Below are positions 1 to 52,134 of a stretch of 52,134 nucleotides of DNA, piece after piece. The notes below the pieces were generated by a model. That model was not told where the DNA came from. It made no database searches and saw nothing but the letters and a program-made list of their open reading frames with translations. Source of the stretch: a virus (lineage: Duplodnaviria > Caudoviricetes); the IMG/VR virus record IMGVR_UViG_3300025652_000110, positions 1-52,134 of that record; one strand, 5' to 3'. How positions within the stretch are numbered: the first letter of the stretch is position 1; every line of letters begins with the position of its first letter. The position numbers and the translations under genes are program-made.

Positions 1-573
1 AGGATACAAAAAGTAGTGCCACTGCCTTATACGCCAATAGAAAATATAGGTGATGGTAGTATAGCTACTACAGGTACAGGTACTGTAGAGGACGCAACTG
101 TTCTTTATATGTATCGTTGGGATGGTTGTCGTAATCCACAAAATGATGAGAACTGTCCGGGTTATGTACCGCCTATGCCAGTAATACCTAAGATAGATAT
201 ATACGATGCATTAGAAGATGACGCAGTAGATGATGCTACTGAAGAAACTGATAGTGAGTTGTATGAAAAAGAACAAGACGAAGATAGTGAGCAAAGAGAC
301 AAAGATGAAGAAGATGAAGATCGCTTAGAATTAGCGATGGCTGCAAGTGAAAATGCTCTTACAATAGCTAATACAGCAACACAAGGATCGCTTTTAAAAA
401 CAATGAATTCAGCTACTAATGTAAATTCTTATTACACTGCAAACATATCTGGTGGAGTATATCTAGACAATACTACATTACAGGGTGGAAAAATAGTTGA
501 TAATAAAAAAGCTTTTAGAAGTTTATCACAAGACAAACTACACAATACAATGATAGAGGAGCAATATCAATGA
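1..573 (+). CDS. 5'-truncated acidic hypothetical protein, first gene of a secreted-protein cassette
   Basis: Frame is open from position 1; Cys pair (C-x8-C), D/E-rich tract; stop overlaps the next start (ATGA). Confidence 0.7.
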   Translation, partial: RIQKVVPLPYTPIENIGDGSIATTGTGTVEDATVLYMYRWDGCRNPQNDENCPGYVPPMPVIPKIDIYDALEDDAVDDATEETDSELYEKEQDEDSEQRDKDEEDEDRLELAMAASENALTIANTATQGSLLKTMNSATNVNSYYTANISGGVYLDNTTLQGGKIVDNKKAFRSLSQDKLHNTMIEEQYQ

Positions 574-1094
574 ACAAATTAATTACTATGGCTTTAGTAT
601 TTGCATTAGCAGGATGCTCGTTACTAATGCCTAAAGAAGCAGCTGCGGATAACATCGACATTACGGGAACGGTACAAAGCAGATGTATAGTTAACACAGA
701 CACAGCAGGAGTATACGGAAACCCTAATGCTTATACACTAACTACTCTGCCAGCTAGTAACGGACAAGTACCTATTGTGCGTATAGACGTATCACTAGCT
801 GATGCTTATAATGCAGAAATTAGTTACCCTACATCTTTTAGTTCTAGCCCTAGCTTATCAGATACAGTAGCTTGGACAGGAGCAGTAGCAACGGGTCAAA
901 CATCTGTTTCTGGAATGAGTGCGTATCAAGCTGCAAGTACAACAACTGGTGCTAAACGAACTTACGCTTTAACACTAGCGGGAACAACTTGGTTTACTGT
1001 AGAATCTACAGCCACATATGGTGGCGGAGGAAACAAAGCATTTCCGGGTGGATCATATAAAGCTGTGGTACTAGCAGAATGTATCGCTCAATAA
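570..1094 (+). CDS. Secreted beta-rich protein, fimbrial/Csu (spore coat U)-pilin-like
   Basis: Signal peptide, N-terminal ITGTVQSRC and C-terminal GSYKAVV strand pattern, Thr/Ala/Ser-rich. Confidence 0.5.
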   Translation: MNKLITMALVFALAGCSLLMPKEAAADNIDITGTVQSRCIVNTDTAGVYGNPNAYTLTTLPASNGQVPIVRIDVSLADAYNAEISYPTSFSSSPSLSDTVAWTGAVATGQTSVSGMSAYQAASTTTGAKRTYALTLAGTTWFTVESTATYGGGGNKAFPGGSYKAVVLAECIAQ

Positions 1095-1450
1095 TATTAA
1101 TAGCGTTATTGTGTACTAATGCAGTAGCGCATGAAATGACACCTACATATCCTAAGTGGAAGATTACTGCACATGACGGTATATACAAAACTACAATGGA
1201 GATGTTTAACAAACGATCAGATGTTAAGTGGTACGAGATTGGTGTGTTTGATGATGAATGGGAACCAATAAATTTTGTAACAAATTACAAAATCTTTAAA
1301 TTAGAATACCTAGGAAACAGTAAGTTTGATGTTTATGTTAGCGCAAAAGATAGAGATAGAGTGGAATACATATGCTCTAAATCTAAACTTAGGGGCGTTG
1401 GCAATGACAGACCTATGGTAGAATCTAGAATATGCTCGAGGTTTAAATGA
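1079..1450 (+). CDS. Secreted protein, possibly PapD-like Ig fold
   Basis: Signal peptide ending AVA, then HEMTPTY...MFN...YEIGVFD; two C-terminal Cys. Confidence 0.4.
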   Translation: MYRSIILIALLCTNAVAHEMTPTYPKWKITAHDGIYKTTMEMFNKRSDVKWYEIGVFDDEWEPINFVTNYKIFKLEYLGNSKFDVYVSAKDRDRVEYICSKSKLRGVGNDRPMVESRICSRFK

Positions 1451-1872
1451 AACTACGCCACACTATATTATTATTTATACTTAGCTGTACACAAGTTATA
1501 GCTGAAAGTAACTCAATGTCTTTTTCTTTGCCAAGCGCAAGCATAAGCAGTGGAACAGATAAAATTCGAGCGGGCGATTTAGACTGCTCTAATAGTATAG
1601 GTGGCAGCACAAACTTTGAGATGGGATTTACCGGCGTCATTAATAATGCGACTATGCCGATCATTGGAAAGCCAGATGATAATAATCCTCAATCCAAAGA
1701 TATAGGAATATATGCTCGTATTATTATTCCTTTAGATGGTCCAAGTGAACGTATTAACTGTAACACATTGTATCAACTAGAGCTACAGCGTAGACGCTTA
1801 GAAGTAGAGAAGCTTAGAGCTGAAATTGAAATGTTAAAATCATTACAAGGTAATGGGGAGTTTGATAACTGA
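1447..1872 (+). CDS. Secreted hypothetical protein with C-terminal coiled coil
   Basis: Signal peptide, Cys pair, LELQRRRLEVEKLRAEIEML coil. Confidence 0.65.
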   Translation: MKLRHTILLFILSCTQVIAESNSMSFSLPSASISSGTDKIRAGDLDCSNSIGGSTNFEMGFTGVINNATMPIIGKPDDNNPQSKDIGIYARIIIPLDGPSERINCNTLYQLELQRRRLEVEKLRAEIEMLKSLQGNGEFDN

Positions 1873-2339
1873 TGGATGATTTAGAAAACAAAATTAAACA
1901 GGTTGAAGACTTACCTAACAAACAAATAAAAGTAAAAGGATTTAAGTTTAGTGGTGCTAGTATTATGGCATTGTTTGCTTTAATCTCAACAATACTTGGA
2001 TCGTTGTATGGTGGTTTTCTTCTTTATCAGAAAGTAGAAGCATTAGCTTCGTTAGATTTAGGCGACATCAGTTCGTCTATGGCTAAGACTTCTGCTGAGG
2101 TATTACGTATTGAACAACATGCCAATTCAATTAAGATAGAGTTAAAGAAAGACATGACTGATTTAAGAAATAGTCAATGGAATTTAGAATCAAAAGTAGA
2201 TGGCAAGCTACAATCAGTAGATACTAAGCTTACTAATTATGATACTAAATTAGATAGATTTGAAATAAAAGTAGAAAAGACAAAAACAGATATGGAAAAA
2301 CGTATTCAAGAGTCTTTAGATAACCCGTTAGCTAACTAG
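1872..2339 (+). CDS. Membrane-anchored coiled-coil protein
   Basis: One TM helix followed by a long heptad region. Confidence 0.65.
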   Translation: MDDLENKIKQVEDLPNKQIKVKGFKFSGASIMALFALISTILGSLYGGFLLYQKVEALASLDLGDISSSMAKTSAEVLRIEQHANSIKIELKKDMTDLRNSQWNLESKVDGKLQSVDTKLTNYDTKLDRFEIKVEKTKTDMEKRIQESLDNPLAN

Positions 2340-2348
2340 GAGATCACT

Positions 2349-2384
2349 ATGCCATACAAAGGTAAAGGTAAAAAAGGTAAATAA
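2349..2384 (+). CDS. 11-aa basic micropeptide MPYKGKGKKGK
   Basis: AGGAG RBS upstream; TAATG overlap with the next gene; not in the ORF track. Confidence 0.5.
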   Translation: MPYKGKGKKGK

Positions 2385-2590
2385 TGCCAGAAGATAAAAG
2401 AATCCAACTACAACTAGACAAACATGCTTCACAAATTGCTAAGTTGTTTAGCAAGATCGATGATACTAACGATAAGATACAAAAGATATTTAATATGTTA
2501 AACCAAATTAGATATTTTATATATGGTGGGTTTGCCTACTTTATAGCATCTGAAGTTGGTATGTTTAATTTATTAAAGTTAGTAGCATGA
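2384..2590 (+). CDS. Small coiled-coil plus TM protein (XhlA/holin-accessory-like)
   Basis: N-terminal heptads, C-terminal hydrophobic segment. Confidence 0.5.
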   Translation: MPEDKRIQLQLDKHASQIAKLFSKIDDTNDKIQKIFNMLNQIRYFIYGGFAYFIASEVGMFNLLKLVA

Positions 2591-2603
2591 TAGGAGAAGA
2601 AAG

Positions 2604-3041
2604 ATGATAGGACTATTAACCAACATAGCACCAATAGCCTTAGGTTTTATTGGTAAGTTGTTTGCACTTAAGAGTCAAGCAGCACAAGAAAATCAAAAAT
2701 TAATGATGCAGCAATTTGCAGTCAGAGATAAATCAATTAATGATGCAAGAGATAGGGCAGATAAAGAAAGCCCAATGGCAGCACTTAACAGACGAGTAAT
2801 CATATTTGTAATATTGTCTTTGATTATTTTTACACAAGTAGCTCCAGTATTCTTTAATGTGCCTACTGTAATACCAACAGTAATTGAAGGCGCAAGTTTA
2901 CTTGGTTTTGAACTTACACCAGACACAGTAGAATATGTAACTGTGCAAGCCGGTGCAGTTTTAAAGTTCGATGAAGTATTTGCTTGGGCAACTATGATTA
3001 TCGAGTTTTATTTTGGAGCGCAATTAGCAAAGGGGAAGTAA
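2604..3041 (+). CDS. Putative holin-like membrane protein
   Basis: 2-3 hydrophobic segments, C-terminal IIEFYFG, good RBS. Confidence 0.45.
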   Translation: MIGLLTNIAPIALGFIGKLFALKSQAAQENQKLMMQQFAVRDKSINDARDRADKESPMAALNRRVIIFVILSLIIFTQVAPVFFNVPTVIPTVIEGASLLGFELTPDTVEYVTVQAGAVLKFDEVFAWATMIIEFYFGAQLAKGK

Positions 3042-3042
3042 T

Positions 3043-4626
3043 ATGCCTTACCAAACAAGTCCAGAGATTGATTTCTCGTCAATTGGTTTAATGGTCGATG
3101 TACCAGCAAATCAAATACCTCAAGGAGGTTGGAGTGATTCTTTGAACGTTAGACCTAGAAACGGATCGGTGCAGGGTGTTAATGCTTTTGCTAATGATAT
3201 ATTGTTGCATCATTCAGATTCTAATATTGCTAATGGAGAAGCTAAAGCAATATGTCAATTTACTCCAGCAGGTGGCGATAATTTAATTATAGCTTATATT
3301 GTTAAAGGGGCAACTAGCGGAGAAGGTTCTGTTATATTGTATAACCCAGATGGGGCTAATAATGCTGCTAAATGGAATGATATTACAAACTCTGTAGCAG
3401 TTAATAAATTTACATTTAACGATGATTATCCACCGCAAATATTTGTGTTTAATCAATTACTTATTGTTAATCCGGGAACAGACGCTCCCCCACAATTTAC
3501 TGATGCTAAAGTAGGTGCAGGTAGTTTAGCGCCTATTCCAAATTGGTTAACAGATAGCAGTAGCTCTCCTATAATATGTAGAATACTTAGACCTTATAAT
3601 CAACGCTTAATTGCTATGAGTATAAAAGAAGAACATGGCGTTGGAGGTGCTGGAACAGCTGATGACGCTGATGATGATGTTTATCAACCTATTGATTTAT
3701 TATTTTCTTCACACATTACAACAACAGCTTCTTTAGCTGCTGTACAATGGACAGCTTCTACTACTAATACAGCAGGCGATGCTTTTCTTAATGCAACACC
3801 CGGTAAAATATTAGATGGTGGTCAGTTAGGAGAATTCTTTATTGCTTATAAAACTGACAGTGTAGTTAGAATAAGAGAAACAGGAGATACAAATATATTG
3901 GCAATTGAAAGCATATTTGAAGACGATGGTATATACTCAACCAGATGTTTTGCTAACATAGGTAATTCTCAACATTTAGTTGTAGGTAACTATGGTATTT
4001 ATATTCACGATGGTCAATCGCAAAAACAAGATATAGCTAAAGATTTATTTAAAGATACAATGTATGCGTTAGTGAAAACAACAGAGCGCAATAGGACATT
4101 TGTATTTCAACAAACTAGAGATAAAGAAGTTTGGCTTTGTCTTCCAACCACAAGTAATAGCACTACAGGTTGTGACTTAGCTTTTGTATATGATTATAGT
4201 TCAGGTAAGATTCATAAAAGAACTTTGCCGGGAATTACAGATTTGTTTGAAACAGAACTTGATGGTGAACTTAAAATATATGGTACTAAGTCTGGAACAA
4301 CATTACAGACTTTATCTAATACTATATTAGAGTCTGGTGGTTACTTTGAAAGAATAAACGATAATTTAACAGACAATGGTAAAGTTAAACACATTAACAG
4401 AATAGAAATTAATGCTGTTGGAAGTTGTTTAGTAGCTTTAACTGGTACACAAAATTTAAGTGATTCTAAATCTTATACTAATGTTGCTTTTAATCCAACA
4501 ACAGATCATAAGATAGATGTAAGGGCTTCGGGTCGTTACATGAATCTTAAGGTAACTATGAATGGAGCAACTAATCCTGAACTATCAAAACTTCAATTTG
4601 ATATAAAGATAATGGGAGTTAGGTAA
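3043..4626 (+). CDS. Tail nozzle / DNA stabilization protein (P22 gp10 / T7 gp12-like)
   Basis: Beta-propeller-like composition, C-terminal IDVRASGRYMNLK, position before ejection genes. Confidence 0.7.
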   Translation: MPYQTSPEIDFSSIGLMVDVPANQIPQGGWSDSLNVRPRNGSVQGVNAFANDILLHHSDSNIANGEAKAICQFTPAGGDNLIIAYIVKGATSGEGSVILYNPDGANNAAKWNDITNSVAVNKFTFNDDYPPQIFVFNQLLIVNPGTDAPPQFTDAKVGAGSLAPIPNWLTDSSSSPIICRILRPYNQRLIAMSIKEEHGVGGAGTADDADDDVYQPIDLLFSSHITTTASLAAVQWTASTTNTAGDAFLNATPGKILDGGQLGEFFIAYKTDSVVRIRETGDTNILAIESIFEDDGIYSTRCFANIGNSQHLVVGNYGIYIHDGQSQKQDIAKDLFKDTMYALVKTTERNRTFVFQQTRDKEVWLCLPTTSNSTTGCDLAFVYDYSSGKIHKRTLPGITDLFETELDGELKIYGTKSGTTLQTLSNTILESGGYFERINDNLTDNGKVKHINRIEINAVGSCLVALTGTQNLSDSKSYTNVAFNPTTDHKIDVRASGRYMNLKVTMNGATNPELSKLQFDIKIMGVR

Positions 4627-5840
4627 TGGCTAGCAAATACAAAACTTTAGGTCCCGGCTCTATGAAGCCCTCAAAATTAATAGACAGAGGTGGGTCAAAT
4701 ATAATGAGACCTATGCCTTCTGTAATGCCTGATTTACCTTCTAAAGAAATAGAAAAAAGATTATTTAAATTAGAAAAAAATACAGATACTAGTAATCAAT
4801 TAATTGAAAAAGTTGGTGATCAATATCAATATGCAAAAGAATTTGTTTATCTTGCTTATGCTTCTGCTTTATCTAATTTATCTAATGGCTCTATAACAAA
4901 CCAAAGTGATGCTACTGATTTTCAATTTAGTCCTTTTAGTGATTCTGGTACTTTAATGCCATACAGAGGTTTTTTTACTAATAAATCTATTTATCAGTCA
5001 GGAGACCCAACAGATTACACTTGGCAAAGTACCTCAGGTATGGTTGGTTATACTGCTTCTGAAAGATACTTCACAAGTTCTACAAAGAGATTAGAGGAAT
5101 TAGGCAACCCAACTAAACCCGGAACAGGTGTTACATGGACAGCAATAAATTCTGGAGCAGGAATTCCAGGAGCTGCAATATGGTTTGCAGAAAGATTTAA
5201 AATTAATTCTGTATGGGCTAATTGGTCTATTACTGCTGTAGGCCCATGGGTTGGAAGTGACTTTTTAGTTGATGGTGCTATTATAGAAGCTAAGATAGCT
5301 ACAAATGCTATTACTACTGCTAAGATTTTAAATGACGCTATTGATAATGATAAGATTGCAGCTAACGCTGTTAATACTAATCAAATTGCAGCTGATGCTA
5401 TTGTAGCTAATAAAATACTTGCAGGAGAAATAGGTGCAAACCATATAGCTGCTAATGCTATAACGGCAGGTAAAATAAACACCGATGCTGTAACAGCTGG
5501 TACAATAGCAGCAGGGGCTGTAACTGCTGTTAAGATAGATACAGACGCTGTAACAGCAAATAAAATAGCAGCAGGAACTATAACAGGTAATAAAATTAGC
5601 TCTTCTACTAAAATTACAGCCGGTACTGGAAACAATGTTGGTGTTCTTGATGGTGCAGATTCTACTTATAGAATATACGCTGGTCATGCTACACCTGCTT
5701 CAGCTCCATTCAGAGTTAAACAAGACGGCACTGTTATTATTGAATCAGCTTCTTCTGGTAGTAGATTAGTATTAGAAGATGATACTATTAAAGTTTATAA
5801 TAATTCTACTCTTAGAGTTAAACTGGGGAACTTAGCGTGA
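4626..5840 (+). CDS. Tail needle/central fibre with 10-aa repeats and GpJ-like C-terminus
   Basis: Repeats of the IAANAITAGK type; C-terminus IKVYNNSTLRVKLGNL. Confidence 0.6.
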   Translation: MASKYKTLGPGSMKPSKLIDRGGSNIMRPMPSVMPDLPSKEIEKRLFKLEKNTDTSNQLIEKVGDQYQYAKEFVYLAYASALSNLSNGSITNQSDATDFQFSPFSDSGTLMPYRGFFTNKSIYQSGDPTDYTWQSTSGMVGYTASERYFTSSTKRLEELGNPTKPGTGVTWTAINSGAGIPGAAIWFAERFKINSVWANWSITAVGPWVGSDFLVDGAIIEAKIATNAITTAKILNDAIDNDKIAANAVNTNQIAADAIVANKILAGEIGANHIAANAITAGKINTDAVTAGTIAAGAVTAVKIDTDAVTANKIAAGTITGNKISSSTKITAGTGNNVGVLDGADSTYRIYAGHATPASAPFRVKQDGTVIIESASSGSRLVLEDDTIKVYNNSTLRVKLGNLA

Positions 5841-6142
5841 GTTATGGTCTTAATGTTTATAAAGCAAACGGTTCACTAGGTTTTTCTACAGCAGATGTTA
5901 CTTGGCAAACAGTAGCTCAATTTACTGTTGCAGCTAATGCCACTGTTTCAAATACTTATTCAGAAGCTGCAGGAATGACTGTGATAGCCCAAAGACAATT
6001 AGTTAATGTACCACCATCTTCTCAAGAAGATTACGCACCTAATGTTACTGTTTCAAATAATTCACAAACAATTACTGTAGCACCTCAATCGGGATTATCT
6101 TCTTCAGAATGTATAATACATGTACTAGCACAAGACACATAG
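5837..6142 (+). CDS. Small tail-tip protein
   Basis: MSYGLNVYKANG start typical of genes following central fibres; GTGA overlap. Confidence 0.5.
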   Translation: MSYGLNVYKANGSLGFSTADVTWQTVAQFTVAANATVSNTYSEAAGMTVIAQRQLVNVPPSSQEDYAPNVTVSNNSQTITVAPQSGLSSSECIIHVLAQDT

Positions 6143-6151
6143 GATTTAATT

Positions 6152-7108
6152 ATGGCTTACGGATTTGAAGCAAAAAATGATTCAGGAAAAGTAATTATAA
6201 ATGATACTATAGAAAATTTGCACTTTATAGGAAAAGCAACACACGATAGTCAATATACTGGATATAATGATTTTCCAACTTACAGTGGCGCTAACGATAC
6301 ATTAGACGGTAATACTATTTGTTATTACACTATAACTTGTTCAGGAACTCCAGTGCCTTTTATAAAACCCTCTGACTATTCTAGATGGGCAGCAGTTATA
6401 AAACAATCTGTAAGTGGAACAACTTGGACATTTCATGTAATGTGTAGTGGAGAGGACACATCTAACATGCCTCAAATTTATTGTTTTGTTAACGCAGATG
6501 ATATAGCTATACCTTCAGGTGAAACACATGGAATGATTGTTTTTAAAGCTGATGGTTCTACAAAAACATTTGACAGTAGAAGACAACCATTAGCTATTAC
6601 AGGTGGTGGGAATGCTTTACCTCCTGTTGATCCAACGAATTCTTCTGGATTGCCCGGAGTTACAAACAACGCAGCTTGGCAATCTTCTACTTTAGACCAT
6701 GATTTTAGAAGTGGTAATCAATACACTGCTTATTCTGACTCAAATATAAACACATCTAACACTATGTTTTCTTGCCCTTCAATAGCTCAAGCTGTATACA
6801 GCAGAGTAATAAATGGATATAAATCTTCTAATATACCTTGGTATAGAGGTGGTGGTACCCAAGAACACTGGTCAACAGCTTGGTGGTGGGTAATGTACAG
6901 AAGTGCATTTAGAATAAGAAGCGGATACTTTGATGCTGGATGGAATGTTTATCAAGCCGGTTATTGGTATGATGAGCATTATGAATCAGGCGGTTGGTTT
7001 GGTGGAGGAAGTGGGGGCTATACTGCTGGTAACAGACCTTATGATAATAAAACTATTAATCGACAAACTAACGCTTATATTATTGCAAATTCTTCGAGGT
7101 ATGACTAA
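6152..7108 (+). CDS. Tail-tip / receptor-binding candidate
   Basis: MAYGFEAKNDSG start, internal HGMIVFKADGSTKTFDS repeat, Trp/Tyr/Gly-rich C-terminus. Confidence 0.5.
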   Translation: MAYGFEAKNDSGKVIINDTIENLHFIGKATHDSQYTGYNDFPTYSGANDTLDGNTICYYTITCSGTPVPFIKPSDYSRWAAVIKQSVSGTTWTFHVMCSGEDTSNMPQIYCFVNADDIAIPSGETHGMIVFKADGSTKTFDSRRQPLAITGGGNALPPVDPTNSSGLPGVTNNAAWQSSTLDHDFRSGNQYTAYSDSNINTSNTMFSCPSIAQAVYSRVINGYKSSNIPWYRGGGTQEHWSTAWWWVMYRSAFRIRSGYFDAGWNVYQAGYWYDEHYESGGWFGGGSGGYTAGNRPYDNKTINRQTNAYIIANSSRYD

Positions 7109-7719
7109 TGGCAGATCCAATCGTTGCTCAATGGGGAAAATCTTATTATAACCTAGGACAAGTATTTGAACAAGGTACTCTTTCAGCAACAGAACCAGAT
7201 TATATTAGTGAATTTAAAAGCACTACTGATACTCAAACTATTACATACAGAGGTAATAGGATTGATTCTAATACTAGAGGAGACCCTTTATTTAGATGGG
7301 AAGCTGTTATAACAGAAGGTGAGACTACTAAAATTAAACAATATGAATCTTCTAAACAATATAGAACCCTTATATGTCATCTTACTACTGGAAGCGATTA
7401 TCATGAAGATTTTGATTTATGCCCTTCTGTAAATATATGGATGGCTCGAAGTTGGTTAGAAGATGAGGAAGAACTTTATTTTTATTTAGAAGGTTCTAAT
7501 ATGCTTGAATCAGTTGCAACTTATTATAATCTTCCTGAGCCTTGTGATTCAGATATGAAAGCTAGAGTTGAATCAAACCCTGAAGAATTTAGGTTAAGGC
7601 ATCAAGATATAAATCAAACAGGTTCAAGAGATGTTCCTGTAGTAGTTGCAAGTATAGTGTTTAAAGATAATGTAGCGACAATGTTTAAACTTTATGAGAT
7701 AACTCGATGGGACGAGTAA
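7108..7719 (+). CDS. Hypothetical protein
   Basis: 203-aa ORF coupled to both neighbours. Confidence 0.7.
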   Translation: MADPIVAQWGKSYYNLGQVFEQGTLSATEPDYISEFKSTTDTQTITYRGNRIDSNTRGDPLFRWEAVITEGETTKIKQYESSKQYRTLICHLTTGSDYHEDFDLCPSVNIWMARSWLEDEEELYFYLEGSNMLESVATYYNLPEPCDSDMKARVESNPEEFRLRHQDINQTGSRDVPVVVASIVFKDNVATMFKLYEITRWDE

Positions 7720-8378
7720 AGATATTTATAGGATATGATCCAGTAGAAGCAATAGCTTTTCATACTTTAGCTCAATCTATTATGAATAAAGCTACTGTAC
7801 CTTTTGAGATTATACCGTTAGATATTAGAAACCTTCCTATGTATACAAGACCAGTAGATCCTAAACAGTCTAATGAGTTTTCATTTACTAGGTTTTTAGT
7901 ACCTTACTTATCTGAATACAAAGGTATATCAATATACTTTGACTGTGACATGATGTTAAGAACAGATATTGCAGAAGTATTACAAGAAGTAAATGATAAA
8001 CCAGTTTATTTAGTTAAACATGATTATATTCCAAAAGATAAATACAAATATATGGGAACTAAACAATACAATTATCCAAGAAAGAACTGGTCATCATTTG
8101 TTGTTTGGAATTGTGGTCATGACTCTAACAAAATAGTTACAGATAGTTTTGTTAATACTGCTAGTGCAGCAGAGTTACATCAGTTTAAATTTCTTAAAGA
8201 TAATGAGATTGGTGAGCTAGATGTTTGTTGGAATTGGTTGGTTGGTGAATATAATAATCCACCAGATGATGTTAAAAATGTACATTGGACTATAGGTGGA
8301 CCATGGTTTACAAAGTACAAAGATGTAGATTTTGCAGATGAATGGTTACAATTAAAAGGTGGAATGAGTAATGTATGA
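7707..8378 (+). CDS. Glycosyltransferase, GT-A fold (GT8-like)
   Basis: IFIGYD, FSFTRFLVP, DxD (DCD), YPRKNWSS, HWTxGGPW motifs. Confidence 0.85.
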   Translation: MGRVKIFIGYDPVEAIAFHTLAQSIMNKATVPFEIIPLDIRNLPMYTRPVDPKQSNEFSFTRFLVPYLSEYKGISIYFDCDMMLRTDIAEVLQEVNDKPVYLVKHDYIPKDKYKYMGTKQYNYPRKNWSSFVVWNCGHDSNKIVTDSFVNTASAAELHQFKFLKDNEIGELDVCWNWLVGEYNNPPDDVKNVHWTIGGPWFTKYKDVDFADEWLQLKGGMSNV

Positions 8379-8811
8379 GATAAAGCAGATTGTTGGAGAA
8401 GATGTTCTCACGAGATACAATGAAATTAAAATAGGAATTGATAAAGCTTTGGACCATTCAAGTGGTGAATGGACTACAGCTGAAATAATTCAACATGTTA
8501 TAGCAGAACCACATTTATTTCAAGTGTGGGAAGTACTAAAAGATAACAAAGCTATAGCATTTAGTACAACACGAGTATTACAATATGAACACTTTCAAGC
8601 GTTACATATTATAACTTTAGGTGGATCAGATATATATACTGAGATTCCTACTTTAATTACTGTGTTTGAAGATATGATTAAGGAGCACGAGAGCATAGAT
8701 GCTCTTGAGTATACAGGCCGTAGAGGTTTTGTAAAACAATTAACTACGGTAGGGTGGATAGAAAAATACACCACAATGCGTAAAAGTCTAAAGGAGAATT
8801 TTGATGTCTAA
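8371..8811 (+). CDS. GNAT-fold virion assembly protein (T7 gp13 position)
   Basis: LHIITLGG...YTGRRGF pattern; directly before the ejection genes. Confidence 0.5.
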   Translation: MYEIKQIVGEDVLTRYNEIKIGIDKALDHSSGEWTTAEIIQHVIAEPHLFQVWEVLKDNKAIAFSTTRVLQYEHFQALHIITLGGSDIYTEIPTLITVFEDMIKEHESIDALEYTGRRGFVKQLTTVGWIEKYTTMRKSLKENFDV

Positions 8812-9514
8812 GATTAAAATCTATGATGGTGTTGTTATTGACATGGCAACAAGCAAGATAGTAGAACAAGGAGATATTAGTTATGTTGACTCTGATCAAG
8901 TTGCATATACGAAAGGTGGTGATAAAACCCAAGTAACAAATACTGGTGTTGCTTCTGAATTTAAACCTCAGATAACGGGAATGCTTAATACTGCCTCAGA
9001 TTTGTATGGATCAGGAAAACTTGGCGCTGTTGCAGGATTCACTCCTGAACAACTAGCGGCCCAACAACAAGCTAAAGTATTAGCCGGCAATCAAATAGGT
9101 TTAGAGGGCGATCTCGCTACTCTAGCAAAGCAACCTGTTAATTTGTCTGGTATGAGAACAGCTGCAACTCAACAAGCACAACAAGCCTTAGGCTTAAATG
9201 CAATGGGCGCAGGTCGAGCTGGTGGTTTAGGTGGATCAAGACAGTACTTAAATCAAACAGGTATTCAAAACGATCTTGCTGCTAAATTTGCCGGCATTGA
9301 CTTGCAGCAACAACAAGCTCAATTTGGTAACATGCAGAATGCATTAGCCGCTCAAGGTGGTGGTGCTAAGACATTGTCACAACTTGGAGCTGCTACACAA
9401 CAGCAAGCTCAGAATGAAGCTGACTCTGCTTATAAAGGTTTACAACAGTACGCTAGTGTATTTGGTACTGCAGCACCTAAAACTACAACAACGACTTCTT
9501 CTGGAGGTAAATAA
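8804..9514 (+). CDS. Ejection / DNA pilot protein
   Basis: Gln/Ala/Gly-rich, VAGFTPEQ and AGGLGGSRQ motifs, no Cys seen. Confidence 0.65.
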   Translation: MSKIKIYDGVVIDMATSKIVEQGDISYVDSDQVAYTKGGDKTQVTNTGVASEFKPQITGMLNTASDLYGSGKLGAVAGFTPEQLAAQQQAKVLAGNQIGLEGDLATLAKQPVNLSGMRTAATQQAQQALGLNAMGAGRAGGLGGSRQYLNQTGIQNDLAAKFAGIDLQQQQAQFGNMQNALAAQGGGAKTLSQLGAATQQQAQNEADSAYKGLQQYASVFGTAAPKTTTTTSSGGK

Positions 9515-10143
9515 TGGCTGTTAGTTATAATGAAGGAAATTTAGCTTATATGAGACAACTTGCTAAACAACAAGGTATTTCTGTAGCTGAGTTAACTAGA
9601 CGAAGAAGATTAGATGAAGAATTTGGTTCACCTGCTTACATAGCTAAAGAAAAACAAAGTTACCAAGATTTTTTAAAAGCTACTGATGGTTATCAAGATC
9701 ATAAAGAACACATGCAAAGAATAGATACTGGATTAGGAACTTTATATCCAGGCGAAGCAGCAGATAGATATCATGCTTCAAAAGATTTAGGATTAACTGC
9801 TGCACATTTAGGTGAATTTGAACCAGTATTTACTGAGAGTGCAAGTGAAGCTGTTCAACATCAAGATACTAGTCATATTGGAGCTGAGGAAAGAGCGGCT
9901 GGTAGTGCTATTGGTAGTGCTGCTGGTGCTATTTTAGGTGGTATAGTAGGAGGTCCTGTTGGAGCTTCTGCTGGAGCTGCTGCTGGTAAAGCAATAGGCG
10001 GTGGTGGTTCAATGACTGATGCCGCAACAGGAGCAATAGGTAGCGGTGGATCTCAATATGCTACTCAAGCTACTAAGAAGAAACCAGGTGACAAACCTGT
10101 TAAAGACGAAATGATGACTAAAATCCAAGGTGTGTTAAATTAA
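9514..10143 (+). CDS. Ejection protein with glycine-zipper segment
   Basis: GSAIGSAAGAILGGIVGGPVGASAG; no Cys seen. Confidence 0.55.
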   Translation: MAVSYNEGNLAYMRQLAKQQGISVAELTRRRRLDEEFGSPAYIAKEKQSYQDFLKATDGYQDHKEHMQRIDTGLGTLYPGEAADRYHASKDLGLTAAHLGEFEPVFTESASEAVQHQDTSHIGAEERAAGSAIGSAAGAILGGIVGGPVGASAGAAAGKAIGGGGSMTDAATGAIGSGGSQYATQATKKKPGDKPVKDEMMTKIQGVLN

Positions 10144-10154
10144 AGGAGGCTATT

Positions 10155-12377
10155 ATGCCAGATAAAAAAGGCCAACTAGGTTGGGAAGACTTAGAAGATT
10201 TTGGTAAATCCTTTTTTCAAGGTCATAGTGACTTTATGAATAAAGCGACGACAGATTTTTATGTTGATCCACCTAAAGAAGAAAAGCCATTAACCCCTTA
10301 CGGGCAAAGTCTTGTAGATAATCTATCTGAATTTGATAAACTAAATCCTTTTGATCCAACAGATTTAGGTTTATACACTGGAACCTCTCCAACTTTAGGC
10401 TTAGAGGCATATAATGAAGGTGTAGATTCAATGCTTGATTTAACTTTTGATGAGAACATTGTATCATCAACACCGTTTGATAATGGAATTACAAATACCT
10501 TAGATCCTCGGTATGAAGCACCAGTAACAGGAAGAAACTTTGATGGTCAAGAGTTTACATATGAAGATACTACTGACACATATGAAAGTGGTTTAGTAAT
10601 TCAAAACGCTACTTCTAAAGTAGGTGATGATGAAGATCAATTTCATATTGATGCTATGAATTATAGAGGTGATGACGAAAAAATGTTAGCGCTTCAAAAG
10701 AGTATAGTATCGAGAAAAGAAAATGGTGATGGTACTGTTACTTATAAATTTAATAACAGTCCTGGTTCTCATATGCAGGAAGCTTTAAGCGATGAGGCTG
10801 TACAAGAACAATCATCAATTGCAGCTGGCGTAGCAGCATTAGAGGCTCAAATATTAAGTATTAAGAATGGTACTTCTTTTGCAGCTCCTGGAGAATTGGA
10901 GCAACTAGAAGCTAAATTAACAGAAGAGAAAGCAAAATTAATAGTAGCAGATGAAGAAGTTTTAAAAGAAGAAGAAAATATTATAAAACAAGAAGAAGAT
11001 ATTGCATTGATTCAAGATGGTGAAACTACTGACGCTCAATTTGAAGCTGCTCCTCCTGCTGATCCAAAAGTTGTAGCTGAACAATCAGAAGAGGAAGCAG
11101 AAAAAAGTAACGCAGAAAAAGATAAGCTTGCTAAAGAATTAGCTAAGATAGATCCAAATGGTAAAGTTGACCAACAAATATTACGTAATCAAGTAGAAAA
11201 AGTAGATAAGTTGTTTACTAGCAAGAGTAAATATGATTGGGTAAATAGTATTAGGGCTTTTTATAAAGAAAATCCTGAGATTGCTACAGCTATAATTAAA
11301 GCTGCATCTAATTATTTACAAACAGGTAAATGGTATACCGCTGCTGCAGCTGGTTTAGAAGGTGCATTGCTTGGTGCTGGCACTAAGATAACTATGGATA
11401 ACAAAGATGCTGCTGACAGAGCAACTCTTAGAAACCAAGGTTATACTGGAGCTTCAGTTAATAAGTTCATGGTTACTAAAAATCCAGAAGATCTTGTATT
11501 AGATTTTACTAAACAAGAAAATGATTATGCTATATATCTTAGAAAGAAAGATATTGAAAATAAAATGGCACAATCTAAATCTTATTTAGAATGGTATCGA
11601 AAACTTACTCCAGCTAATACTGAATGGGCAGAAAAACAAACTGATTGGTTTGTTAATAATGCTAAAGGTATGTATGAAAAAATGGGTGAAGATGGAAAAG
11701 CTTTTGCTGAAATGCAATCTGCTGGCATAGAACACGGTGATGTTATGTCAATGATATTAGATTATGCTCATCAAAAGAAAGATGGAAAATATCTATTACC
11801 AAGAGGTCCTAACGGAGAGTACGATTTAAAACAAATACCAACAGAAGTTTTTAGAGATATGCAAAATATTGTTGAAAACTTTTCAAGACAACAATATAGA
11901 AATTATCAGATTAATGGTAAAGTTTTAGATACTAACTTTAACTTTGCTAATTACTATGATGAATATAAACTTCATACTAGTTTAGTTAATAACGATGCTG
12001 ATAATAACTTTGATCCTATTATGTTTCAAAGCTATACTAATAACCCAGAAGACGGTGAGTTTGCTGGTGAAGCAATGATGGCTGGTAGTAGTAATATTGT
12101 TGATCAAATATTTCAAGGTAAATTTGACACAAAAATAGATGGCAAGACTATGAAGCCTGAGAAAGAACAGGTATGGAAACAACTTGCTATTCAATGGGGT
12201 GCTTTGTCTCCAGAAGATAAAGAGGTTTGGAATAAAGCAGCTTTAGAAGAAGATGATATTGCAACAACTGGATTTTTATTTTTTGCAAATCAGTTAATAA
12301 CTGTAGGTGAAGGTCATGAATGGATGGCAAGTCGCAATATAAAATTATTTCAAGATCCAAATAGAGAAAACAAGTAA
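10155..12377 (+). CDS. Internal virion (ejection) protein
   Basis: 740 aa, acidic/helical, no Cys seen, position. Confidence 0.6.
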   Translation: MPDKKGQLGWEDLEDFGKSFFQGHSDFMNKATTDFYVDPPKEEKPLTPYGQSLVDNLSEFDKLNPFDPTDLGLYTGTSPTLGLEAYNEGVDSMLDLTFDENIVSSTPFDNGITNTLDPRYEAPVTGRNFDGQEFTYEDTTDTYESGLVIQNATSKVGDDEDQFHIDAMNYRGDDEKMLALQKSIVSRKENGDGTVTYKFNNSPGSHMQEALSDEAVQEQSSIAAGVAALEAQILSIKNGTSFAAPGELEQLEAKLTEEKAKLIVADEEVLKEEENIIKQEEDIALIQDGETTDAQFEAAPPADPKVVAEQSEEEAEKSNAEKDKLAKELAKIDPNGKVDQQILRNQVEKVDKLFTSKSKYDWVNSIRAFYKENPEIATAIIKAASNYLQTGKWYTAAAAGLEGALLGAGTKITMDNKDAADRATLRNQGYTGASVNKFMVTKNPEDLVLDFTKQENDYAIYLRKKDIENKMAQSKSYLEWYRKLTPANTEWAEKQTDWFVNNAKGMYEKMGEDGKAFAEMQSAGIEHGDVMSMILDYAHQKKDGKYLLPRGPNGEYDLKQIPTEVFRDMQNIVENFSRQQYRNYQINGKVLDTNFNFANYYDEYKLHTSLVNNDADNNFDPIMFQSYTNNPEDGEFAGEAMMAGSSNIVDQIFQGKFDTKIDGKTMKPEKEQVWKQLAIQWGALSPEDKEVWNKAALEEDDIATTGFLFFANQLITVGEGHEWMASRNIKLFQDPNRENK

Positions 12378-12393
12378 TTACTAGGAGAAATTT

Positions 12394-15300
12394 ATGGCTA
12401 TAGGACCTATTAAAATAGTTCTGCCGCAAAGTAAAGCACCTTCATTTGATATGACTGGGTTTGTAAATGCCGGTATGTATCAACAGATGTATGTAGACGA
12501 CGATGAAGAGCCTCGTGATTTTCGTTGGGAAGATGGTGACACTGTTTATGATGCTACTTCAGATGAGGGTTATAGATTCCTTGGTATGGATGCTCTTGAA
12601 ACTGATCACATAGGTCACTCTCCAAAACAAGGATTTAAATCTGGTGAGTATGGTGGTGACCTTCAAAAAAGAAAGTTTTATGAGTTAGCAAAGAAGTTAG
12701 GTTATAACAGACTCGTTAGAACAGGAAAAAAAGATGAACACAATAGATGGTTAACTGACTTGCAAAACGCGAATGGTGAATCATTTTCTACTTCTTTATT
12801 TTCTAACGATCTACTAACACCAAATAGATGGACCTCTGAAAGAGATAGAGATGCTTACGAAAGTAAACACTTCAACAGCTTGATGGGTATTGATACAACA
12901 ACAAATGAATGGGGTAAAGCAAAGTCTGAAATTGACGATCATTTTTCTAAAGGACTTTTGCTTGATAAGTTTGGAAGTCCATACATTAAAAAAGAAGCAT
13001 TAAATGAATGGCAATTAAACGAAGCTCAAATTAATTCTGAAATATATGGAATAGTAAATCCTTATCTTGATAGTTCAGTTAAGTATCGTCATGATGGTAT
13101 GGACCTACAAGGTAATGCTACTAACGTTTGGCGTAGTAGCCTTAGTCAGGGTTGGCAGAGTATGAGTGAAGCAGCTTCAGGAGCTAAGTCTTTAATTGGA
13201 AGTTTAATTGGTAATCAAGACTGGTACGAATCAGGAATGCTTACTGCTGAAGCAAAAGAAAACACAATGCGAAGGCTTCCTAAATTTGTTCAAAATATTG
13301 ATGACGTAGAATTTGGAGACAACGCTGCTGAATATATTATAGGTTTAGGCGGTGTGTCAATACCTTGGATGTTAGGTATCATTGGTGGAGGAGTTGTTGG
13401 TACTTTAGCTGTTGGAGCTGGAGCTACTGGTATTGCTGCTGCAGTTGGAGCTACAATAGGTACTACTCCTTTAGCTGCACTTTATGCTGGTGAAATCTTT
13501 AACAATATGGAAGGAGATATAAATAGCAAAAGCACTAAGGTAGCTTTATCTGGTGGTGTTATTATGTCAGTGTTAGATAGACTAGGTTTAAAAGGTATTA
13601 TGAGACCATCTCAAGTTATGGCAAAAGATGGAATGAAACAATTAAAAGCTCAGTTTACTAAGAAAAAGATTGATGAGATAGAGGCAGATCCAGGTTATGC
13701 TAAGCTTACTCAAGCAGAAAAGACTGCTAGAAAAGCAGAAGCTCTAAAGCAAGTTGACATACAAATCAATGCTGCAAAACTTTCAGGTGTTAATGACATT
13801 GTTAAAGCTATGGCTGGTCATGCTGATATACAAATTAAGAAAAGCTTATTGCTTAAAGAGTTTGGACAAGGCATGATGAAAGGTGGTCTATGGGAAATGG
13901 GAACCGAATCATTACAAGAAAGTACTAGTTATATTGCATCTGCATTTGGATCTGAAGCTGATTTTGATTGGAATGAATTTAAAAATATAGCAAAGAATGC
14001 TGCAGCTGGTGGTTTCTTAATGGGTTCTACAATTGGTGGAACTATGAGTGGCACAAGTGGATATGGATCTATTAAGAAGATGCAATCAGATTATGGCATG
14101 GCAACAAGTGATGCTGCATCTGGATTTTTTAATTATGCTCAAGATAAAGATGGTAATACTTTAGGTAATGCTGTGTCAGCTAATGGTCACGTTTATCCTA
14201 AGCCTATGACTGAAGAACAGTTTAATAATTCTGATCAGCGAGGTAATACTTGGGAACCTAAGTTAGTTGATGTTGAAGAGATTAATGAAGAAATGTTACA
14301 ACACTCTGATGTTAATACTTCAGAAGCACAAAGACAAGTTGATGAACAAGTTAAACTTGGAGAAGGTAAAGGTATTGAAAATGAAGATGGAGTTGTAGTT
14401 GGTAAGCTATCTCTATGGGAGAAGGCAAAGAAACTACCACGCCAAGCTTTCCAGAAGTATGGATCTATTATTGCTACAAAGAACTTGCAAGATCCAGATT
14501 TAAATGGAACTGCTAAGAGATATCTGTCTGCATTACTTCAAACATTTTCTCCTGCTAATATTGGTTTAGCGGCAGGTGTTGGTTTTCAAAAGATTAAAGG
14601 TAGATTAACTGAAGGCTATATGCAAGAAGCTAATAATCTTAAGTTAGCTTTGTTAAATACTGTTGATCATACTAATACAGCAAAAGGTAGAGCTGCTGCA
14701 ACTGAGAAGTTTAAACAGTTTGTAGATAGTAAAAGAGCCGTCCAACGAGGAGAGAAAACCGAGCAACAACATCGTCAACAGTTTGGACAGATGACAGCTA
14801 GGTTAGATCAGATTCATAACAGGATGGAAAGACTTACTGATGCTTTAAGAGATACAGTTAATAATAGTGTTGATGATATGAAAGATATTGGTAGAGTTGA
14901 AGATTGGTTTTTTAATTCTGCTAAACTAGATACATCATTAGTTTTAAAAGGTAAAGGTAGATTTATATCTGCGCTGCAAAGAGATTGGACTAATCCTAGA
15001 ACTGGTCAGGTTCATAAAGGTTTAAGCAAAGAAGCTGCTGAAAAGTTATATAACAGGTTAGTGTTTGATGGTAGAAGTCAAGAAGAAATTATTGATGATA
15101 TGTACCATGAGACTAAAGGAGCTGGTGCTGCAAAACAAAGGACACTAAATATTAATGATAATCCTATGATGCAGGAGTTTTTACACACAGATCATTTTGG
15201 AAAGTTAGAAACTAATATACATGACATGATTAACTATGCTATGGATATGAAATACCTAGGTCGTAATGATGTAAAACTAAATCAGATGATTCTTACTACT

Positions 15301-16803
15301 ATGAACCATATGAAGAAAGATGGTAAGTGGGATGCTAATATAGCAGCGACAGTTAGAAATTCTGTTGATACTCAAAGAGGTAGATACAAAGCTATTAAGA
15401 GTCAAGCACTTAAGAAAGCTCAGGACAATGTAACTTTCTTTAATACACTTACTCAACTAGATACTTCAATGCTAGCGTCACTACCTGAGTTAGCGTTGGT
15501 TATGGTTGGTGCTGCTTATAACAAAGGTTTAATTAATGTTATAAGACAAGGAGCTAGTGATGTTTTTAAACATTATGCTGGAACAGCTAGAACATCTAAG
15601 ATGAGATTCAAAGGCGCTAGTATGACAGATCCTGATTTAAAGGATGTCATGCCTACTCCTAGAATACTTAGACAATTTGATGGTAAGAAAATAGATAGTA
15701 AAAAAGATATTACTATTGAAGATATCAATATGAATAGATTAACCTTCTATGGTGGGCAATACGGAACACCTCATCATGGTGTACTTGGTGCTGTTGATAT
15801 TGATGCATCTGCTTATCAAGCCTCAAGGTTTAAACTATGGGTATTAGAATCATTCTTTCGTATGAATGGTCTTAAGTTCTTAACTGATGGTGCAAGGGTT
15901 GCACGTCTTGCTATAGCTAATGATGCTATTTTTAATGATTTAGAAATAATTCAGGGCTTTTATACTCCTGGAAAACTAAATAGTAATTTAGCTAATGATG
16001 CTTTTGAAAGATTAAGAGAATTAAATATCGATCCTATAAAAGCTGCAAGACAATTTGAAAAAGTAAATCAAGAAATTAAACTACTTCAGCAAAAGAAGAC
16101 TAAAGGTTTTCTTCCTGAAGATGGTGGTAAGTTAGACAGTAAAATCTTGCATGAGTATATATTTAAAAATCATGCTGAGCTTTACAATACTTTAGAAGAT
16201 GCTAGAATATCTTTTGTTGATAATGCGTTAGCAAGACCAACATCGATTGATAGACCTTTATGGTATTCTAATCCTCATTTTAGATTGCTTACTCAATATC
16301 AAGGTTTCTTATCTACGTTTACTGCTCATATAATACCTAAGCTATATAAGAGAGCTAAGAAAGCAGATCCAACACTTAGGTATCAAACTTTTGCTGTTGC
16401 TGCTACAATGTTAGCTCTTGCTTTTCTTGGTCAAGAAGCTAAAGATCAATGGAAGTTTGGTCATCATAGTCCTTATGTTGATACTAATCTTAAGACAGCT
16501 CAGCGAGGATTAAGTGCTTCTGGTTTATTAGGTACTGGACATAGGTTATTAGACTTTGTTCACCCAATATATACTAGTAGTCCAAGATATAATGAGACTG
16601 CGTTTGATCAGATGGGTAGATTTTTTGGTCATTCACTTGATGAGTTTGGTGGACCTACTGGTGGTACAATTAAAAATGCTCAACGCATAGCTGAAAATCT
16701 TATTGAGGGAAAACCTTCAACAGCTATTTATTATGGTAAAAATTGGATACCACTAATTGGTAGACATATGAAAGGTGACAAGCCTTATGAAATAGTATTT
16801 TAA
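12394..16803 (+). CDS. Large internal virion protein with N-terminal SNase-like domain and Gly/Ala membrane segment
   Basis: EDGDT...RFLGMDALET...KDEHNRWL; hydrophobic GxxxG stretch at about aa 315-365; no Cys seen. Confidence 0.7.
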   Translation: MAIGPIKIVLPQSKAPSFDMTGFVNAGMYQQMYVDDDEEPRDFRWEDGDTVYDATSDEGYRFLGMDALETDHIGHSPKQGFKSGEYGGDLQKRKFYELAKKLGYNRLVRTGKKDEHNRWLTDLQNANGESFSTSLFSNDLLTPNRWTSERDRDAYESKHFNSLMGIDTTTNEWGKAKSEIDDHFSKGLLLDKFGSPYIKKEALNEWQLNEAQINSEIYGIVNPYLDSSVKYRHDGMDLQGNATNVWRSSLSQGWQSMSEAASGAKSLIGSLIGNQDWYESGMLTAEAKENTMRRLPKFVQNIDDVEFGDNAAEYIIGLGGVSIPWMLGIIGGGVVGTLAVGAGATGIAAAVGATIGTTPLAALYAGEIFNNMEGDINSKSTKVALSGGVIMSVLDRLGLKGIMRPSQVMAKDGMKQLKAQFTKKKIDEIEADPGYAKLTQAEKTARKAEALKQVDIQINAAKLSGVNDIVKAMAGHADIQIKKSLLLKEFGQGMMKGGLWEMGTESLQESTSYIASAFGSEADFDWNEFKNIAKNAAAGGFLMGSTIGGTMSGTSGYGSIKKMQSDYGMATSDAASGFFNYAQDKDGNTLGNAVSANGHVYPKPMTEEQFNNSDQRGNTWEPKLVDVEEINEEMLQHSDVNTSEAQRQVDEQVKLGEGKGIENEDGVVVGKLSLWEKAKKLPRQAFQKYGSIIATKNLQDPDLNGTAKRYLSALLQTFSPANIGLAAGVGFQKIKGRLTEGYMQEANNLKLALLNTVDHTNTAKGRAAATEKFKQFVDSKRAVQRGEKTEQQHRQQFGQMTARLDQIHNRMERLTDALRDTVNNSVDDMKDIGRVEDWFFNSAKLDTSLVLKGKGRFISALQRDWTNPRTGQVHKGLSKEAAEKLYNRLVFDGRSQEEIIDDMYHETKGAGAAKQRTLNINDNPMMQEFLHTDHFGKLETNIHDMINYAMDMKYLGRNDVKLNQMILTTMNHMKKDGKWDANIAATVRNSVDTQRGRYKAIKSQALKKAQDNVTFFNTLTQLDTSMLASLPELALVMVGAAYNKGLINVIRQGASDVFKHYAGTARTSKMRFKGASMTDPDLKDVMPTPRILRQFDGKKIDSKKDITIEDINMNRLTFYGGQYGTPHHGVLGAVDIDASAYQASRFKLWVLESFFRMNGLKFLTDGARVARLAIANDAIFNDLEIIQGFYTPGKLNSNLANDAFERLRELNIDPIKAARQFEKVNQEIKLLQQKKTKGFLPEDGGKLDSKILHEYIFKNHAELYNTLEDARISFVDNALARPTSIDRPLWYSNPHFRLLTQYQGFLSTFTAHIIPKLYKRAKKADPTLRYQTFAVAATMLALAFLGQEAKDQWKFGHHSPYVDTNLKTAQRGLSASGLLGTGHRLLDFVHPIYTSSPRYNETAFDQMGRFFGHSLDEFGGPTGGTIKNAQRIAENLIEGKPSTAIYYGKNWIPLIGRHMKGDKPYEIVF

Positions 16804-16817
16804 TATAGGAGATATGT

Positions 16818-19800
16818 ATGGCTAAGAGTGGTGGTTACAAAAGCTCAGCTAACACAAAGAAAGATTTAAAGAAAGCTCAATTTGATATGTCAGGTGTATT
16901 TTTTGAAGCGCCTACTGTCAGAGAACAATCTAATATTGTAAGAAAACAACAAGCTTATGGTCAGAATCTAGACCAAAAGAGTGAAATGGAAATGCAGATA
17001 GCTCAAAAAGAAGCTGAGGTTGCTGGATTACAAAGAGCTCAACAAGGTCAAAACGTTTCAAGTGAAGATCAATTAAGAGGTCGTAAGTCTAGACTTGAGT
17101 TGCAAATGCTCAATCAAAATTATAATAAACTTAATGAAGGTTTATTAGATGATGTATATGGAGGAACCCAAGACACTGTTGGTGAAATGGGTTCTCCAAT
17201 TGTCGATAATACAGTTGAACCTGTACCTACAATTACACCTCAAAGAGAGTTCCCTACTCCTGAACAGGCTGTAGGAACCACGACAACGCCCGAGATCAGA
17301 CCTTTAGGCACAGGCCCTGCTGCTACTATTGGTGGTGGAGATACTAACGTATCAAGTGCTGCAATAATAAATGCCATAATGAACAAGCCAGAAGAGGATA
17401 GAACTCCTGCTGAATGGCAAGTGCTTGCTGATCTTGCTCCTGAAGTTTATGATAGTAATCAAGCAGCTGATCGTGAGACTGTTGATGATGATCCAGATAG
17501 TCCAGACAGACCAGGAAAAATTAGTAAAGTTCAAATACCTTATCAACAAAAAATGCAATTGATGCATGACAGTCATGCGATGGGTAGAAGAGTTGAAGAA
17601 CTCTTAGATCAATTTGCTTATGATGATATGGGTAGTGCAGAAAGAAGGCAAGAGATGATGAGACGTATCAATGATGGTACGTTTGAAGTAGAATCTGTTG
17701 CTGATTTCTTTGAAGGTATATTAGCTACTCATGAGGAATTAAAAAGATTAGGTGCACCTAGTGCTTTATCTGATGTTGCTTTACATTCTGTCTTACACCA
17801 AGTAAGAGAGGCTTATAAAAGAATAGGAGAACCTGACGATAGAAGAGGTAGACAACAAGCAATTGATGAATCTAATATAGCACCTACAACAGAAGAAGAA
17901 GCTGCAACAGCTCTTGTTATGCGAGGGCATGAGGTTCGTGAAATAGGTAATAAGATATTAGAAGCAATGGGAGTTAAGCCTGATGCTAATAATGTTAACT
18001 CTACTATAGCTGGAACAATAGCTAGAGACCTAGTTGTCAGAGCATTTCCTAATTTGTTTGTGAAAGATCTTAAAGGTAATATTCAAATATCACAAGACGG
18101 TTTGACAGTAGCAGAAAAAATGTTACCAATGACTCAAACAATTTTGCCACATACAAAAAACAATGTTAGGTTAAATAAAAAACCTAATGCAAGTAGTACT
18201 GTTAAACCTAGATCAGGAGCTAAGTTAAGACGAACTGCTACTGGAGCTGCTACTGATATTGACTATGGAAACTATGATTTAGTAAATGATACAATAGATA
18301 TTCTTGATAATATAGGATATACAATTGATCAAGATATGGTTAACATTGTTAATGCTTTAACCCAATCAATGGATGCTAATGGAAATACTAACATTGACAA
18401 ACTTATTGGTACAGGAAAAGAAGACACTGGTACATTAAATGATAGATCTGGATCTCGTAAAAAGAAAGATCCTAAAACTGGCAGAGATATTATAGGTCCT
18501 GACGGAGAACCAGTAATGGAATGGTATGCTGGAGATCGAATCAAAGATGTTATCTTTAACGACAATATGGATTGGGCTCAAAATCTAGGTAATAATGTTT
18601 TTTATTACGATCATTTTTTAGGCGATAACAATAGATTTTATATATCTCAATTCACTGGTAACTATCACAGTCATAAGCTTGTTAGAGCTATGATTATGAG
18701 TGATCGTATTGAAATGTTTAGTGTTGATAATGAAGCTTCATTAAACGAACTCAAAGCTGGTATTGTTAAAAAGTTTGGACATAATGTTGGGGTTGCTGAA
18801 GCAGCAAGAATATTTGATGCTAATGCTAAAGCATGGTCTGATATGATTATGAAAGTCAGAGAAGACGGTCAACCTATAATTGATTTAGCTGCAAAAGAAG
18901 ATGGATGGGATAGTGTAAGTGCTATGGTTGAAGCAACAAAACTTCATCAACACTTAGAAGGTTTAAAGAACGGTACAAAGACTGATCCAATATACACAAC
19001 TAAGTTTATGACTCATGTTGATGGAACAGGAAATGGACTTGCTCATAATGCTATGCAATCCGGTGATTTTAAAACAGCTGCTTTAACTAATATCAATCCA
19101 AGATTTAATGCACCTGAAGGTGAAGCTAGAATGCATTGGGATTCAGCTAATCCTTTGAACAGTGATGTGTACCATCTTACTGGTTCGGGTATGACAGCTC
19201 AAGTTGAGAAGAATCAAAGTGCATCATCTGCATTTGTTAAGCAAGCTATTGTTGCTTTAGGTCTTGATGATAAAAGAAACATGAGACAATTTTCTAAAGC
19301 TCCACTAATGATATTTCAGTATGGAGCAGGTAGAGCGCTTATTAAAAAGATTGTTAAAGAAAATATATTAATAGCGCTTGAAGAAGATGCTGCTACAGCT
19401 GCTGCATTTAATCAAATTGTTCTTGATATGGGAGGTAATGCTTTAAGTCAGAGTGAAATTAAACAAGCTATTAAAGATGGAGTGTTTGAGGATTCTGGTC
19501 AATTCAGAGACGCAGACTTTATTATCGACCAAATGGGAGATATGATGGTTAAGTCTGTTGAGACTCAATTTCCTATGCTTAAGAAATTAAGTAACATATT
19601 ATCTTCTATGGCTAATGCTGCTGCATTACATAATCCACCTATTGATTTATCAGTTATTACTATTGGTGGTCATAGGTTAAATTTTGGTTTGGCTAATTGG
19701 GAAACAGATAGACTTAGATCTTTTATAGATGAGACAAGTGGTTTAGATTTTAGTCCTGCTCAAAAGATATTGTATCCTCAAGGTACAAAAGTCTATATGA

Positions 19801-20438
19801 AAAATAAGGCTACAGGTAAAAACATTTCTGTTAAAAATACTAGCGGACATTTAATGCCTAATCCTAATTTCAATCCTGAGTTTCCAGTACATGATATAAA
19901 AAATCCTAAGTATGTACCTCTTGGTAGTCTTAAATCTGCAACACAAGCTGCAGTACTTATGACTCACTCATTAGACGGTATCAATGTTGCTCGATCTTTA
20001 GGTGCTTGGAATCAGGACAAACGTCATATGAGTATAGCTCAAATCTTTGATGGATTTTTAGTAAGCCCTAAGCACGCTCGTGAGTTTGCTGCAAGGTTAA
20101 ATAAAGACTTTTTAGATATACACCTTGATAAAGGCGGTAGATTTAGAACTACTGGAGACTTCATGAAAGATTTAACTGATGTTGAAAAATTTCAACCAGG
20201 TCAATCTCATTATGATTTCTTATCTAACAATCCTGCTAATAGTAATGTTCTATTAATATATAGAGCAATGGCTCAAAAAGGTTTTAATTGGGATGACTAT
20301 AAAGGCAAAGGTCTTATCAAGTTAATCAAAGAGTTTGAGGCAGATAGAAAGAAATTTAGAAAACAATTTATGATAGACTTCAAGAAAACTGATTCTGAAT
20401 ACAATTATAAAGCTGTTAAACAATTCTTTTGGGATTAA
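16818..20438 (+). CDS. Putative virion-packaged single-subunit RNA polymerase (N4 mini-vRNAP-like)
   Basis: Motif A VDGTGNG, motif B RQFSKAPLMIFQYGAG, THSLDG, motif C QIFDG, aromatic C-terminus FFWD; no Cys. Confidence 0.85.
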   Translation: MAKSGGYKSSANTKKDLKKAQFDMSGVFFEAPTVREQSNIVRKQQAYGQNLDQKSEMEMQIAQKEAEVAGLQRAQQGQNVSSEDQLRGRKSRLELQMLNQNYNKLNEGLLDDVYGGTQDTVGEMGSPIVDNTVEPVPTITPQREFPTPEQAVGTTTTPEIRPLGTGPAATIGGGDTNVSSAAIINAIMNKPEEDRTPAEWQVLADLAPEVYDSNQAADRETVDDDPDSPDRPGKISKVQIPYQQKMQLMHDSHAMGRRVEELLDQFAYDDMGSAERRQEMMRRINDGTFEVESVADFFEGILATHEELKRLGAPSALSDVALHSVLHQVREAYKRIGEPDDRRGRQQAIDESNIAPTTEEEAATALVMRGHEVREIGNKILEAMGVKPDANNVNSTIAGTIARDLVVRAFPNLFVKDLKGNIQISQDGLTVAEKMLPMTQTILPHTKNNVRLNKKPNASSTVKPRSGAKLRRTATGAATDIDYGNYDLVNDTIDILDNIGYTIDQDMVNIVNALTQSMDANGNTNIDKLIGTGKEDTGTLNDRSGSRKKKDPKTGRDIIGPDGEPVMEWYAGDRIKDVIFNDNMDWAQNLGNNVFYYDHFLGDNNRFYISQFTGNYHSHKLVRAMIMSDRIEMFSVDNEASLNELKAGIVKKFGHNVGVAEAARIFDANAKAWSDMIMKVREDGQPIIDLAAKEDGWDSVSAMVEATKLHQHLEGLKNGTKTDPIYTTKFMTHVDGTGNGLAHNAMQSGDFKTAALTNINPRFNAPEGEARMHWDSANPLNSDVYHLTGSGMTAQVEKNQSASSAFVKQAIVALGLDDKRNMRQFSKAPLMIFQYGAGRALIKKIVKENILIALEEDAATAAAFNQIVLDMGGNALSQSEIKQAIKDGVFEDSGQFRDADFIIDQMGDMMVKSVETQFPMLKKLSNILSSMANAAALHNPPIDLSVITIGGHRLNFGLANWETDRLRSFIDETSGLDFSPAQKILYPQGTKVYMKNKATGKNISVKNTSGHLMPNPNFNPEFPVHDIKNPKYVPLGSLKSATQAAVLMTHSLDGINVARSLGAWNQDKRHMSIAQIFDGFLVSPKHAREFAARLNKDFLDIHLDKGGRFRTTGDFMKDLTDVEKFQPGQSHYDFLSNNPANSNVLLIYRAMAQKGFNWDDYKGKGLIKLIKEFEADRKKFRKQFMIDFKKTDSEYNYKAVKQFFWD

Positions 20439-20488
20439 AAAAAAATACCTACACCGGTCATTACGACTAGTGTAGGTTATTTTTTTTT
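20437..20488. terminator. Bidirectional intrinsic terminator between the convergent arms
   Basis: A9 tract, stem ACCTACAC..GGTC/GACT..GTGTAGGT, T9 tract. Confidence 0.85.
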
Positions 20489-20557
20489 ACTATTGCTGTG
20501 TTACTTGCACCAATGGTATTTACTATTGCTGTGTTACTTGCACCAATGGTATTTACT
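20486..20557. repeat. Perfect 33-bp tandem repeat (2 copies plus 6 bp)
   Basis: tttactattgctgtgttacttgcaccaatggta at 20486-20518 and 20519-20551. Confidence 0.95.
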
Positions 20558-20849
20558 TGTTTGCTAAATAATGCTTCATAGCCTTATCAACTGCAGCTCG
20601 TTTCTTAGCCGCTGTGATCGTAGCTTTCTTGACAGCATCTTCTTGAGACATTCCTTGTTGCATTAATACTTTACTATCTTCTTCCATATTTAATATCTGA
20701 ATTTGATCAGCAACATATGTATGAACATCTGTTAAATCTTCTGGTACGTCAGGATCTGTACCACCTTTTAAGATAGCTACTGCTTCTAATAACTCAGCAT
20801 CAGTAGTATCTGCATCCCTTAGGATGTTAGTATCTTCGGCTCTTGCCAT
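20553..20849 (-). CDS. Hypothetical protein
   Basis: GGAG RBS; last gene of the - arm. Confidence 0.7.
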   Translation of the reverse strand: MARAEDTNILRDADTTDAELLEAVAILKGGTDPDVPEDLTDVHTYVADQIQILNMEEDSKVLMQQGMSQEDAVKKATITAAKKRAAVDKAMKHYLANK

Positions 20850-21013
20850 TCTGATTTCTCCTTTTCATTTACACTATCCATGTAGCTTATCAAACCTTGG
20901 ACAGGGTGTGTATCATTATCTAATTCAAATGGACCATATTCTATAACCCATGTTGATTTCTCATGGTCAGTATCATCGACCACTGTAAACATTGCTTTGC
21001 ATGTTGCCATCAC
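20819..21013 (-). CDS. Hypothetical protein
   Basis: Coupled overlap with neighbours. Confidence 0.55.
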   Translation of the reverse strand: MMATCKAMFTVVDDTDHEKSTWVIEYGPFELDNDTHPVQGLISYMDSVNEKEKSEWQEPKILTS

Positions 21014-21285
21014 TTATCTCCATCTACTAAGTTGTATCCGTATATTGCCATACTTTTAAGTAAACTTTGTAAAGCTGTCTCAGCAGCCATTGCTAGCTCA
21101 TCTGAAACGTTATCATCTGAAGCTATGCTATGCGCAGCGTTGGTCATTTGCCATAACTGAACACCAATGTTGTGAGCAAAGCTATCTGTTTTATTGGTAC
21201 TTTCTTTAATTGTCATATCTTCTCCATAATTTTTAAGTCTTTCGTTATAATTATCTAACATTTTACTTTTAGTTTCATCAATCAT
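21010..21285 (-). CDS. Hypothetical protein (start re-called at MIDETK)
   Basis: AAGGAG RBS before the ATG at 21285. Confidence 0.65.
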   Translation of the reverse strand: MIDETKSKMLDNYNERLKNYGEDMTIKESTNKTDSFAHNIGVQLWQMTNAAHSIASDDNVSDELAMAAETALQSLLKSMAIYGYNLVDGDK

Positions 21286-21432
21286 AAAGGTATTCTCCTT
21301 ATTTTCTCCAGTCGTTTTTCCAAAGTGGTCTGGTCTTATGATTTTTTTTCTTCTTTTCAGAACGTAATAACATATATAACTCTGCGGTCCTGTCAACTTG
21401 CACAAGACCCCAGGTTATTTTTTTCTTTGAAC

Positions 21433-21534
21433 TTAAAGCCATGAAGCAATCACAGCAGCTACTACTAGTGCTGCAAATATTGCTAAACTCTTATTGTCCT
21501 TTATTGTTGTAAGTATTTTAGTTTTAAGATCCAT
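21433..21534 (-). CDS. 33-aa membrane peptide
   Basis: MDLKTKILTTIKDNKSLAIFAALVVAAVIASWL with GGGG RBS; not in the ORF track. Confidence 0.55.
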   Translation of the reverse strand: MDLKTKILTTIKDNKSLAIFAALVVAAVIASWL

Positions 21535-21543
21535 TAATACCCC

Positions 21544-21786
21544 TTACTTAGATACTTGATCTGTTATATCTTTGTCAAGTAATTTCCAGATAATTCCAGC
21601 AGCAATCAAGCCTGCTAAACCAGCATTACCTAACGTCCATACTATGTTAAGTATAGAACTAATTACATCACCTGTTAAGAAAGCTACCTTCGCACCGAAG
21701 ATTACTTGCAATACAATTGACAAACTAATTAGCTTAATACCTACATCAATCGCAGCGTCCGCTACGTGCTTTATTTTCTCTAACAT
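21544..21786 (-). CDS. Small two-TM membrane protein, possibly host-derived
   Basis: IVLQVIFG...LGNAGLAGLIA; GGAG RBS. Confidence 0.7.
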   Translation of the reverse strand: MLEKIKHVADAAIDVGIKLISLSIVLQVIFGAKVAFLTGDVISSILNIVWTLGNAGLAGLIAAGIIWKLLDKDITDQVSK

Positions 21787-21810
21787 ATTTTACTCCTATA
21801 TATATTTAAA

Positions 21811-22761
21811 TTACCAACCCCATTCTCCGACCATACCAACGGTAGAGTAATCTGTCACTGTCTTTTCAAAGAAGTTACTCAATGAATCTCCAGATGTAAG
21901 ATCTTCTACCCAAGGTAAAGGATTAGTTTTTACTTTAAAGTTTCCTTTAAAGCCTAGTTGAATTAATCTTCGATCAGCTAAATATTTTATATAATTTTTA
22001 ACTTCATCCTTATCTAAGCCGCCAACATCACCAGCTGCATAAGCAAGATCAATTACTTTTTCCTCTAACTTAACTACTTTTCTAGCCATCTCATATATCT
22101 CTGACTTGAATTCATCAGTTAGAACTCTACTATGCTCTGTACAGAACTCTCTAAACAACTTACTCATTCCTTCAACATGGAGAGTTTCGTCTCTTATACT
22201 CCATTCTATAACAGTTCCCATGCCTTTCATCTTACCACGTCGTTGGTAATTTAATAGCATAGCAAATGCTGAGAACAGAGTAACGCCTTCATTAAATACA
22301 GATAACGCTAATGACTTAGCTAGCCCATGATGACTATTAACATCTGCATCTCTCATGAAGTCGGTCTTGTTTACCATTTGTTTATATTCTAAAAACGTAC
22401 TGTATTCTTTTTCATGTAAACCTAATGTATCATTTAGTAATGCATAAGCTCTTTGATGAATACCTTCTCGCGCAGAGAATGATAACAACATTGATCTTAT
22501 TTCATTATTAGGAAATTTAGGTATATAAAAGTTACAATAGTTTTGAGCCACAATAACGTCAGCTGAGGTAAACAACCTAAGTATAGATATGATATGTTCT
22601 TTTTCCACATCAAGCAACTCTCCGTTTTTCCATTGAGTTACGTCTTCAGCTAGGTTTATTTCTTTTTCTGTCCAATGTATATCCTCATGTTGCTCGGCTA
22701 ATTCTATAGCCCAAGGAAATTGGAACGGTTTAAACACTATATTTTCTTCCATTAACGTCAT
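21811..22761 (-). CDS. nrdB: Ribonucleotide reductase class Ia beta subunit
   Basis: EGIHQRAY, EGVTLFSAF, RDETLH iron-ligand motifs; C-terminal FFEKTVTDY. Confidence 0.95.
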   Translation of the reverse strand: MTLMEENIVFKPFQFPWAIELAEQHEDIHWTEKEINLAEDVTQWKNGELLDVEKEHIISILRLFTSADVIVAQNYCNFYIPKFPNNEIRSMLLSFSAREGIHQRAYALLNDTLGLHEKEYSTFLEYKQMVNKTDFMRDADVNSHHGLAKSLALSVFNEGVTLFSAFAMLLNYQRRGKMKGMGTVIEWSIRDETLHVEGMSKLFREFCTEHSRVLTDEFKSEIYEMARKVVKLEEKVIDLAYAAGDVGGLDKDEVKNYIKYLADRRLIQLGFKGNFKVKTNPLPWVEDLTSGDSLSNFFEKTVTDYSTVGMVGEWGW

Positions 22762-22765
22762 GATA

Positions 22766-24547
22766 TTACCCCTCGCATGCTAAACATTCATCTTCAGCTG
22801 CATCGCCAATAGCTATTCTATCTACTTGTTGGCCGACATTTTCTGCTACTTGTGTACTAGATGTACGTAGATAATATAATGTTTTTAGTTTCTTGTTAAA
22901 TGCACTTATGTGCACACTGTTTACGTATGATTTATCAGATCCAGCTGGGAAGAATAAGTTTACACTCTGTGATTGACATATATATACTTGTCTATCACTT
23001 GCATGTTGAACTACCCAGTGCTGATCTAACTCAAACGCTGTTTTGAATACATCTTTTTCCCAATCAGTTAAGTAATCTAGTTGTTGTACAGATCCTTGAT
23101 GGTGACCGATGTTGCGCCACTCAGCTTCTAACCAATCTAAATCTTTACCTAGTCTTAACCTATGTTCTTCCATTACCTCTTGCAGGTGTTTGTTTCTAAT
23201 AAGATGCGATCCAACTCTTGTTTTATGAATAAAACTATTTGATTTAATAGGCTCTATCGATGGTGAGGTTCCAATTATCATTCCGCTATTTGCATTTGGC
23301 GCTATAGCTAATAGATGACTGTTCCTTTTACCTGTTCCTCTGCCATACATATATTCACTTTTAGTTTTACATAAATCTTTAGTAGCTTTTAATGCATGCT
23401 GCTTTATATAAGCAAACATCATTTTGTTTTGACCGACTGCCATAGCAGATTCCCATGGTATACTTTTTGATTGTAAGTATGAATGAAAACCCATAGCACC
23501 TAGTCCTAAAGATCTTTCAGTAAGAGCTGATGATGTAGCCTTAAATAAAGCTGGCTGCGGAGCGTGATCAATGAACTGAGTTAGTACATTGTCTAGCATT
23601 TCTATAAGATCTTCTACTATTGTAGAGTCTTTCCACTCATCAAACTTTTCCAAGTTTAGACTACTTAAGCAGCATACTGCTGTTCGATCAGAGTTTGTTG
23701 GTAATGTTATCTCAGCACAGAGGTTACTACCTTTTATTTCTAATCCCTTTTTCTTAAGAGGTTCAGGCAATTTTCTATTGCTCTCATCGATGAAGTGAAT
23801 ATACGGCTCACCTGTCCTAAACCTAGTCTCCAATATCCTTTCCCATAACTCACGTGCGCGTACTGTATCACGGACTGAGCCGTCATGAGGATCGATAAGA
23901 TCCCAATCACTATCACTTGAAACACTATCCATAAAATTATCAGTAATATTGACAGCATTATTAATATTAAAACACTTACGATTTGAATCACCACCTGAGG
24001 GAATCCTGATATTAAGGAACTCAATGATGTCCGGATGGCTGATATCCAAGTATGCTGCATAACTTCCCTTTCTTGTTTGTCCTTGTTTGTAAGCAGTCAT
24101 TGCTGAGTCTGCTACTTTAATAAATGGTATTGGTGATGGAGCTTTATCACTAACAGCTCTAACATCTGACCAATGACCGCCAACTCCTCCACCTTTCACT
24201 GATAGCCATGCTAACTCTGATTGGTGGTCTATAAGACCTTCTAGCGTATCAGGAACGTAATTTAAAAAGCAACTGATAGGTAGACCAAGGGGTGTTTCAC
24301 CTGGCATAGGGGCATTACTTAATATTGGGCTGCTAAACATAAACCAACTGTTACTTACCCCGTCATACAATCTTTGAGCTAGTTTTTTGTTACCATTAGA
24401 ATAGGCAATACAAGCTCTAGCATAAGCTTCTTGTGGTGACTTTTCTTTACCTCTAAGGTAGTGAGCTTTCAATAAATCAAAAGCTTGATCTGTCATTTGC
24501 TTATCTTTAGCTCTATCTATTTGTATTCCTAAATAATTACTCTTCAT
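22766..24547 (-). CDS. nrdA: Ribonucleotide reductase class I alpha subunit (no ATP cone)
   Basis: SPILSN, ISCF, SNLCAEI, AIAPNANS, KTLYY, C-terminal CLACEG. Confidence 0.95.
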   Translation of the reverse strand: MKSNYLGIQIDRAKDKQMTDQAFDLLKAHYLRGKEKSPQEAYARACIAYSNGNKKLAQRLYDGVSNSWFMFSSPILSNAPMPGETPLGLPISCFLNYVPDTLEGLIDHQSELAWLSVKGGGVGGHWSDVRAVSDKAPSPIPFIKVADSAMTAYKQGQTRKGSYAAYLDISHPDIIEFLNIRIPSGGDSNRKCFNINNAVNITDNFMDSVSSDSDWDLIDPHDGSVRDTVRARELWERILETRFRTGEPYIHFIDESNRKLPEPLKKKGLEIKGSNLCAEITLPTNSDRTAVCCLSSLNLEKFDEWKDSTIVEDLIEMLDNVLTQFIDHAPQPALFKATSSALTERSLGLGAMGFHSYLQSKSIPWESAMAVGQNKMMFAYIKQHALKATKDLCKTKSEYMYGRGTGKRNSHLLAIAPNANSGMIIGTSPSIEPIKSNSFIHKTRVGSHLIRNKHLQEVMEEHRLRLGKDLDWLEAEWRNIGHHQGSVQQLDYLTDWEKDVFKTAFELDQHWVVQHASDRQVYICQSQSVNLFFPAGSDKSYVNSVHISAFNKKLKTLYYLRTSSTQVAENVGQQVDRIAIGDAAEDECLACEG

Positions 24548-24750
24548 TTCTTCTCCTTATTAACGATGACCTCTATTGTTTGATCTCCATCATCATCTTT
24601 ATAAACTTTATACTGTATCTTTTTCTTAGCATGTTCAGCTAGTGCATAACATACTCCTTCTTCAAACGACATTTGTTTTTCTTTACGCATCCACATATAA
24701 ATAAATATGCATGTACCTATTGAAGCTAATAGTATTTCATGTAATTCCAT
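24544..24750 (-). CDS. Small membrane-anchored hypothetical protein
   Basis: N-terminal TM, GGAG RBS. Confidence 0.6.
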   Translation of the reverse strand: MELHEILLASIGTCIFIYMWMRKEKQMSFEEGVCYALAEHAKKKIQYKVYKDDDGDQTIEVIVNKEKK

Positions 24751-24761
24751 TTTATTTCTCC

Positions 24762-24953
24762 TTAATGTATTTTATTATCATTTTCTAGGTCTAAAGTTAG
24801 ATACTCAAACCCTAGTTCTTTTAATTCTTCACATGTTTGCAACCAAGCCACGCATTCCATTAATACTATCTCACTATCAGTATTATCTATTACTGTTTTG
24901 ATCTTACTTTTGACATCATTAACGTGTATTTGGCTGCTCATATTTCTCTCCAT
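24762..24953 (-). CDS. Hypothetical protein (true start probably MSSQIH)
   Basis: Fills the gap in the operon. Confidence 0.55.
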   Translation of the reverse strand: MERNMSSQIHVNDVKSKIKTVIDNTDSEIVLMECVAWLQTCEELKELGFEYLTLDLENDNKIH

Positions 24954-25323
24954 CTATTTCTAATATAACATAATCTTCTTTATCTTCGTCATATCCTCCA
25001 AAATGAGATGAAAAACCGGTTACTATTTCGTTGTTATCATCTTCAATAGATCCATGTTCAACCATAGCATCCATTAAAAACTTGTGCAACGCCCATGTAA
25101 AGTTATCTATATCTCGCTTTCTTTTAGTTGCGAAATATAAAGTATAGTGTATCGTTAGTTTATTGTATTTAGGCAGAGACTCCACGAAGTTTTTTACTTC
25201 TTCGTGGTAATCTTTTTTTGCCTTAGCAAGTGTAGCCCAGTGTAAGTTTCTGTACAAGTTTCCTGTCAGTATTCCAGCTTTACCTTTCTTTACGTACAAT
25301 GGGAAGTTAAGTCTTGCTATCAA
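24919..25323 (-). CDS. rusA: RusA-like Holliday junction resolvase
   Basis: RKRDIDN...KFLMDAM...IEDDN motif. Confidence 0.8.
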   Translation of the reverse strand: MIARLNFPLYVKKGKAGILTGNLYRNLHWATLAKAKKDYHEEVKNFVESLPKYNKLTIHYTLYFATKRKRDIDNFTWALHKFLMDAMVEHGSIEDDNNEIVTGFSSHFGGYDEDKEDYVILEIDGEKYEQPNTR

Positions 25324-26165
25324 TCTCTTGCTCCGATCTTAGTAATTGTCCAACGATCTTTTTCTTCATTGTGTCTAACCCTAACACCAGAACCTTGATG
25401 AGATTGACCTTCACATAGTTCTATTAATTGTTTCTTAATAGTTTCCATGCGTCCTTCTTGCAATAGCTTTTCGTCTCTAGCTTCTTTCCAAAAGTATGCT
25501 AACTCTTTCCATTGCTCATCTTCACGTTTAAGTATATCATTTGGACCTGGTTCCGGTTTACCTTTAAAGTATTCTTTCCAGGCATTTAATATTTCTTCAC
25601 GTAATTCAGGGTTTGACTCATGGACTCTATTGTAACCAACCTTGTTATGTCTGTCATATACCCAAAAGTTACAATGATCTTGGCCAGATAGTAACATTTG
25701 CTGTTCCATTTGTATTTCGTATTGATGCGGCAATGAATCTCCGTTAACCTGTGTCTGCCACAATGGTGATTCAGATCCGTTTAATGGGACTTTAATCTCC
25801 ACTATTGCTGGTTTTCCAGAGTTTGACCATGTTTCTTTACCATCTAATGAAGCCATCAATGGCAGTCCATCGATCTCACCAACTATGCAGCATGGCTCGA
25901 ATACTCCTCCCATTTCATTTTGAAATGCTTCTCTAGCCTCATCTTCGAACTCATTACCGATTGTCATAGCAAAGTTTTTCTTTACTTCTAACTCACCGTT
26001 TTTAAGCTCCCATAATTGTAATGGTGTTTTAGGAATCCACGGACTAACGCCCATAGCTGAAGCAGCTTCTGAAGCTGTTCCGTATTTTCTTCTAGTTTCT
26101 AACCATAGATCACTACCTTGAGGCAATAAAGTATCGTCATATTCTATTCTATTTACTACTTGCAT
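25320..26165 (-). CDS. YqaJ / lambda-type exonuclease
   Basis: QGSDLWLETR, TASEA, ASLDG, EIKVP, YEIQMEQQM. Confidence 0.9.
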   Translation of the reverse strand: MQVVNRIEYDDTLLPQGSDLWLETRRKYGTASEAASAMGVSPWIPKTPLQLWELKNGELEVKKNFAMTIGNEFEDEAREAFQNEMGGVFEPCCIVGEIDGLPLMASLDGKETWSNSGKPAIVEIKVPLNGSESPLWQTQVNGDSLPHQYEIQMEQQMLLSGQDHCNFWVYDRHNKVGYNRVHESNPELREEILNAWKEYFKGKPEPGPNDILKREDEQWKELAYFWKEARDEKLLQEGRMETIKKQLIELCEGQSHQGSGVRVRHNEEKDRWTITKIGARD

Positions 26166-26179
26166 ATTATTACTCCTTT

Positions 26180-27673
26180 TTATTTTCTACGTTTAGCCCA
26201 TTTTATCTGAAGATGCTTAATGTAACTCATCGTCTCTTTGTTAGGCTTTTCTGCAACGGCATCTTTAAATTGAGGAAAACTATCAAACCGTTCTTTATAT
26301 TTATAATTTGCCCAGTTATCGCTGTAACCTTTGATTACAGTATAACCGAGTAATTGTTGATAGAATTCTCTTTTAAAGTTTTCACCGTATCTCTCTTTTC
26401 TTTCAACTTTCTTAGTCTTTTTATTAACTAGACCTAGCTCAGCATCTATAAATTCTACGTAAGAGCTTTTACTCTTATGAATCTTACCACATCCTGGACA
26501 TATATTGCTGCCGCTGAATGTTCTAAAACAACCTTCACATATTAATGTTGACTCTTCTCGTTCTGCAGGTTCAGTTCTTTCATTTTCTTTTGCTTTACCT
26601 GATGTTAGTATCCAGTTATGATCGTCTGTTGCAAATCCGTTAGTGTATACAGCGCCAGAATGATCTATTATTATTGCTTTATCTTTAGTTGGATGAGGTC
26701 TTAACACTCTTCCAACCATCTGAATGTACAATCCTAATGATCTTGTTGGTCTTGCTAGTACACAAACTTGTGCTTTTGGTGCATCAAATCCTTCAGTTAG
26801 CACCATACAGTTACATATTACTGTTACTTTACCTGTGTCGAAGTCTTTTAATATTTGTACTCTTTCTTTTGTTGGTGTCTGTCCGTCTAAATGAGCTGCA
26901 GATACACCAGAATCTATAAATGTTTCACATAAATTCTTACTGTGTTTAACACTTGAGGCAAATACTAATGTTTGTTTACCATTTCCTATGTGTTTCCATG
27001 TTCTAACTACATCACCGACAAGTTTTGGTAGGTTCATTCGTCCGCTTAACTCTTTTGCGTTGTAATCACCTGCAATTAATCCTATACCTTTAAGATCTGG
27101 TATACTTGGTGAATAATAAACAGCTTCGATTAAACTACCTAGTCTTGTTAGCTCTTTAATTCCAGGAGCTTTAACCATATGTGAGTAAATAGATCCTAAT
27201 CCTACACCGTCAGATCTTATTGGCGTAGCTGTTAAGCCTACAATTAAGCTTTTACTGTATAGATTTATAAGTTTAATATAAGTATTACTTAATGATCTGT
27301 GAGCTTCATCGATGATAATTAAATCAGCAATTGGTAGATCCATTTTGTTTTTTGTTATTGCTCGTGCTCTTAGAGTATCAATAGATGCAACTTGTACTGT
27401 TGCGAATGAGTTTTCTTTTTTATGATTAGCCATAATAACTCCGTGTCTTACTTCGAAGTCATTTAATTTGTCTGATGTTTGTATGATTAGTTCTCGTCTA
27501 TGAGCTAAGAATAATACTTTTCTGCCTTTTTCTACAAAAGCTTTTACTAATGCTGCAGCCATTACTGTTTTTCCAGAACCTGTTGCAGCTTGTAATATTA
27601 TTCTACGATTACCTTGTCTTTCTACTTTAACTAGATCATTTAAAACATCTTTTTGATATTGTCTTAACTTCAT
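26180..27673 (-). CDS. Superfamily II (DEAH) DNA helicase with C-terminal Zn ribbon
   Basis: LRQYQ, ATGSGKT, DEAH, TATP, TEGFD, QMVGRVLR, CxxC..CxxC; start re-called at MKLRQYQ. Confidence 0.92.
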   Translation of the reverse strand: MKLRQYQKDVLNDLVKVERQGNRRIILQAATGSGKTVMAAALVKAFVEKGRKVLFLAHRRELIIQTSDKLNDFEVRHGVIMANHKKENSFATVQVASIDTLRARAITKNKMDLPIADLIIIDEAHRSLSNTYIKLINLYSKSLIVGLTATPIRSDGVGLGSIYSHMVKAPGIKELTRLGSLIEAVYYSPSIPDLKGIGLIAGDYNAKELSGRMNLPKLVGDVVRTWKHIGNGKQTLVFASSVKHSKNLCETFIDSGVSAAHLDGQTPTKERVQILKDFDTGKVTVICNCMVLTEGFDAPKAQVCVLARPTRSLGLYIQMVGRVLRPHPTKDKAIIIDHSGAVYTNGFATDDHNWILTSGKAKENERTEPAEREESTLICEGCFRTFSGSNICPGCGKIHKSKSSYVEFIDAELGLVNKKTKKVERKERYGENFKREFYQQLLGYTVIKGYSDNWANYKYKERFDSFPQFKDAVAEKPNKETMSYIKHLQIKWAKRRK

Positions 27674-27741
27674 GGTCTGTCTTTGTACCACTCAAATAGT
27701 ATACTCAATAGAAACCCCGTTATTAATATTATTTTTATCAT
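27670..27741 (-). CDS. 23-aa hydrophobic micropeptide
   Basis: MIKIILITGFLLSILFEWYKDRP; AAGGAG RBS; ATGA overlap with the helicase start. Confidence 0.55.
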   Translation of the reverse strand: MIKIILITGFLLSILFEWYKDRP

Positions 27742-27768
27742 TATTACTCCTTATTATTAACATTTATC

Positions 27769-27792
27769 GAGGACACTGCGAACAATGCCCTC
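27769..27792 (-). promoter_or_regulatory. RNA hairpin with UUCG loop downstream of SSB
   Basis: GAGGGCAUUG-UUCG-CAGUGUCCUC pairs fully, with G-U, only on the - strand. Confidence 0.7.
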
Positions 27793-27807
27793 TGTAAATA
27801 TTAAGTC

Positions 27808-28299
27808 CTAAAACGTAATATCGTCATCGCCTTCAGTTATAGCATCAAGCGATTTTTCTTCTTTAGCAGAAAAGCTAAACTCTACACTATCACCTGAAGA
27901 TCCAGTGTATTCATTTAACTCTAGTACTTGCACAGCTATTAACTCTGCTGACTTACCTTTCTGCCCTTGGAATTCCCAATCACGGACTGAGTACTGTACA
28001 TTACATACAGAATCATTACCGATAATTAGTGGATCCATTGAGTCACCAAACTTATCAACAACCATTGGTGGCTTTTTAGGATCACCAGAATTACGCCATA
28101 CGCAGTCTTTCTTAAGTTTAATGAACGTTTGCCCATCTTTATCCTTAACTGCTGGTTTAACTCCAGAATCCCTCCAGGTTTTAGCTTGCTCAGGAGACAA
28201 TAAACAGTCTACTGACCATTCTTTATCTTCTGACATATACTTAGTACCTGCGTTGTCGCCTAATTTAGGCCATACTACTTTAGTGTTTTCTAATATCAC
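27808..28299 (-). CDS. Phage ssDNA-binding protein (T7 gp2.5-like)
   Basis: PMVVD...IGNDSVCNV...AVQVLEL; acidic tail ending in Phe (DDDITF). Confidence 0.8.
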   Translation of the reverse strand: MILENTKVVWPKLGDNAGTKYMSEDKEWSVDCLLSPEQAKTWRDSGVKPAVKDKDGQTFIKLKKDCVWRNSGDPKKPPMVVDKFGDSMDPLIIGNDSVCNVQYSVRDWEFQGQKGKSAELIAVQVLELNEYTGSSGDSVEFSFSAKEEKSLDAITEGDDDITF

Positions 28300-28303
28300 T
28301 TTT

Positions 28304-28627
28304 TTACTCCTTTATTGATTGATTAAACATATTTTTATCACTATTTTGACCTGGTATATCACCGTCCATGTAAGCTACAAAGAACGTTGCGTAATTTATC
28401 AGGTCCACACAAGAGTCTTGTATCGACTCAAAGTTTTCACTGTCACGACTTTCCATTTGTTCCATGACAGATTTAATTCTTAGCATTTTTGCCCACATAA
28501 TGTCATATATGGTAGCTATACCACGTGGATAATAATCAGCCATTTGGACTGATGATTCACCTGTATAGTCTTGTGCTTTTTGTTCCATTATCATTTGACA
28601 ATGGACTAATGTATCTTGCGGCGTCAT
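28304..28627 (-). CDS. Nucleotide modification associated domain 1 (DUF1599-like) protein
   Basis: KAQDY...KMLRI...ESIQDSCVDLINYA motif. Confidence 0.7.
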   Translation of the reverse strand: MTPQDTLVHCQMIMEQKAQDYTGESSVQMADYYPRGIATIYDIMWAKMLRIKSVMEQMESRDSENFESIQDSCVDLINYATFFVAYMDGDIPGQNSDKNMFNQSIKE

Positions 28628-28641
28628 TTTATTACTCCTTA

Positions 28642-29379
28642 TTATTTAACAAACGCTTCTTGCTGAATAGATTGACCAAAGAAATCAATCATTTTAACAA
28701 TTTCGTCTACATCGCGTTCGTATATATGTAGACTATCAGCACTAAAAGTCAGTTGACCCAAACTTAAATTTGGATATACTGGTTTTAAGTCTTCTAGCAT
28801 TTTTTCCATTAAGTAGCAAAACCAAGGTAAATCATAAACAGGACCAGTAAAAAGATCTGCTGATCTCATTCTTACTGTTGAATATAATTGATCTTCACGT
28901 ATGTGAAAGTTTTGATACATAGTACATACAAAATCTTTTGGATTTAACTTTGCATGCTTGGCTTTATTGTAACGACAAATAGCTTGTCGAGTGTCTTTAT
29001 CTTTTTTCAACGCTTTTAAAGCAAACCAGTAAGGCGTAGTATAAAATTCAGTACGATCAAATAAAGTTATATGACCATAATTAGAATTTATTTGACCTTC
29101 GTCATCTTCTATAGTTTTCCAGAAATCACTTGGAGCAGAATCTGCTGCAGTATTACCTGACAAATACCATTCCAATTCACGTTCTGTGTAACTTTCTATA
29201 ATTTTATTACGCTTTTTATCTTCAGTTACAATAGGTTTACTGCTTGGATTGTTTATTGTTACTTGTACATTTAATTTTTCTCTGATAGCCATATCTCGTG
29301 GCTTGGATTTAAAATCCCATTTAGCATATACATGCCAAAGCATTTGATTGTAAGCATCAGATATAGTTGTTGCTTTCAT
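28642..29379 (-). CDS. Thymidylate synthase-family enzyme, dCMP hydroxymethylase-like
   Basis: RELEWY, INSNYG, DFVCT, MRSAD, SLHIY; Asp (GPVYD) at the position of the ThyA specificity Asn. Confidence 0.8.
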   Translation of the reverse strand: MKATTISDAYNQMLWHVYAKWDFKSKPRDMAIREKLNVQVTINNPSSKPIVTEDKKRNKIIESYTERELEWYLSGNTAADSAPSDFWKTIEDDEGQINSNYGHITLFDRTEFYTTPYWFALKALKKDKDTRQAICRYNKAKHAKLNPKDFVCTMYQNFHIREDQLYSTVRMRSADLFTGPVYDLPWFCYLMEKMLEDLKPVYPNLSLGQLTFSADSLHIYERDVDEIVKMIDFFGQSIQQEAFVK

Positions 29380-29391
29380 TATAGCTCCTTA

Positions 29392-29781
29392 TTATTTTTC
29401 TTTTATAAAATCACCTACTTCATTTAAATGACCTTTACGATCTTTTATTTCGTTATAAGCAGATGAAACACAACTAAATAAATCTAAGCCTTGTAATTCA
29501 CACTGCATAACTAATGTTACCACAATATCGCCTATAGCGTCGATTACTTCATCTGTGTTATTTGTATTAACTGCTTCTAATAATTCATGACATTCCTCAA
29601 GAGTTTTAATAGCTTGAGTTATTGGAACACCATTCGTTGTAATTTTTCTATCACGACCCCATATTGCTATCATAGCAACTACATGATCGAGTCCTAACCT
29701 TTGTTCTAAATCTAGTTTTACTTTTTCTTCTACAGCCTCTTGTAATGGTTCTGAGGGCATATCTATTATAATTTTTCCCAT
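29392..29781 (-). CDS. mazG: MazG-like NTP pyrophosphohydrolase
   Basis: KTLEECHEL...DAIGDIVVTL...AYNEIKDRKG. Confidence 0.85.
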   Translation of the reverse strand: MGKIIIDMPSEPLQEAVEEKVKLDLEQRLGLDHVVAMIAIWGRDRKITTNGVPITQAIKTLEECHELLEAVNTNNTDEVIDAIGDIVVTLVMQCELQGLDLFSCVSSAYNEIKDRKGHLNEVGDFIKEK

Positions 29782-29785
29782 ATTA

Positions 29786-30277
29786 TTACTCCTTTTTTTT
29801 AAATATTAATTTTGGATCCATATAGTATCCACCATAATGTGATTTTTGTAGTTGGTCTATTATGTCTTTTGCTAACCATGTAGCATGTTCGTTAATATTA
29901 ATTACATCACCAACAGATAATAATTCATTTTGGTTACGATCAGATTTTATAAATAGAAAGTGAGTTAATTCACCTTCACTTATATTTCTTGTCCACCAAT
30001 ATTTCTTATCGCCGTTTTTACCACCTACATTGAACCACTTATTATTTACTTCTTTGACATCTATATACATATCATCAAAGTAAAAATCATTTTTAATACT
30101 GTCAGTTTTACCAACTAAACCTAACGATATTAAATAGTATTCTAGTAATTGAGCATCTATATTTACTTCAGCTTTAGCGTAACCTAAGTCCCATTGGCTT
30201 TTTCTATATTCTATGAAACCTTCAGTTACAGGTATAGCGTTTAGATTGTTTATTATATTACTTAGACTCTCACTCAT
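29786..30277 (-). CDS. PD-(D/E)xK nuclease, T4 endonuclease IV (DenB)-like
   Basis: LLEYYL...DF...IDVKE..KWFNV and C-terminal KSHYGGYY, resembling DenB as I recall it. Confidence 0.5.
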   Translation of the reverse strand: MSESLSNIINNLNAIPVTEGFIEYRKSQWDLGYAKAEVNIDAQLLEYYLISLGLVGKTDSIKNDFYFDDMYIDVKEVNNKWFNVGGKNGDKKYWWTRNISEGELTHFLFIKSDRNQNELLSVGDVININEHATWLAKDIIDQLQKSHYGGYYMDPKLIFKKKE

Positions 30278-30313
30278 AGCATCTCCTTTTCATAATAATA
30301 TTATATCCGCCGA

Positions 30314-30334
30314 CTCTATAAGGGAGTGGTCGAA
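30314..30334 (-). promoter_or_regulatory. Candidate phage-RNAP promoter, copy 1 (TTCGACCACTCCCTTATAGAG)
   Basis: Exact reverse complement of 40421-40441; abuts the RNAP stop codon; T7-like CGAC...TATAG layout. Confidence 0.7.
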
Positions 30335-32770
30335 TTAACAAAAGAAATAGTCAGAATACATTAACTCTTTTAGATCGAGTTTTCCTTTTCTAGGTTCTGC
30401 TTCTGTAAATAATGGATCATTACTAATAATCTGACTTCTCATATCTTTAAATATATTCTTATCGTATATGTCAATAAATGTTTCTTTTGTTATATGTAGT
30501 AACTCAGGTACTTTTTCAGCATGAACACTAAAACTATCGTGTATAGCACCAAAGGATAGTATGCCTGATTTTTCAAGCTCTACAATAACTAATGACATAT
30601 GTGCTGCATCCATAGAATGCACATAATTAGGACTAATTCCTGATATCATTTCGTGCATTGCTGGACGTGTTGTTTGCTCATGAACAACGACTTGTATCCT
30701 ACCCTGTGTAAATGGTAGTTCTACTTTCTTTTTGTTCATAATCCACTTTTCGGACACACAAGGAAAGCCACTAGGACTCATCCAGCATACCGTATCTTCA
30801 TTTTGTTTGTCTACCCTATGCTTGACTAAGGCTTGTAAGTAATTTTTAATAGAAACAGGACCAGAACAAATTGCATTATAAGTCTGTACAAGATCTTTTG
30901 ACAGCTTTTTAGCTATTGTTTTTGTAATTCCGTACTTTGTAGTCATACCAGCGTCATAGCAGTCCATGTATATGATATCTGCTATACATTTAATACCAGC
31001 ATCATAAGCTTTTGTCATAGTTCCACGTTTACTAATACCTTTTCTGATCAGTTTCATCGGTATTTCTGCTAGTATTTTTCCTAAGTCAGTACCGACATTT
31101 CTATTAAGAATTCCTTTCGCTACGATTATATAAAAGTCAATTGGTTTTTCTTGTTCCATAAGTCCAACCATTCGACCAGCAACTTCATCTTTAGACATTG
31201 CAGCGAGGTGTTGAGTGCCATTAGATGAACCATCAATAGCTATTGGTAACTGTGAATAATGTTCTTCATCAGTTAATAGTGATCCATGATAAGCACATAT
31301 TTCAAAACATATAGATAAGAAAACCCAAGGTTTTTCTGCAGCCATCCAAATGTCTTTTGTTGCTATTGGATCTTCTGCTATATTCCAGAATAATTCAGTA
31401 TTTTCTTCAGACCATTTTTGTCTATCTTCTAATGACATTTTATCTACAGATAAGTCTGGTATACCGTCAACAACAAGATCACTTACATAATTTGTTTTAG
31501 TCCATTCTAACTTTTCTAATTCTTTAATAGTATATGATTGGTTATAACTATTAGCTGCATGTATTAATAAATATTTAAAACCAGTTTCGGTAACTAATTG
31601 TTTTTCTGCGAATTGTAAATGACCTCTTGCTAAGTCATTAGATTGATACGAAAAGTATGGATCTCGTGCATACACTCTACCACGAAAGTCTAAAAACATA
31701 GATAAGTAAAATGTATAAGACGCCCAACCATTAGGACCATGTATACTATTTAATATAGCATGATTGCGAGCTGCTTTTGATTGTGTTGCTAAGCATAATT
31801 GTTTTGCTGTCCACATAAGATTATGTTTGTCAAACAATTTGTTAAGTTTATTAATTTTCCGCAAGCATAATCTCATAGCTTTGCCATCTTTTTTAAGTGT
31901 ATTCTTGCGTTTTTCTTCTTTATTTAAAGCGTCTTCAATTGTCTTAACTGTTGTTGAATTGCCTTTATCAGGTTCAAATAATGATCCATTTCTATATAAT
32001 TTTGTATCTTTATATATTTTATTTATATTTTCTCTACGTATATCTTTTGCATCGAATTCTATTTCTGATCCATCTTCTGTTTCTAATTTAATAATTGTTT
32101 CTGTTAATTTATTTTCAAGTTTTTCACTTATCTTAGCTACGTTAGCATTAACGCACCATTTTACTTTTTCTAATCGATTAACTGCTTTTACATAATCTGA
32201 ATATTGATCTATTTCTTTTATAGAGCTTTTTATTAGTCGATCTTTAATACCATCAACCATTCTAGTATTCTTTCTCCAGGCAGGATATTGATGTCTTGAT
32301 ATACCTATTCTTTCTTTTTCATCTAATACAATATTTCCATATTTGTGAGCCATTTCTAAATGATACGGCTGCAACCTAACTTGTTTCTTCTTACCTTTTT
32401 CCATAATTTCTTCTATTGTAAAGAAAGGTTCTCGTGTTAATATTAAATACTCTTGATCGATAAGTGCATTTAATATTAAACAACCAAGTTTCATTTTAAG
32501 TACTATGTTTGCATTTTCAATTGCTAAATGTTTTACACATATTTCACCAACATTCATATTAGTGTTTGTCAACATTATTTTGCCTTCATGTCTTTGAAAT
32601 GTTGATGTTAAATAATTAAATGTTTCTTTAACTATGTTAACCATTCTAAAGTCGTCACGCAGGCAATTTGCATTTCTTATTTCTTTAACAGCAGAGTTGT
32701 TATTATTACTACTTCCGCTTTGCATTATTCTTTCTTCTATTGACCAAACTATTTCTTGTACGTTATTCAT
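30335..32770 (-). CDS. T7-like single-subunit RNA polymerase
   Basis: LDFRGRVY, IDGSSNGTQH, RKGISKRGTMTKAY, PNYVHSMDAAH, IHDSF, C-terminal YFFC. Confidence 0.95.
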   Translation of the reverse strand: MNNVQEIVWSIEERIMQSGSSNNNNSAVKEIRNANCLRDDFRMVNIVKETFNYLTSTFQRHEGKIMLTNTNMNVGEICVKHLAIENANIVLKMKLGCLILNALIDQEYLILTREPFFTIEEIMEKGKKKQVRLQPYHLEMAHKYGNIVLDEKERIGISRHQYPAWRKNTRMVDGIKDRLIKSSIKEIDQYSDYVKAVNRLEKVKWCVNANVAKISEKLENKLTETIIKLETEDGSEIEFDAKDIRRENINKIYKDTKLYRNGSLFEPDKGNSTTVKTIEDALNKEEKRKNTLKKDGKAMRLCLRKINKLNKLFDKHNLMWTAKQLCLATQSKAARNHAILNSIHGPNGWASYTFYLSMFLDFRGRVYARDPYFSYQSNDLARGHLQFAEKQLVTETGFKYLLIHAANSYNQSYTIKELEKLEWTKTNYVSDLVVDGIPDLSVDKMSLEDRQKWSEENTELFWNIAEDPIATKDIWMAAEKPWVFLSICFEICAYHGSLLTDEEHYSQLPIAIDGSSNGTQHLAAMSKDEVAGRMVGLMEQEKPIDFYIIVAKGILNRNVGTDLGKILAEIPMKLIRKGISKRGTMTKAYDAGIKCIADIIYMDCYDAGMTTKYGITKTIAKKLSKDLVQTYNAICSGPVSIKNYLQALVKHRVDKQNEDTVCWMSPSGFPCVSEKWIMNKKKVELPFTQGRIQVVVHEQTTRPAMHEMISGISPNYVHSMDAAHMSLVIVELEKSGILSFGAIHDSFSVHAEKVPELLHITKETFIDIYDKNIFKDMRSQIISNDPLFTEAEPRKGKLDLKELMYSDYFFC

Positions 32771-32771
32771 A

Positions 32772-33749
32772 TTAACTCTCCAGAAAATCGTTGAAGTTTG
32801 AATGCATTTGATCGTTCCAATCAGTATTTATTTTATCTGGAATAAACACATATGATTTTATGCCTTTCATTTTTAGTCGTTTAGCAAGTATATACGCTGC
32901 AGCTTGTCCAGTGAATGATGCATCGTTATCACCATATATTAAAACACATTCTACACCATTTGGCGGAATAAAGTTCTCTAAACAGTGAGCATTAGTTGCT
33001 GCGAAAGCTGGATATCCACAATCTTCACTAGCAGAGTATGCAGTTTCTATTCCTTCAGCGATACAAATTGTATTTTGACCATTTCCATCATCGCTATGAG
33101 ATGCAAGTACAGATTCTTCTTTCCAGTCATCACTTAGTCTTATAGCAGCTCCTGTAATAGTGCCTTTAGGCGGCATTATTTTTCTACTGTTTTTAAGATC
33201 AGCTTTCTCACCGTTTTTAGTATATGTAATATGAAATGAAACACCGTTACCTTCGAAATCTTTTATTACTCCTAGCATACACTCGTATTTACCAAGTGAT
33301 TTACCGTTTTCGTAATAATCTAGTGTTGCCTGTTTTAATCCGTTAGGAATATCAGCAATACCACGAGATCTAAGATATTGACCAACAGATCCATTATATT
33401 CTATTGGTTTGAGCTGTTTAGCTACATAATTTAACGCAGGACGTGGATCTTTCTTTGGTGCAGCTTCGACTTTCTCAATTTTACCAAGTCCCACTAGTGG
33501 TTCTATATGTTCTACGGCAGTACGAAAATCCCATTTGTACAGCTTTTGTACTAGTGTCCAGCCATTTCCGTTACCACATCCTCTACATAAGTACACTCCG
33601 TCACCATTCATATCTGTGAATGTATATCTATCTGTACCTCCACATAATGGACAAGGACCATTCTTATTTTGCAAGTATTTCTCGTCAACACCAAGTGTTT
33701 TGAGAATACCGTGCCATCTGCCTTTTACAGCATCTGTTACATCAGCCAT
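32772..33749 (-). CDS. DNA primase (P4-alpha-type Zn ribbon plus TOPRIM)
   Basis: GPCPLCGGTDRY..CRGCG, IAEGIETA, GDND, TDWND. Confidence 0.9.
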   Translation of the reverse strand: MADVTDAVKGRWHGILKTLGVDEKYLQNKNGPCPLCGGTDRYTFTDMNGDGVYLCRGCGNGNGWTLVQKLYKWDFRTAVEHIEPLVGLGKIEKVEAAPKKDPRPALNYVAKQLKPIEYNGSVGQYLRSRGIADIPNGLKQATLDYYENGKSLGKYECMLGVIKDFEGNGVSFHITYTKNGEKADLKNSRKIMPPKGTITGAAIRLSDDWKEESVLASHSDDGNGQNTICIAEGIETAYSASEDCGYPAFAATNAHCLENFIPPNGVECVLIYGDNDASFTGQAAAYILAKRLKMKGIKSYVFIPDKINTDWNDQMHSNFNDFLES

Positions 33750-33763
33750 TTTATTTCTCCTTA

Positions 33764-34075
33764 TTAATCTAGTAATTCTTTTCTTATACTATCTATTTCA
33801 CTTTTATAATTGTTAGCATATTCACCACTAACTTTTGGTTGGTAATGCTTCGACCATATTTTAAGTATTTCAGCTACTGTTGATCTGTCATACTCATCAT
33901 TAATGTCTATTTCTATTTCTATTTCACGTCTTACAGGCACTTTATCATTTATTACATCAGGATCTGCACAAGTATTTATTAATTTGTAATTTCCTGGTGG
34001 AATAGTAGATATATGACATAAGTCAAATACAAATTCTTGTTCGTTCCAGTCTTCGAATTTTAAATTTACTATCAT
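33764..34075 (-). CDS. Hypothetical protein
   Basis: GGAG RBS; operon context. Confidence 0.65.
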   Translation of the reverse strand: MIVNLKFEDWNEQEFVFDLCHISTIPPGNYKLINTCADPDVINDKVPVRREIEIEIDINDEYDRSTVAEILKIWSKHYQPKVSGEYANNYKSEIDSIRKELLD

Positions 34076-34079
34076 TTTA

Positions 34080-34502
34080 TTACTCCTTATAAGTTATGTT
34101 TCTATACCAAGGTATAGCTTTTTTTTCGCGTTCGTATGCTTCTTTTTCATTAGCTTCAATATCATCGAAGTCAAATCGATCTTCTACATACTGTTCTAAA
34201 TGAATTAATTCGTGTCTTAGTACTAAATTAAATTCATCTAGTATTTCTTTTATTTCATCATAGCTAATGTCTGCGTCTATTGTATTGCAAACAATATCTA
34301 TTTCTATTGGTATTCCTACACTTTCTGTTTCGAAATAAGGATTAAAAGCACCACACACAATAAAATCATGAGCTCTTACATCATAATCTTGTCGCATATT
34401 AACTTTAACTTTATTTTTATCTATTCGTTTGTTTATATACTCTACTAATTCAGTCAAGTTTATAATATCACCATAATATTTATTTACCATGTGATTCTCC
34501 AA
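34080..34502 (-). CDS. HExxH zincin-like hypothetical protein
   Basis: LRHELIHLEQY...EKEAY. Confidence 0.55.
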   Translation of the reverse strand: MENHMVNKYYGDIINLTELVEYINKRIDKNKVKVNMRQDYDVRAHDFIVCGAFNPYFETESVGIPIEIDIVCNTIDADISYDEIKEILDEFNLVLRHELIHLEQYVEDRFDFDDIEANEKEAYEREKKAIPWYRNITYKE

Positions 34503-34740
34503 ATAGTTCTTTTAACACTTCTTCATATATTTCCATTTTTGTCATCTTAATTTGTCGCCATCTTTTTCGTTTACCGTAAGTAGCTTGAATATTTTCGTAT
34601 ATATACTTCCGAACATCATCATCACTATATATTCTTGTGCCTTCAAACATTATCTTAATGTCTTTATATAGTTTGTCGACTAAGTGATATATGTAATTCT
34701 GATCTTCTTCGGTTTTAGTCGTTTCGTTTAGTTTGACCAT
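34480..34740 (-). CDS. Hypothetical protein
   Basis: Operon context. Confidence 0.6.
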   Translation of the reverse strand: MVKLNETTKTEEDQNYIYHLVDKLYKDIKIMFEGTRIYSDDDVRKYIYENIQATYGKRKRWRQIKMTKMEIYEEVLKELFGESHGK

Positions 34741-35122
34741 ACATATCTCCTAAAAGATCTTTTATTACTGCTGCTTTATTACTTATTTCATCACCAAGAA
34801 GTACAGGATACAAATTATCGTTTAAATATTCATCGATATAATCGTCAAATTCATATTCTAATATACTAATTGGTTCTTCTTCTGGTGTTTCAAAGTAATA
34901 ATAACCTAATGACCAAGCTTGCTTTAGATATTCTAACGCTAAGCCTTTTCTATTTTGAGCAATAAATCCAGTTTTCTTGTCGATTAAGATATTATATGAT
35001 TTTTCTATTTCTTTTAACTCACCAATCATTTCATCTTTTGCTTCTGATTTGTAAGTTTCATATAATCTTTCATAATCTGCTTCTCTTTTCCAGTCATTAG
35101 AGTCCATCCAGTATGTACTCAT
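34715..35122 (-). CDS. Hypothetical protein
   Basis: GGAGG RBS, ATGA overlap. Confidence 0.65.
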   Translation of the reverse strand: MSTYWMDSNDWKREADYERLYETYKSEAKDEMIGELKEIEKSYNILIDKKTGFIAQNRKGLALEYLKQAWSLGYYYFETPEEEPISILEYEFDDYIDEYLNDNLYPVLLGDEISNKAAVIKDLLGDMYGQTKRND

Positions 35123-35397
35123 ATCAATCCCTCCTTGTATTCATCATATAAATGATCTTCTCGCATTTGTTTTTCATTTTCTTTCTTTTCTTCTTGTTCT
35201 TCATCATACTCTTCTTGACTTAAACTTCTGCAATCAGATCCACAATCACTGCAGTAAGGTCTTGTGTCTTGATCTCTAACAACCTCACCGCAGCAATCTG
35301 AGTAGTATGTATAAAAGGTAGTATTAAAATAACCACTTATCATACTAACCAGCCTTTTCTTAACGCTTCTAACCATTGTACTACATATATTAAACAA
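35119..35397 (-). CDS. Zn-ribbon-like hypothetical protein (true start probably MISGYF)
   Basis: SDCCG...CSDC. Confidence 0.55.
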   Translation of the reverse strand: MFNICSTMVRSVKKRLVSMISGYFNTTFYTYYSDCCGEVVRDQDTRPYCSDCGSDCRSLSQEEYDEEQEEKKENEKQMREDHLYDEYKEGLI

Positions 35398-35461
35398 CCT
35401 GCAGACACAATAGAAGATAAAAACGCTGTATAAATTAAAAATAGTTTTATATATTTCATAA

Positions 35462-35863
35462 TTATTCCTCGCGTATATTTTCGTTAAGCATTTTTCTTAA
35501 AAGAATTGTTGCTAGTATTTCACTATTTAGCATATCAGTAGTTAAACCCATTGCATCAGCTTCTTCTAAGCTTTCGTTTAGTGATACATCATTTTCTATT
35601 AAATAGTTCATAGCGACACCATAATAGATTACTTCTTGTTCACTTATCCATTCACAAGCTTCGTCAATTGTTTCGAATTTATCTTCTTCACCTGACCACT
35701 CATTATGGACTACAAACATGATTCGTTCTGCTTTTATGCCTTTTTGATCGTGACTATCATAATTTTCATTATAATCTTTTAAAGCTTCTTCAGCAGTATC
35801 ATGATTGTAGACTCTTTCTACTGGTTCATCGTTATTTGCTACGTATATCGTCCAATCGTACAT
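35462..35863 (-). CDS. Highly acidic early protein
   Basis: D/E-rich; VIYY..AM.YL.END.SL.ESL motif. Confidence 0.7.
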   Translation of the reverse strand: MYDWTIYVANNDEPVERVYNHDTAEEALKDYNENYDSHDQKGIKAERIMFVVHNEWSGEEDKFETIDEACEWISEQEVIYYGVAMNYLIENDVSLNESLEEADAMGLTTDMLNSEILATILLRKMLNENIREE

Positions 35864-35967
35864 TTCTTTTTCTCCTTTGTAGTTTTTTATTTTTATTTGC
35901 TCTGTCCATCAATGTAGTAATTGATGCTAACAACGCATCGTGCGCTGCTTTTTGTATTTTTTCTGAT

Positions 35968-36201
35968 TTATTCATTATTTTCTCCTTCGTTATTAGCCCA
36001 TCCGATACAACCAATTGCATCTTTTGGGTAGCATTCTATTTCTGGTGGGTTATTATTATCAAATGCTTTACCCCAATTTGTTGTGCTTTCACAACCTGTT
36101 AAGATAAAGAATATAAATAATATAACGAAAAATCCTAATGCTCTTAATAGCCATTTCATTTCGTTATCCCACGGTACTAACCATTTTATAAAGTTTTTCA
36201 T
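35968..36201 (-). CDS. Putative lipoprotein
   Basis: Hydrophobic stretch ending in lipobox LTGC. Confidence 0.55.
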   Translation of the reverse strand: MKNFIKWLVPWDNEMKWLLRALGFFVILFIFFILTGCESTTNWGKAFDNNNPPEIECYPKDAIGCIGWANNEGENNE

Positions 36202-36203
36202 TT

Positions 36204-36470
36204 TTAGTCCTTAAATGCGAATAAAGTTCCAGCGTCGTATGGCTCGCAATACCATCCGGCTGCTTCTACTATTTTGTATAGTTTAGGATGTATTCCCATA
36301 GTACTTATATGACCATAGTTATCATATATTAGTTGACCATCTGTAGCGTAATCTTCACTACCTCGAAACCAGATTGAGTGTTCATAACCTTCAGCCCATT
36401 CTATACCTTCTGTTGCCATTGCTTCAGGCAACTCTTTGTCTATCTTTTTTATTAAAGTTTTTTGTTCCAT
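36204..36470 (-). CDS. Hypothetical protein
   Basis: GGAG RBS; GWYCEPYDAGT motif. Confidence 0.65.
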   Translation of the reverse strand: MEQKTLIKKIDKELPEAMATEGIEWAEGYEHSIWFRGSEDYATDGQLIYDNYGHISTMGIHPKLYKIVEAAGWYCEPYDAGTLFAFKD

Positions 36471-36480
36471 TTTTTACTCC

Positions 36481-36759
36481 TTATTTCATGACTAAATATT
36501 CACCCCAAAGATAATCTCCATTACGGTCTAATTCACCTTGAATTATTCCTTCTTCTAATGGATATTTCATCTCATCGTGATTATTTCCTTGTTTATCACC
36601 ATCTGATATAAATTGCTCCCAGACAGTGTCGCTTTTATGTTTGATCCAAAGTTGTCTATTTTTGATTTTCCAACTGTGCACCGTATCTAAATCATACGGC
36701 ACACTAAAGTAATCATAAACAGTATACTTTGCCTCAACAAGATATCTACTTTTTATCAT
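36481..36759 (-). CDS. Hypothetical protein
   Basis: Coupled ATGA overlap. Confidence 0.6.
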   Translation of the reverse strand: MIKSRYLVEAKYTVYDYFSVPYDLDTVHSWKIKNRQLWIKHKSDTVWEQFISDGDKQGNNHDEMKYPLEEGIIQGELDRNGDYLWGEYLVMK

Positions 36760-37280
36760 CTCTCTCCTTTTATTTTACTTAATATATGTGCTTTCTTATT
36801 TTTCAGCACTTCTTCTTTTAATAGTATTTCTGTATACTCAGCTTTCATTTTTTCTTTTTCAATTACTTCGTCTTTCTTACAATTGAACATCCAATTAGCA
36901 TAAGTATCTTTATGATAATATACATCAAAGTATTTAGCAAATCTATGAGGTAAAGATTGATCATACGCTCTAGGATGATATCCCATAGCTTTAGCATGTA
37001 TTGCTCTTGGACCTCTTGCCTTTAAACTTACTCTCATTAATGTAATCCAACTATCATTCATATCCCAATTGTATTTATAAGCTTTTGATCTTATATATTT
37101 ATTATGTGCAGCGCACTTTCTTTTAAGGCCTAATAATAATGGGTTATCTTTTTCACCGACACTAAACATATAACTTTCGCTACCTCTGTTTTCGTGATTC
37201 ATCATAACCATTCCGTGATGAGCCCAGTTTTCACCTTGATAATTTGTTGGTGCTAGTATTATATTATTTTTACTTTTCAT
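36756..37280 (-). CDS. Hypothetical protein
   Basis: GGAG RBS. Confidence 0.65.
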   Translation of the reverse strand: MKSKNNIILAPTNYQGENWAHHGMVMMNHENRGSESYMFSVGEKDNPLLLGLKRKCAAHNKYIRSKAYKYNWDMNDSWITLMRVSLKARGPRAIHAKAMGYHPRAYDQSLPHRFAKYFDVYYHKDTYANWMFNCKKDEVIEKEKMKAEYTEILLKEEVLKNKKAHILSKIKGER

Positions 37281-37289
37281 TATAGTCTC

Positions 37290-37745
37290 CTATTGAGTTA
37301 TTATTAATCCACCACTAGTTATATAACACCAGTCAGCAGACGTTATTTTCTTACCACTTTCTTCATATACAAACGACTTGTATTTATATGGGTTAAATGT
37401 AACAAAATGAAAGTTTTTAAACATTCGTTTACATTCCGTAGTAGGTTTGCCGTTCCAACCTAATACTTCGCCATTTTCTATTTTTGCAGTCCAATCTACA
37501 TTAGCAATAAGACTACGATTTTTATAAGGTGTGTATCCGTACAAATTCCATATTTTACCTACAGCTACAGCAACTACTTCTTTGATCTTGTTTTTACGGA
37601 TACGATGAACACCTGCTTCATTAACTTTAAATTTAGTATCTTGTAGAGTTAATGATGTGCAATGTCCAACAACTAAGTTTGTTCTTTCACACTGTATACT
37701 TAGTTTTTCATTGTGTAGATTTCTATATATTTTATATTTATTCAT
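37290..37745 (-). CDS. Phage hypothetical protein
   Basis: YRNLH...FKVNEAG...FNPYK pattern seen in phage early proteins. Confidence 0.65.
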   Translation of the reverse strand: MNKYKIYRNLHNEKLSIQCERTNLVVGHCTSLTLQDTKFKVNEAGVHRIRKNKIKEVVAVAVGKIWNLYGYTPYKNRSLIANVDWTAKIENGEVLGWNGKPTTECKRMFKNFHFVTFNPYKYKSFVYEESGKKITSADWCYITSGGLIITQ

Positions 37746-37962
37746 TATTTTTCTCCTTTTCTAATATTTCTTTTGCGTTAGGTGTCCATTGAGAATTAAT
37801 TTCTGGATGAACTGCTAACAAATCCGTTCTAGCTTTATTAGCTACTAACATTCTTGCTTTTATATTTTCAGAACTTTCTTTGTCTGGAGTTTCTTGATTA
37901 TCAAGTTCTGCTAAATTATCAGGATCGTTTATTTGATCGTGATAGTAGTCTGATATACTCAT
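37738..37962 (-). CDS. Hypothetical protein
   Basis: GGAG RBS. Confidence 0.6.
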   Translation of the reverse strand: MSISDYYHDQINDPDNLAELDNQETPDKESSENIKARMLVANKARTDLLAVHPEINSQWTPNAKEILEKEKNNE

Positions 37963-37975
37963 ATTTATGCTCCTT

Positions 37976-38203
37976 TTATTTTATATCTGTTATTCTAATA
38001 TCTATTACATTTATATTTCTAGCTATCATTGTATCTTTTACTAATTTTTTGATATTATTTCCTGGTCCAACATGGAACCAGTCTTTACCTTTTACGGTTA
38101 CTTCTGCATTATTGAAATCATCATATCCAAGTTTTATTTTATCAACTGTTGCTTTTAACTCGAACGTTATTTCTAACCATTGCATTCCGTCATGTTCTTT
38201 CAT
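37976..38203 (-). CDS. Hypothetical protein
   Basis: GGAG RBS. Confidence 0.6.
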   Translation of the reverse strand: MKEHDGMQWLEITFELKATVDKIKLGYDDFNNAEVTVKGKDWFHVGPGNNIKKLVKDTMIARNINVIDIRITDIK

Positions 38204-38204
38204 A

Positions 38205-38513
38205 TTACTTTCTCCTTTTATATTTATTTTTTATATCTTCCCATAGCGGATATTTACCCTTGCTATTTTTATGATATGTTATATATGTTACCTTATTTTT
38301 GATCTTTTTTGTAACAAGATGTTTTTCACCATTGATTACCATCGTTTCACATTCACAATACTTTTCAGGGTATTTTGTATATTTAGGTGCGAATAAACTA
38401 TCACAATTTTTACAACGAGGACCTTCAGCTTTAACTAATGATTCTATAATTGGTTTTTGTTGTAATTTTCTTGGTTTGAAATTACCAGTTTTCATCCATG
38501 ATGTTGTTGACAT
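38205..38513 (-). CDS. Basic Cys-containing hypothetical protein
   Basis: CKNC...CEC; GGAG RBS. Confidence 0.6.
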   Translation of the reverse strand: MSTTSWMKTGNFKPRKLQQKPIIESLVKAEGPRCKNCDSLFAPKYTKYPEKYCECETMVINGEKHLVTKKIKNKVTYITYHKNSKGKYPLWEDIKNKYKRRK

Positions 38514-38722
38514 TACTTTCTCCTTTGTTATATTAATTTGAAAAACTATATTTGTGACAATGAATTTTGAAAACTACATTTGTCACTCTTACTTCAGCAT
38601 TTACTTGGTCTTACAGTGTTTGTAGGACATTGTTTTTAGCTGTCTAACTTTGGTACAAATTGTCAGGTATATTGAATTCTCGAAGATAATACTCCTTATA
38701 TTATATAAATGACATTATTAAA

Positions 38723-38917
38723 TTATCTCTTAACTACGTTTTCTACTAGAGTACCCTCCATGTACATAGATAAAAGTCTTCCGGCTCTGTGCTTGTCAAG
38801 ATCAAACACCGCCATAAGATATGGACGAACACCAAACATATTGTGCTCGCCTGATCTTCTCAGTTTCTCCAGGTAGTTGAACGCCTCGAGTCTTACTTTA
38901 GGATGAAAGTTTTCCAT
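38723..38917 (-). CDS. Phage hypothetical protein
   Basis: YLEKLRRSGEHNMFG motif. Confidence 0.65.
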   Translation of the reverse strand: MENFHPKVRLEAFNYLEKLRRSGEHNMFGVRPYLMAVFDLDKHRAGRLLSMYMEGTLVENVVKR

Positions 38918-38927
38918 GTTAGCTCCT

Positions 38928-39146
38928 TTATTTAATCATTTTAGATAATCCGATATACTCTACAAGTGAATCGGTGTTTTTTATTTCTAATGGTAGTCTA
39001 ACATAAAATGCTCTACCTATGTTAATTTCAACAGCTTCAACTGCTTCTTTCACTGACATATTGTTTTTGTAATGTAACCATAACGCCATATCATTTCCAG
39101 TAAGCTCCGCTGTGAAATCAGTTTCACTGTCTCTAATTATTGACAT
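38928..39146 (-). CDS. Hypothetical protein
   Basis: GGAG RBS. Confidence 0.6.
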   Translation of the reverse strand: MSIIRDSETDFTAELTGNDMALWLHYKNNMSVKEAVEAVEINIGRAFYVRLPLEIKNTDSLVEYIGLSKMIK

Positions 39147-39261
39147 ATTTACTCCTTGTCATTAATTATCCTTAGTTGATCTAGTGCCATGTACACTAGA
39201 AGAGTGACAGAAGCAGCGAACACTGCTCCCATCACAACCATCAAAAATGCACTTGTATACA

Positions 39262-39591
39262 TTATGCTTCAGGAAGTATTTCTGAAACTTTATATGCATT
39301 TACATACACTTTTGTATTCCAAGAACCATCGACATTTTCTTCTGTCTTCTCGATTCTTGCTTCGATCGACACTTTAGAACCTTTCTTAAGTTCTGACATT
39401 GCCTTTCGAACTGTGTTGGTGAATCCAGTGACGAACCACCAAGTTGGTTCTCGTTTAATCCAAGACTTTGAAGCCTCGTCATAATAATCATTAGATTCTG
39501 CGACTCTGAGCTTAGACATCTCATTGCCATTCTTTGTTTTACCCGTCTCTGGGTCCTGGCCTAGATGACCAGTGATTTTAACTTGTGCCAT
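39262..39591 (-). CDS. ssb: Bacterial-type SSB OB-fold lacking the acidic C-terminal tail
   Basis: ITGHLGQDPE...LRVA...TWWFV...LKKGSKVSIEARI; start re-called at MAQVKI. Confidence 0.85.
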   Translation of the reverse strand: MAQVKITGHLGQDPETGKTKNGNEMSKLRVAESNDYYDEASKSWIKREPTWWFVTGFTNTVRKAMSELKKGSKVSIEARIEKTEENVDGSWNTKVYVNAYKVSEILPEA

Positions 39592-39658
39592 ATAATTCTC
39601 CTTATATTGACATTGATTGTCTGAATAGCCCATCTATTCAGATCGTATTAACCCTCGT

Positions 39659-39847
39659 TTATTTATATTGAGAGTTAAATCTTTTCTTGAAGTATTGAAA
39701 TTCATCGAACAGATCATCTTCAAGATCATTGATCGGCGCTATAAGTTCTTGCAGCGTCATCGATCTCATTGGAAATGTATTAGTACAACCCATGAATTCT
39801 TCATAAATGATTAAGTCATTGATTGCATCTTTAATTTCTTTTGACAT
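39659..39847 (-). CDS. Hypothetical protein
   Basis: GGAG RBS. Confidence 0.55.
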   Translation of the reverse strand: MSKEIKDAINDLIIYEEFMGCTNTFPMRSMTLQELIAPINDLEDDLFDEFQYFKKRFNSQYK

Positions 39848-39850
39848 AGT

Positions 39851-39979
39851 TTACTCCTTATCTTTATACTTATTATTAATGCGCTCATTCATATCCATAA
39901 AGAATGGTACAAATACGCACGCCAGACCTACAATAACTCCGATAAGAATTATTGTATGAATTATTAAAACTTCTAACAT
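39851..39979 (-). CDS. 42-aa membrane peptide
   Basis: MLEVLIIHTIILIGVIVGLACVFVPFF...; GAGGAG RBS; not in the ORF track. Confidence 0.5.
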   Translation of the reverse strand: MLEVLIIHTIILIGVIVGLACVFVPFFMDMNERINNKYKDKE

Positions 39980-39980
39980 A

Positions 39981-40112
39981 TCATTTCTCCTCAAATTGAA
40001 CAATAATATCATTATGCCCTAGTTCTTTATAATAGAAATAGAGCTCAGATGCTTCTTCAAAAATAACATAACGATCAGTTACTTCTGTACCTCCAACCCA
40101 AACAGTATACAT
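39981..40112 (-). CDS. 43-aa hypothetical protein
   Basis: MYTVWVGGTEV...; GGAGG RBS; not in the ORF track. Confidence 0.6.
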   Translation of the reverse strand: MYTVWVGGTEVTDRYVIFEEASELYFYYKELGHNDIIVQFEEK

Positions 40113-40121
40113 AATAACCTC

Positions 40122-40385
40122 CTATAATGCTTTGATTTCTAATAAATGCATTTCGATATCATTAGGATGAACCCACCCAATAACATCGTCTGTCACTGGA
40201 GTATCGTAAGTAATGCTCCAATCTTCATCATCATCTGAATTAAATTTCAGTACAGCGATCTCGTATAGACCACCTTTACCTCCATAACTCATTTCATTCT
40301 GAATAACAGAAGCGCCATAATTGTTAGGAAACCTGTATTTAACTCTTCCTAACTCCCTTGATATAACATGACCAACTTTACACAT
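40122..40385 (-). CDS. Phage hypothetical protein
   Basis: YRFPNNYGASVI...SYGG..GLYEIAVL...YDTPVTDDVIGW motif. Confidence 0.7.
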   Translation of the reverse strand: MCKVGHVISRELGRVKYRFPNNYGASVIQNEMSYGGKGGLYEIAVLKFNSDDDEDWSITYDTPVTDDVIGWVHPNDIEMHLLEIKAL

Positions 40386-40420
40386 AATTGTCTCCTTTAT
40401 TATTATAAAAAGCAGATCAT

Positions 40421-40441
40421 TTCGACCACTCCCTTATAGAG
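40421..40441 (+). promoter_or_regulatory. Candidate phage-RNAP promoter, copy 2 (TTCGACCACTCCCTTATAGAG)
   Basis: Identical 21-mer to 30314-30334 on the opposite strand; intergenic. Confidence 0.65.
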
Positions 40442-40533
40442 AAGAAATATAAAGGTAGGACTGAATGTATCCGCATCCACGATATTCCCTTGGGCAAGGA
40501 ATTAGATAATCCCTATATGCCCAAAGCAATTAG

Positions 40534-40791
40534 TTATAAGCAATTCCATTTATCGAGTTGCTCTTTAGTAAAATCACCGTACTGTTGAAGATTTTTTACA
40601 GTCTCTTCTTCCTCTTGGATTTCAAGATCAGTATCATGATTTATTGTATCGCAAAGTGATTGTAATTCAGCATCACGATCTTTACAAGACATAGACTTAA
40701 ACCAGTCGTAATTAATACGTCCTGGTCTAGATCCATATACTTCTTTCCAGCAATCACTGAAGAAATCTATTTGATCTTGTAATTTTGACAT
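40534..40791 (-). CDS. Hypothetical protein
   Basis: SDCWKEVYGSRP motif; GGAG RBS. Confidence 0.65.
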   Translation of the reverse strand: MSKLQDQIDFFSDCWKEVYGSRPGRINYDWFKSMSCKDRDAELQSLCDTINHDTDLEIQEEEETVKNLQQYGDFTKEQLDKWNCL

Positions 40792-40977
40792 AACTGTCTC
40801 CTTATTAATTGAAAGATTATGTTAATAAACTATGAGTATATGATAGTGTATTAAGATAAACTTTGGATGATCGTTAGGTTCAACTCAGCGTGCAATCACT
40901 CGCTCACATTATGTGTTACATGTGGTATCTACAAAGTAATTACACGCACAAGTCGCTTATCTCTGATCTCTTATCTC

Positions 40978-41262
40978 TTATAGAGAACGAGCACGAGCGT
41001 TATGATCAGCTAATGGTCTCTTATAACTAAGAGAATCAGTAGTATGATCGTAAGCTATGGTAGCTTCGAGATGTGTATTAACAAATCTATCTGTATCTCC
41101 ATCGCCTACGTAAGTCCATTTAGGTGATGAAGCAACATAAGCTACTATATTACTAATAGCTTGCTCAGATAGACGAGCGATATATGACTTACGATCTGGA
41201 TTAGGTAAGTCGTTAAGTTTTTTGATCAGTCTTTGATCGTGGTTTAATTTTGATTTATACAT
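40978..41262 (-). CDS. Hypothetical protein, first gene of the - arm
   Basis: AAGGAG RBS. Confidence 0.6.
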   Translation of the reverse strand: MYKSKLNHDQRLIKKLNDLPNPDRKSYIARLSEQAISNIVAYVASSPKWTYVGDGDTDRFVNTHLEATIAYDHTTDSLSYKRPLADHNARARSL

Positions 41263-41308
41263 TTGAATCTCCTTTATTATTATAAGATACTACATGATTG
41301 TAGCATTT

Positions 41309-41368
41309 GAGCTCTTGCTCTAGCTCTTGGCTCTTGATCTAAGCTCCTGTATCTTGCTCGTGATCTTG
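41309..41368. repeat. Degenerate 6-8 bp repeat array (GCTCTTG/GATCTTG)
   Basis: gagctcttgctctagctcttggctcttgatctaagctcctgtatcttgctcgtgatcttg. Confidence 0.7.
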
Positions 41369-41597
41369 GGGGCACTTGAACTATTGCACTAGGCTCTTAC
41401 TATAGATTTAACCCACAGGTGCCAAACATATAAAATTTTAGAAAACACAGAATTATTTAATAAGTATACAGAGCTCTCAACAGAGCCCATTCGTACCAAC
41501 AGGATTGCTACGTAAGAACATACAGGGAAAGCAGTGACCTCGGGGTTGCTACAGTTCTGTATATTTTTTAAATGATTCTAAAAATTAAGGAGGAAGT

Positions 41598-41957
41598 ATG
41601 CCGTTTAAAAAAGGTGAACCTCAACATCCTAACGCTGCTAAGCAGCACTGGAAGAAAGGGGAGTCCGGCAATCCTAAGGGAAAACCGATTGGCTCAAAAA
41701 ATAAATTAACATTAACTAAAGAGGCTTTCAGTAGAGGTGAAGGATTGAGTCCTGCTGATATGCTAGTAGAGATTGCAAGGAGGAACTTTGCGCAAGCTAC
41801 GACTGCAGGTGATAGTTTAGCAATGAAAGCTATTATAGAAGCAAATAAATTTATAGAACCTACAGCAGATGCTGAGGTGATTAAGGAAAATGTTAAGGAT
41901 GTTTCGACAGAAGATCTGCAGGCTAGAGTATTACAGCTTGTAGGTAACGAGAAGTAG
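41598..41957 (+). CDS. terS: Terminase small subunit candidate
   Basis: WKKGESGNPKGKPIGSKNK motif; directly upstream of TerL. Confidence 0.65.
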   Translation: MPFKKGEPQHPNAAKQHWKKGESGNPKGKPIGSKNKLTLTKEAFSRGEGLSPADMLVEIARRNFAQATTAGDSLAMKAIIEANKFIEPTADAEVIKENVKDVSTEDLQARVLQLVGNEK

Positions 41958-41965
41958 GAGACACA

Positions 41966-43606
41966 ATGACAAGCGATGATGAGTTGTTGGAAGTAGTTGA
42001 AGAGCTTGAGAAAAGAAAACAATGGGAGTACTGGAAGAATAATCCAGAAGCTTTTATTAATGAATGTTTATATATTTATCCGAAGGATGCCGCGCTGGGT
42101 AAGATTAAATTAAATATAAACAAGGCACAAAAATTAGTAGTTGATGAATTTACTAGGCAGATGAAGACTAAGGGACATGTCAGAATGATTATCTCTAAGT
42201 ATCGTCAAGCTGGTTTCAGTACAATTAGCTCAGCACTAATCTTTCATAGAGCTTTGTTTTATAATTCTACTAGAGCGGTTATTATATCTTTAGACAAGCC
42301 TACGACAGAAAGTATATTTAGTATGTCTAAAACTTTTTACGAGGATTTGCCAAAGGATATAAAGCCTGAGTTGAGTGCATCAAATAAAAGAGAAATGAAG
42401 TTTGTGGACAACGGATCTATGTATCGTTGTTTTACTGCAGGTGCGGATAACCCGGGTCGCGGGACAACAAACACAGCTTTATTATGTGATGAGACTGCAT
42501 TTTTTCAGAGTGCGGAGAAGGTTATGGCTGGACTATTCCAGTCTATTTCACTCTCTCCTGGAAGTATAATTATTATCAACTCTACGTCGAACGGGGCGCA
42601 GGGTGTGTACTACGATCTTTGGAATAAAGCAGAGAAAAAATTAGGAAATTTTACATCTTTGTTTGTGCCTTGGTATATCCAGGACGAATACAGGATTGCA
42701 GTGCCAGATGGTTTAGAACTAACATCTGAAGAACAGAAAATTAAAGACGAATGGGATTTAGATGATGAGCAGATATACTGGCGCAGAATTAAGATTGCAG
42801 AGACATCAACTATTTTATTCAAACAGGAATATCCGTTCACGGCTCAGGAAAGCTTCATCCAATCAGGTTCAAACGTATTTGATGTTGAAGTAATCAATCA
42901 GTATATACACTCTACACCTGAGTCAATAAGAAAATTTAATAGAGAGTATGCAAGTTTCGATGAGGATATCGAAGGAGACTTGCAAGTGTGGGAACCACCT
43001 AAAAGAGATAAAAAATATCTCATCGGCGGGGATGTCGCCGGGGGTGTGGGCGGAGACTATTCCGCGGCAGTTGTCATGGACAACGAAAGAAATGTTGTAG
43101 CCCTATATAGAAATAACAGGATTGATCCTGTATTCTTTGGGCACGTTCTATTTTATTTAGGCAGGTGGTATAACAATTGTTTGTTGGCTCCTGAATCTAA
43201 CTCAATTGGACTAGCTACAATACAACAACTACACTCTATGAATTATCCAAACTTATATCAGCAAAGAAAGACTGCTAATGTAAGACTTGGCAATGATATA
43301 AATTCATATGGATTTAAAACTACAGTAAGTACGAAAGTGCCTATAATATCTAACTTACAAGCTATGGTTAAGGATTATGATATAAATATCCCATCAAGCT
43401 TGATTTTAGATGAGTTAAGGAATTACATATTGGTAGGTGAGAATAACAGGATGCAAGCTGCTACAGGTCATTATGATGATACTGTTATGGCTCTTGCTAT
43501 AGCTTGTGAAGCTTACAGGACTCATGGTCATTCTTTAACAAATCAACGCTTCTCCTTTGGAGAACTAAATCAACATACACATACAGACGAGACTAATTGG
43601 CTGTAA
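41966..43606 (+). CDS. terL: Terminase large subunit
   Basis: KYRQAGFST (Walker A), LLCDE (Walker B), STSNG, GGDVAGG, HYDDTVMA. Confidence 0.93.
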   Translation: MTSDDELLEVVEELEKRKQWEYWKNNPEAFINECLYIYPKDAALGKIKLNINKAQKLVVDEFTRQMKTKGHVRMIISKYRQAGFSTISSALIFHRALFYNSTRAVIISLDKPTTESIFSMSKTFYEDLPKDIKPELSASNKREMKFVDNGSMYRCFTAGADNPGRGTTNTALLCDETAFFQSAEKVMAGLFQSISLSPGSIIIINSTSNGAQGVYYDLWNKAEKKLGNFTSLFVPWYIQDEYRIAVPDGLELTSEEQKIKDEWDLDDEQIYWRRIKIAETSTILFKQEYPFTAQESFIQSGSNVFDVEVINQYIHSTPESIRKFNREYASFDEDIEGDLQVWEPPKRDKKYLIGGDVAGGVGGDYSAAVVMDNERNVVALYRNNRIDPVFFGHVLFYLGRWYNNCLLAPESNSIGLATIQQLHSMNYPNLYQQRKTANVRLGNDINSYGFKTTVSTKVPIISNLQAMVKDYDINIPSSLILDELRNYILVGENNRMQAATGHYDDTVMALAIACEAYRTHGHSLTNQRFSFGELNQHTHTDETNWL

Positions 43607-43620
43607 CGGAGAGAGAGAGT

Positions 43621-45792
43621 ATGGAATTGAAAAAAGTAACTGACGATGAATTGATCGCTCAGATTGATTCAAAAGTTCGTAATAGTATTGGAGGTCTAAC
43701 GGGAGCAGGTGATCTGTCTTCCAGAAGAGAAAATGCTACTTATGAATTTAATATGTCACCGTTAGGTGATTTAAAACCTCAGGGAGTTAGTAAGATTGTA
43801 TCTTCTGATACCACAGAGGTTATTGAAAGTTATACTGCTTTAACAACAAAGCTGTTATTAGATAATAATAAGCTTGCTAACTTTGTACCTAGAAGCATGA
43901 AGCCGCGTGATATTCACCAGGCTAAAGTAGCTTCAGATCTAGTTAACTACTGTATATTTAATAAGAATGACGGGTGGAAAACAATTAACACCTGGGTAAA
44001 GTCTGCTTATTTATATGGTAATGGAACGTTAAGTTGGTCATGGATTGAAGACTCTGAATACGAAATGGAAGAGTACGATCAGATTTCTGAAACAGTACTA
44101 GATGAACTTCTTTCAGACCCACTTGTAGAGATTGTTGGGGATTTGGAAGTTACAGAGAATTACGAGCCTGGACCGCAGGAACAAATCTATCAAAATGTAA
44201 GACTTCGTAGAACTCTAGATAAATCTAAAGTTGTTATTGAAGCTATACCTCCCGAAGCATTCTTAATCAATAAAGATGCTAAGAGCATCCAAGACGCTAC
44301 GTTTGTAGCTAAAGTTGTTGAGCTTAGTTATTCTGAAATAAGACAGATGTTTCCTGATTTCCAAAAGGACTTATCTGAAATTGGTGAGAATGCTGAAGTC
44401 GGTCGCGGAATGTCTTGGTCTCAAGAGATATCATCAAGAAAAGATTCTGTTGGTATTGACAACTGGTTAGCTAATGAGGCATTAGATGATTCTGATGAAG
44501 CTAATACAGTATTAGAAGTTATTGAATGTTGGATTAGATCTGACAGGGATGGAGATGGAGTTGCTGAGCTTAAGCATGTTATTAAAGCTGGTAATGATAT
44601 ACTTCAAGAAGATGATGTATCTTATATACCTGTAGCTGATTTAAATCCAGTAGAGATTCCTCACGAATATCATGGTCTATCTTTAGCTGATATGGTACGC
44701 CCGCAAATGCAAGCTACCACAGCTATATTAAGAGGATTTGTAGAGAATGTTTACTTTGGTAACTACGGTAGAACGCTAGCCGATCCAAATGTAGTAGACT
44801 TCTCAGCATTACAAAATCCTGTGCCTAAACAAGTTATTGCTACTAATGGTCCAGCTGTTAACTCAGTACAACAAATAGGTCCTGATCCAATATCACCTGG
44901 AACTCAAGGTATGTTAGAATATCTTCAGTTACAGAAAGAGCAATCAACAGGTTTAACAAAAGCTGCTATGGGTTTAAATGACGCGTTATACGTATCTGGA
45001 AACTCAGAAGCTAAGATGGCTCAAACTCAAAGTGCGGCTCAAATCCGTATTGAGCATATTGCTAGAAGATTTATGGAAACAGGTTTTAAAGATCTGTGTC
45101 GTGGTTTATTGAAAGAGATGAAACAAAACATTAAAGAAGATATGATGTATAAGACTGATAAGGGTTATGCTTCTATATCTCCAAGTGATTTGCAAATGAT
45201 TCCTTCTAATTTAGATTTAGATATTCAAGCTAACCTTGGCGAAAACTCTAATATCAACATGCAACAGAAGTTACAACAGGTTGGAGAGTTGATTCCACTT
45301 ATGGCACAAGATCCTACATCTAGAAAGTATATATCACAAAACGCTGCTTTTAATTTAGGCGTTAAAATGGTTACTGCTATGGGATTAGATCCACTTGATT
45401 ATTTTGTAGACCCAGATAATCCAGAGGTTATGCAAGAGATTGAAGCTAAAGAACAAGAAAGAAAACAGCAGGAGCAAGCTGCAAGTCAATCTGCTCAAGC
45501 ACAAAATGATGCTAACACTAGTCTTATTAAAGCTGAGATAGATAATAAGAAGATAGATAATAAGCGTCAATTACTTGAAGCAGAGGATGAAAGTAATAGA
45601 AATTGGGCTGAGATTAAAATTAAAGCCGAAGGAACTGAAGGTGCTTCAACACCTGTTAAGATTCCTGTAGACTTCCAAGGTTTATATCAAGATACGGAAG
45701 AGAATGAAAAGCAAGCTGCATTACAACAACAGCAGCAGCAACAACAAATGCAGCAAATGCAGCAAATGCAAGGAGGAATGCAAAATGGGTGA
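43621..45792 (+). CDS. Portal protein (P22-like)
   Basis: Size and position after TerL; SKIVSSD, IPPEAFL, GLSLAD patterns; ATG at 43621 preferred over the TTG at 43597. Confidence 0.88.
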   Translation: MELKKVTDDELIAQIDSKVRNSIGGLTGAGDLSSRRENATYEFNMSPLGDLKPQGVSKIVSSDTTEVIESYTALTTKLLLDNNKLANFVPRSMKPRDIHQAKVASDLVNYCIFNKNDGWKTINTWVKSAYLYGNGTLSWSWIEDSEYEMEEYDQISETVLDELLSDPLVEIVGDLEVTENYEPGPQEQIYQNVRLRRTLDKSKVVIEAIPPEAFLINKDAKSIQDATFVAKVVELSYSEIRQMFPDFQKDLSEIGENAEVGRGMSWSQEISSRKDSVGIDNWLANEALDDSDEANTVLEVIECWIRSDRDGDGVAELKHVIKAGNDILQEDDVSYIPVADLNPVEIPHEYHGLSLADMVRPQMQATTAILRGFVENVYFGNYGRTLADPNVVDFSALQNPVPKQVIATNGPAVNSVQQIGPDPISPGTQGMLEYLQLQKEQSTGLTKAAMGLNDALYVSGNSEAKMAQTQSAAQIRIEHIARRFMETGFKDLCRGLLKEMKQNIKEDMMYKTDKGYASISPSDLQMIPSNLDLDIQANLGENSNINMQQKLQQVGELIPLMAQDPTSRKYISQNAAFNLGVKMVTAMGLDPLDYFVDPDNPEVMQEIEAKEQERKQQEQAASQSAQAQNDANTSLIKAEIDNKKIDNKRQLLEAEDESNRNWAEIKIKAEGTEGASTPVKIPVDFQGLYQDTEENEKQAALQQQQQQQQMQQMQQMQGGMQNG

Positions 45793-46018
45793 AGTATGGT
45801 TTTATGATGTATCAGCCTTAACTTATATTAAACCGTCAGCTTTTACAGTTGATGCTAATGGCAGGTTAACTGGTAATGTTACCAAAATGGATGGTACAAC
45901 AAATGTTGCAGTAGCAGCAGGAGATTTAATAGTACAAATTAGCAATGCAGATGGAGTTACAGGTAATACAACTGTTCCTGGAGCTGTTGTCCACACTACG
46001 TTAATTACTAAAGCGTAA
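45785..46018 (+). CDS. Hypothetical virion-arm protein (start MGEVWF)
   Basis: GGAGG RBS. Confidence 0.6.
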   Translation: MGEVWFYDVSALTYIKPSAFTVDANGRLTGNVTKMDGTTNVAVAAGDLIVQISNADGVTGNTTVPGAVVHTTLITKA

Positions 46019-46039
46019 TCATTAGGAGATTGATGAGAG

Positions 46040-46360
46040 ATGGGTGATTATAAAAGACATAAAGAACACGTGTCTGTTGGAGGCAAACCTAAAAAGGTTA
46101 CACCATATGATGATAGTCAACGTGTTCTGCAGAAAGGATGGCAATGTGAAGATATAAAAGACACAATGACATTTGTATATGAAGACTTGATGAATGATTT
46201 ATTTAAAGCTTGGATTACTACGAAACACCATGAAACTCAAGCTCGTGAATTTATTTATCATCAAGTAGTTTCATTAGGAGCTGTACAGTCAAATATAGAA
46301 AGAGCTGTAACAGCTAAAAACAACAAAACCAAAGAGATGGAAGGAGATGATGATGGTTGA
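46040..46360 (+). CDS. Hypothetical protein between portal and scaffold
   Basis: Position; WITTKHHETQAREFIY. Confidence 0.7.
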   Translation: MGDYKRHKEHVSVGGKPKKVTPYDDSQRVLQKGWQCEDIKDTMTFVYEDLMNDLFKAWITTKHHETQAREFIYHQVVSLGAVQSNIERAVTAKNNKTKEMEGDDDG

Positions 46361-46541
46361 GAATGAAAGGTTAGACAAAGCTATTGAACAATTAGATTCA
46401 ATGGTAAGTGTTATGATTAGTGACATTGGGCTTGGTGCATCATATGCTAGAGTTAATTCAACAGCATGTTTAGACATGTTAAACTTAAAAGAAAAGTTAC
46501 AATCAATGAAAAAGCCCGCAGTAACAAAAGGAAAAAAATAG
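46347..46541 (+). CDS. Hypothetical protein
   Basis: GGAG RBS. Confidence 0.55.
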   Translation: MMMVENERLDKAIEQLDSMVSVMISDIGLGASYARVNSTACLDMLNLKEKLQSMKKPAVTKGKK

Positions 46542-46616
46542 AGGTTCTTGAAGAACCCTGATGAGAGATGATGAGAGTTGTTCAAGACTCTCTTAATTAT
46601 ATAGGAGACGATATTT

Positions 46617-47750
46617 ATGAGTGAAAATTCTACCCAAACGGATGATGTAAACACGAGTGAATCTGGATTTGATAATCCGATGGACGATGCAATAGATACT
46701 TTATTAGACAGAGCAGTAGACAGAGGTACATTAAGTCCTGCTTTAGATGAGACAGAGGAAGTTGAATCTATCCAAGAAGATGACGAATCCACAGAAGAAC
46801 TTGAAGGCGAAGATCTAGACCCCGCTGAAGAGGACGCTGAAGATGTTGATGATGATGAGTATGATGACGCTACGGAAGAAGAGGACGATGAGGATGAGGA
46901 ATCTACCCAAGACGAAGAATCTGATGAAATAGAGGATGGTGAACTTGATTTAGAATATCTTATACCAGTCAAAGTAGATGGTGAAGAATCTGAAGTAACA
47001 ATAGAAGAGTTGATCAAAGGTTATCAAACTAATCAGAGCCAGACTAAAAAAGGTCAAGAACTGGCGGAACAAGCCAAACAGTTAGAAACTGAGAAAGAAA
47101 AATCCCATGTATTTCAAAAAATAAATGAGGATTTACTTAAACAGCAAGATGATAGAGATCTAGCTTTACTACAAAGCCGAAAAGATGTTATGGACAAAAT
47201 GGCTAAAGATGGTTATGTTGAAGGAGTTGATGATGATTTAGCAACACTACAATATAAGTACAGATCTTTAGAAGATGAATATACCAAGCGTAAAGCTGAA
47301 CGTAGTAAAACAACGGATAAAATGATCGAGGCTCAAGAAGAAGAGTATCGTAAAACAGCAGAAAAAAATGTAAAGATTTTTCAAAAGGAAATCAAGACAT
47401 TAATTCCTGACTGGTCAGATAAAATGGCGCAAGATAATTATGCGTTTGCAGTTGAACAAGGAATTCCTGAGGAATTTGTTAATACAATTGCATCACCGCT
47501 TATTGCTAAATTTATTAATGACTACCGTGTATTAAAAACATCTGCTTCTACAGGAGCTAAGAAACGCAAAAAAGCTCCAGTTAAAACAGTATCTGCTAAA
47601 AAGCCTGTTTCAAAACAAAACAAAGTGAAGACAAAGAGTGTTGATGCTCGTAAACGAATTGCTAAAGGAAAAGGATCTGATAAAGATTTAAAGGTTCTTA
47701 GCGATGAAACTTACGATAGTATATTTGATAACTCCGAACTCTTCAACTAG
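46617..47750 (+). CDS. Capsid scaffolding protein
   Basis: Very acidic N-terminus, VKVDGEESEVTIEELIKGYQ, coiled coil, basic C-terminus. Confidence 0.85.
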   Translation: MSENSTQTDDVNTSESGFDNPMDDAIDTLLDRAVDRGTLSPALDETEEVESIQEDDESTEELEGEDLDPAEEDAEDVDDDEYDDATEEEDDEDEESTQDEESDEIEDGELDLEYLIPVKVDGEESEVTIEELIKGYQTNQSQTKKGQELAEQAKQLETEKEKSHVFQKINEDLLKQQDDRDLALLQSRKDVMDKMAKDGYVEGVDDDLATLQYKYRSLEDEYTKRKAERSKTTDKMIEAQEEEYRKTAEKNVKIFQKEIKTLIPDWSDKMAQDNYAFAVEQGIPEEFVNTIASPLIAKFINDYRVLKTSASTGAKKRKKAPVKTVSAKKPVSKQNKVKTKSVDARKRIAKGKGSDKDLKVLSDETYDSIFDNSELFN

Positions 47751-47767
47751 TCAAATAGGAGAATATT

Positions 47768-48766
47768 TTGGCAACAACGTTTACAACGGCAACGAACGCG
47801 GCGAGCAACCGCGAGGATCTTGCGAACTTTATTTCTAATATTGTTCGTGATGATACACCGTTTATGTCCTCTTGTGGTAGAACAAAAGCTACAGCAATTT
47901 TACATGAATGGTCAACTGACGAATTACAACCACCAGCAGCGAATAATAACGCTGAGGGCGCGGCCTTCCCAGGCACACCTTCAACTGGTCCAGTTGTAGC
48001 TCGTTTAAATAACAAAACACAAATCTTTACTAAGTCGATTGAAGTTTCAGGTACTATGGAAAATGTATCTAAAGCAGGTCGTAAGTCTGAATTTAAATAT
48101 CAGTCTGAAAAACGTGGTAAAGAATTGATGCGTGATATCGAGTGGGCATTAACAACTGGTAAAGGTGTTAAGTCTTCTTCGGGTAACCGTGTTATGGGTG
48201 GATACCAATCTTGGGTGAAGGCAGCTAATACTGTTAACGCTTCAGGTGGTTCAATCACTAACGGCGCGGGAGATGGTTCTAACGTTCCTACATCAGCAGG
48301 TACTGCAGCAGCATTTACTTTATCTCAAGTAGATCAAGTAATGCAAGCAGCTTGGGAAAATGGCGGAAGACCTACTACTCTTATGATGTCACCACGTCTT
48401 AAGCGTAGCTTCTCAACAGCAGCACAAGGACAAGTTTCTAATGGAAACGTTCGTCGTAACATCGACGAGTCTGGTAAGCTTCGTCAATCAGTAGAGATTT
48501 ATGAAACTGATTTCGGAGTTGTACAAGTAGTTCCTAACTACATCATGGGTCATACTGGCTCAGGTGCGGGTGCAGCTAACGCAGCAGCTGATGATAATAT
48601 CTTAGTATATGATTCATCAATGTTTAAGATGGCAACACTACGTCCATTACACCACAGAGATATCTCTGAAGATGGTGATAGACTACGTGCGCTAATGGTA
48701 CATGAAACTACTCTAGAGTGCTTGAATCCAAGTGCTTCTGGTCTAGTTGACAACCTAAGCGGCTAA
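47768..48766 (+). CDS. Major capsid protein (SU10/phiEco32-like)
   Basis: NREDLAN, TPFMS, HEWSTD, NKTQIF, KELMRDIE, YETDFG; TTG start with GGAG RBS. Confidence 0.9.
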   Translation: MATTFTTATNAASNREDLANFISNIVRDDTPFMSSCGRTKATAILHEWSTDELQPPAANNNAEGAAFPGTPSTGPVVARLNNKTQIFTKSIEVSGTMENVSKAGRKSEFKYQSEKRGKELMRDIEWALTTGKGVKSSSGNRVMGGYQSWVKAANTVNASGGSITNGAGDGSNVPTSAGTAAAFTLSQVDQVMQAAWENGGRPTTLMMSPRLKRSFSTAAQGQVSNGNVRRNIDESGKLRQSVEIYETDFGVVQVVPNYIMGHTGSGAGAANAAADDNILVYDSSMFKMATLRPLHHRDISEDGDRLRALMVHETTLECLNPSASGLVDNLSG

Positions 48767-48777
48767 TTAAGCCAACT

Positions 48778-48810
48778 ATAACCCCGGGTTTTTTCTCGGG
48801 GTTATTTTAT
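48778..48810 (+). terminator. Terminator after the capsid gene (T7 T-phi position)
   Basis: ATAACCCCGGG-loop-CTCGGGGTTAT followed by TTTAT. Confidence 0.8.
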
Positions 48811-48823
48811 ATAAGGACACTAT

Positions 48824-49120
48824 ATGAGTGCAATAAAAGCTGGAGTCAAAGAAGGTAGAGGAGTAGCGACTCAAAATGTGCAAGATTATTTAGACTATGC
48901 TCAAGATATGAGACAAGTCAGTAATGGTAATACAACAATGAAAAGTTTTGCGATAATACCAGATATTGTGGCAATTGATATATACACTAAATATAATATT
49001 GATGTTCATTCTGCTGATTTTATTAAATATCCTGCTCAAGTAGAAAAATTAAAAAGAATAATAAGAGAGGAATACCCAAAGCTACTTACAGGTGGCATTT
49101 CAAACAGATTTAAAATTTAG
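48824..49120 (+). CDS. Hypothetical virion-arm protein
   Basis: FAIIPDIVAIDI motif; position after capsid. Confidence 0.7.
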   Translation: MSAIKAGVKEGRGVATQNVQDYLDYAQDMRQVSNGNTTMKSFAIIPDIVAIDIYTKYNIDVHSADFIKYPAQVEKLKRIIREEYPKLLTGGISNRFKI

Positions 49121-49129
49121 GAGATTTAG

Positions 49130-49924
49130 ATGGCTACTATTAAAGACCAAGTTACTTTACGAACAGGAGTAGCTGACTGGCTCAACAGGTCAGATCTAAC
49201 CGATTCTCAATTAGATGATTTTATTTCTATAGGTGAGGCAAGACTCTATGAAGATCTTAGAGTTCCACCATTAGAAGTAGTACAATCATTTTCAGTTACA
49301 TCAACTAATTCCAGTATAATAATTCCTGCTGGGTTAATTGAAATTATAGAATTAAAGCTTGATAAGGCTGATAAAGATGATGATATTGTATTAAGTAGAA
49401 TTGATTCAAAAACATTTAGTAATCAAAAGGTTACTCATTCTTATACAAGACAAGCAAACAACTTTTTATTAACAGATGAAAATGGAGAGCAAGAAGCTTC
49501 CGGTACATTTGTTATGACTTATTATAAAGCGGAAGATCCAGTAGGAACTTATGCTACAGCAGCTACATCTGCAACTGCAATGGTTGTAGATAACTATTAT
49601 AAAATTGCAGTAGCTGGAAATACTACTTGGACTAATCATGGTGCTGCTAACAATAATGTTGGCACTATATTTAAAGCTACAAGTGTTGGTACAGGTACTG
49701 GAACATCTTATATTGAAACAATACCTTGGATCTTAGGAACAGAATTTGAAACAATACTTTATGCTTCATGTGCTGTAGGTGCCACGTTTTTAGGTGATGT
49801 AGAAATGGAGCAAAAGTTTAATGAATTAACATTAAGAAAAGTTAATGCGTTAAATCAAAAAGAAATAAGAGCTAGTTTAAAAGGTTCTTCTTTTGCTTCT
49901 CGTTTTGATTCACCATTATTGTAG
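49130..49924 (+). CDS. Head-tail adaptor (tail tubular protein A-like)
   Basis: VADWLNRSDL...FISIGEARL...LRV; ILYAS. Confidence 0.75.
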   Translation: MATIKDQVTLRTGVADWLNRSDLTDSQLDDFISIGEARLYEDLRVPPLEVVQSFSVTSTNSSIIIPAGLIEIIELKLDKADKDDDIVLSRIDSKTFSNQKVTHSYTRQANNFLLTDENGEQEASGTFVMTYYKAEDPVGTYATAATSATAMVVDNYYKIAVAGNTTWTNHGAANNNVGTIFKATSVGTGTGTSYIETIPWILGTEFETILYASCAVGATFLGDVEMEQKFNELTLRKVNALNQKEIRASLKGSSFASRFDSPLL

Positions 49925-49933
49925 GAGATATAT

Positions 49934-51655
49934 ATGGCAAGAAATTCTTTTTATTCAGGTGACGTAGGTTCTGAAGTTGCTATAGATACTTCCGCTGCTG
50001 AGGCTGCTGCTTCCGCAACAGCTGCTGCCAGTAGTGCTTCAGCTGCATCTACAAGTGCTAGTGGCGCTTCTACAAGCGCAACTAATGCAGCGTCATCTTA
50101 CGATTCATTTGACGATAGATATTTAGGAGCGAAATCATCTGCACCGTCTGTAGACAATGACGGAGATGCTTTAGTAGCTGGAGCATTGTATTGGAATACT
50201 AGTTCTGACCAGATGTTTGTTCGGGAAGGTTCTTCTTGGATAGCGATTAAACCTACATCAACCGAACAAGGACATATTAATACTGTATCTGGCATTCAGG
50301 CTAATGTTACTACAGTAGCAGGTATATCAAGTGACGTTACAACTGTTGCTGGTATATCTAGTGATGTTGCAGCAGTAGAAAATATTGCAGCTAATGTTAC
50401 AAGTGTAGCAGGCAATGCGAGTAATATTAATTCAGCTGTAAGTAACGCTAGTAATATTAATTCAGCTGTAAGTAATGCAAGCAATATAACTGCGGTTGCA
50501 GGCAATTCTACTAATATTAATACAGTAGTAGGCATTGCAAGTAATGTAACAAGCGTAGCAGGTAATGCTACTAACATTACAGCAGTAGCAGGTAATAATT
50601 CTAATATTACAGCAGTAGCAACTAATGCAACAAACATTAATGCAGTTGCTGCGGATGCTACAGATATAGGAGTTGTTGCAGGTAAAGCTACAGAGATTGG
50701 TCGATTAGGTACTGCTGATGCGGTAGCTGACATGGCAATACTTGGTACAACAGATGTTGTGGCAGACATGAATACTTTAGCTACATCAGATATTGTAGCT
50801 GATATGAATACCTTAGCTACTTCTGACATAGTAGCTGATATGGCAATATTGGGTGCTACAGGTGTTGTTGGTGATATAGAAACTGCTGCTGATAATTCAA
50901 GCAATATTAGTTCTGTTGCAAACAACAATACAAACATTAATACTGTTGCAGGTAACAATACAAATATTAATACTGTTGCTAGTAATAACGCAAACATTAC
51001 TACAGTAGCATCAAATATAACTGGTGTTAATAGTTTTGCAGACAGGTGGCGAGTAGCAAGTTCAGCACCTACGTCTTCTTTAAATGAAGGTGACTTATAT
51101 TATAACACTACTACTAACGCAGTCTATTATTACAATGGCTCTGCTTGGGCAATTATTCAAAGCTATTCAGTACAAGACGGACAGTTATCACAAAACAATT
51201 TTACTAACGCAGACCATAGCAAGTTAGACGCTATTGAGGCAAGTGCTACAGCCGATCAAACTAATGCTGAAATTAAAACAGCTATTGAGGCTGGCTCAGA
51301 CATAGCGTTAGCAGGTAATCCTACAACAACTACACAAAGTGCTAATAACAATTCAACTAGAATTGCTACGACTGCTTATACAGATTCAGCTATTGCAGCT
51401 TTATCTGATTCAGCACCGTCAACACTTAACACGCTAAACGAATTAGCTGCAGCATTAGGTGATGATGAGAATTATGCAACAACTACAACTAATGCTATTG
51501 CTACAAAAGTTCCACTAGCAGGTGGCACTATGACAGGAGCATTAACACTAAGCGGTAATCCTACAGCAACAAATCATGCTGCAAATAAAGCATATGTTGA
51601 TACACAGGTTGCAGCAGTACCAGACGCAGTTGCTATGGCAATTGCTCTCGGATAA
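49934..51655 (+). CDS. Tail fibre with 14-aa and 13-aa repeats
   Basis: FDDRYLG...DNDGDAL..GALYWN, NITAVAGN repeats, APSTLNTLNELAAALGDD, GGTMTG. Confidence 0.85.
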   Translation: MARNSFYSGDVGSEVAIDTSAAEAAASATAAASSASAASTSASGASTSATNAASSYDSFDDRYLGAKSSAPSVDNDGDALVAGALYWNTSSDQMFVREGSSWIAIKPTSTEQGHINTVSGIQANVTTVAGISSDVTTVAGISSDVAAVENIAANVTSVAGNASNINSAVSNASNINSAVSNASNITAVAGNSTNINTVVGIASNVTSVAGNATNITAVAGNNSNITAVATNATNINAVAADATDIGVVAGKATEIGRLGTADAVADMAILGTTDVVADMNTLATSDIVADMNTLATSDIVADMAILGATGVVGDIETAADNSSNISSVANNNTNINTVAGNNTNINTVASNNANITTVASNITGVNSFADRWRVASSAPTSSLNEGDLYYNTTTNAVYYYNGSAWAIIQSYSVQDGQLSQNNFTNADHSKLDAIEASATADQTNAEIKTAIEAGSDIALAGNPTTTTQSANNNSTRIATTAYTDSAIAALSDSAPSTLNTLNELAAALGDDENYATTTTNAIATKVPLAGGTMTGALTLSGNPTATNHAANKAYVDTQVAAVPDAVAMAIALG

Positions 51656-51669
51656 CATAGGAAATAGAA

Positions 51670-52011
51670 ATGGCAAATACATTCAAATTAAAAACAAAAG
51701 CTAACGTAGACGCTTCATTAGTAACCGCATATACAGTACCGGGTTCAACAACGGCTGTTATTATCGGTTTAACTATTGCTAATGTTAAAGGCGCATCTAT
51801 TACAGCTGATGCACAAATAGTAACGGCTTCTTCTTCGGGAGAAAATGCAGATGATGTATATGTCGTTAAGGCTGTACCGTTACCAGCAGGATCGTCAATA
51901 GAGATTATGTCGGGTAACAAAATTATATTAGAGGCTGGAGACGTAGTTAAAGTTGGAGGCTCTACAACTAATTGTTTAGACGCTATACTTAGCATTATGG
52001 AAATTACATAG
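51670..52011 (+). CDS. Fibre-associated protein
   Basis: MANTFK...YTVP...KIILEAGD...SIMEIT pattern. Confidence 0.7.
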   Translation: MANTFKLKTKANVDASLVTAYTVPGSTTAVIIGLTIANVKGASITADAQIVTASSSGENADDVYVVKAVPLPAGSSIEIMSGNKIILEAGDVVKVGGSTTNCLDAILSIMEIT

Positions 52012-52021
52012 GAGATATACA

Positions 52022-52134
52022 ATGCCTTATATAGGAAAACAACCAGCAAACGTACCTGTTACAGCTGACGATATCCCTAATGATAGTATCACAGCAGCTA
52101 AGATTGTAGACGCAGCTATAACAATAGATGACAT
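52022..52134 (+). CDS. 3'-truncated tail fibre-like protein
   Basis: MPYIGKQPANVPVTADDIPNDSITAAKI; GGAG RBS; runs off the window. Confidence 0.7.
   Translation, partial: MPYIGKQPANVPVTADDIPNDSITAAKIVDAAITIDD

Follow-up and report, generated by a model that had tools for sequence, protein, structure and literature searches.

A compact, cysteine-free single-subunit RNA polymerase of a probably undescribed family, putatively packaged and ejected by a CRP-7-like podovirus

The virus record IMGVR_UViG_3300025652_000110 (Duplodnaviria; Caudoviricetes), analysed over its 52,134 nucleotides (the window), carries a gene for a stand-alone protein of 1206 aa which an earlier note, made from the sequence alone, had read as a virion RNA polymerase (RNAP). 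This raises the question of what kind of RNAP is encoded here, how it relates to the enzymes of T7 and N4, and whether it is injected into the host. A script run on the translation found 0 Cys and all five motifs that the note had listed, in the order given there (residues 735, 823, 1050, 1076 and the C-terminus; Table 1). The gene begins 14 nt after the preceding ORF of the structural operon, and no further + strand gene follows it ahead of the convergent replication module on the minus strand; it ends the ejection cluster, as had been claimed. Residue numbers taken from the family alignment of 44 sequences are the alignment numbers +235; residues 1-235 were left out of alignments A2 and A3 and of the AF2 models.

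Table 1 Features of the window (nucleotide positions; residue numbers refer to the 1206-aa RNAP)
Feature	Position	Strand	Remarks
Four more Cys-free ORFs (146, 237, 209, 740 aa)	8371..12377	+	
Upstream 1469-aa Cys-free protein	12394..16803	+	CRP-7 gp34 homologue; presumed ejection or internal virion protein
RNAP gene (P0001)	16818..20438	+	ATG start, 1206 aa, 0 Cys, stand-alone ssRNAP
N-terminal extension, residues 1-235	16818..17522	+	hydrophilic; no counterpart in T7 RNAP
FDMSGV N-terminal motif, residues 22-27	16881..16898	+	common to the upstream 1469-aa protein
Polymerase core, residues 236-1206	17523..20435	+	modelled part; AF2 pLDDT 82, pTM 0.83
GDNNR, residues 602-606	18621..18635	+	T/DxxGR counterpart; aligns with T7 DWRGR and N4 TRVGR; R606 invariant
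Motif A DGTGNG, residues 735-740	19020..19037	+	D735 invariant; aligns with T7 D537 and N4 D559
Motif B RQFSKAPLMIFQYG (R-x3-K-x7-YG), residues 823-836	19284..19325	+	K827 invariant; Y835 and G836 at least 90%
HSLDG, residues 1050-1054	19965..19979	+	His as in T7 HSQD; N4 has GTGD; D1053 at least 90%
Motif C IFDG, residues 1076-1079	20043..20054	+	FDG as in N4 versus HDS in T7; D1078 at least 90%
Aromatic C-terminus QFFWD	20421..20435	+	protein end, cf. DFAFA ending T7 RNAP
Ordinary T7-like RNAP, 811 aa, 14 Cys	30335..32770	-	replication module; phrog_414 1e-106, PF00940 233 bits

The 1206-aa protein matched Pfam PF00940 (RNA_pol) over residues 692-877 with 31.2 bits (cut-off 22) and phrog_414 'RNA polymerase' with 8e-12, and a precomputed PF00940 match is carried by its homologues. 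Searches of the PDB by sequence only, with the protein itself or with the first family profile, retrieved no polymerase. Across 44 diverse relatives, with identities down to 17%, the residues R606, R623, E705, D735, G736 and K827 were invariant and Y835, G836, D1053 and D1078 were conserved in at least 90% of the sequences. The usable AF2 model of the core was obtained solely with this 44-sequence alignment; an alignment of 11 sequences gave a pLDDT of 43. Foldseek returned 74 matches in the PDB at E<=1e-3, and the 37 PDB chains among the matches listed (ranks 1-50, with gaps) all belong to single-subunit RNAPs. E-values were 1.5e-16 for Rpo41, 2e-15 for T7 RNAP and 5e-13 for N4 mini-vRNAP, with TM scores of 0.43-0.47; when POLRMT is included, the TM scores amounted to 0.41-0.47. 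T7 RNAP and N4 mini-vRNAP, against which the earlier note had proposed to check for an RNAP fold, were thus both matched, and T7-like RNAPs as well as segments of N4-like vRNAPs were also among the matches in BFVD. As judged from family, modelled fold and active-site residues, the protein is a real single-subunit RNA polymerase, presumably with catalytic activity.

To position the family, its profile was compared with those of T7-like RNAPs and N4 vRNAPs. Local profile-profile scores were 185.8 for the family and the T7-like enzymes, 135.5 for the family and N4 vRNAP and 80.6 for N4 and T7. By hhalign the T7-like enzymes gave 99.3% and an E-value of 6.4e-21, the strongest profile score, and N4 vRNAP gave 98.2% and 2.8e-14 over 875 columns; 5 of the 8 T7-like sequences entered this comparison without their N-terminal part and numbers of aligned columns are, therefore, not comparable between T7 and N4. 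The family profile also matched the vRNAP in the N4 genome (1e-10). In the tree, the family formed a clan of its own (SH-aLRT 91) and had the shortest stem of the three clans; the tree is an unrooted trifurcation without outgroup that gives no direction of descent, and a 'sister of N4 vRNAP' lies beyond its reach. Taken as a measure of similarity and not of descent, scores and stem support the intermediate place between T7 and N4 that had been proposed: in profile comparisons, T7-like RNAPs and N4 vRNAPs are each closer to the family than T7-like RNAPs are to N4 vRNAPs.

The proposed mosaic of an N4-like motif A and motif C with a T7-like HSxD was also found in the three-way alignment, in which ExDGxxNG and FDG are common to the family and N4 and the HSxD His and the aromatic C-terminus to the family and T7. 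Motif A has the family consensus TEIDGxxNG and reads HVDGTGNG in the 1206-aa RNAP. The reference enzymes had been described correctly: N4 vRNAP, put at about 3500 aa with an IFDG-type motif C, is the 3500-aa gp50 with KIFDGM, and the T7 sequence contains VHSQDG and LIHDSF for the HSxD and IHDS named. The polymerase domain of N4 gp50 contains EADGVTNG, RGIAKNPLTITIYG and KIFDGM and is devoid of H[ST]xD.

With N4 gp50, its mini-vRNAP (PDB 2PO4/3C3L) and the Schitoviridae homologues, the 1206-aa RNAP shares the single-subunit fold (E 5e-13 and 1.3e-12; TM 0.46-0.47 at 13-14% identity, with the lowest rmsd among the Foldseek matches listed), the ExDGxxNG-type motif A, the FDG motif C, the lack of Cys, the location of the gene among ejection or structural genes and the presence of a second, T7-related RNAP in the genome (gp15/gp16 in N4). 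Unlike the 3500-aa gp50, it has no giant N- and C-terminal domains, and its size is outside the ~2800-3800 aa of the three-part N4-type gp50; PF21894, PF21769, PF21867 and PF21624, all present in N4 mini-vRNAP, were not found in it at E<=1. It further differs from N4 by the T7-type HSxD His in place of GTGD, by stopping at the aromatic C-terminus in the fashion of T7, by the SU10-type capsid backbone of its phage and by the lack of recurrent hairpin promoters in a simple scan of the window. T7 gp1, Rpo41 and POLRMT resemble it in having PF00940 above cut-off and gave the best Foldseek E-values (1.5e-16 to 1e-13), and T7-like RNAPs share the HSxD His, a His after motif A, the aromatic C-terminal end and a stand-alone architecture with a single set of domains. 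In contrast to the 1206-aa RNAP with its DGxxNG, FDG, 0 Cys and 235-aa N-terminal extension, they have DGSCSG as motif A, HDS as motif C and 6-14 Cys, and their genes lie in early/middle position, whereas the gene of the 1206-aa RNAP closes the late structural operon.

The family comprises 72 clusters at 50% identity, all from metagenomes and mostly of 1000-1430 aa; only 2 of the 72 exceed 2000 aa, and both are weak matches. No match was obtained when 50,697 phage records were searched by tblastn with three members of the family or when IMG/VR was scanned with A5, the sub-clade that diverges most, and a second word-indexed homologue search with a broad alignment yielded no new sequences. No close characterised homologue was found in these phage records or in the literature searched, which supports the suspicion of an undescribed class, and the family is probably undescribed so far. 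A 2270-aa Cys-free protein of the structural module of Stenotrophomonas phage StenR_269, also a non-N4 podovirus, has been proposed as vRNAP; in the available part of the paper, the proposal is argued only from size, helical content and lack of Cys (PMC10747016). Searched with the family profile at E<=10, the genome of StenR_269 gave no match, and membership of this protein in the family is not supported.

The phage itself is a marine, CRP-7-like podovirus with an SU10-type capsid and not N4-like. Its major capsid protein matched PF17236 SU10_MCP with 2e-80, a family that Roseobacter phage CRP-7 and the related records G001 and G002 also have and that the N4 genome lacks, in line with the SU10/P22-type rather than N4-type head genes noted before. 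The portal protein has its best match in CRP-7 (44%), the closest isolate and only cultured relative; together with the lack of the N4 vRNAP Pfam domains, this agrees with the earlier assignment to a non-N4 podovirus. The 1469-aa protein encoded upstream of the RNAP matched phrog_6958 'virion structural protein' (3e-15) and, by BLASTP, CRP-7 gp34 (1e-18), and similarity to CRP-7 gp38 and gp37 was seen for the proteins of 146 and 237 aa. The order of a ~700-aa ORF, a Cys-free ORF of 1341-1543 aa, the RNAP and convergent replication genes was found in 12 of 12 close-clade loci with enough upstream sequence. In the clade with RNAPs of 1184-1668 aa, all three ORFs were present in 6 of the 10 loci listed, the other 4 being cut upstream or, in L054, having the RNAP gene in three pieces. 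Comparison of the 1469-aa protein with the N-terminal domain of N4 vRNAP, its C-terminal domain and gp51 gave hhalign probabilities <1%; therefore, only the polymerase and the Cys pattern carry the parallel to N4. The neighbours are like gp51/gp52 only in size and Cys pattern, with no significant similarity by BLAST or hhalign, and phmmer searches of the PDB with the 1469-aa and 740-aa proteins gave no match. In CRP-7, the position of the RNAP is taken by gp33 (1235 aa, 0 Cys), which gave non-significant results against the RNAP or the profiles by BLASTP, by hhalign (twice) and in an HMM search and is not detectably homologous. The best hhalign path of gp33 does align look-alikes of motif A and motif B; that this positional counterpart lacks detectable homology to the RNAP is a counterpoint to injection.

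Six consecutive ORFs (8371-20438) contain 0 Cys in 4007 aa, compared to 134 Cys in the 11,826 aa of the other listed ORFs. At that rate, ~13.7 Cys would be expected in the RNAP and ~45 in the block, and the chance of finding none is ~1e-6 and ~1e-20, respectively, if independence is assumed. All 44 aligned family members are Cys-free. N4 gp50, gp51 and gp52 have 0 Cys, and the polymerase domains of 8 of 8 N4-like enzymes have none either, as opposed to 6-14 Cys in 8 of 8 T7-like RNAPs. For the ejection operon of the Schitoviridae, suppression of Cys is described as a trait that is conserved and linked to passage through the periplasm (PMC11445570, available part). The lack of Cys is not specific, as the scaffold protein and tail-fibre-like ORFs of 404 and 573 aa also have none. 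The pattern F[DN][MT]xG[FV] occurs only twice in a six-frame translation of the window, at the N-terminus of the RNAP and at 12445-12462 in the 1469-aa protein. In clade 1, 10 of 10 loci had this pair, one copy in the RNAP and one in its giant upstream neighbour, and had the pattern at no other place, and between clades the motif varies in step in both proteins.

A separate T7-like RNAP is encoded in the window, in G001 and G002 and in G003-G007, which makes eight of the eight records that were checked. Its identity to the window protein is 88% in G001 and 60% in G002, versus 54% and 27% for the RNAP of the family. The finding in the earlier note is silent on this second enzyme. With it, the picture becomes that of an N4-like programme with two polymerases. 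As a counterpoint to injection, a phage with a T7-like RNAP could, like T7, use the host RNAP for its early genes. A family-A DNA polymerase (PF00476) was not found in the window (90% complete), G001 (100%) or G002 (92%); CRP-7 has one. Promoter searches, which revealed no promoter and are a further counterpoint to injection, gave 16 hairpins with a stem of 6 and three or more GC pairs, none of which recurred within the window, a simple scan that does not decide on the promoter type; no intergenic 10-mers in three or more spacers except the ribosome-binding site; solely ribosome-binding sites as early-region repeats; and 39 sigma-70-like sites in the early region versus 44.7 expected, hence no enrichment.

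What could such an enzyme do? We consider it probable that it is an active DNA-dependent single-subunit RNAP of an undescribed family that is packaged, ejected and used to start phage transcription, with the T7-like RNAP acting later. The RNAP would be made late together with the structural proteins, packed into the capsid beside the neighbouring Cys-free internal proteins and ejected into the host with the DNA; there it would start phage transcription without host RNA polymerase, and the later genes would then be transcribed by the T7-like RNAP, which has a gene of its own. The whole would amount to a programme with two polymerases like that of N4, but in a podovirus of another kind (CRP-7-like, SU10 capsid). 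We infer packaging and injection from the late-operon position, the Cys-free block of 4007 aa and the N-terminal motif that the RNAP has in common with the giant protein next to it; catalytic activity, target genes and promoter type are inferences, too. An active second RNAP that is made late, stays unpackaged and serves in the producing cell, for example to transcribe a class of late genes or to couple transcription with replication or packaging, would fit fold and catalytic residues equally well, and no promoter class emerged from the hairpin and 10-mer searches. Such a role appears unlikely, as the family is uniformly Cys-free, unlike the T7-like RNAPs (14 Cys in the co-resident one), the gene lies inside the Cys-free block with homologues of virion proteins, its N-terminal motif recurs in the giant neighbour and a dedicated T7-like RNAP is already encoded in the genome.

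A dead descendant of an RNAP, retained as ejection or internal-core protein, as structural part of a DNA-delivery channel or as DNA clamp, would agree with the location among ejection-type genes and with the much faster evolution compared to the co-resident enzyme. A dead enzyme is not expected to keep its catalytic residues, yet D735, K827 and R606 are invariant and the other four are conserved as given above in the 44 sequences; on these grounds the relic was rejected as very improbable. Least probable is that the protein is the missing replicative enzyme of the phage and uses the related right-hand palm fold as a DNA polymerase or a primase. PF00476 was indeed not found in the window, G001 and G002 and is present in CRP-7, and R-x3-K-x7-YG is a motif that family-A DNA polymerases carry too. 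Against this stand the Foldseek matches listed, which are RNA polymerases only, the match to PF00940 with no DNA-polymerase family in the Pfam scan at E<=1, and the invariant arginine of the ssRNAP-specific T/DxxGR, on which the possibility was rejected; location and lack of Cys also fit a virion protein and not a part of the replisome.

If packaged and injected by the CRP-7-like phage, the RNAP would add a new form to the known cases of injected RNAPs and suggest that injection of a polymerase is not confined to N4-like phages. More speculatively, and with clearly less confidence than in the reading above, the family may represent an old and widely distributed lineage, the third among the single-subunit RNAPs of phages, packaged and injected as a free-standing enzyme, which together with the T7-like RNAP would free a large group of marine podoviruses from host RNAP. 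It could then be a missing link between T7 and N4, the giant N4 vRNAP having arisen by fusion of such an ejected polymerase with ejection-protein domains, and the shared N-terminal motif could be a capsid-targeting or ejection signal. The proposed strategy would resemble, in the accounts available, that of crAss-like phages and P23-45 with their tail-fused 'two-barrel' RNAPs and of phiKZ with its multisubunit vRNAP. The virion RNAPs of these phages, as far as they are described there, are unrelated to the 1206-aa RNAP in fold and architecture. If the RNAP is injected, the strategy is also that of the CRP-7-type marine podoviruses, an abundant and unrelated group, an injectable RNAP needs no more than ~1000-1200 aa, and a natural intermediate becomes available for studying the divergence of T7-type and N4-type enzymes and for separating the catalytic parts of the N4 giant from those for delivery. 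A small Cys-free RNAP is also a candidate new tool enzyme. In the available text of a 2026 structural paper (PMC13434306), a virion-packaged ssRNAP is named a 'hallmark' of the Schitoviridae and 'unique' to these N4-like phages. In a metagenome survey of N4-like phages, ExDGxxxG was the motif used as vRNAP filter and vRNAP-related proteins <2500 aa were dropped (PMC10654107); by this size limit, the compact RNAP family would have been filtered out.

The polymerase gene is the final gene of the plus-strand structural operon, 14 nt downstream of the 1469-aa ORF (the "upstream giant"), and the minus-strand replication module is convergent with it; the earlier note had placed it accordingly at the end of the ejection cluster. 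Its description there as a Cys-free protein with all motifs of single-subunit RNA polymerases (ssRNAPs) was confirmed by the ORF, its translation, a scripted cysteine count (0) and a scripted motif scan. The 114-nt convergent spacer that follows the polymerase stop codon contains a perfect tandem duplication, which could serve as terminator region, packaging site or genome end. The window, an entire virus record (52,134 bp, 34.9% G+C), was rated 90% complete by CheckV; neither a tRNA nor a terminal repeat was found in it.

Coordinates of features in the window and in related records (nucleotides, unless residues are given)
Feature	Record	Position	Strand	Details
30-nt periodic repeats, fibre-protein-like	window	5265-5594, 50300-51014		in Cys-free virion ORFs of 404 aa, 573 aa
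Six consecutive Cys-free ORFs	window	8371-20438	+	4007 aa, 0 Cys
Upstream giant	window	12394-16803	+	1469 aa
Shared motif F[DN]MxG[FV], giant	window	12445-12462
Polymerase gene (P0001)	window	16818..20438	+	ATG start, 1206 aa
Shared motif F[DN]MxG[FV], polymerase	window	16881-16898
DGTGNG	P0001	residue 735		scripted motif scan
RQFSKAPLMIFQYG	P0001	residue 823		scripted motif scan
HSLDG	P0001	residue 1050		scripted motif scan
IFDG	P0001	residue 1076		scripted motif scan
QFFWD	P0001	C-terminus		scripted motif scan
33-nt tandem duplication	window	20486-20551
Second, ordinary T7-like RNAP	window	30335-32770	-	811 aa, phrog_414 1e-106, PF00940 233 bits, 14 Cys
CTCTTG-like short-repeat run	window	41290-41380
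gp33, polymerase-position counterpart	CRP-7 (L001)	17859-21566	-	1235 aa, 0 Cys, annotated hypothetical
Pfam SNase match, giant orthologue	G001	14300-14575		20.9 bits, 1.9e-5
Pfam SNase match, giant orthologue	G003	12602-12859		14.7 bits
Polymerase gene in three ORFs	L054	10001-14190		443, 520, 448 aa

The protein was matched by Pfam RNA_pol PF00940 with 31.2 bits (cut-off 22) and by phrog_414 'RNA polymerase' at 8e-12. Because sequence searches of the PDB gave no polymerase match, a structure comparison was undertaken. The model built from 11 close relatives was unusable (pLDDT 43); the model from 44 diverse relatives reached a pLDDT of 82 and a pTM of 0.83. A Foldseek search of the PDB with the latter returned 74 matches at E<=1e-3, and among the matches listed all 37 PDB chains were ssRNAPs: yeast mitochondrial RNAP (E 1.5e-16, TM normalised to the query 0.43), T7 RNAP (2e-15, 0.44), human POLRMT (about 1e-13, about 0.46) and the polymerase domain of the N4 virion RNA polymerase (vRNAP), mini-vRNAP (5e-13 and 1.3e-12, 0.46-0.47), the last with the top identity (13-14%) and the smallest rmsd among the matches listed. 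The RNAP fold that Foldseek had been proposed to reveal was thus found, with both T7 RNAP and N4 mini-vRNAP among its neighbours. A viral structure library likewise returned T7-like RNAPs alongside segments of N4-like vRNAPs, none with a TM (query length) >0.50. The fold and the family membership of the protein are nearly certain, and its predicted activity as an RNA polymerase is likely.

A word-indexed homologue search returned nine relatives that are 54-98% identical and another at 26%. When 1.84 billion representatives were searched exhaustively with a profile, 72 clusters passed E<=1e-3; of these, 53 also passed E<=1e-10 and 39 E<=1e-30. The clusters are mostly of 1000-1430 aa; only two, both weak matches, exceed 2000 aa. 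All loci come from viral or metagenome contigs, some of them TARA or marine-metagenome. Of the 81 proteins collected, 68 have no cysteine, and two clear outliers, both T7-like, contain 14 and 9; all 44 rows of a broad alignment are Cys-free. Over these rows, which reach down to 17% identity, R606, R623, E705, D735, G736 and K827 are invariant and Y835, G836, D1053 and D1078 at least 90% conserved; conserved family residues align with T7 R425, D537, K631, Y639, G640, D787 and D812. In one metagenome member (P0029, 1699 aa) an exonuclease domain of the RNase_T type (PF00929, 2.4e-18) is fused to the polymerase at the N-terminus. Frameshifts, assembly errors or decay of the copy could each account for the split gene of the related contig L054.

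No close characterised homologue emerged, in keeping with the possibly undescribed class of the earlier note: when three family members were searched by tblastn against 50,697 deposited phage genomes, no match passed the thresholds used (E<=1e-5 or E<=1e-3), and at E<=10 only weak polymerase matches were seen. The best of these (0.03) was to a gene annotated 'RNA polymerase' in a 75-kb Alteromonas phage record. No description of a compact stand-alone ssRNAP of a virion module was found in the literature searched. A 2026 paper describes the vRNAP as exclusive to N4-like phages (PMC13434306), and a survey of N4-like viruses dropped relatives <2500 aa (PMC10654107). In the StenR_269 paper a 2270-aa Cys-free protein was guessed to be a vRNAP, with no motif evidence in the sections available (PMC10747016); the family profile had no match in the StenR_269 genome. 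The family is a new, diverse, metagenome-only group of compact Cys-free ssRNAPs encoded among the ejection genes of non-N4 marine podoviruses.

The mixture of N4-like and T7-like motifs claimed earlier was borne out motif by motif. With N4 vRNAP the family shares (E)xDGxxNG and FDG, but the N4 enzyme has GTGD where the family has the histidine of HSxD; with T7 RNAP it shares this histidine, a histidine after motif A and an aromatic extreme C-terminus. N4 mini-vRNAP is covered by four Pfam domains, none of which matches the window's protein. Against single sequences, the family profile matched N4 mini-vRNAP at 95.4% (E 2e-8) and T7 RNAP at 92.1% (E 6e-7); in whole genomes it found the N4 vRNAP at 1e-10 and, in Roseobacter phage CRP-7, only the T7-like gp30, at 0.003. 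Local hhalign was run with alignments of eight sequences each for the N4-like polymerase domains and the T7-like RNAPs, five of the latter lacking their N-terminal part. The probability was 99.3% (E 6.4e-21, score 185.8) for family versus T7-like, 98.2% (2.8e-14, 135.5) for family versus N4-like and 95.3% (2.1e-8, 80.6) for N4-like versus T7-like. Therefore, the family is nearer to each of the two than these are to each other. A quick maximum-likelihood search under LG+G4, on 42 rows and 855 columns, gave a tree in which each group was split off by one branch, with a support of 91 (family), 100 (N4) and 100 (T7) and stem lengths of 0.47, 1.42 and 1.22, respectively; since it comprises three groups and no outgroup, the tree says nothing on direction. 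Of the intermediate position proposed earlier, the intermediate likeness agrees with the hhalign scores and the short stem, but a direction of descent does not follow from the unrooted tree. In sequence similarity, the family bridges T7-type and N4-type enzymes.

The head is of the SU10 type and not of the N4 type, in line with the earlier note: the capsid protein matched SU10_MCP at 2e-80, a family found in four of five genomes (the window, the related genomes G001 and G002, and CRP-7) and missing in N4. The best match of the portal was that of CRP-7 (44% identity), the sole isolate from the wider group. Besides the polymerase under study, the replication module encodes an ordinary T7-like RNAP and, therefore, the genome has two ssRNAPs. 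The pair is kept in all eight records examined (window, G001, G002, G003-G007). The T7-like RNAP of G001 and G002 is 88% and 60% identical to that of the window, whereas the counterparts of the other polymerase reach only 54% and 27%. In the available part of the CRP-7 paper the sole RNAP mentioned is its T7-like RNAP (PMC6918029). Genes for primase, helicase, exonuclease, SSB, RusA, MazG, ThyX and RNR are present. A family-A DNA polymerase (PF00476) was not found in the window, G001 and G002, rated 90-100% complete; CRP-7 has one. The Cys-free polymerase might be considered as the missing DNA polymerase, but this was rejected, as its listed structural neighbours are all RNA polymerases and an ssRNAP-specific arginine is invariant.

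That the polymerase is packaged in the virion and injected is plausible, and gene order, cysteine content and, as weak evidence, a shared N-terminal motif make us lean towards it. The gene is the last of the late structural operon. The order of a ~700-aa ORF, a 1341-1543-aa ORF, the polymerase and convergent replication genes was found in 12 of 12 close-clade loci. In the clade of 1184-1668-aa polymerases all three ORFs are present in six of ten loci listed; in the other four the contig ends upstream or, in L054, the polymerase gene is broken. The other listed ORFs of the window contain 134 Cys in 11,826 aa (1.13%), and ~45 Cys would be expected in the Cys-free block that ends with the polymerase. 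Likewise, gp50 (the vRNAP), gp51 and gp52 of N4 are Cys-free, as are gp33, gp34, gp35 and gp37 of CRP-7. The DEV paper describes a conserved cysteine suppression in the ejection operon of Schitoviridae, the frequency in the proteome being 0.865%, and connects this suppression with transit through the periplasm (PMC11445570). Since some external virion proteins of the window also lack cysteine, its absence is not exclusive to the ejection-type block.

The polymerase and the upstream giant have a short motif near residue 20 in common. The six-frame translation of the window has exactly two occurrences of F[DN][MT]xG[FV], and all ten clade-1 loci likewise have two and no more. In the two clade-2 loci, whose N-termini are identical, both proteins carry NINLxxRD in its place, and in the larger clade other peptides are common to both. 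When 11 pairs were shuffled 500 times each, the observed score was reached by 0-2 shuffles in four pairs, by 12-36 in five and by 176 and 230 in two, the latter not above chance. The shared peptides may, tentatively, be a common capsid-targeting or processing signal. No relation of the giant to the N- or C-terminal domains of N4 vRNAP or to gp51 was found. Its N-terminal DGDTV...RFLGMDALE stretch resembles staphylococcal nuclease; Pfam SNase matched two of five records, with no match in the giants of the window, G004 and CRP-7.

CRP-7 gp33 has no significant similarity to the polymerase family. By eye, and also on the best non-significant hhalign path, it shows look-alikes of motif A (MMEADARQSNAG), motif B (LYGKTAQ) and motif C (AIHDAL). 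Promoter scans of the window brought out no promoter class. The CTCTTG-like repeats, seen by eye, lie in a locally G+C-richer stretch of the spacer from which the early genes and the terminase operon diverge; they may belong to a promoter region, an origin or a packaging signal.
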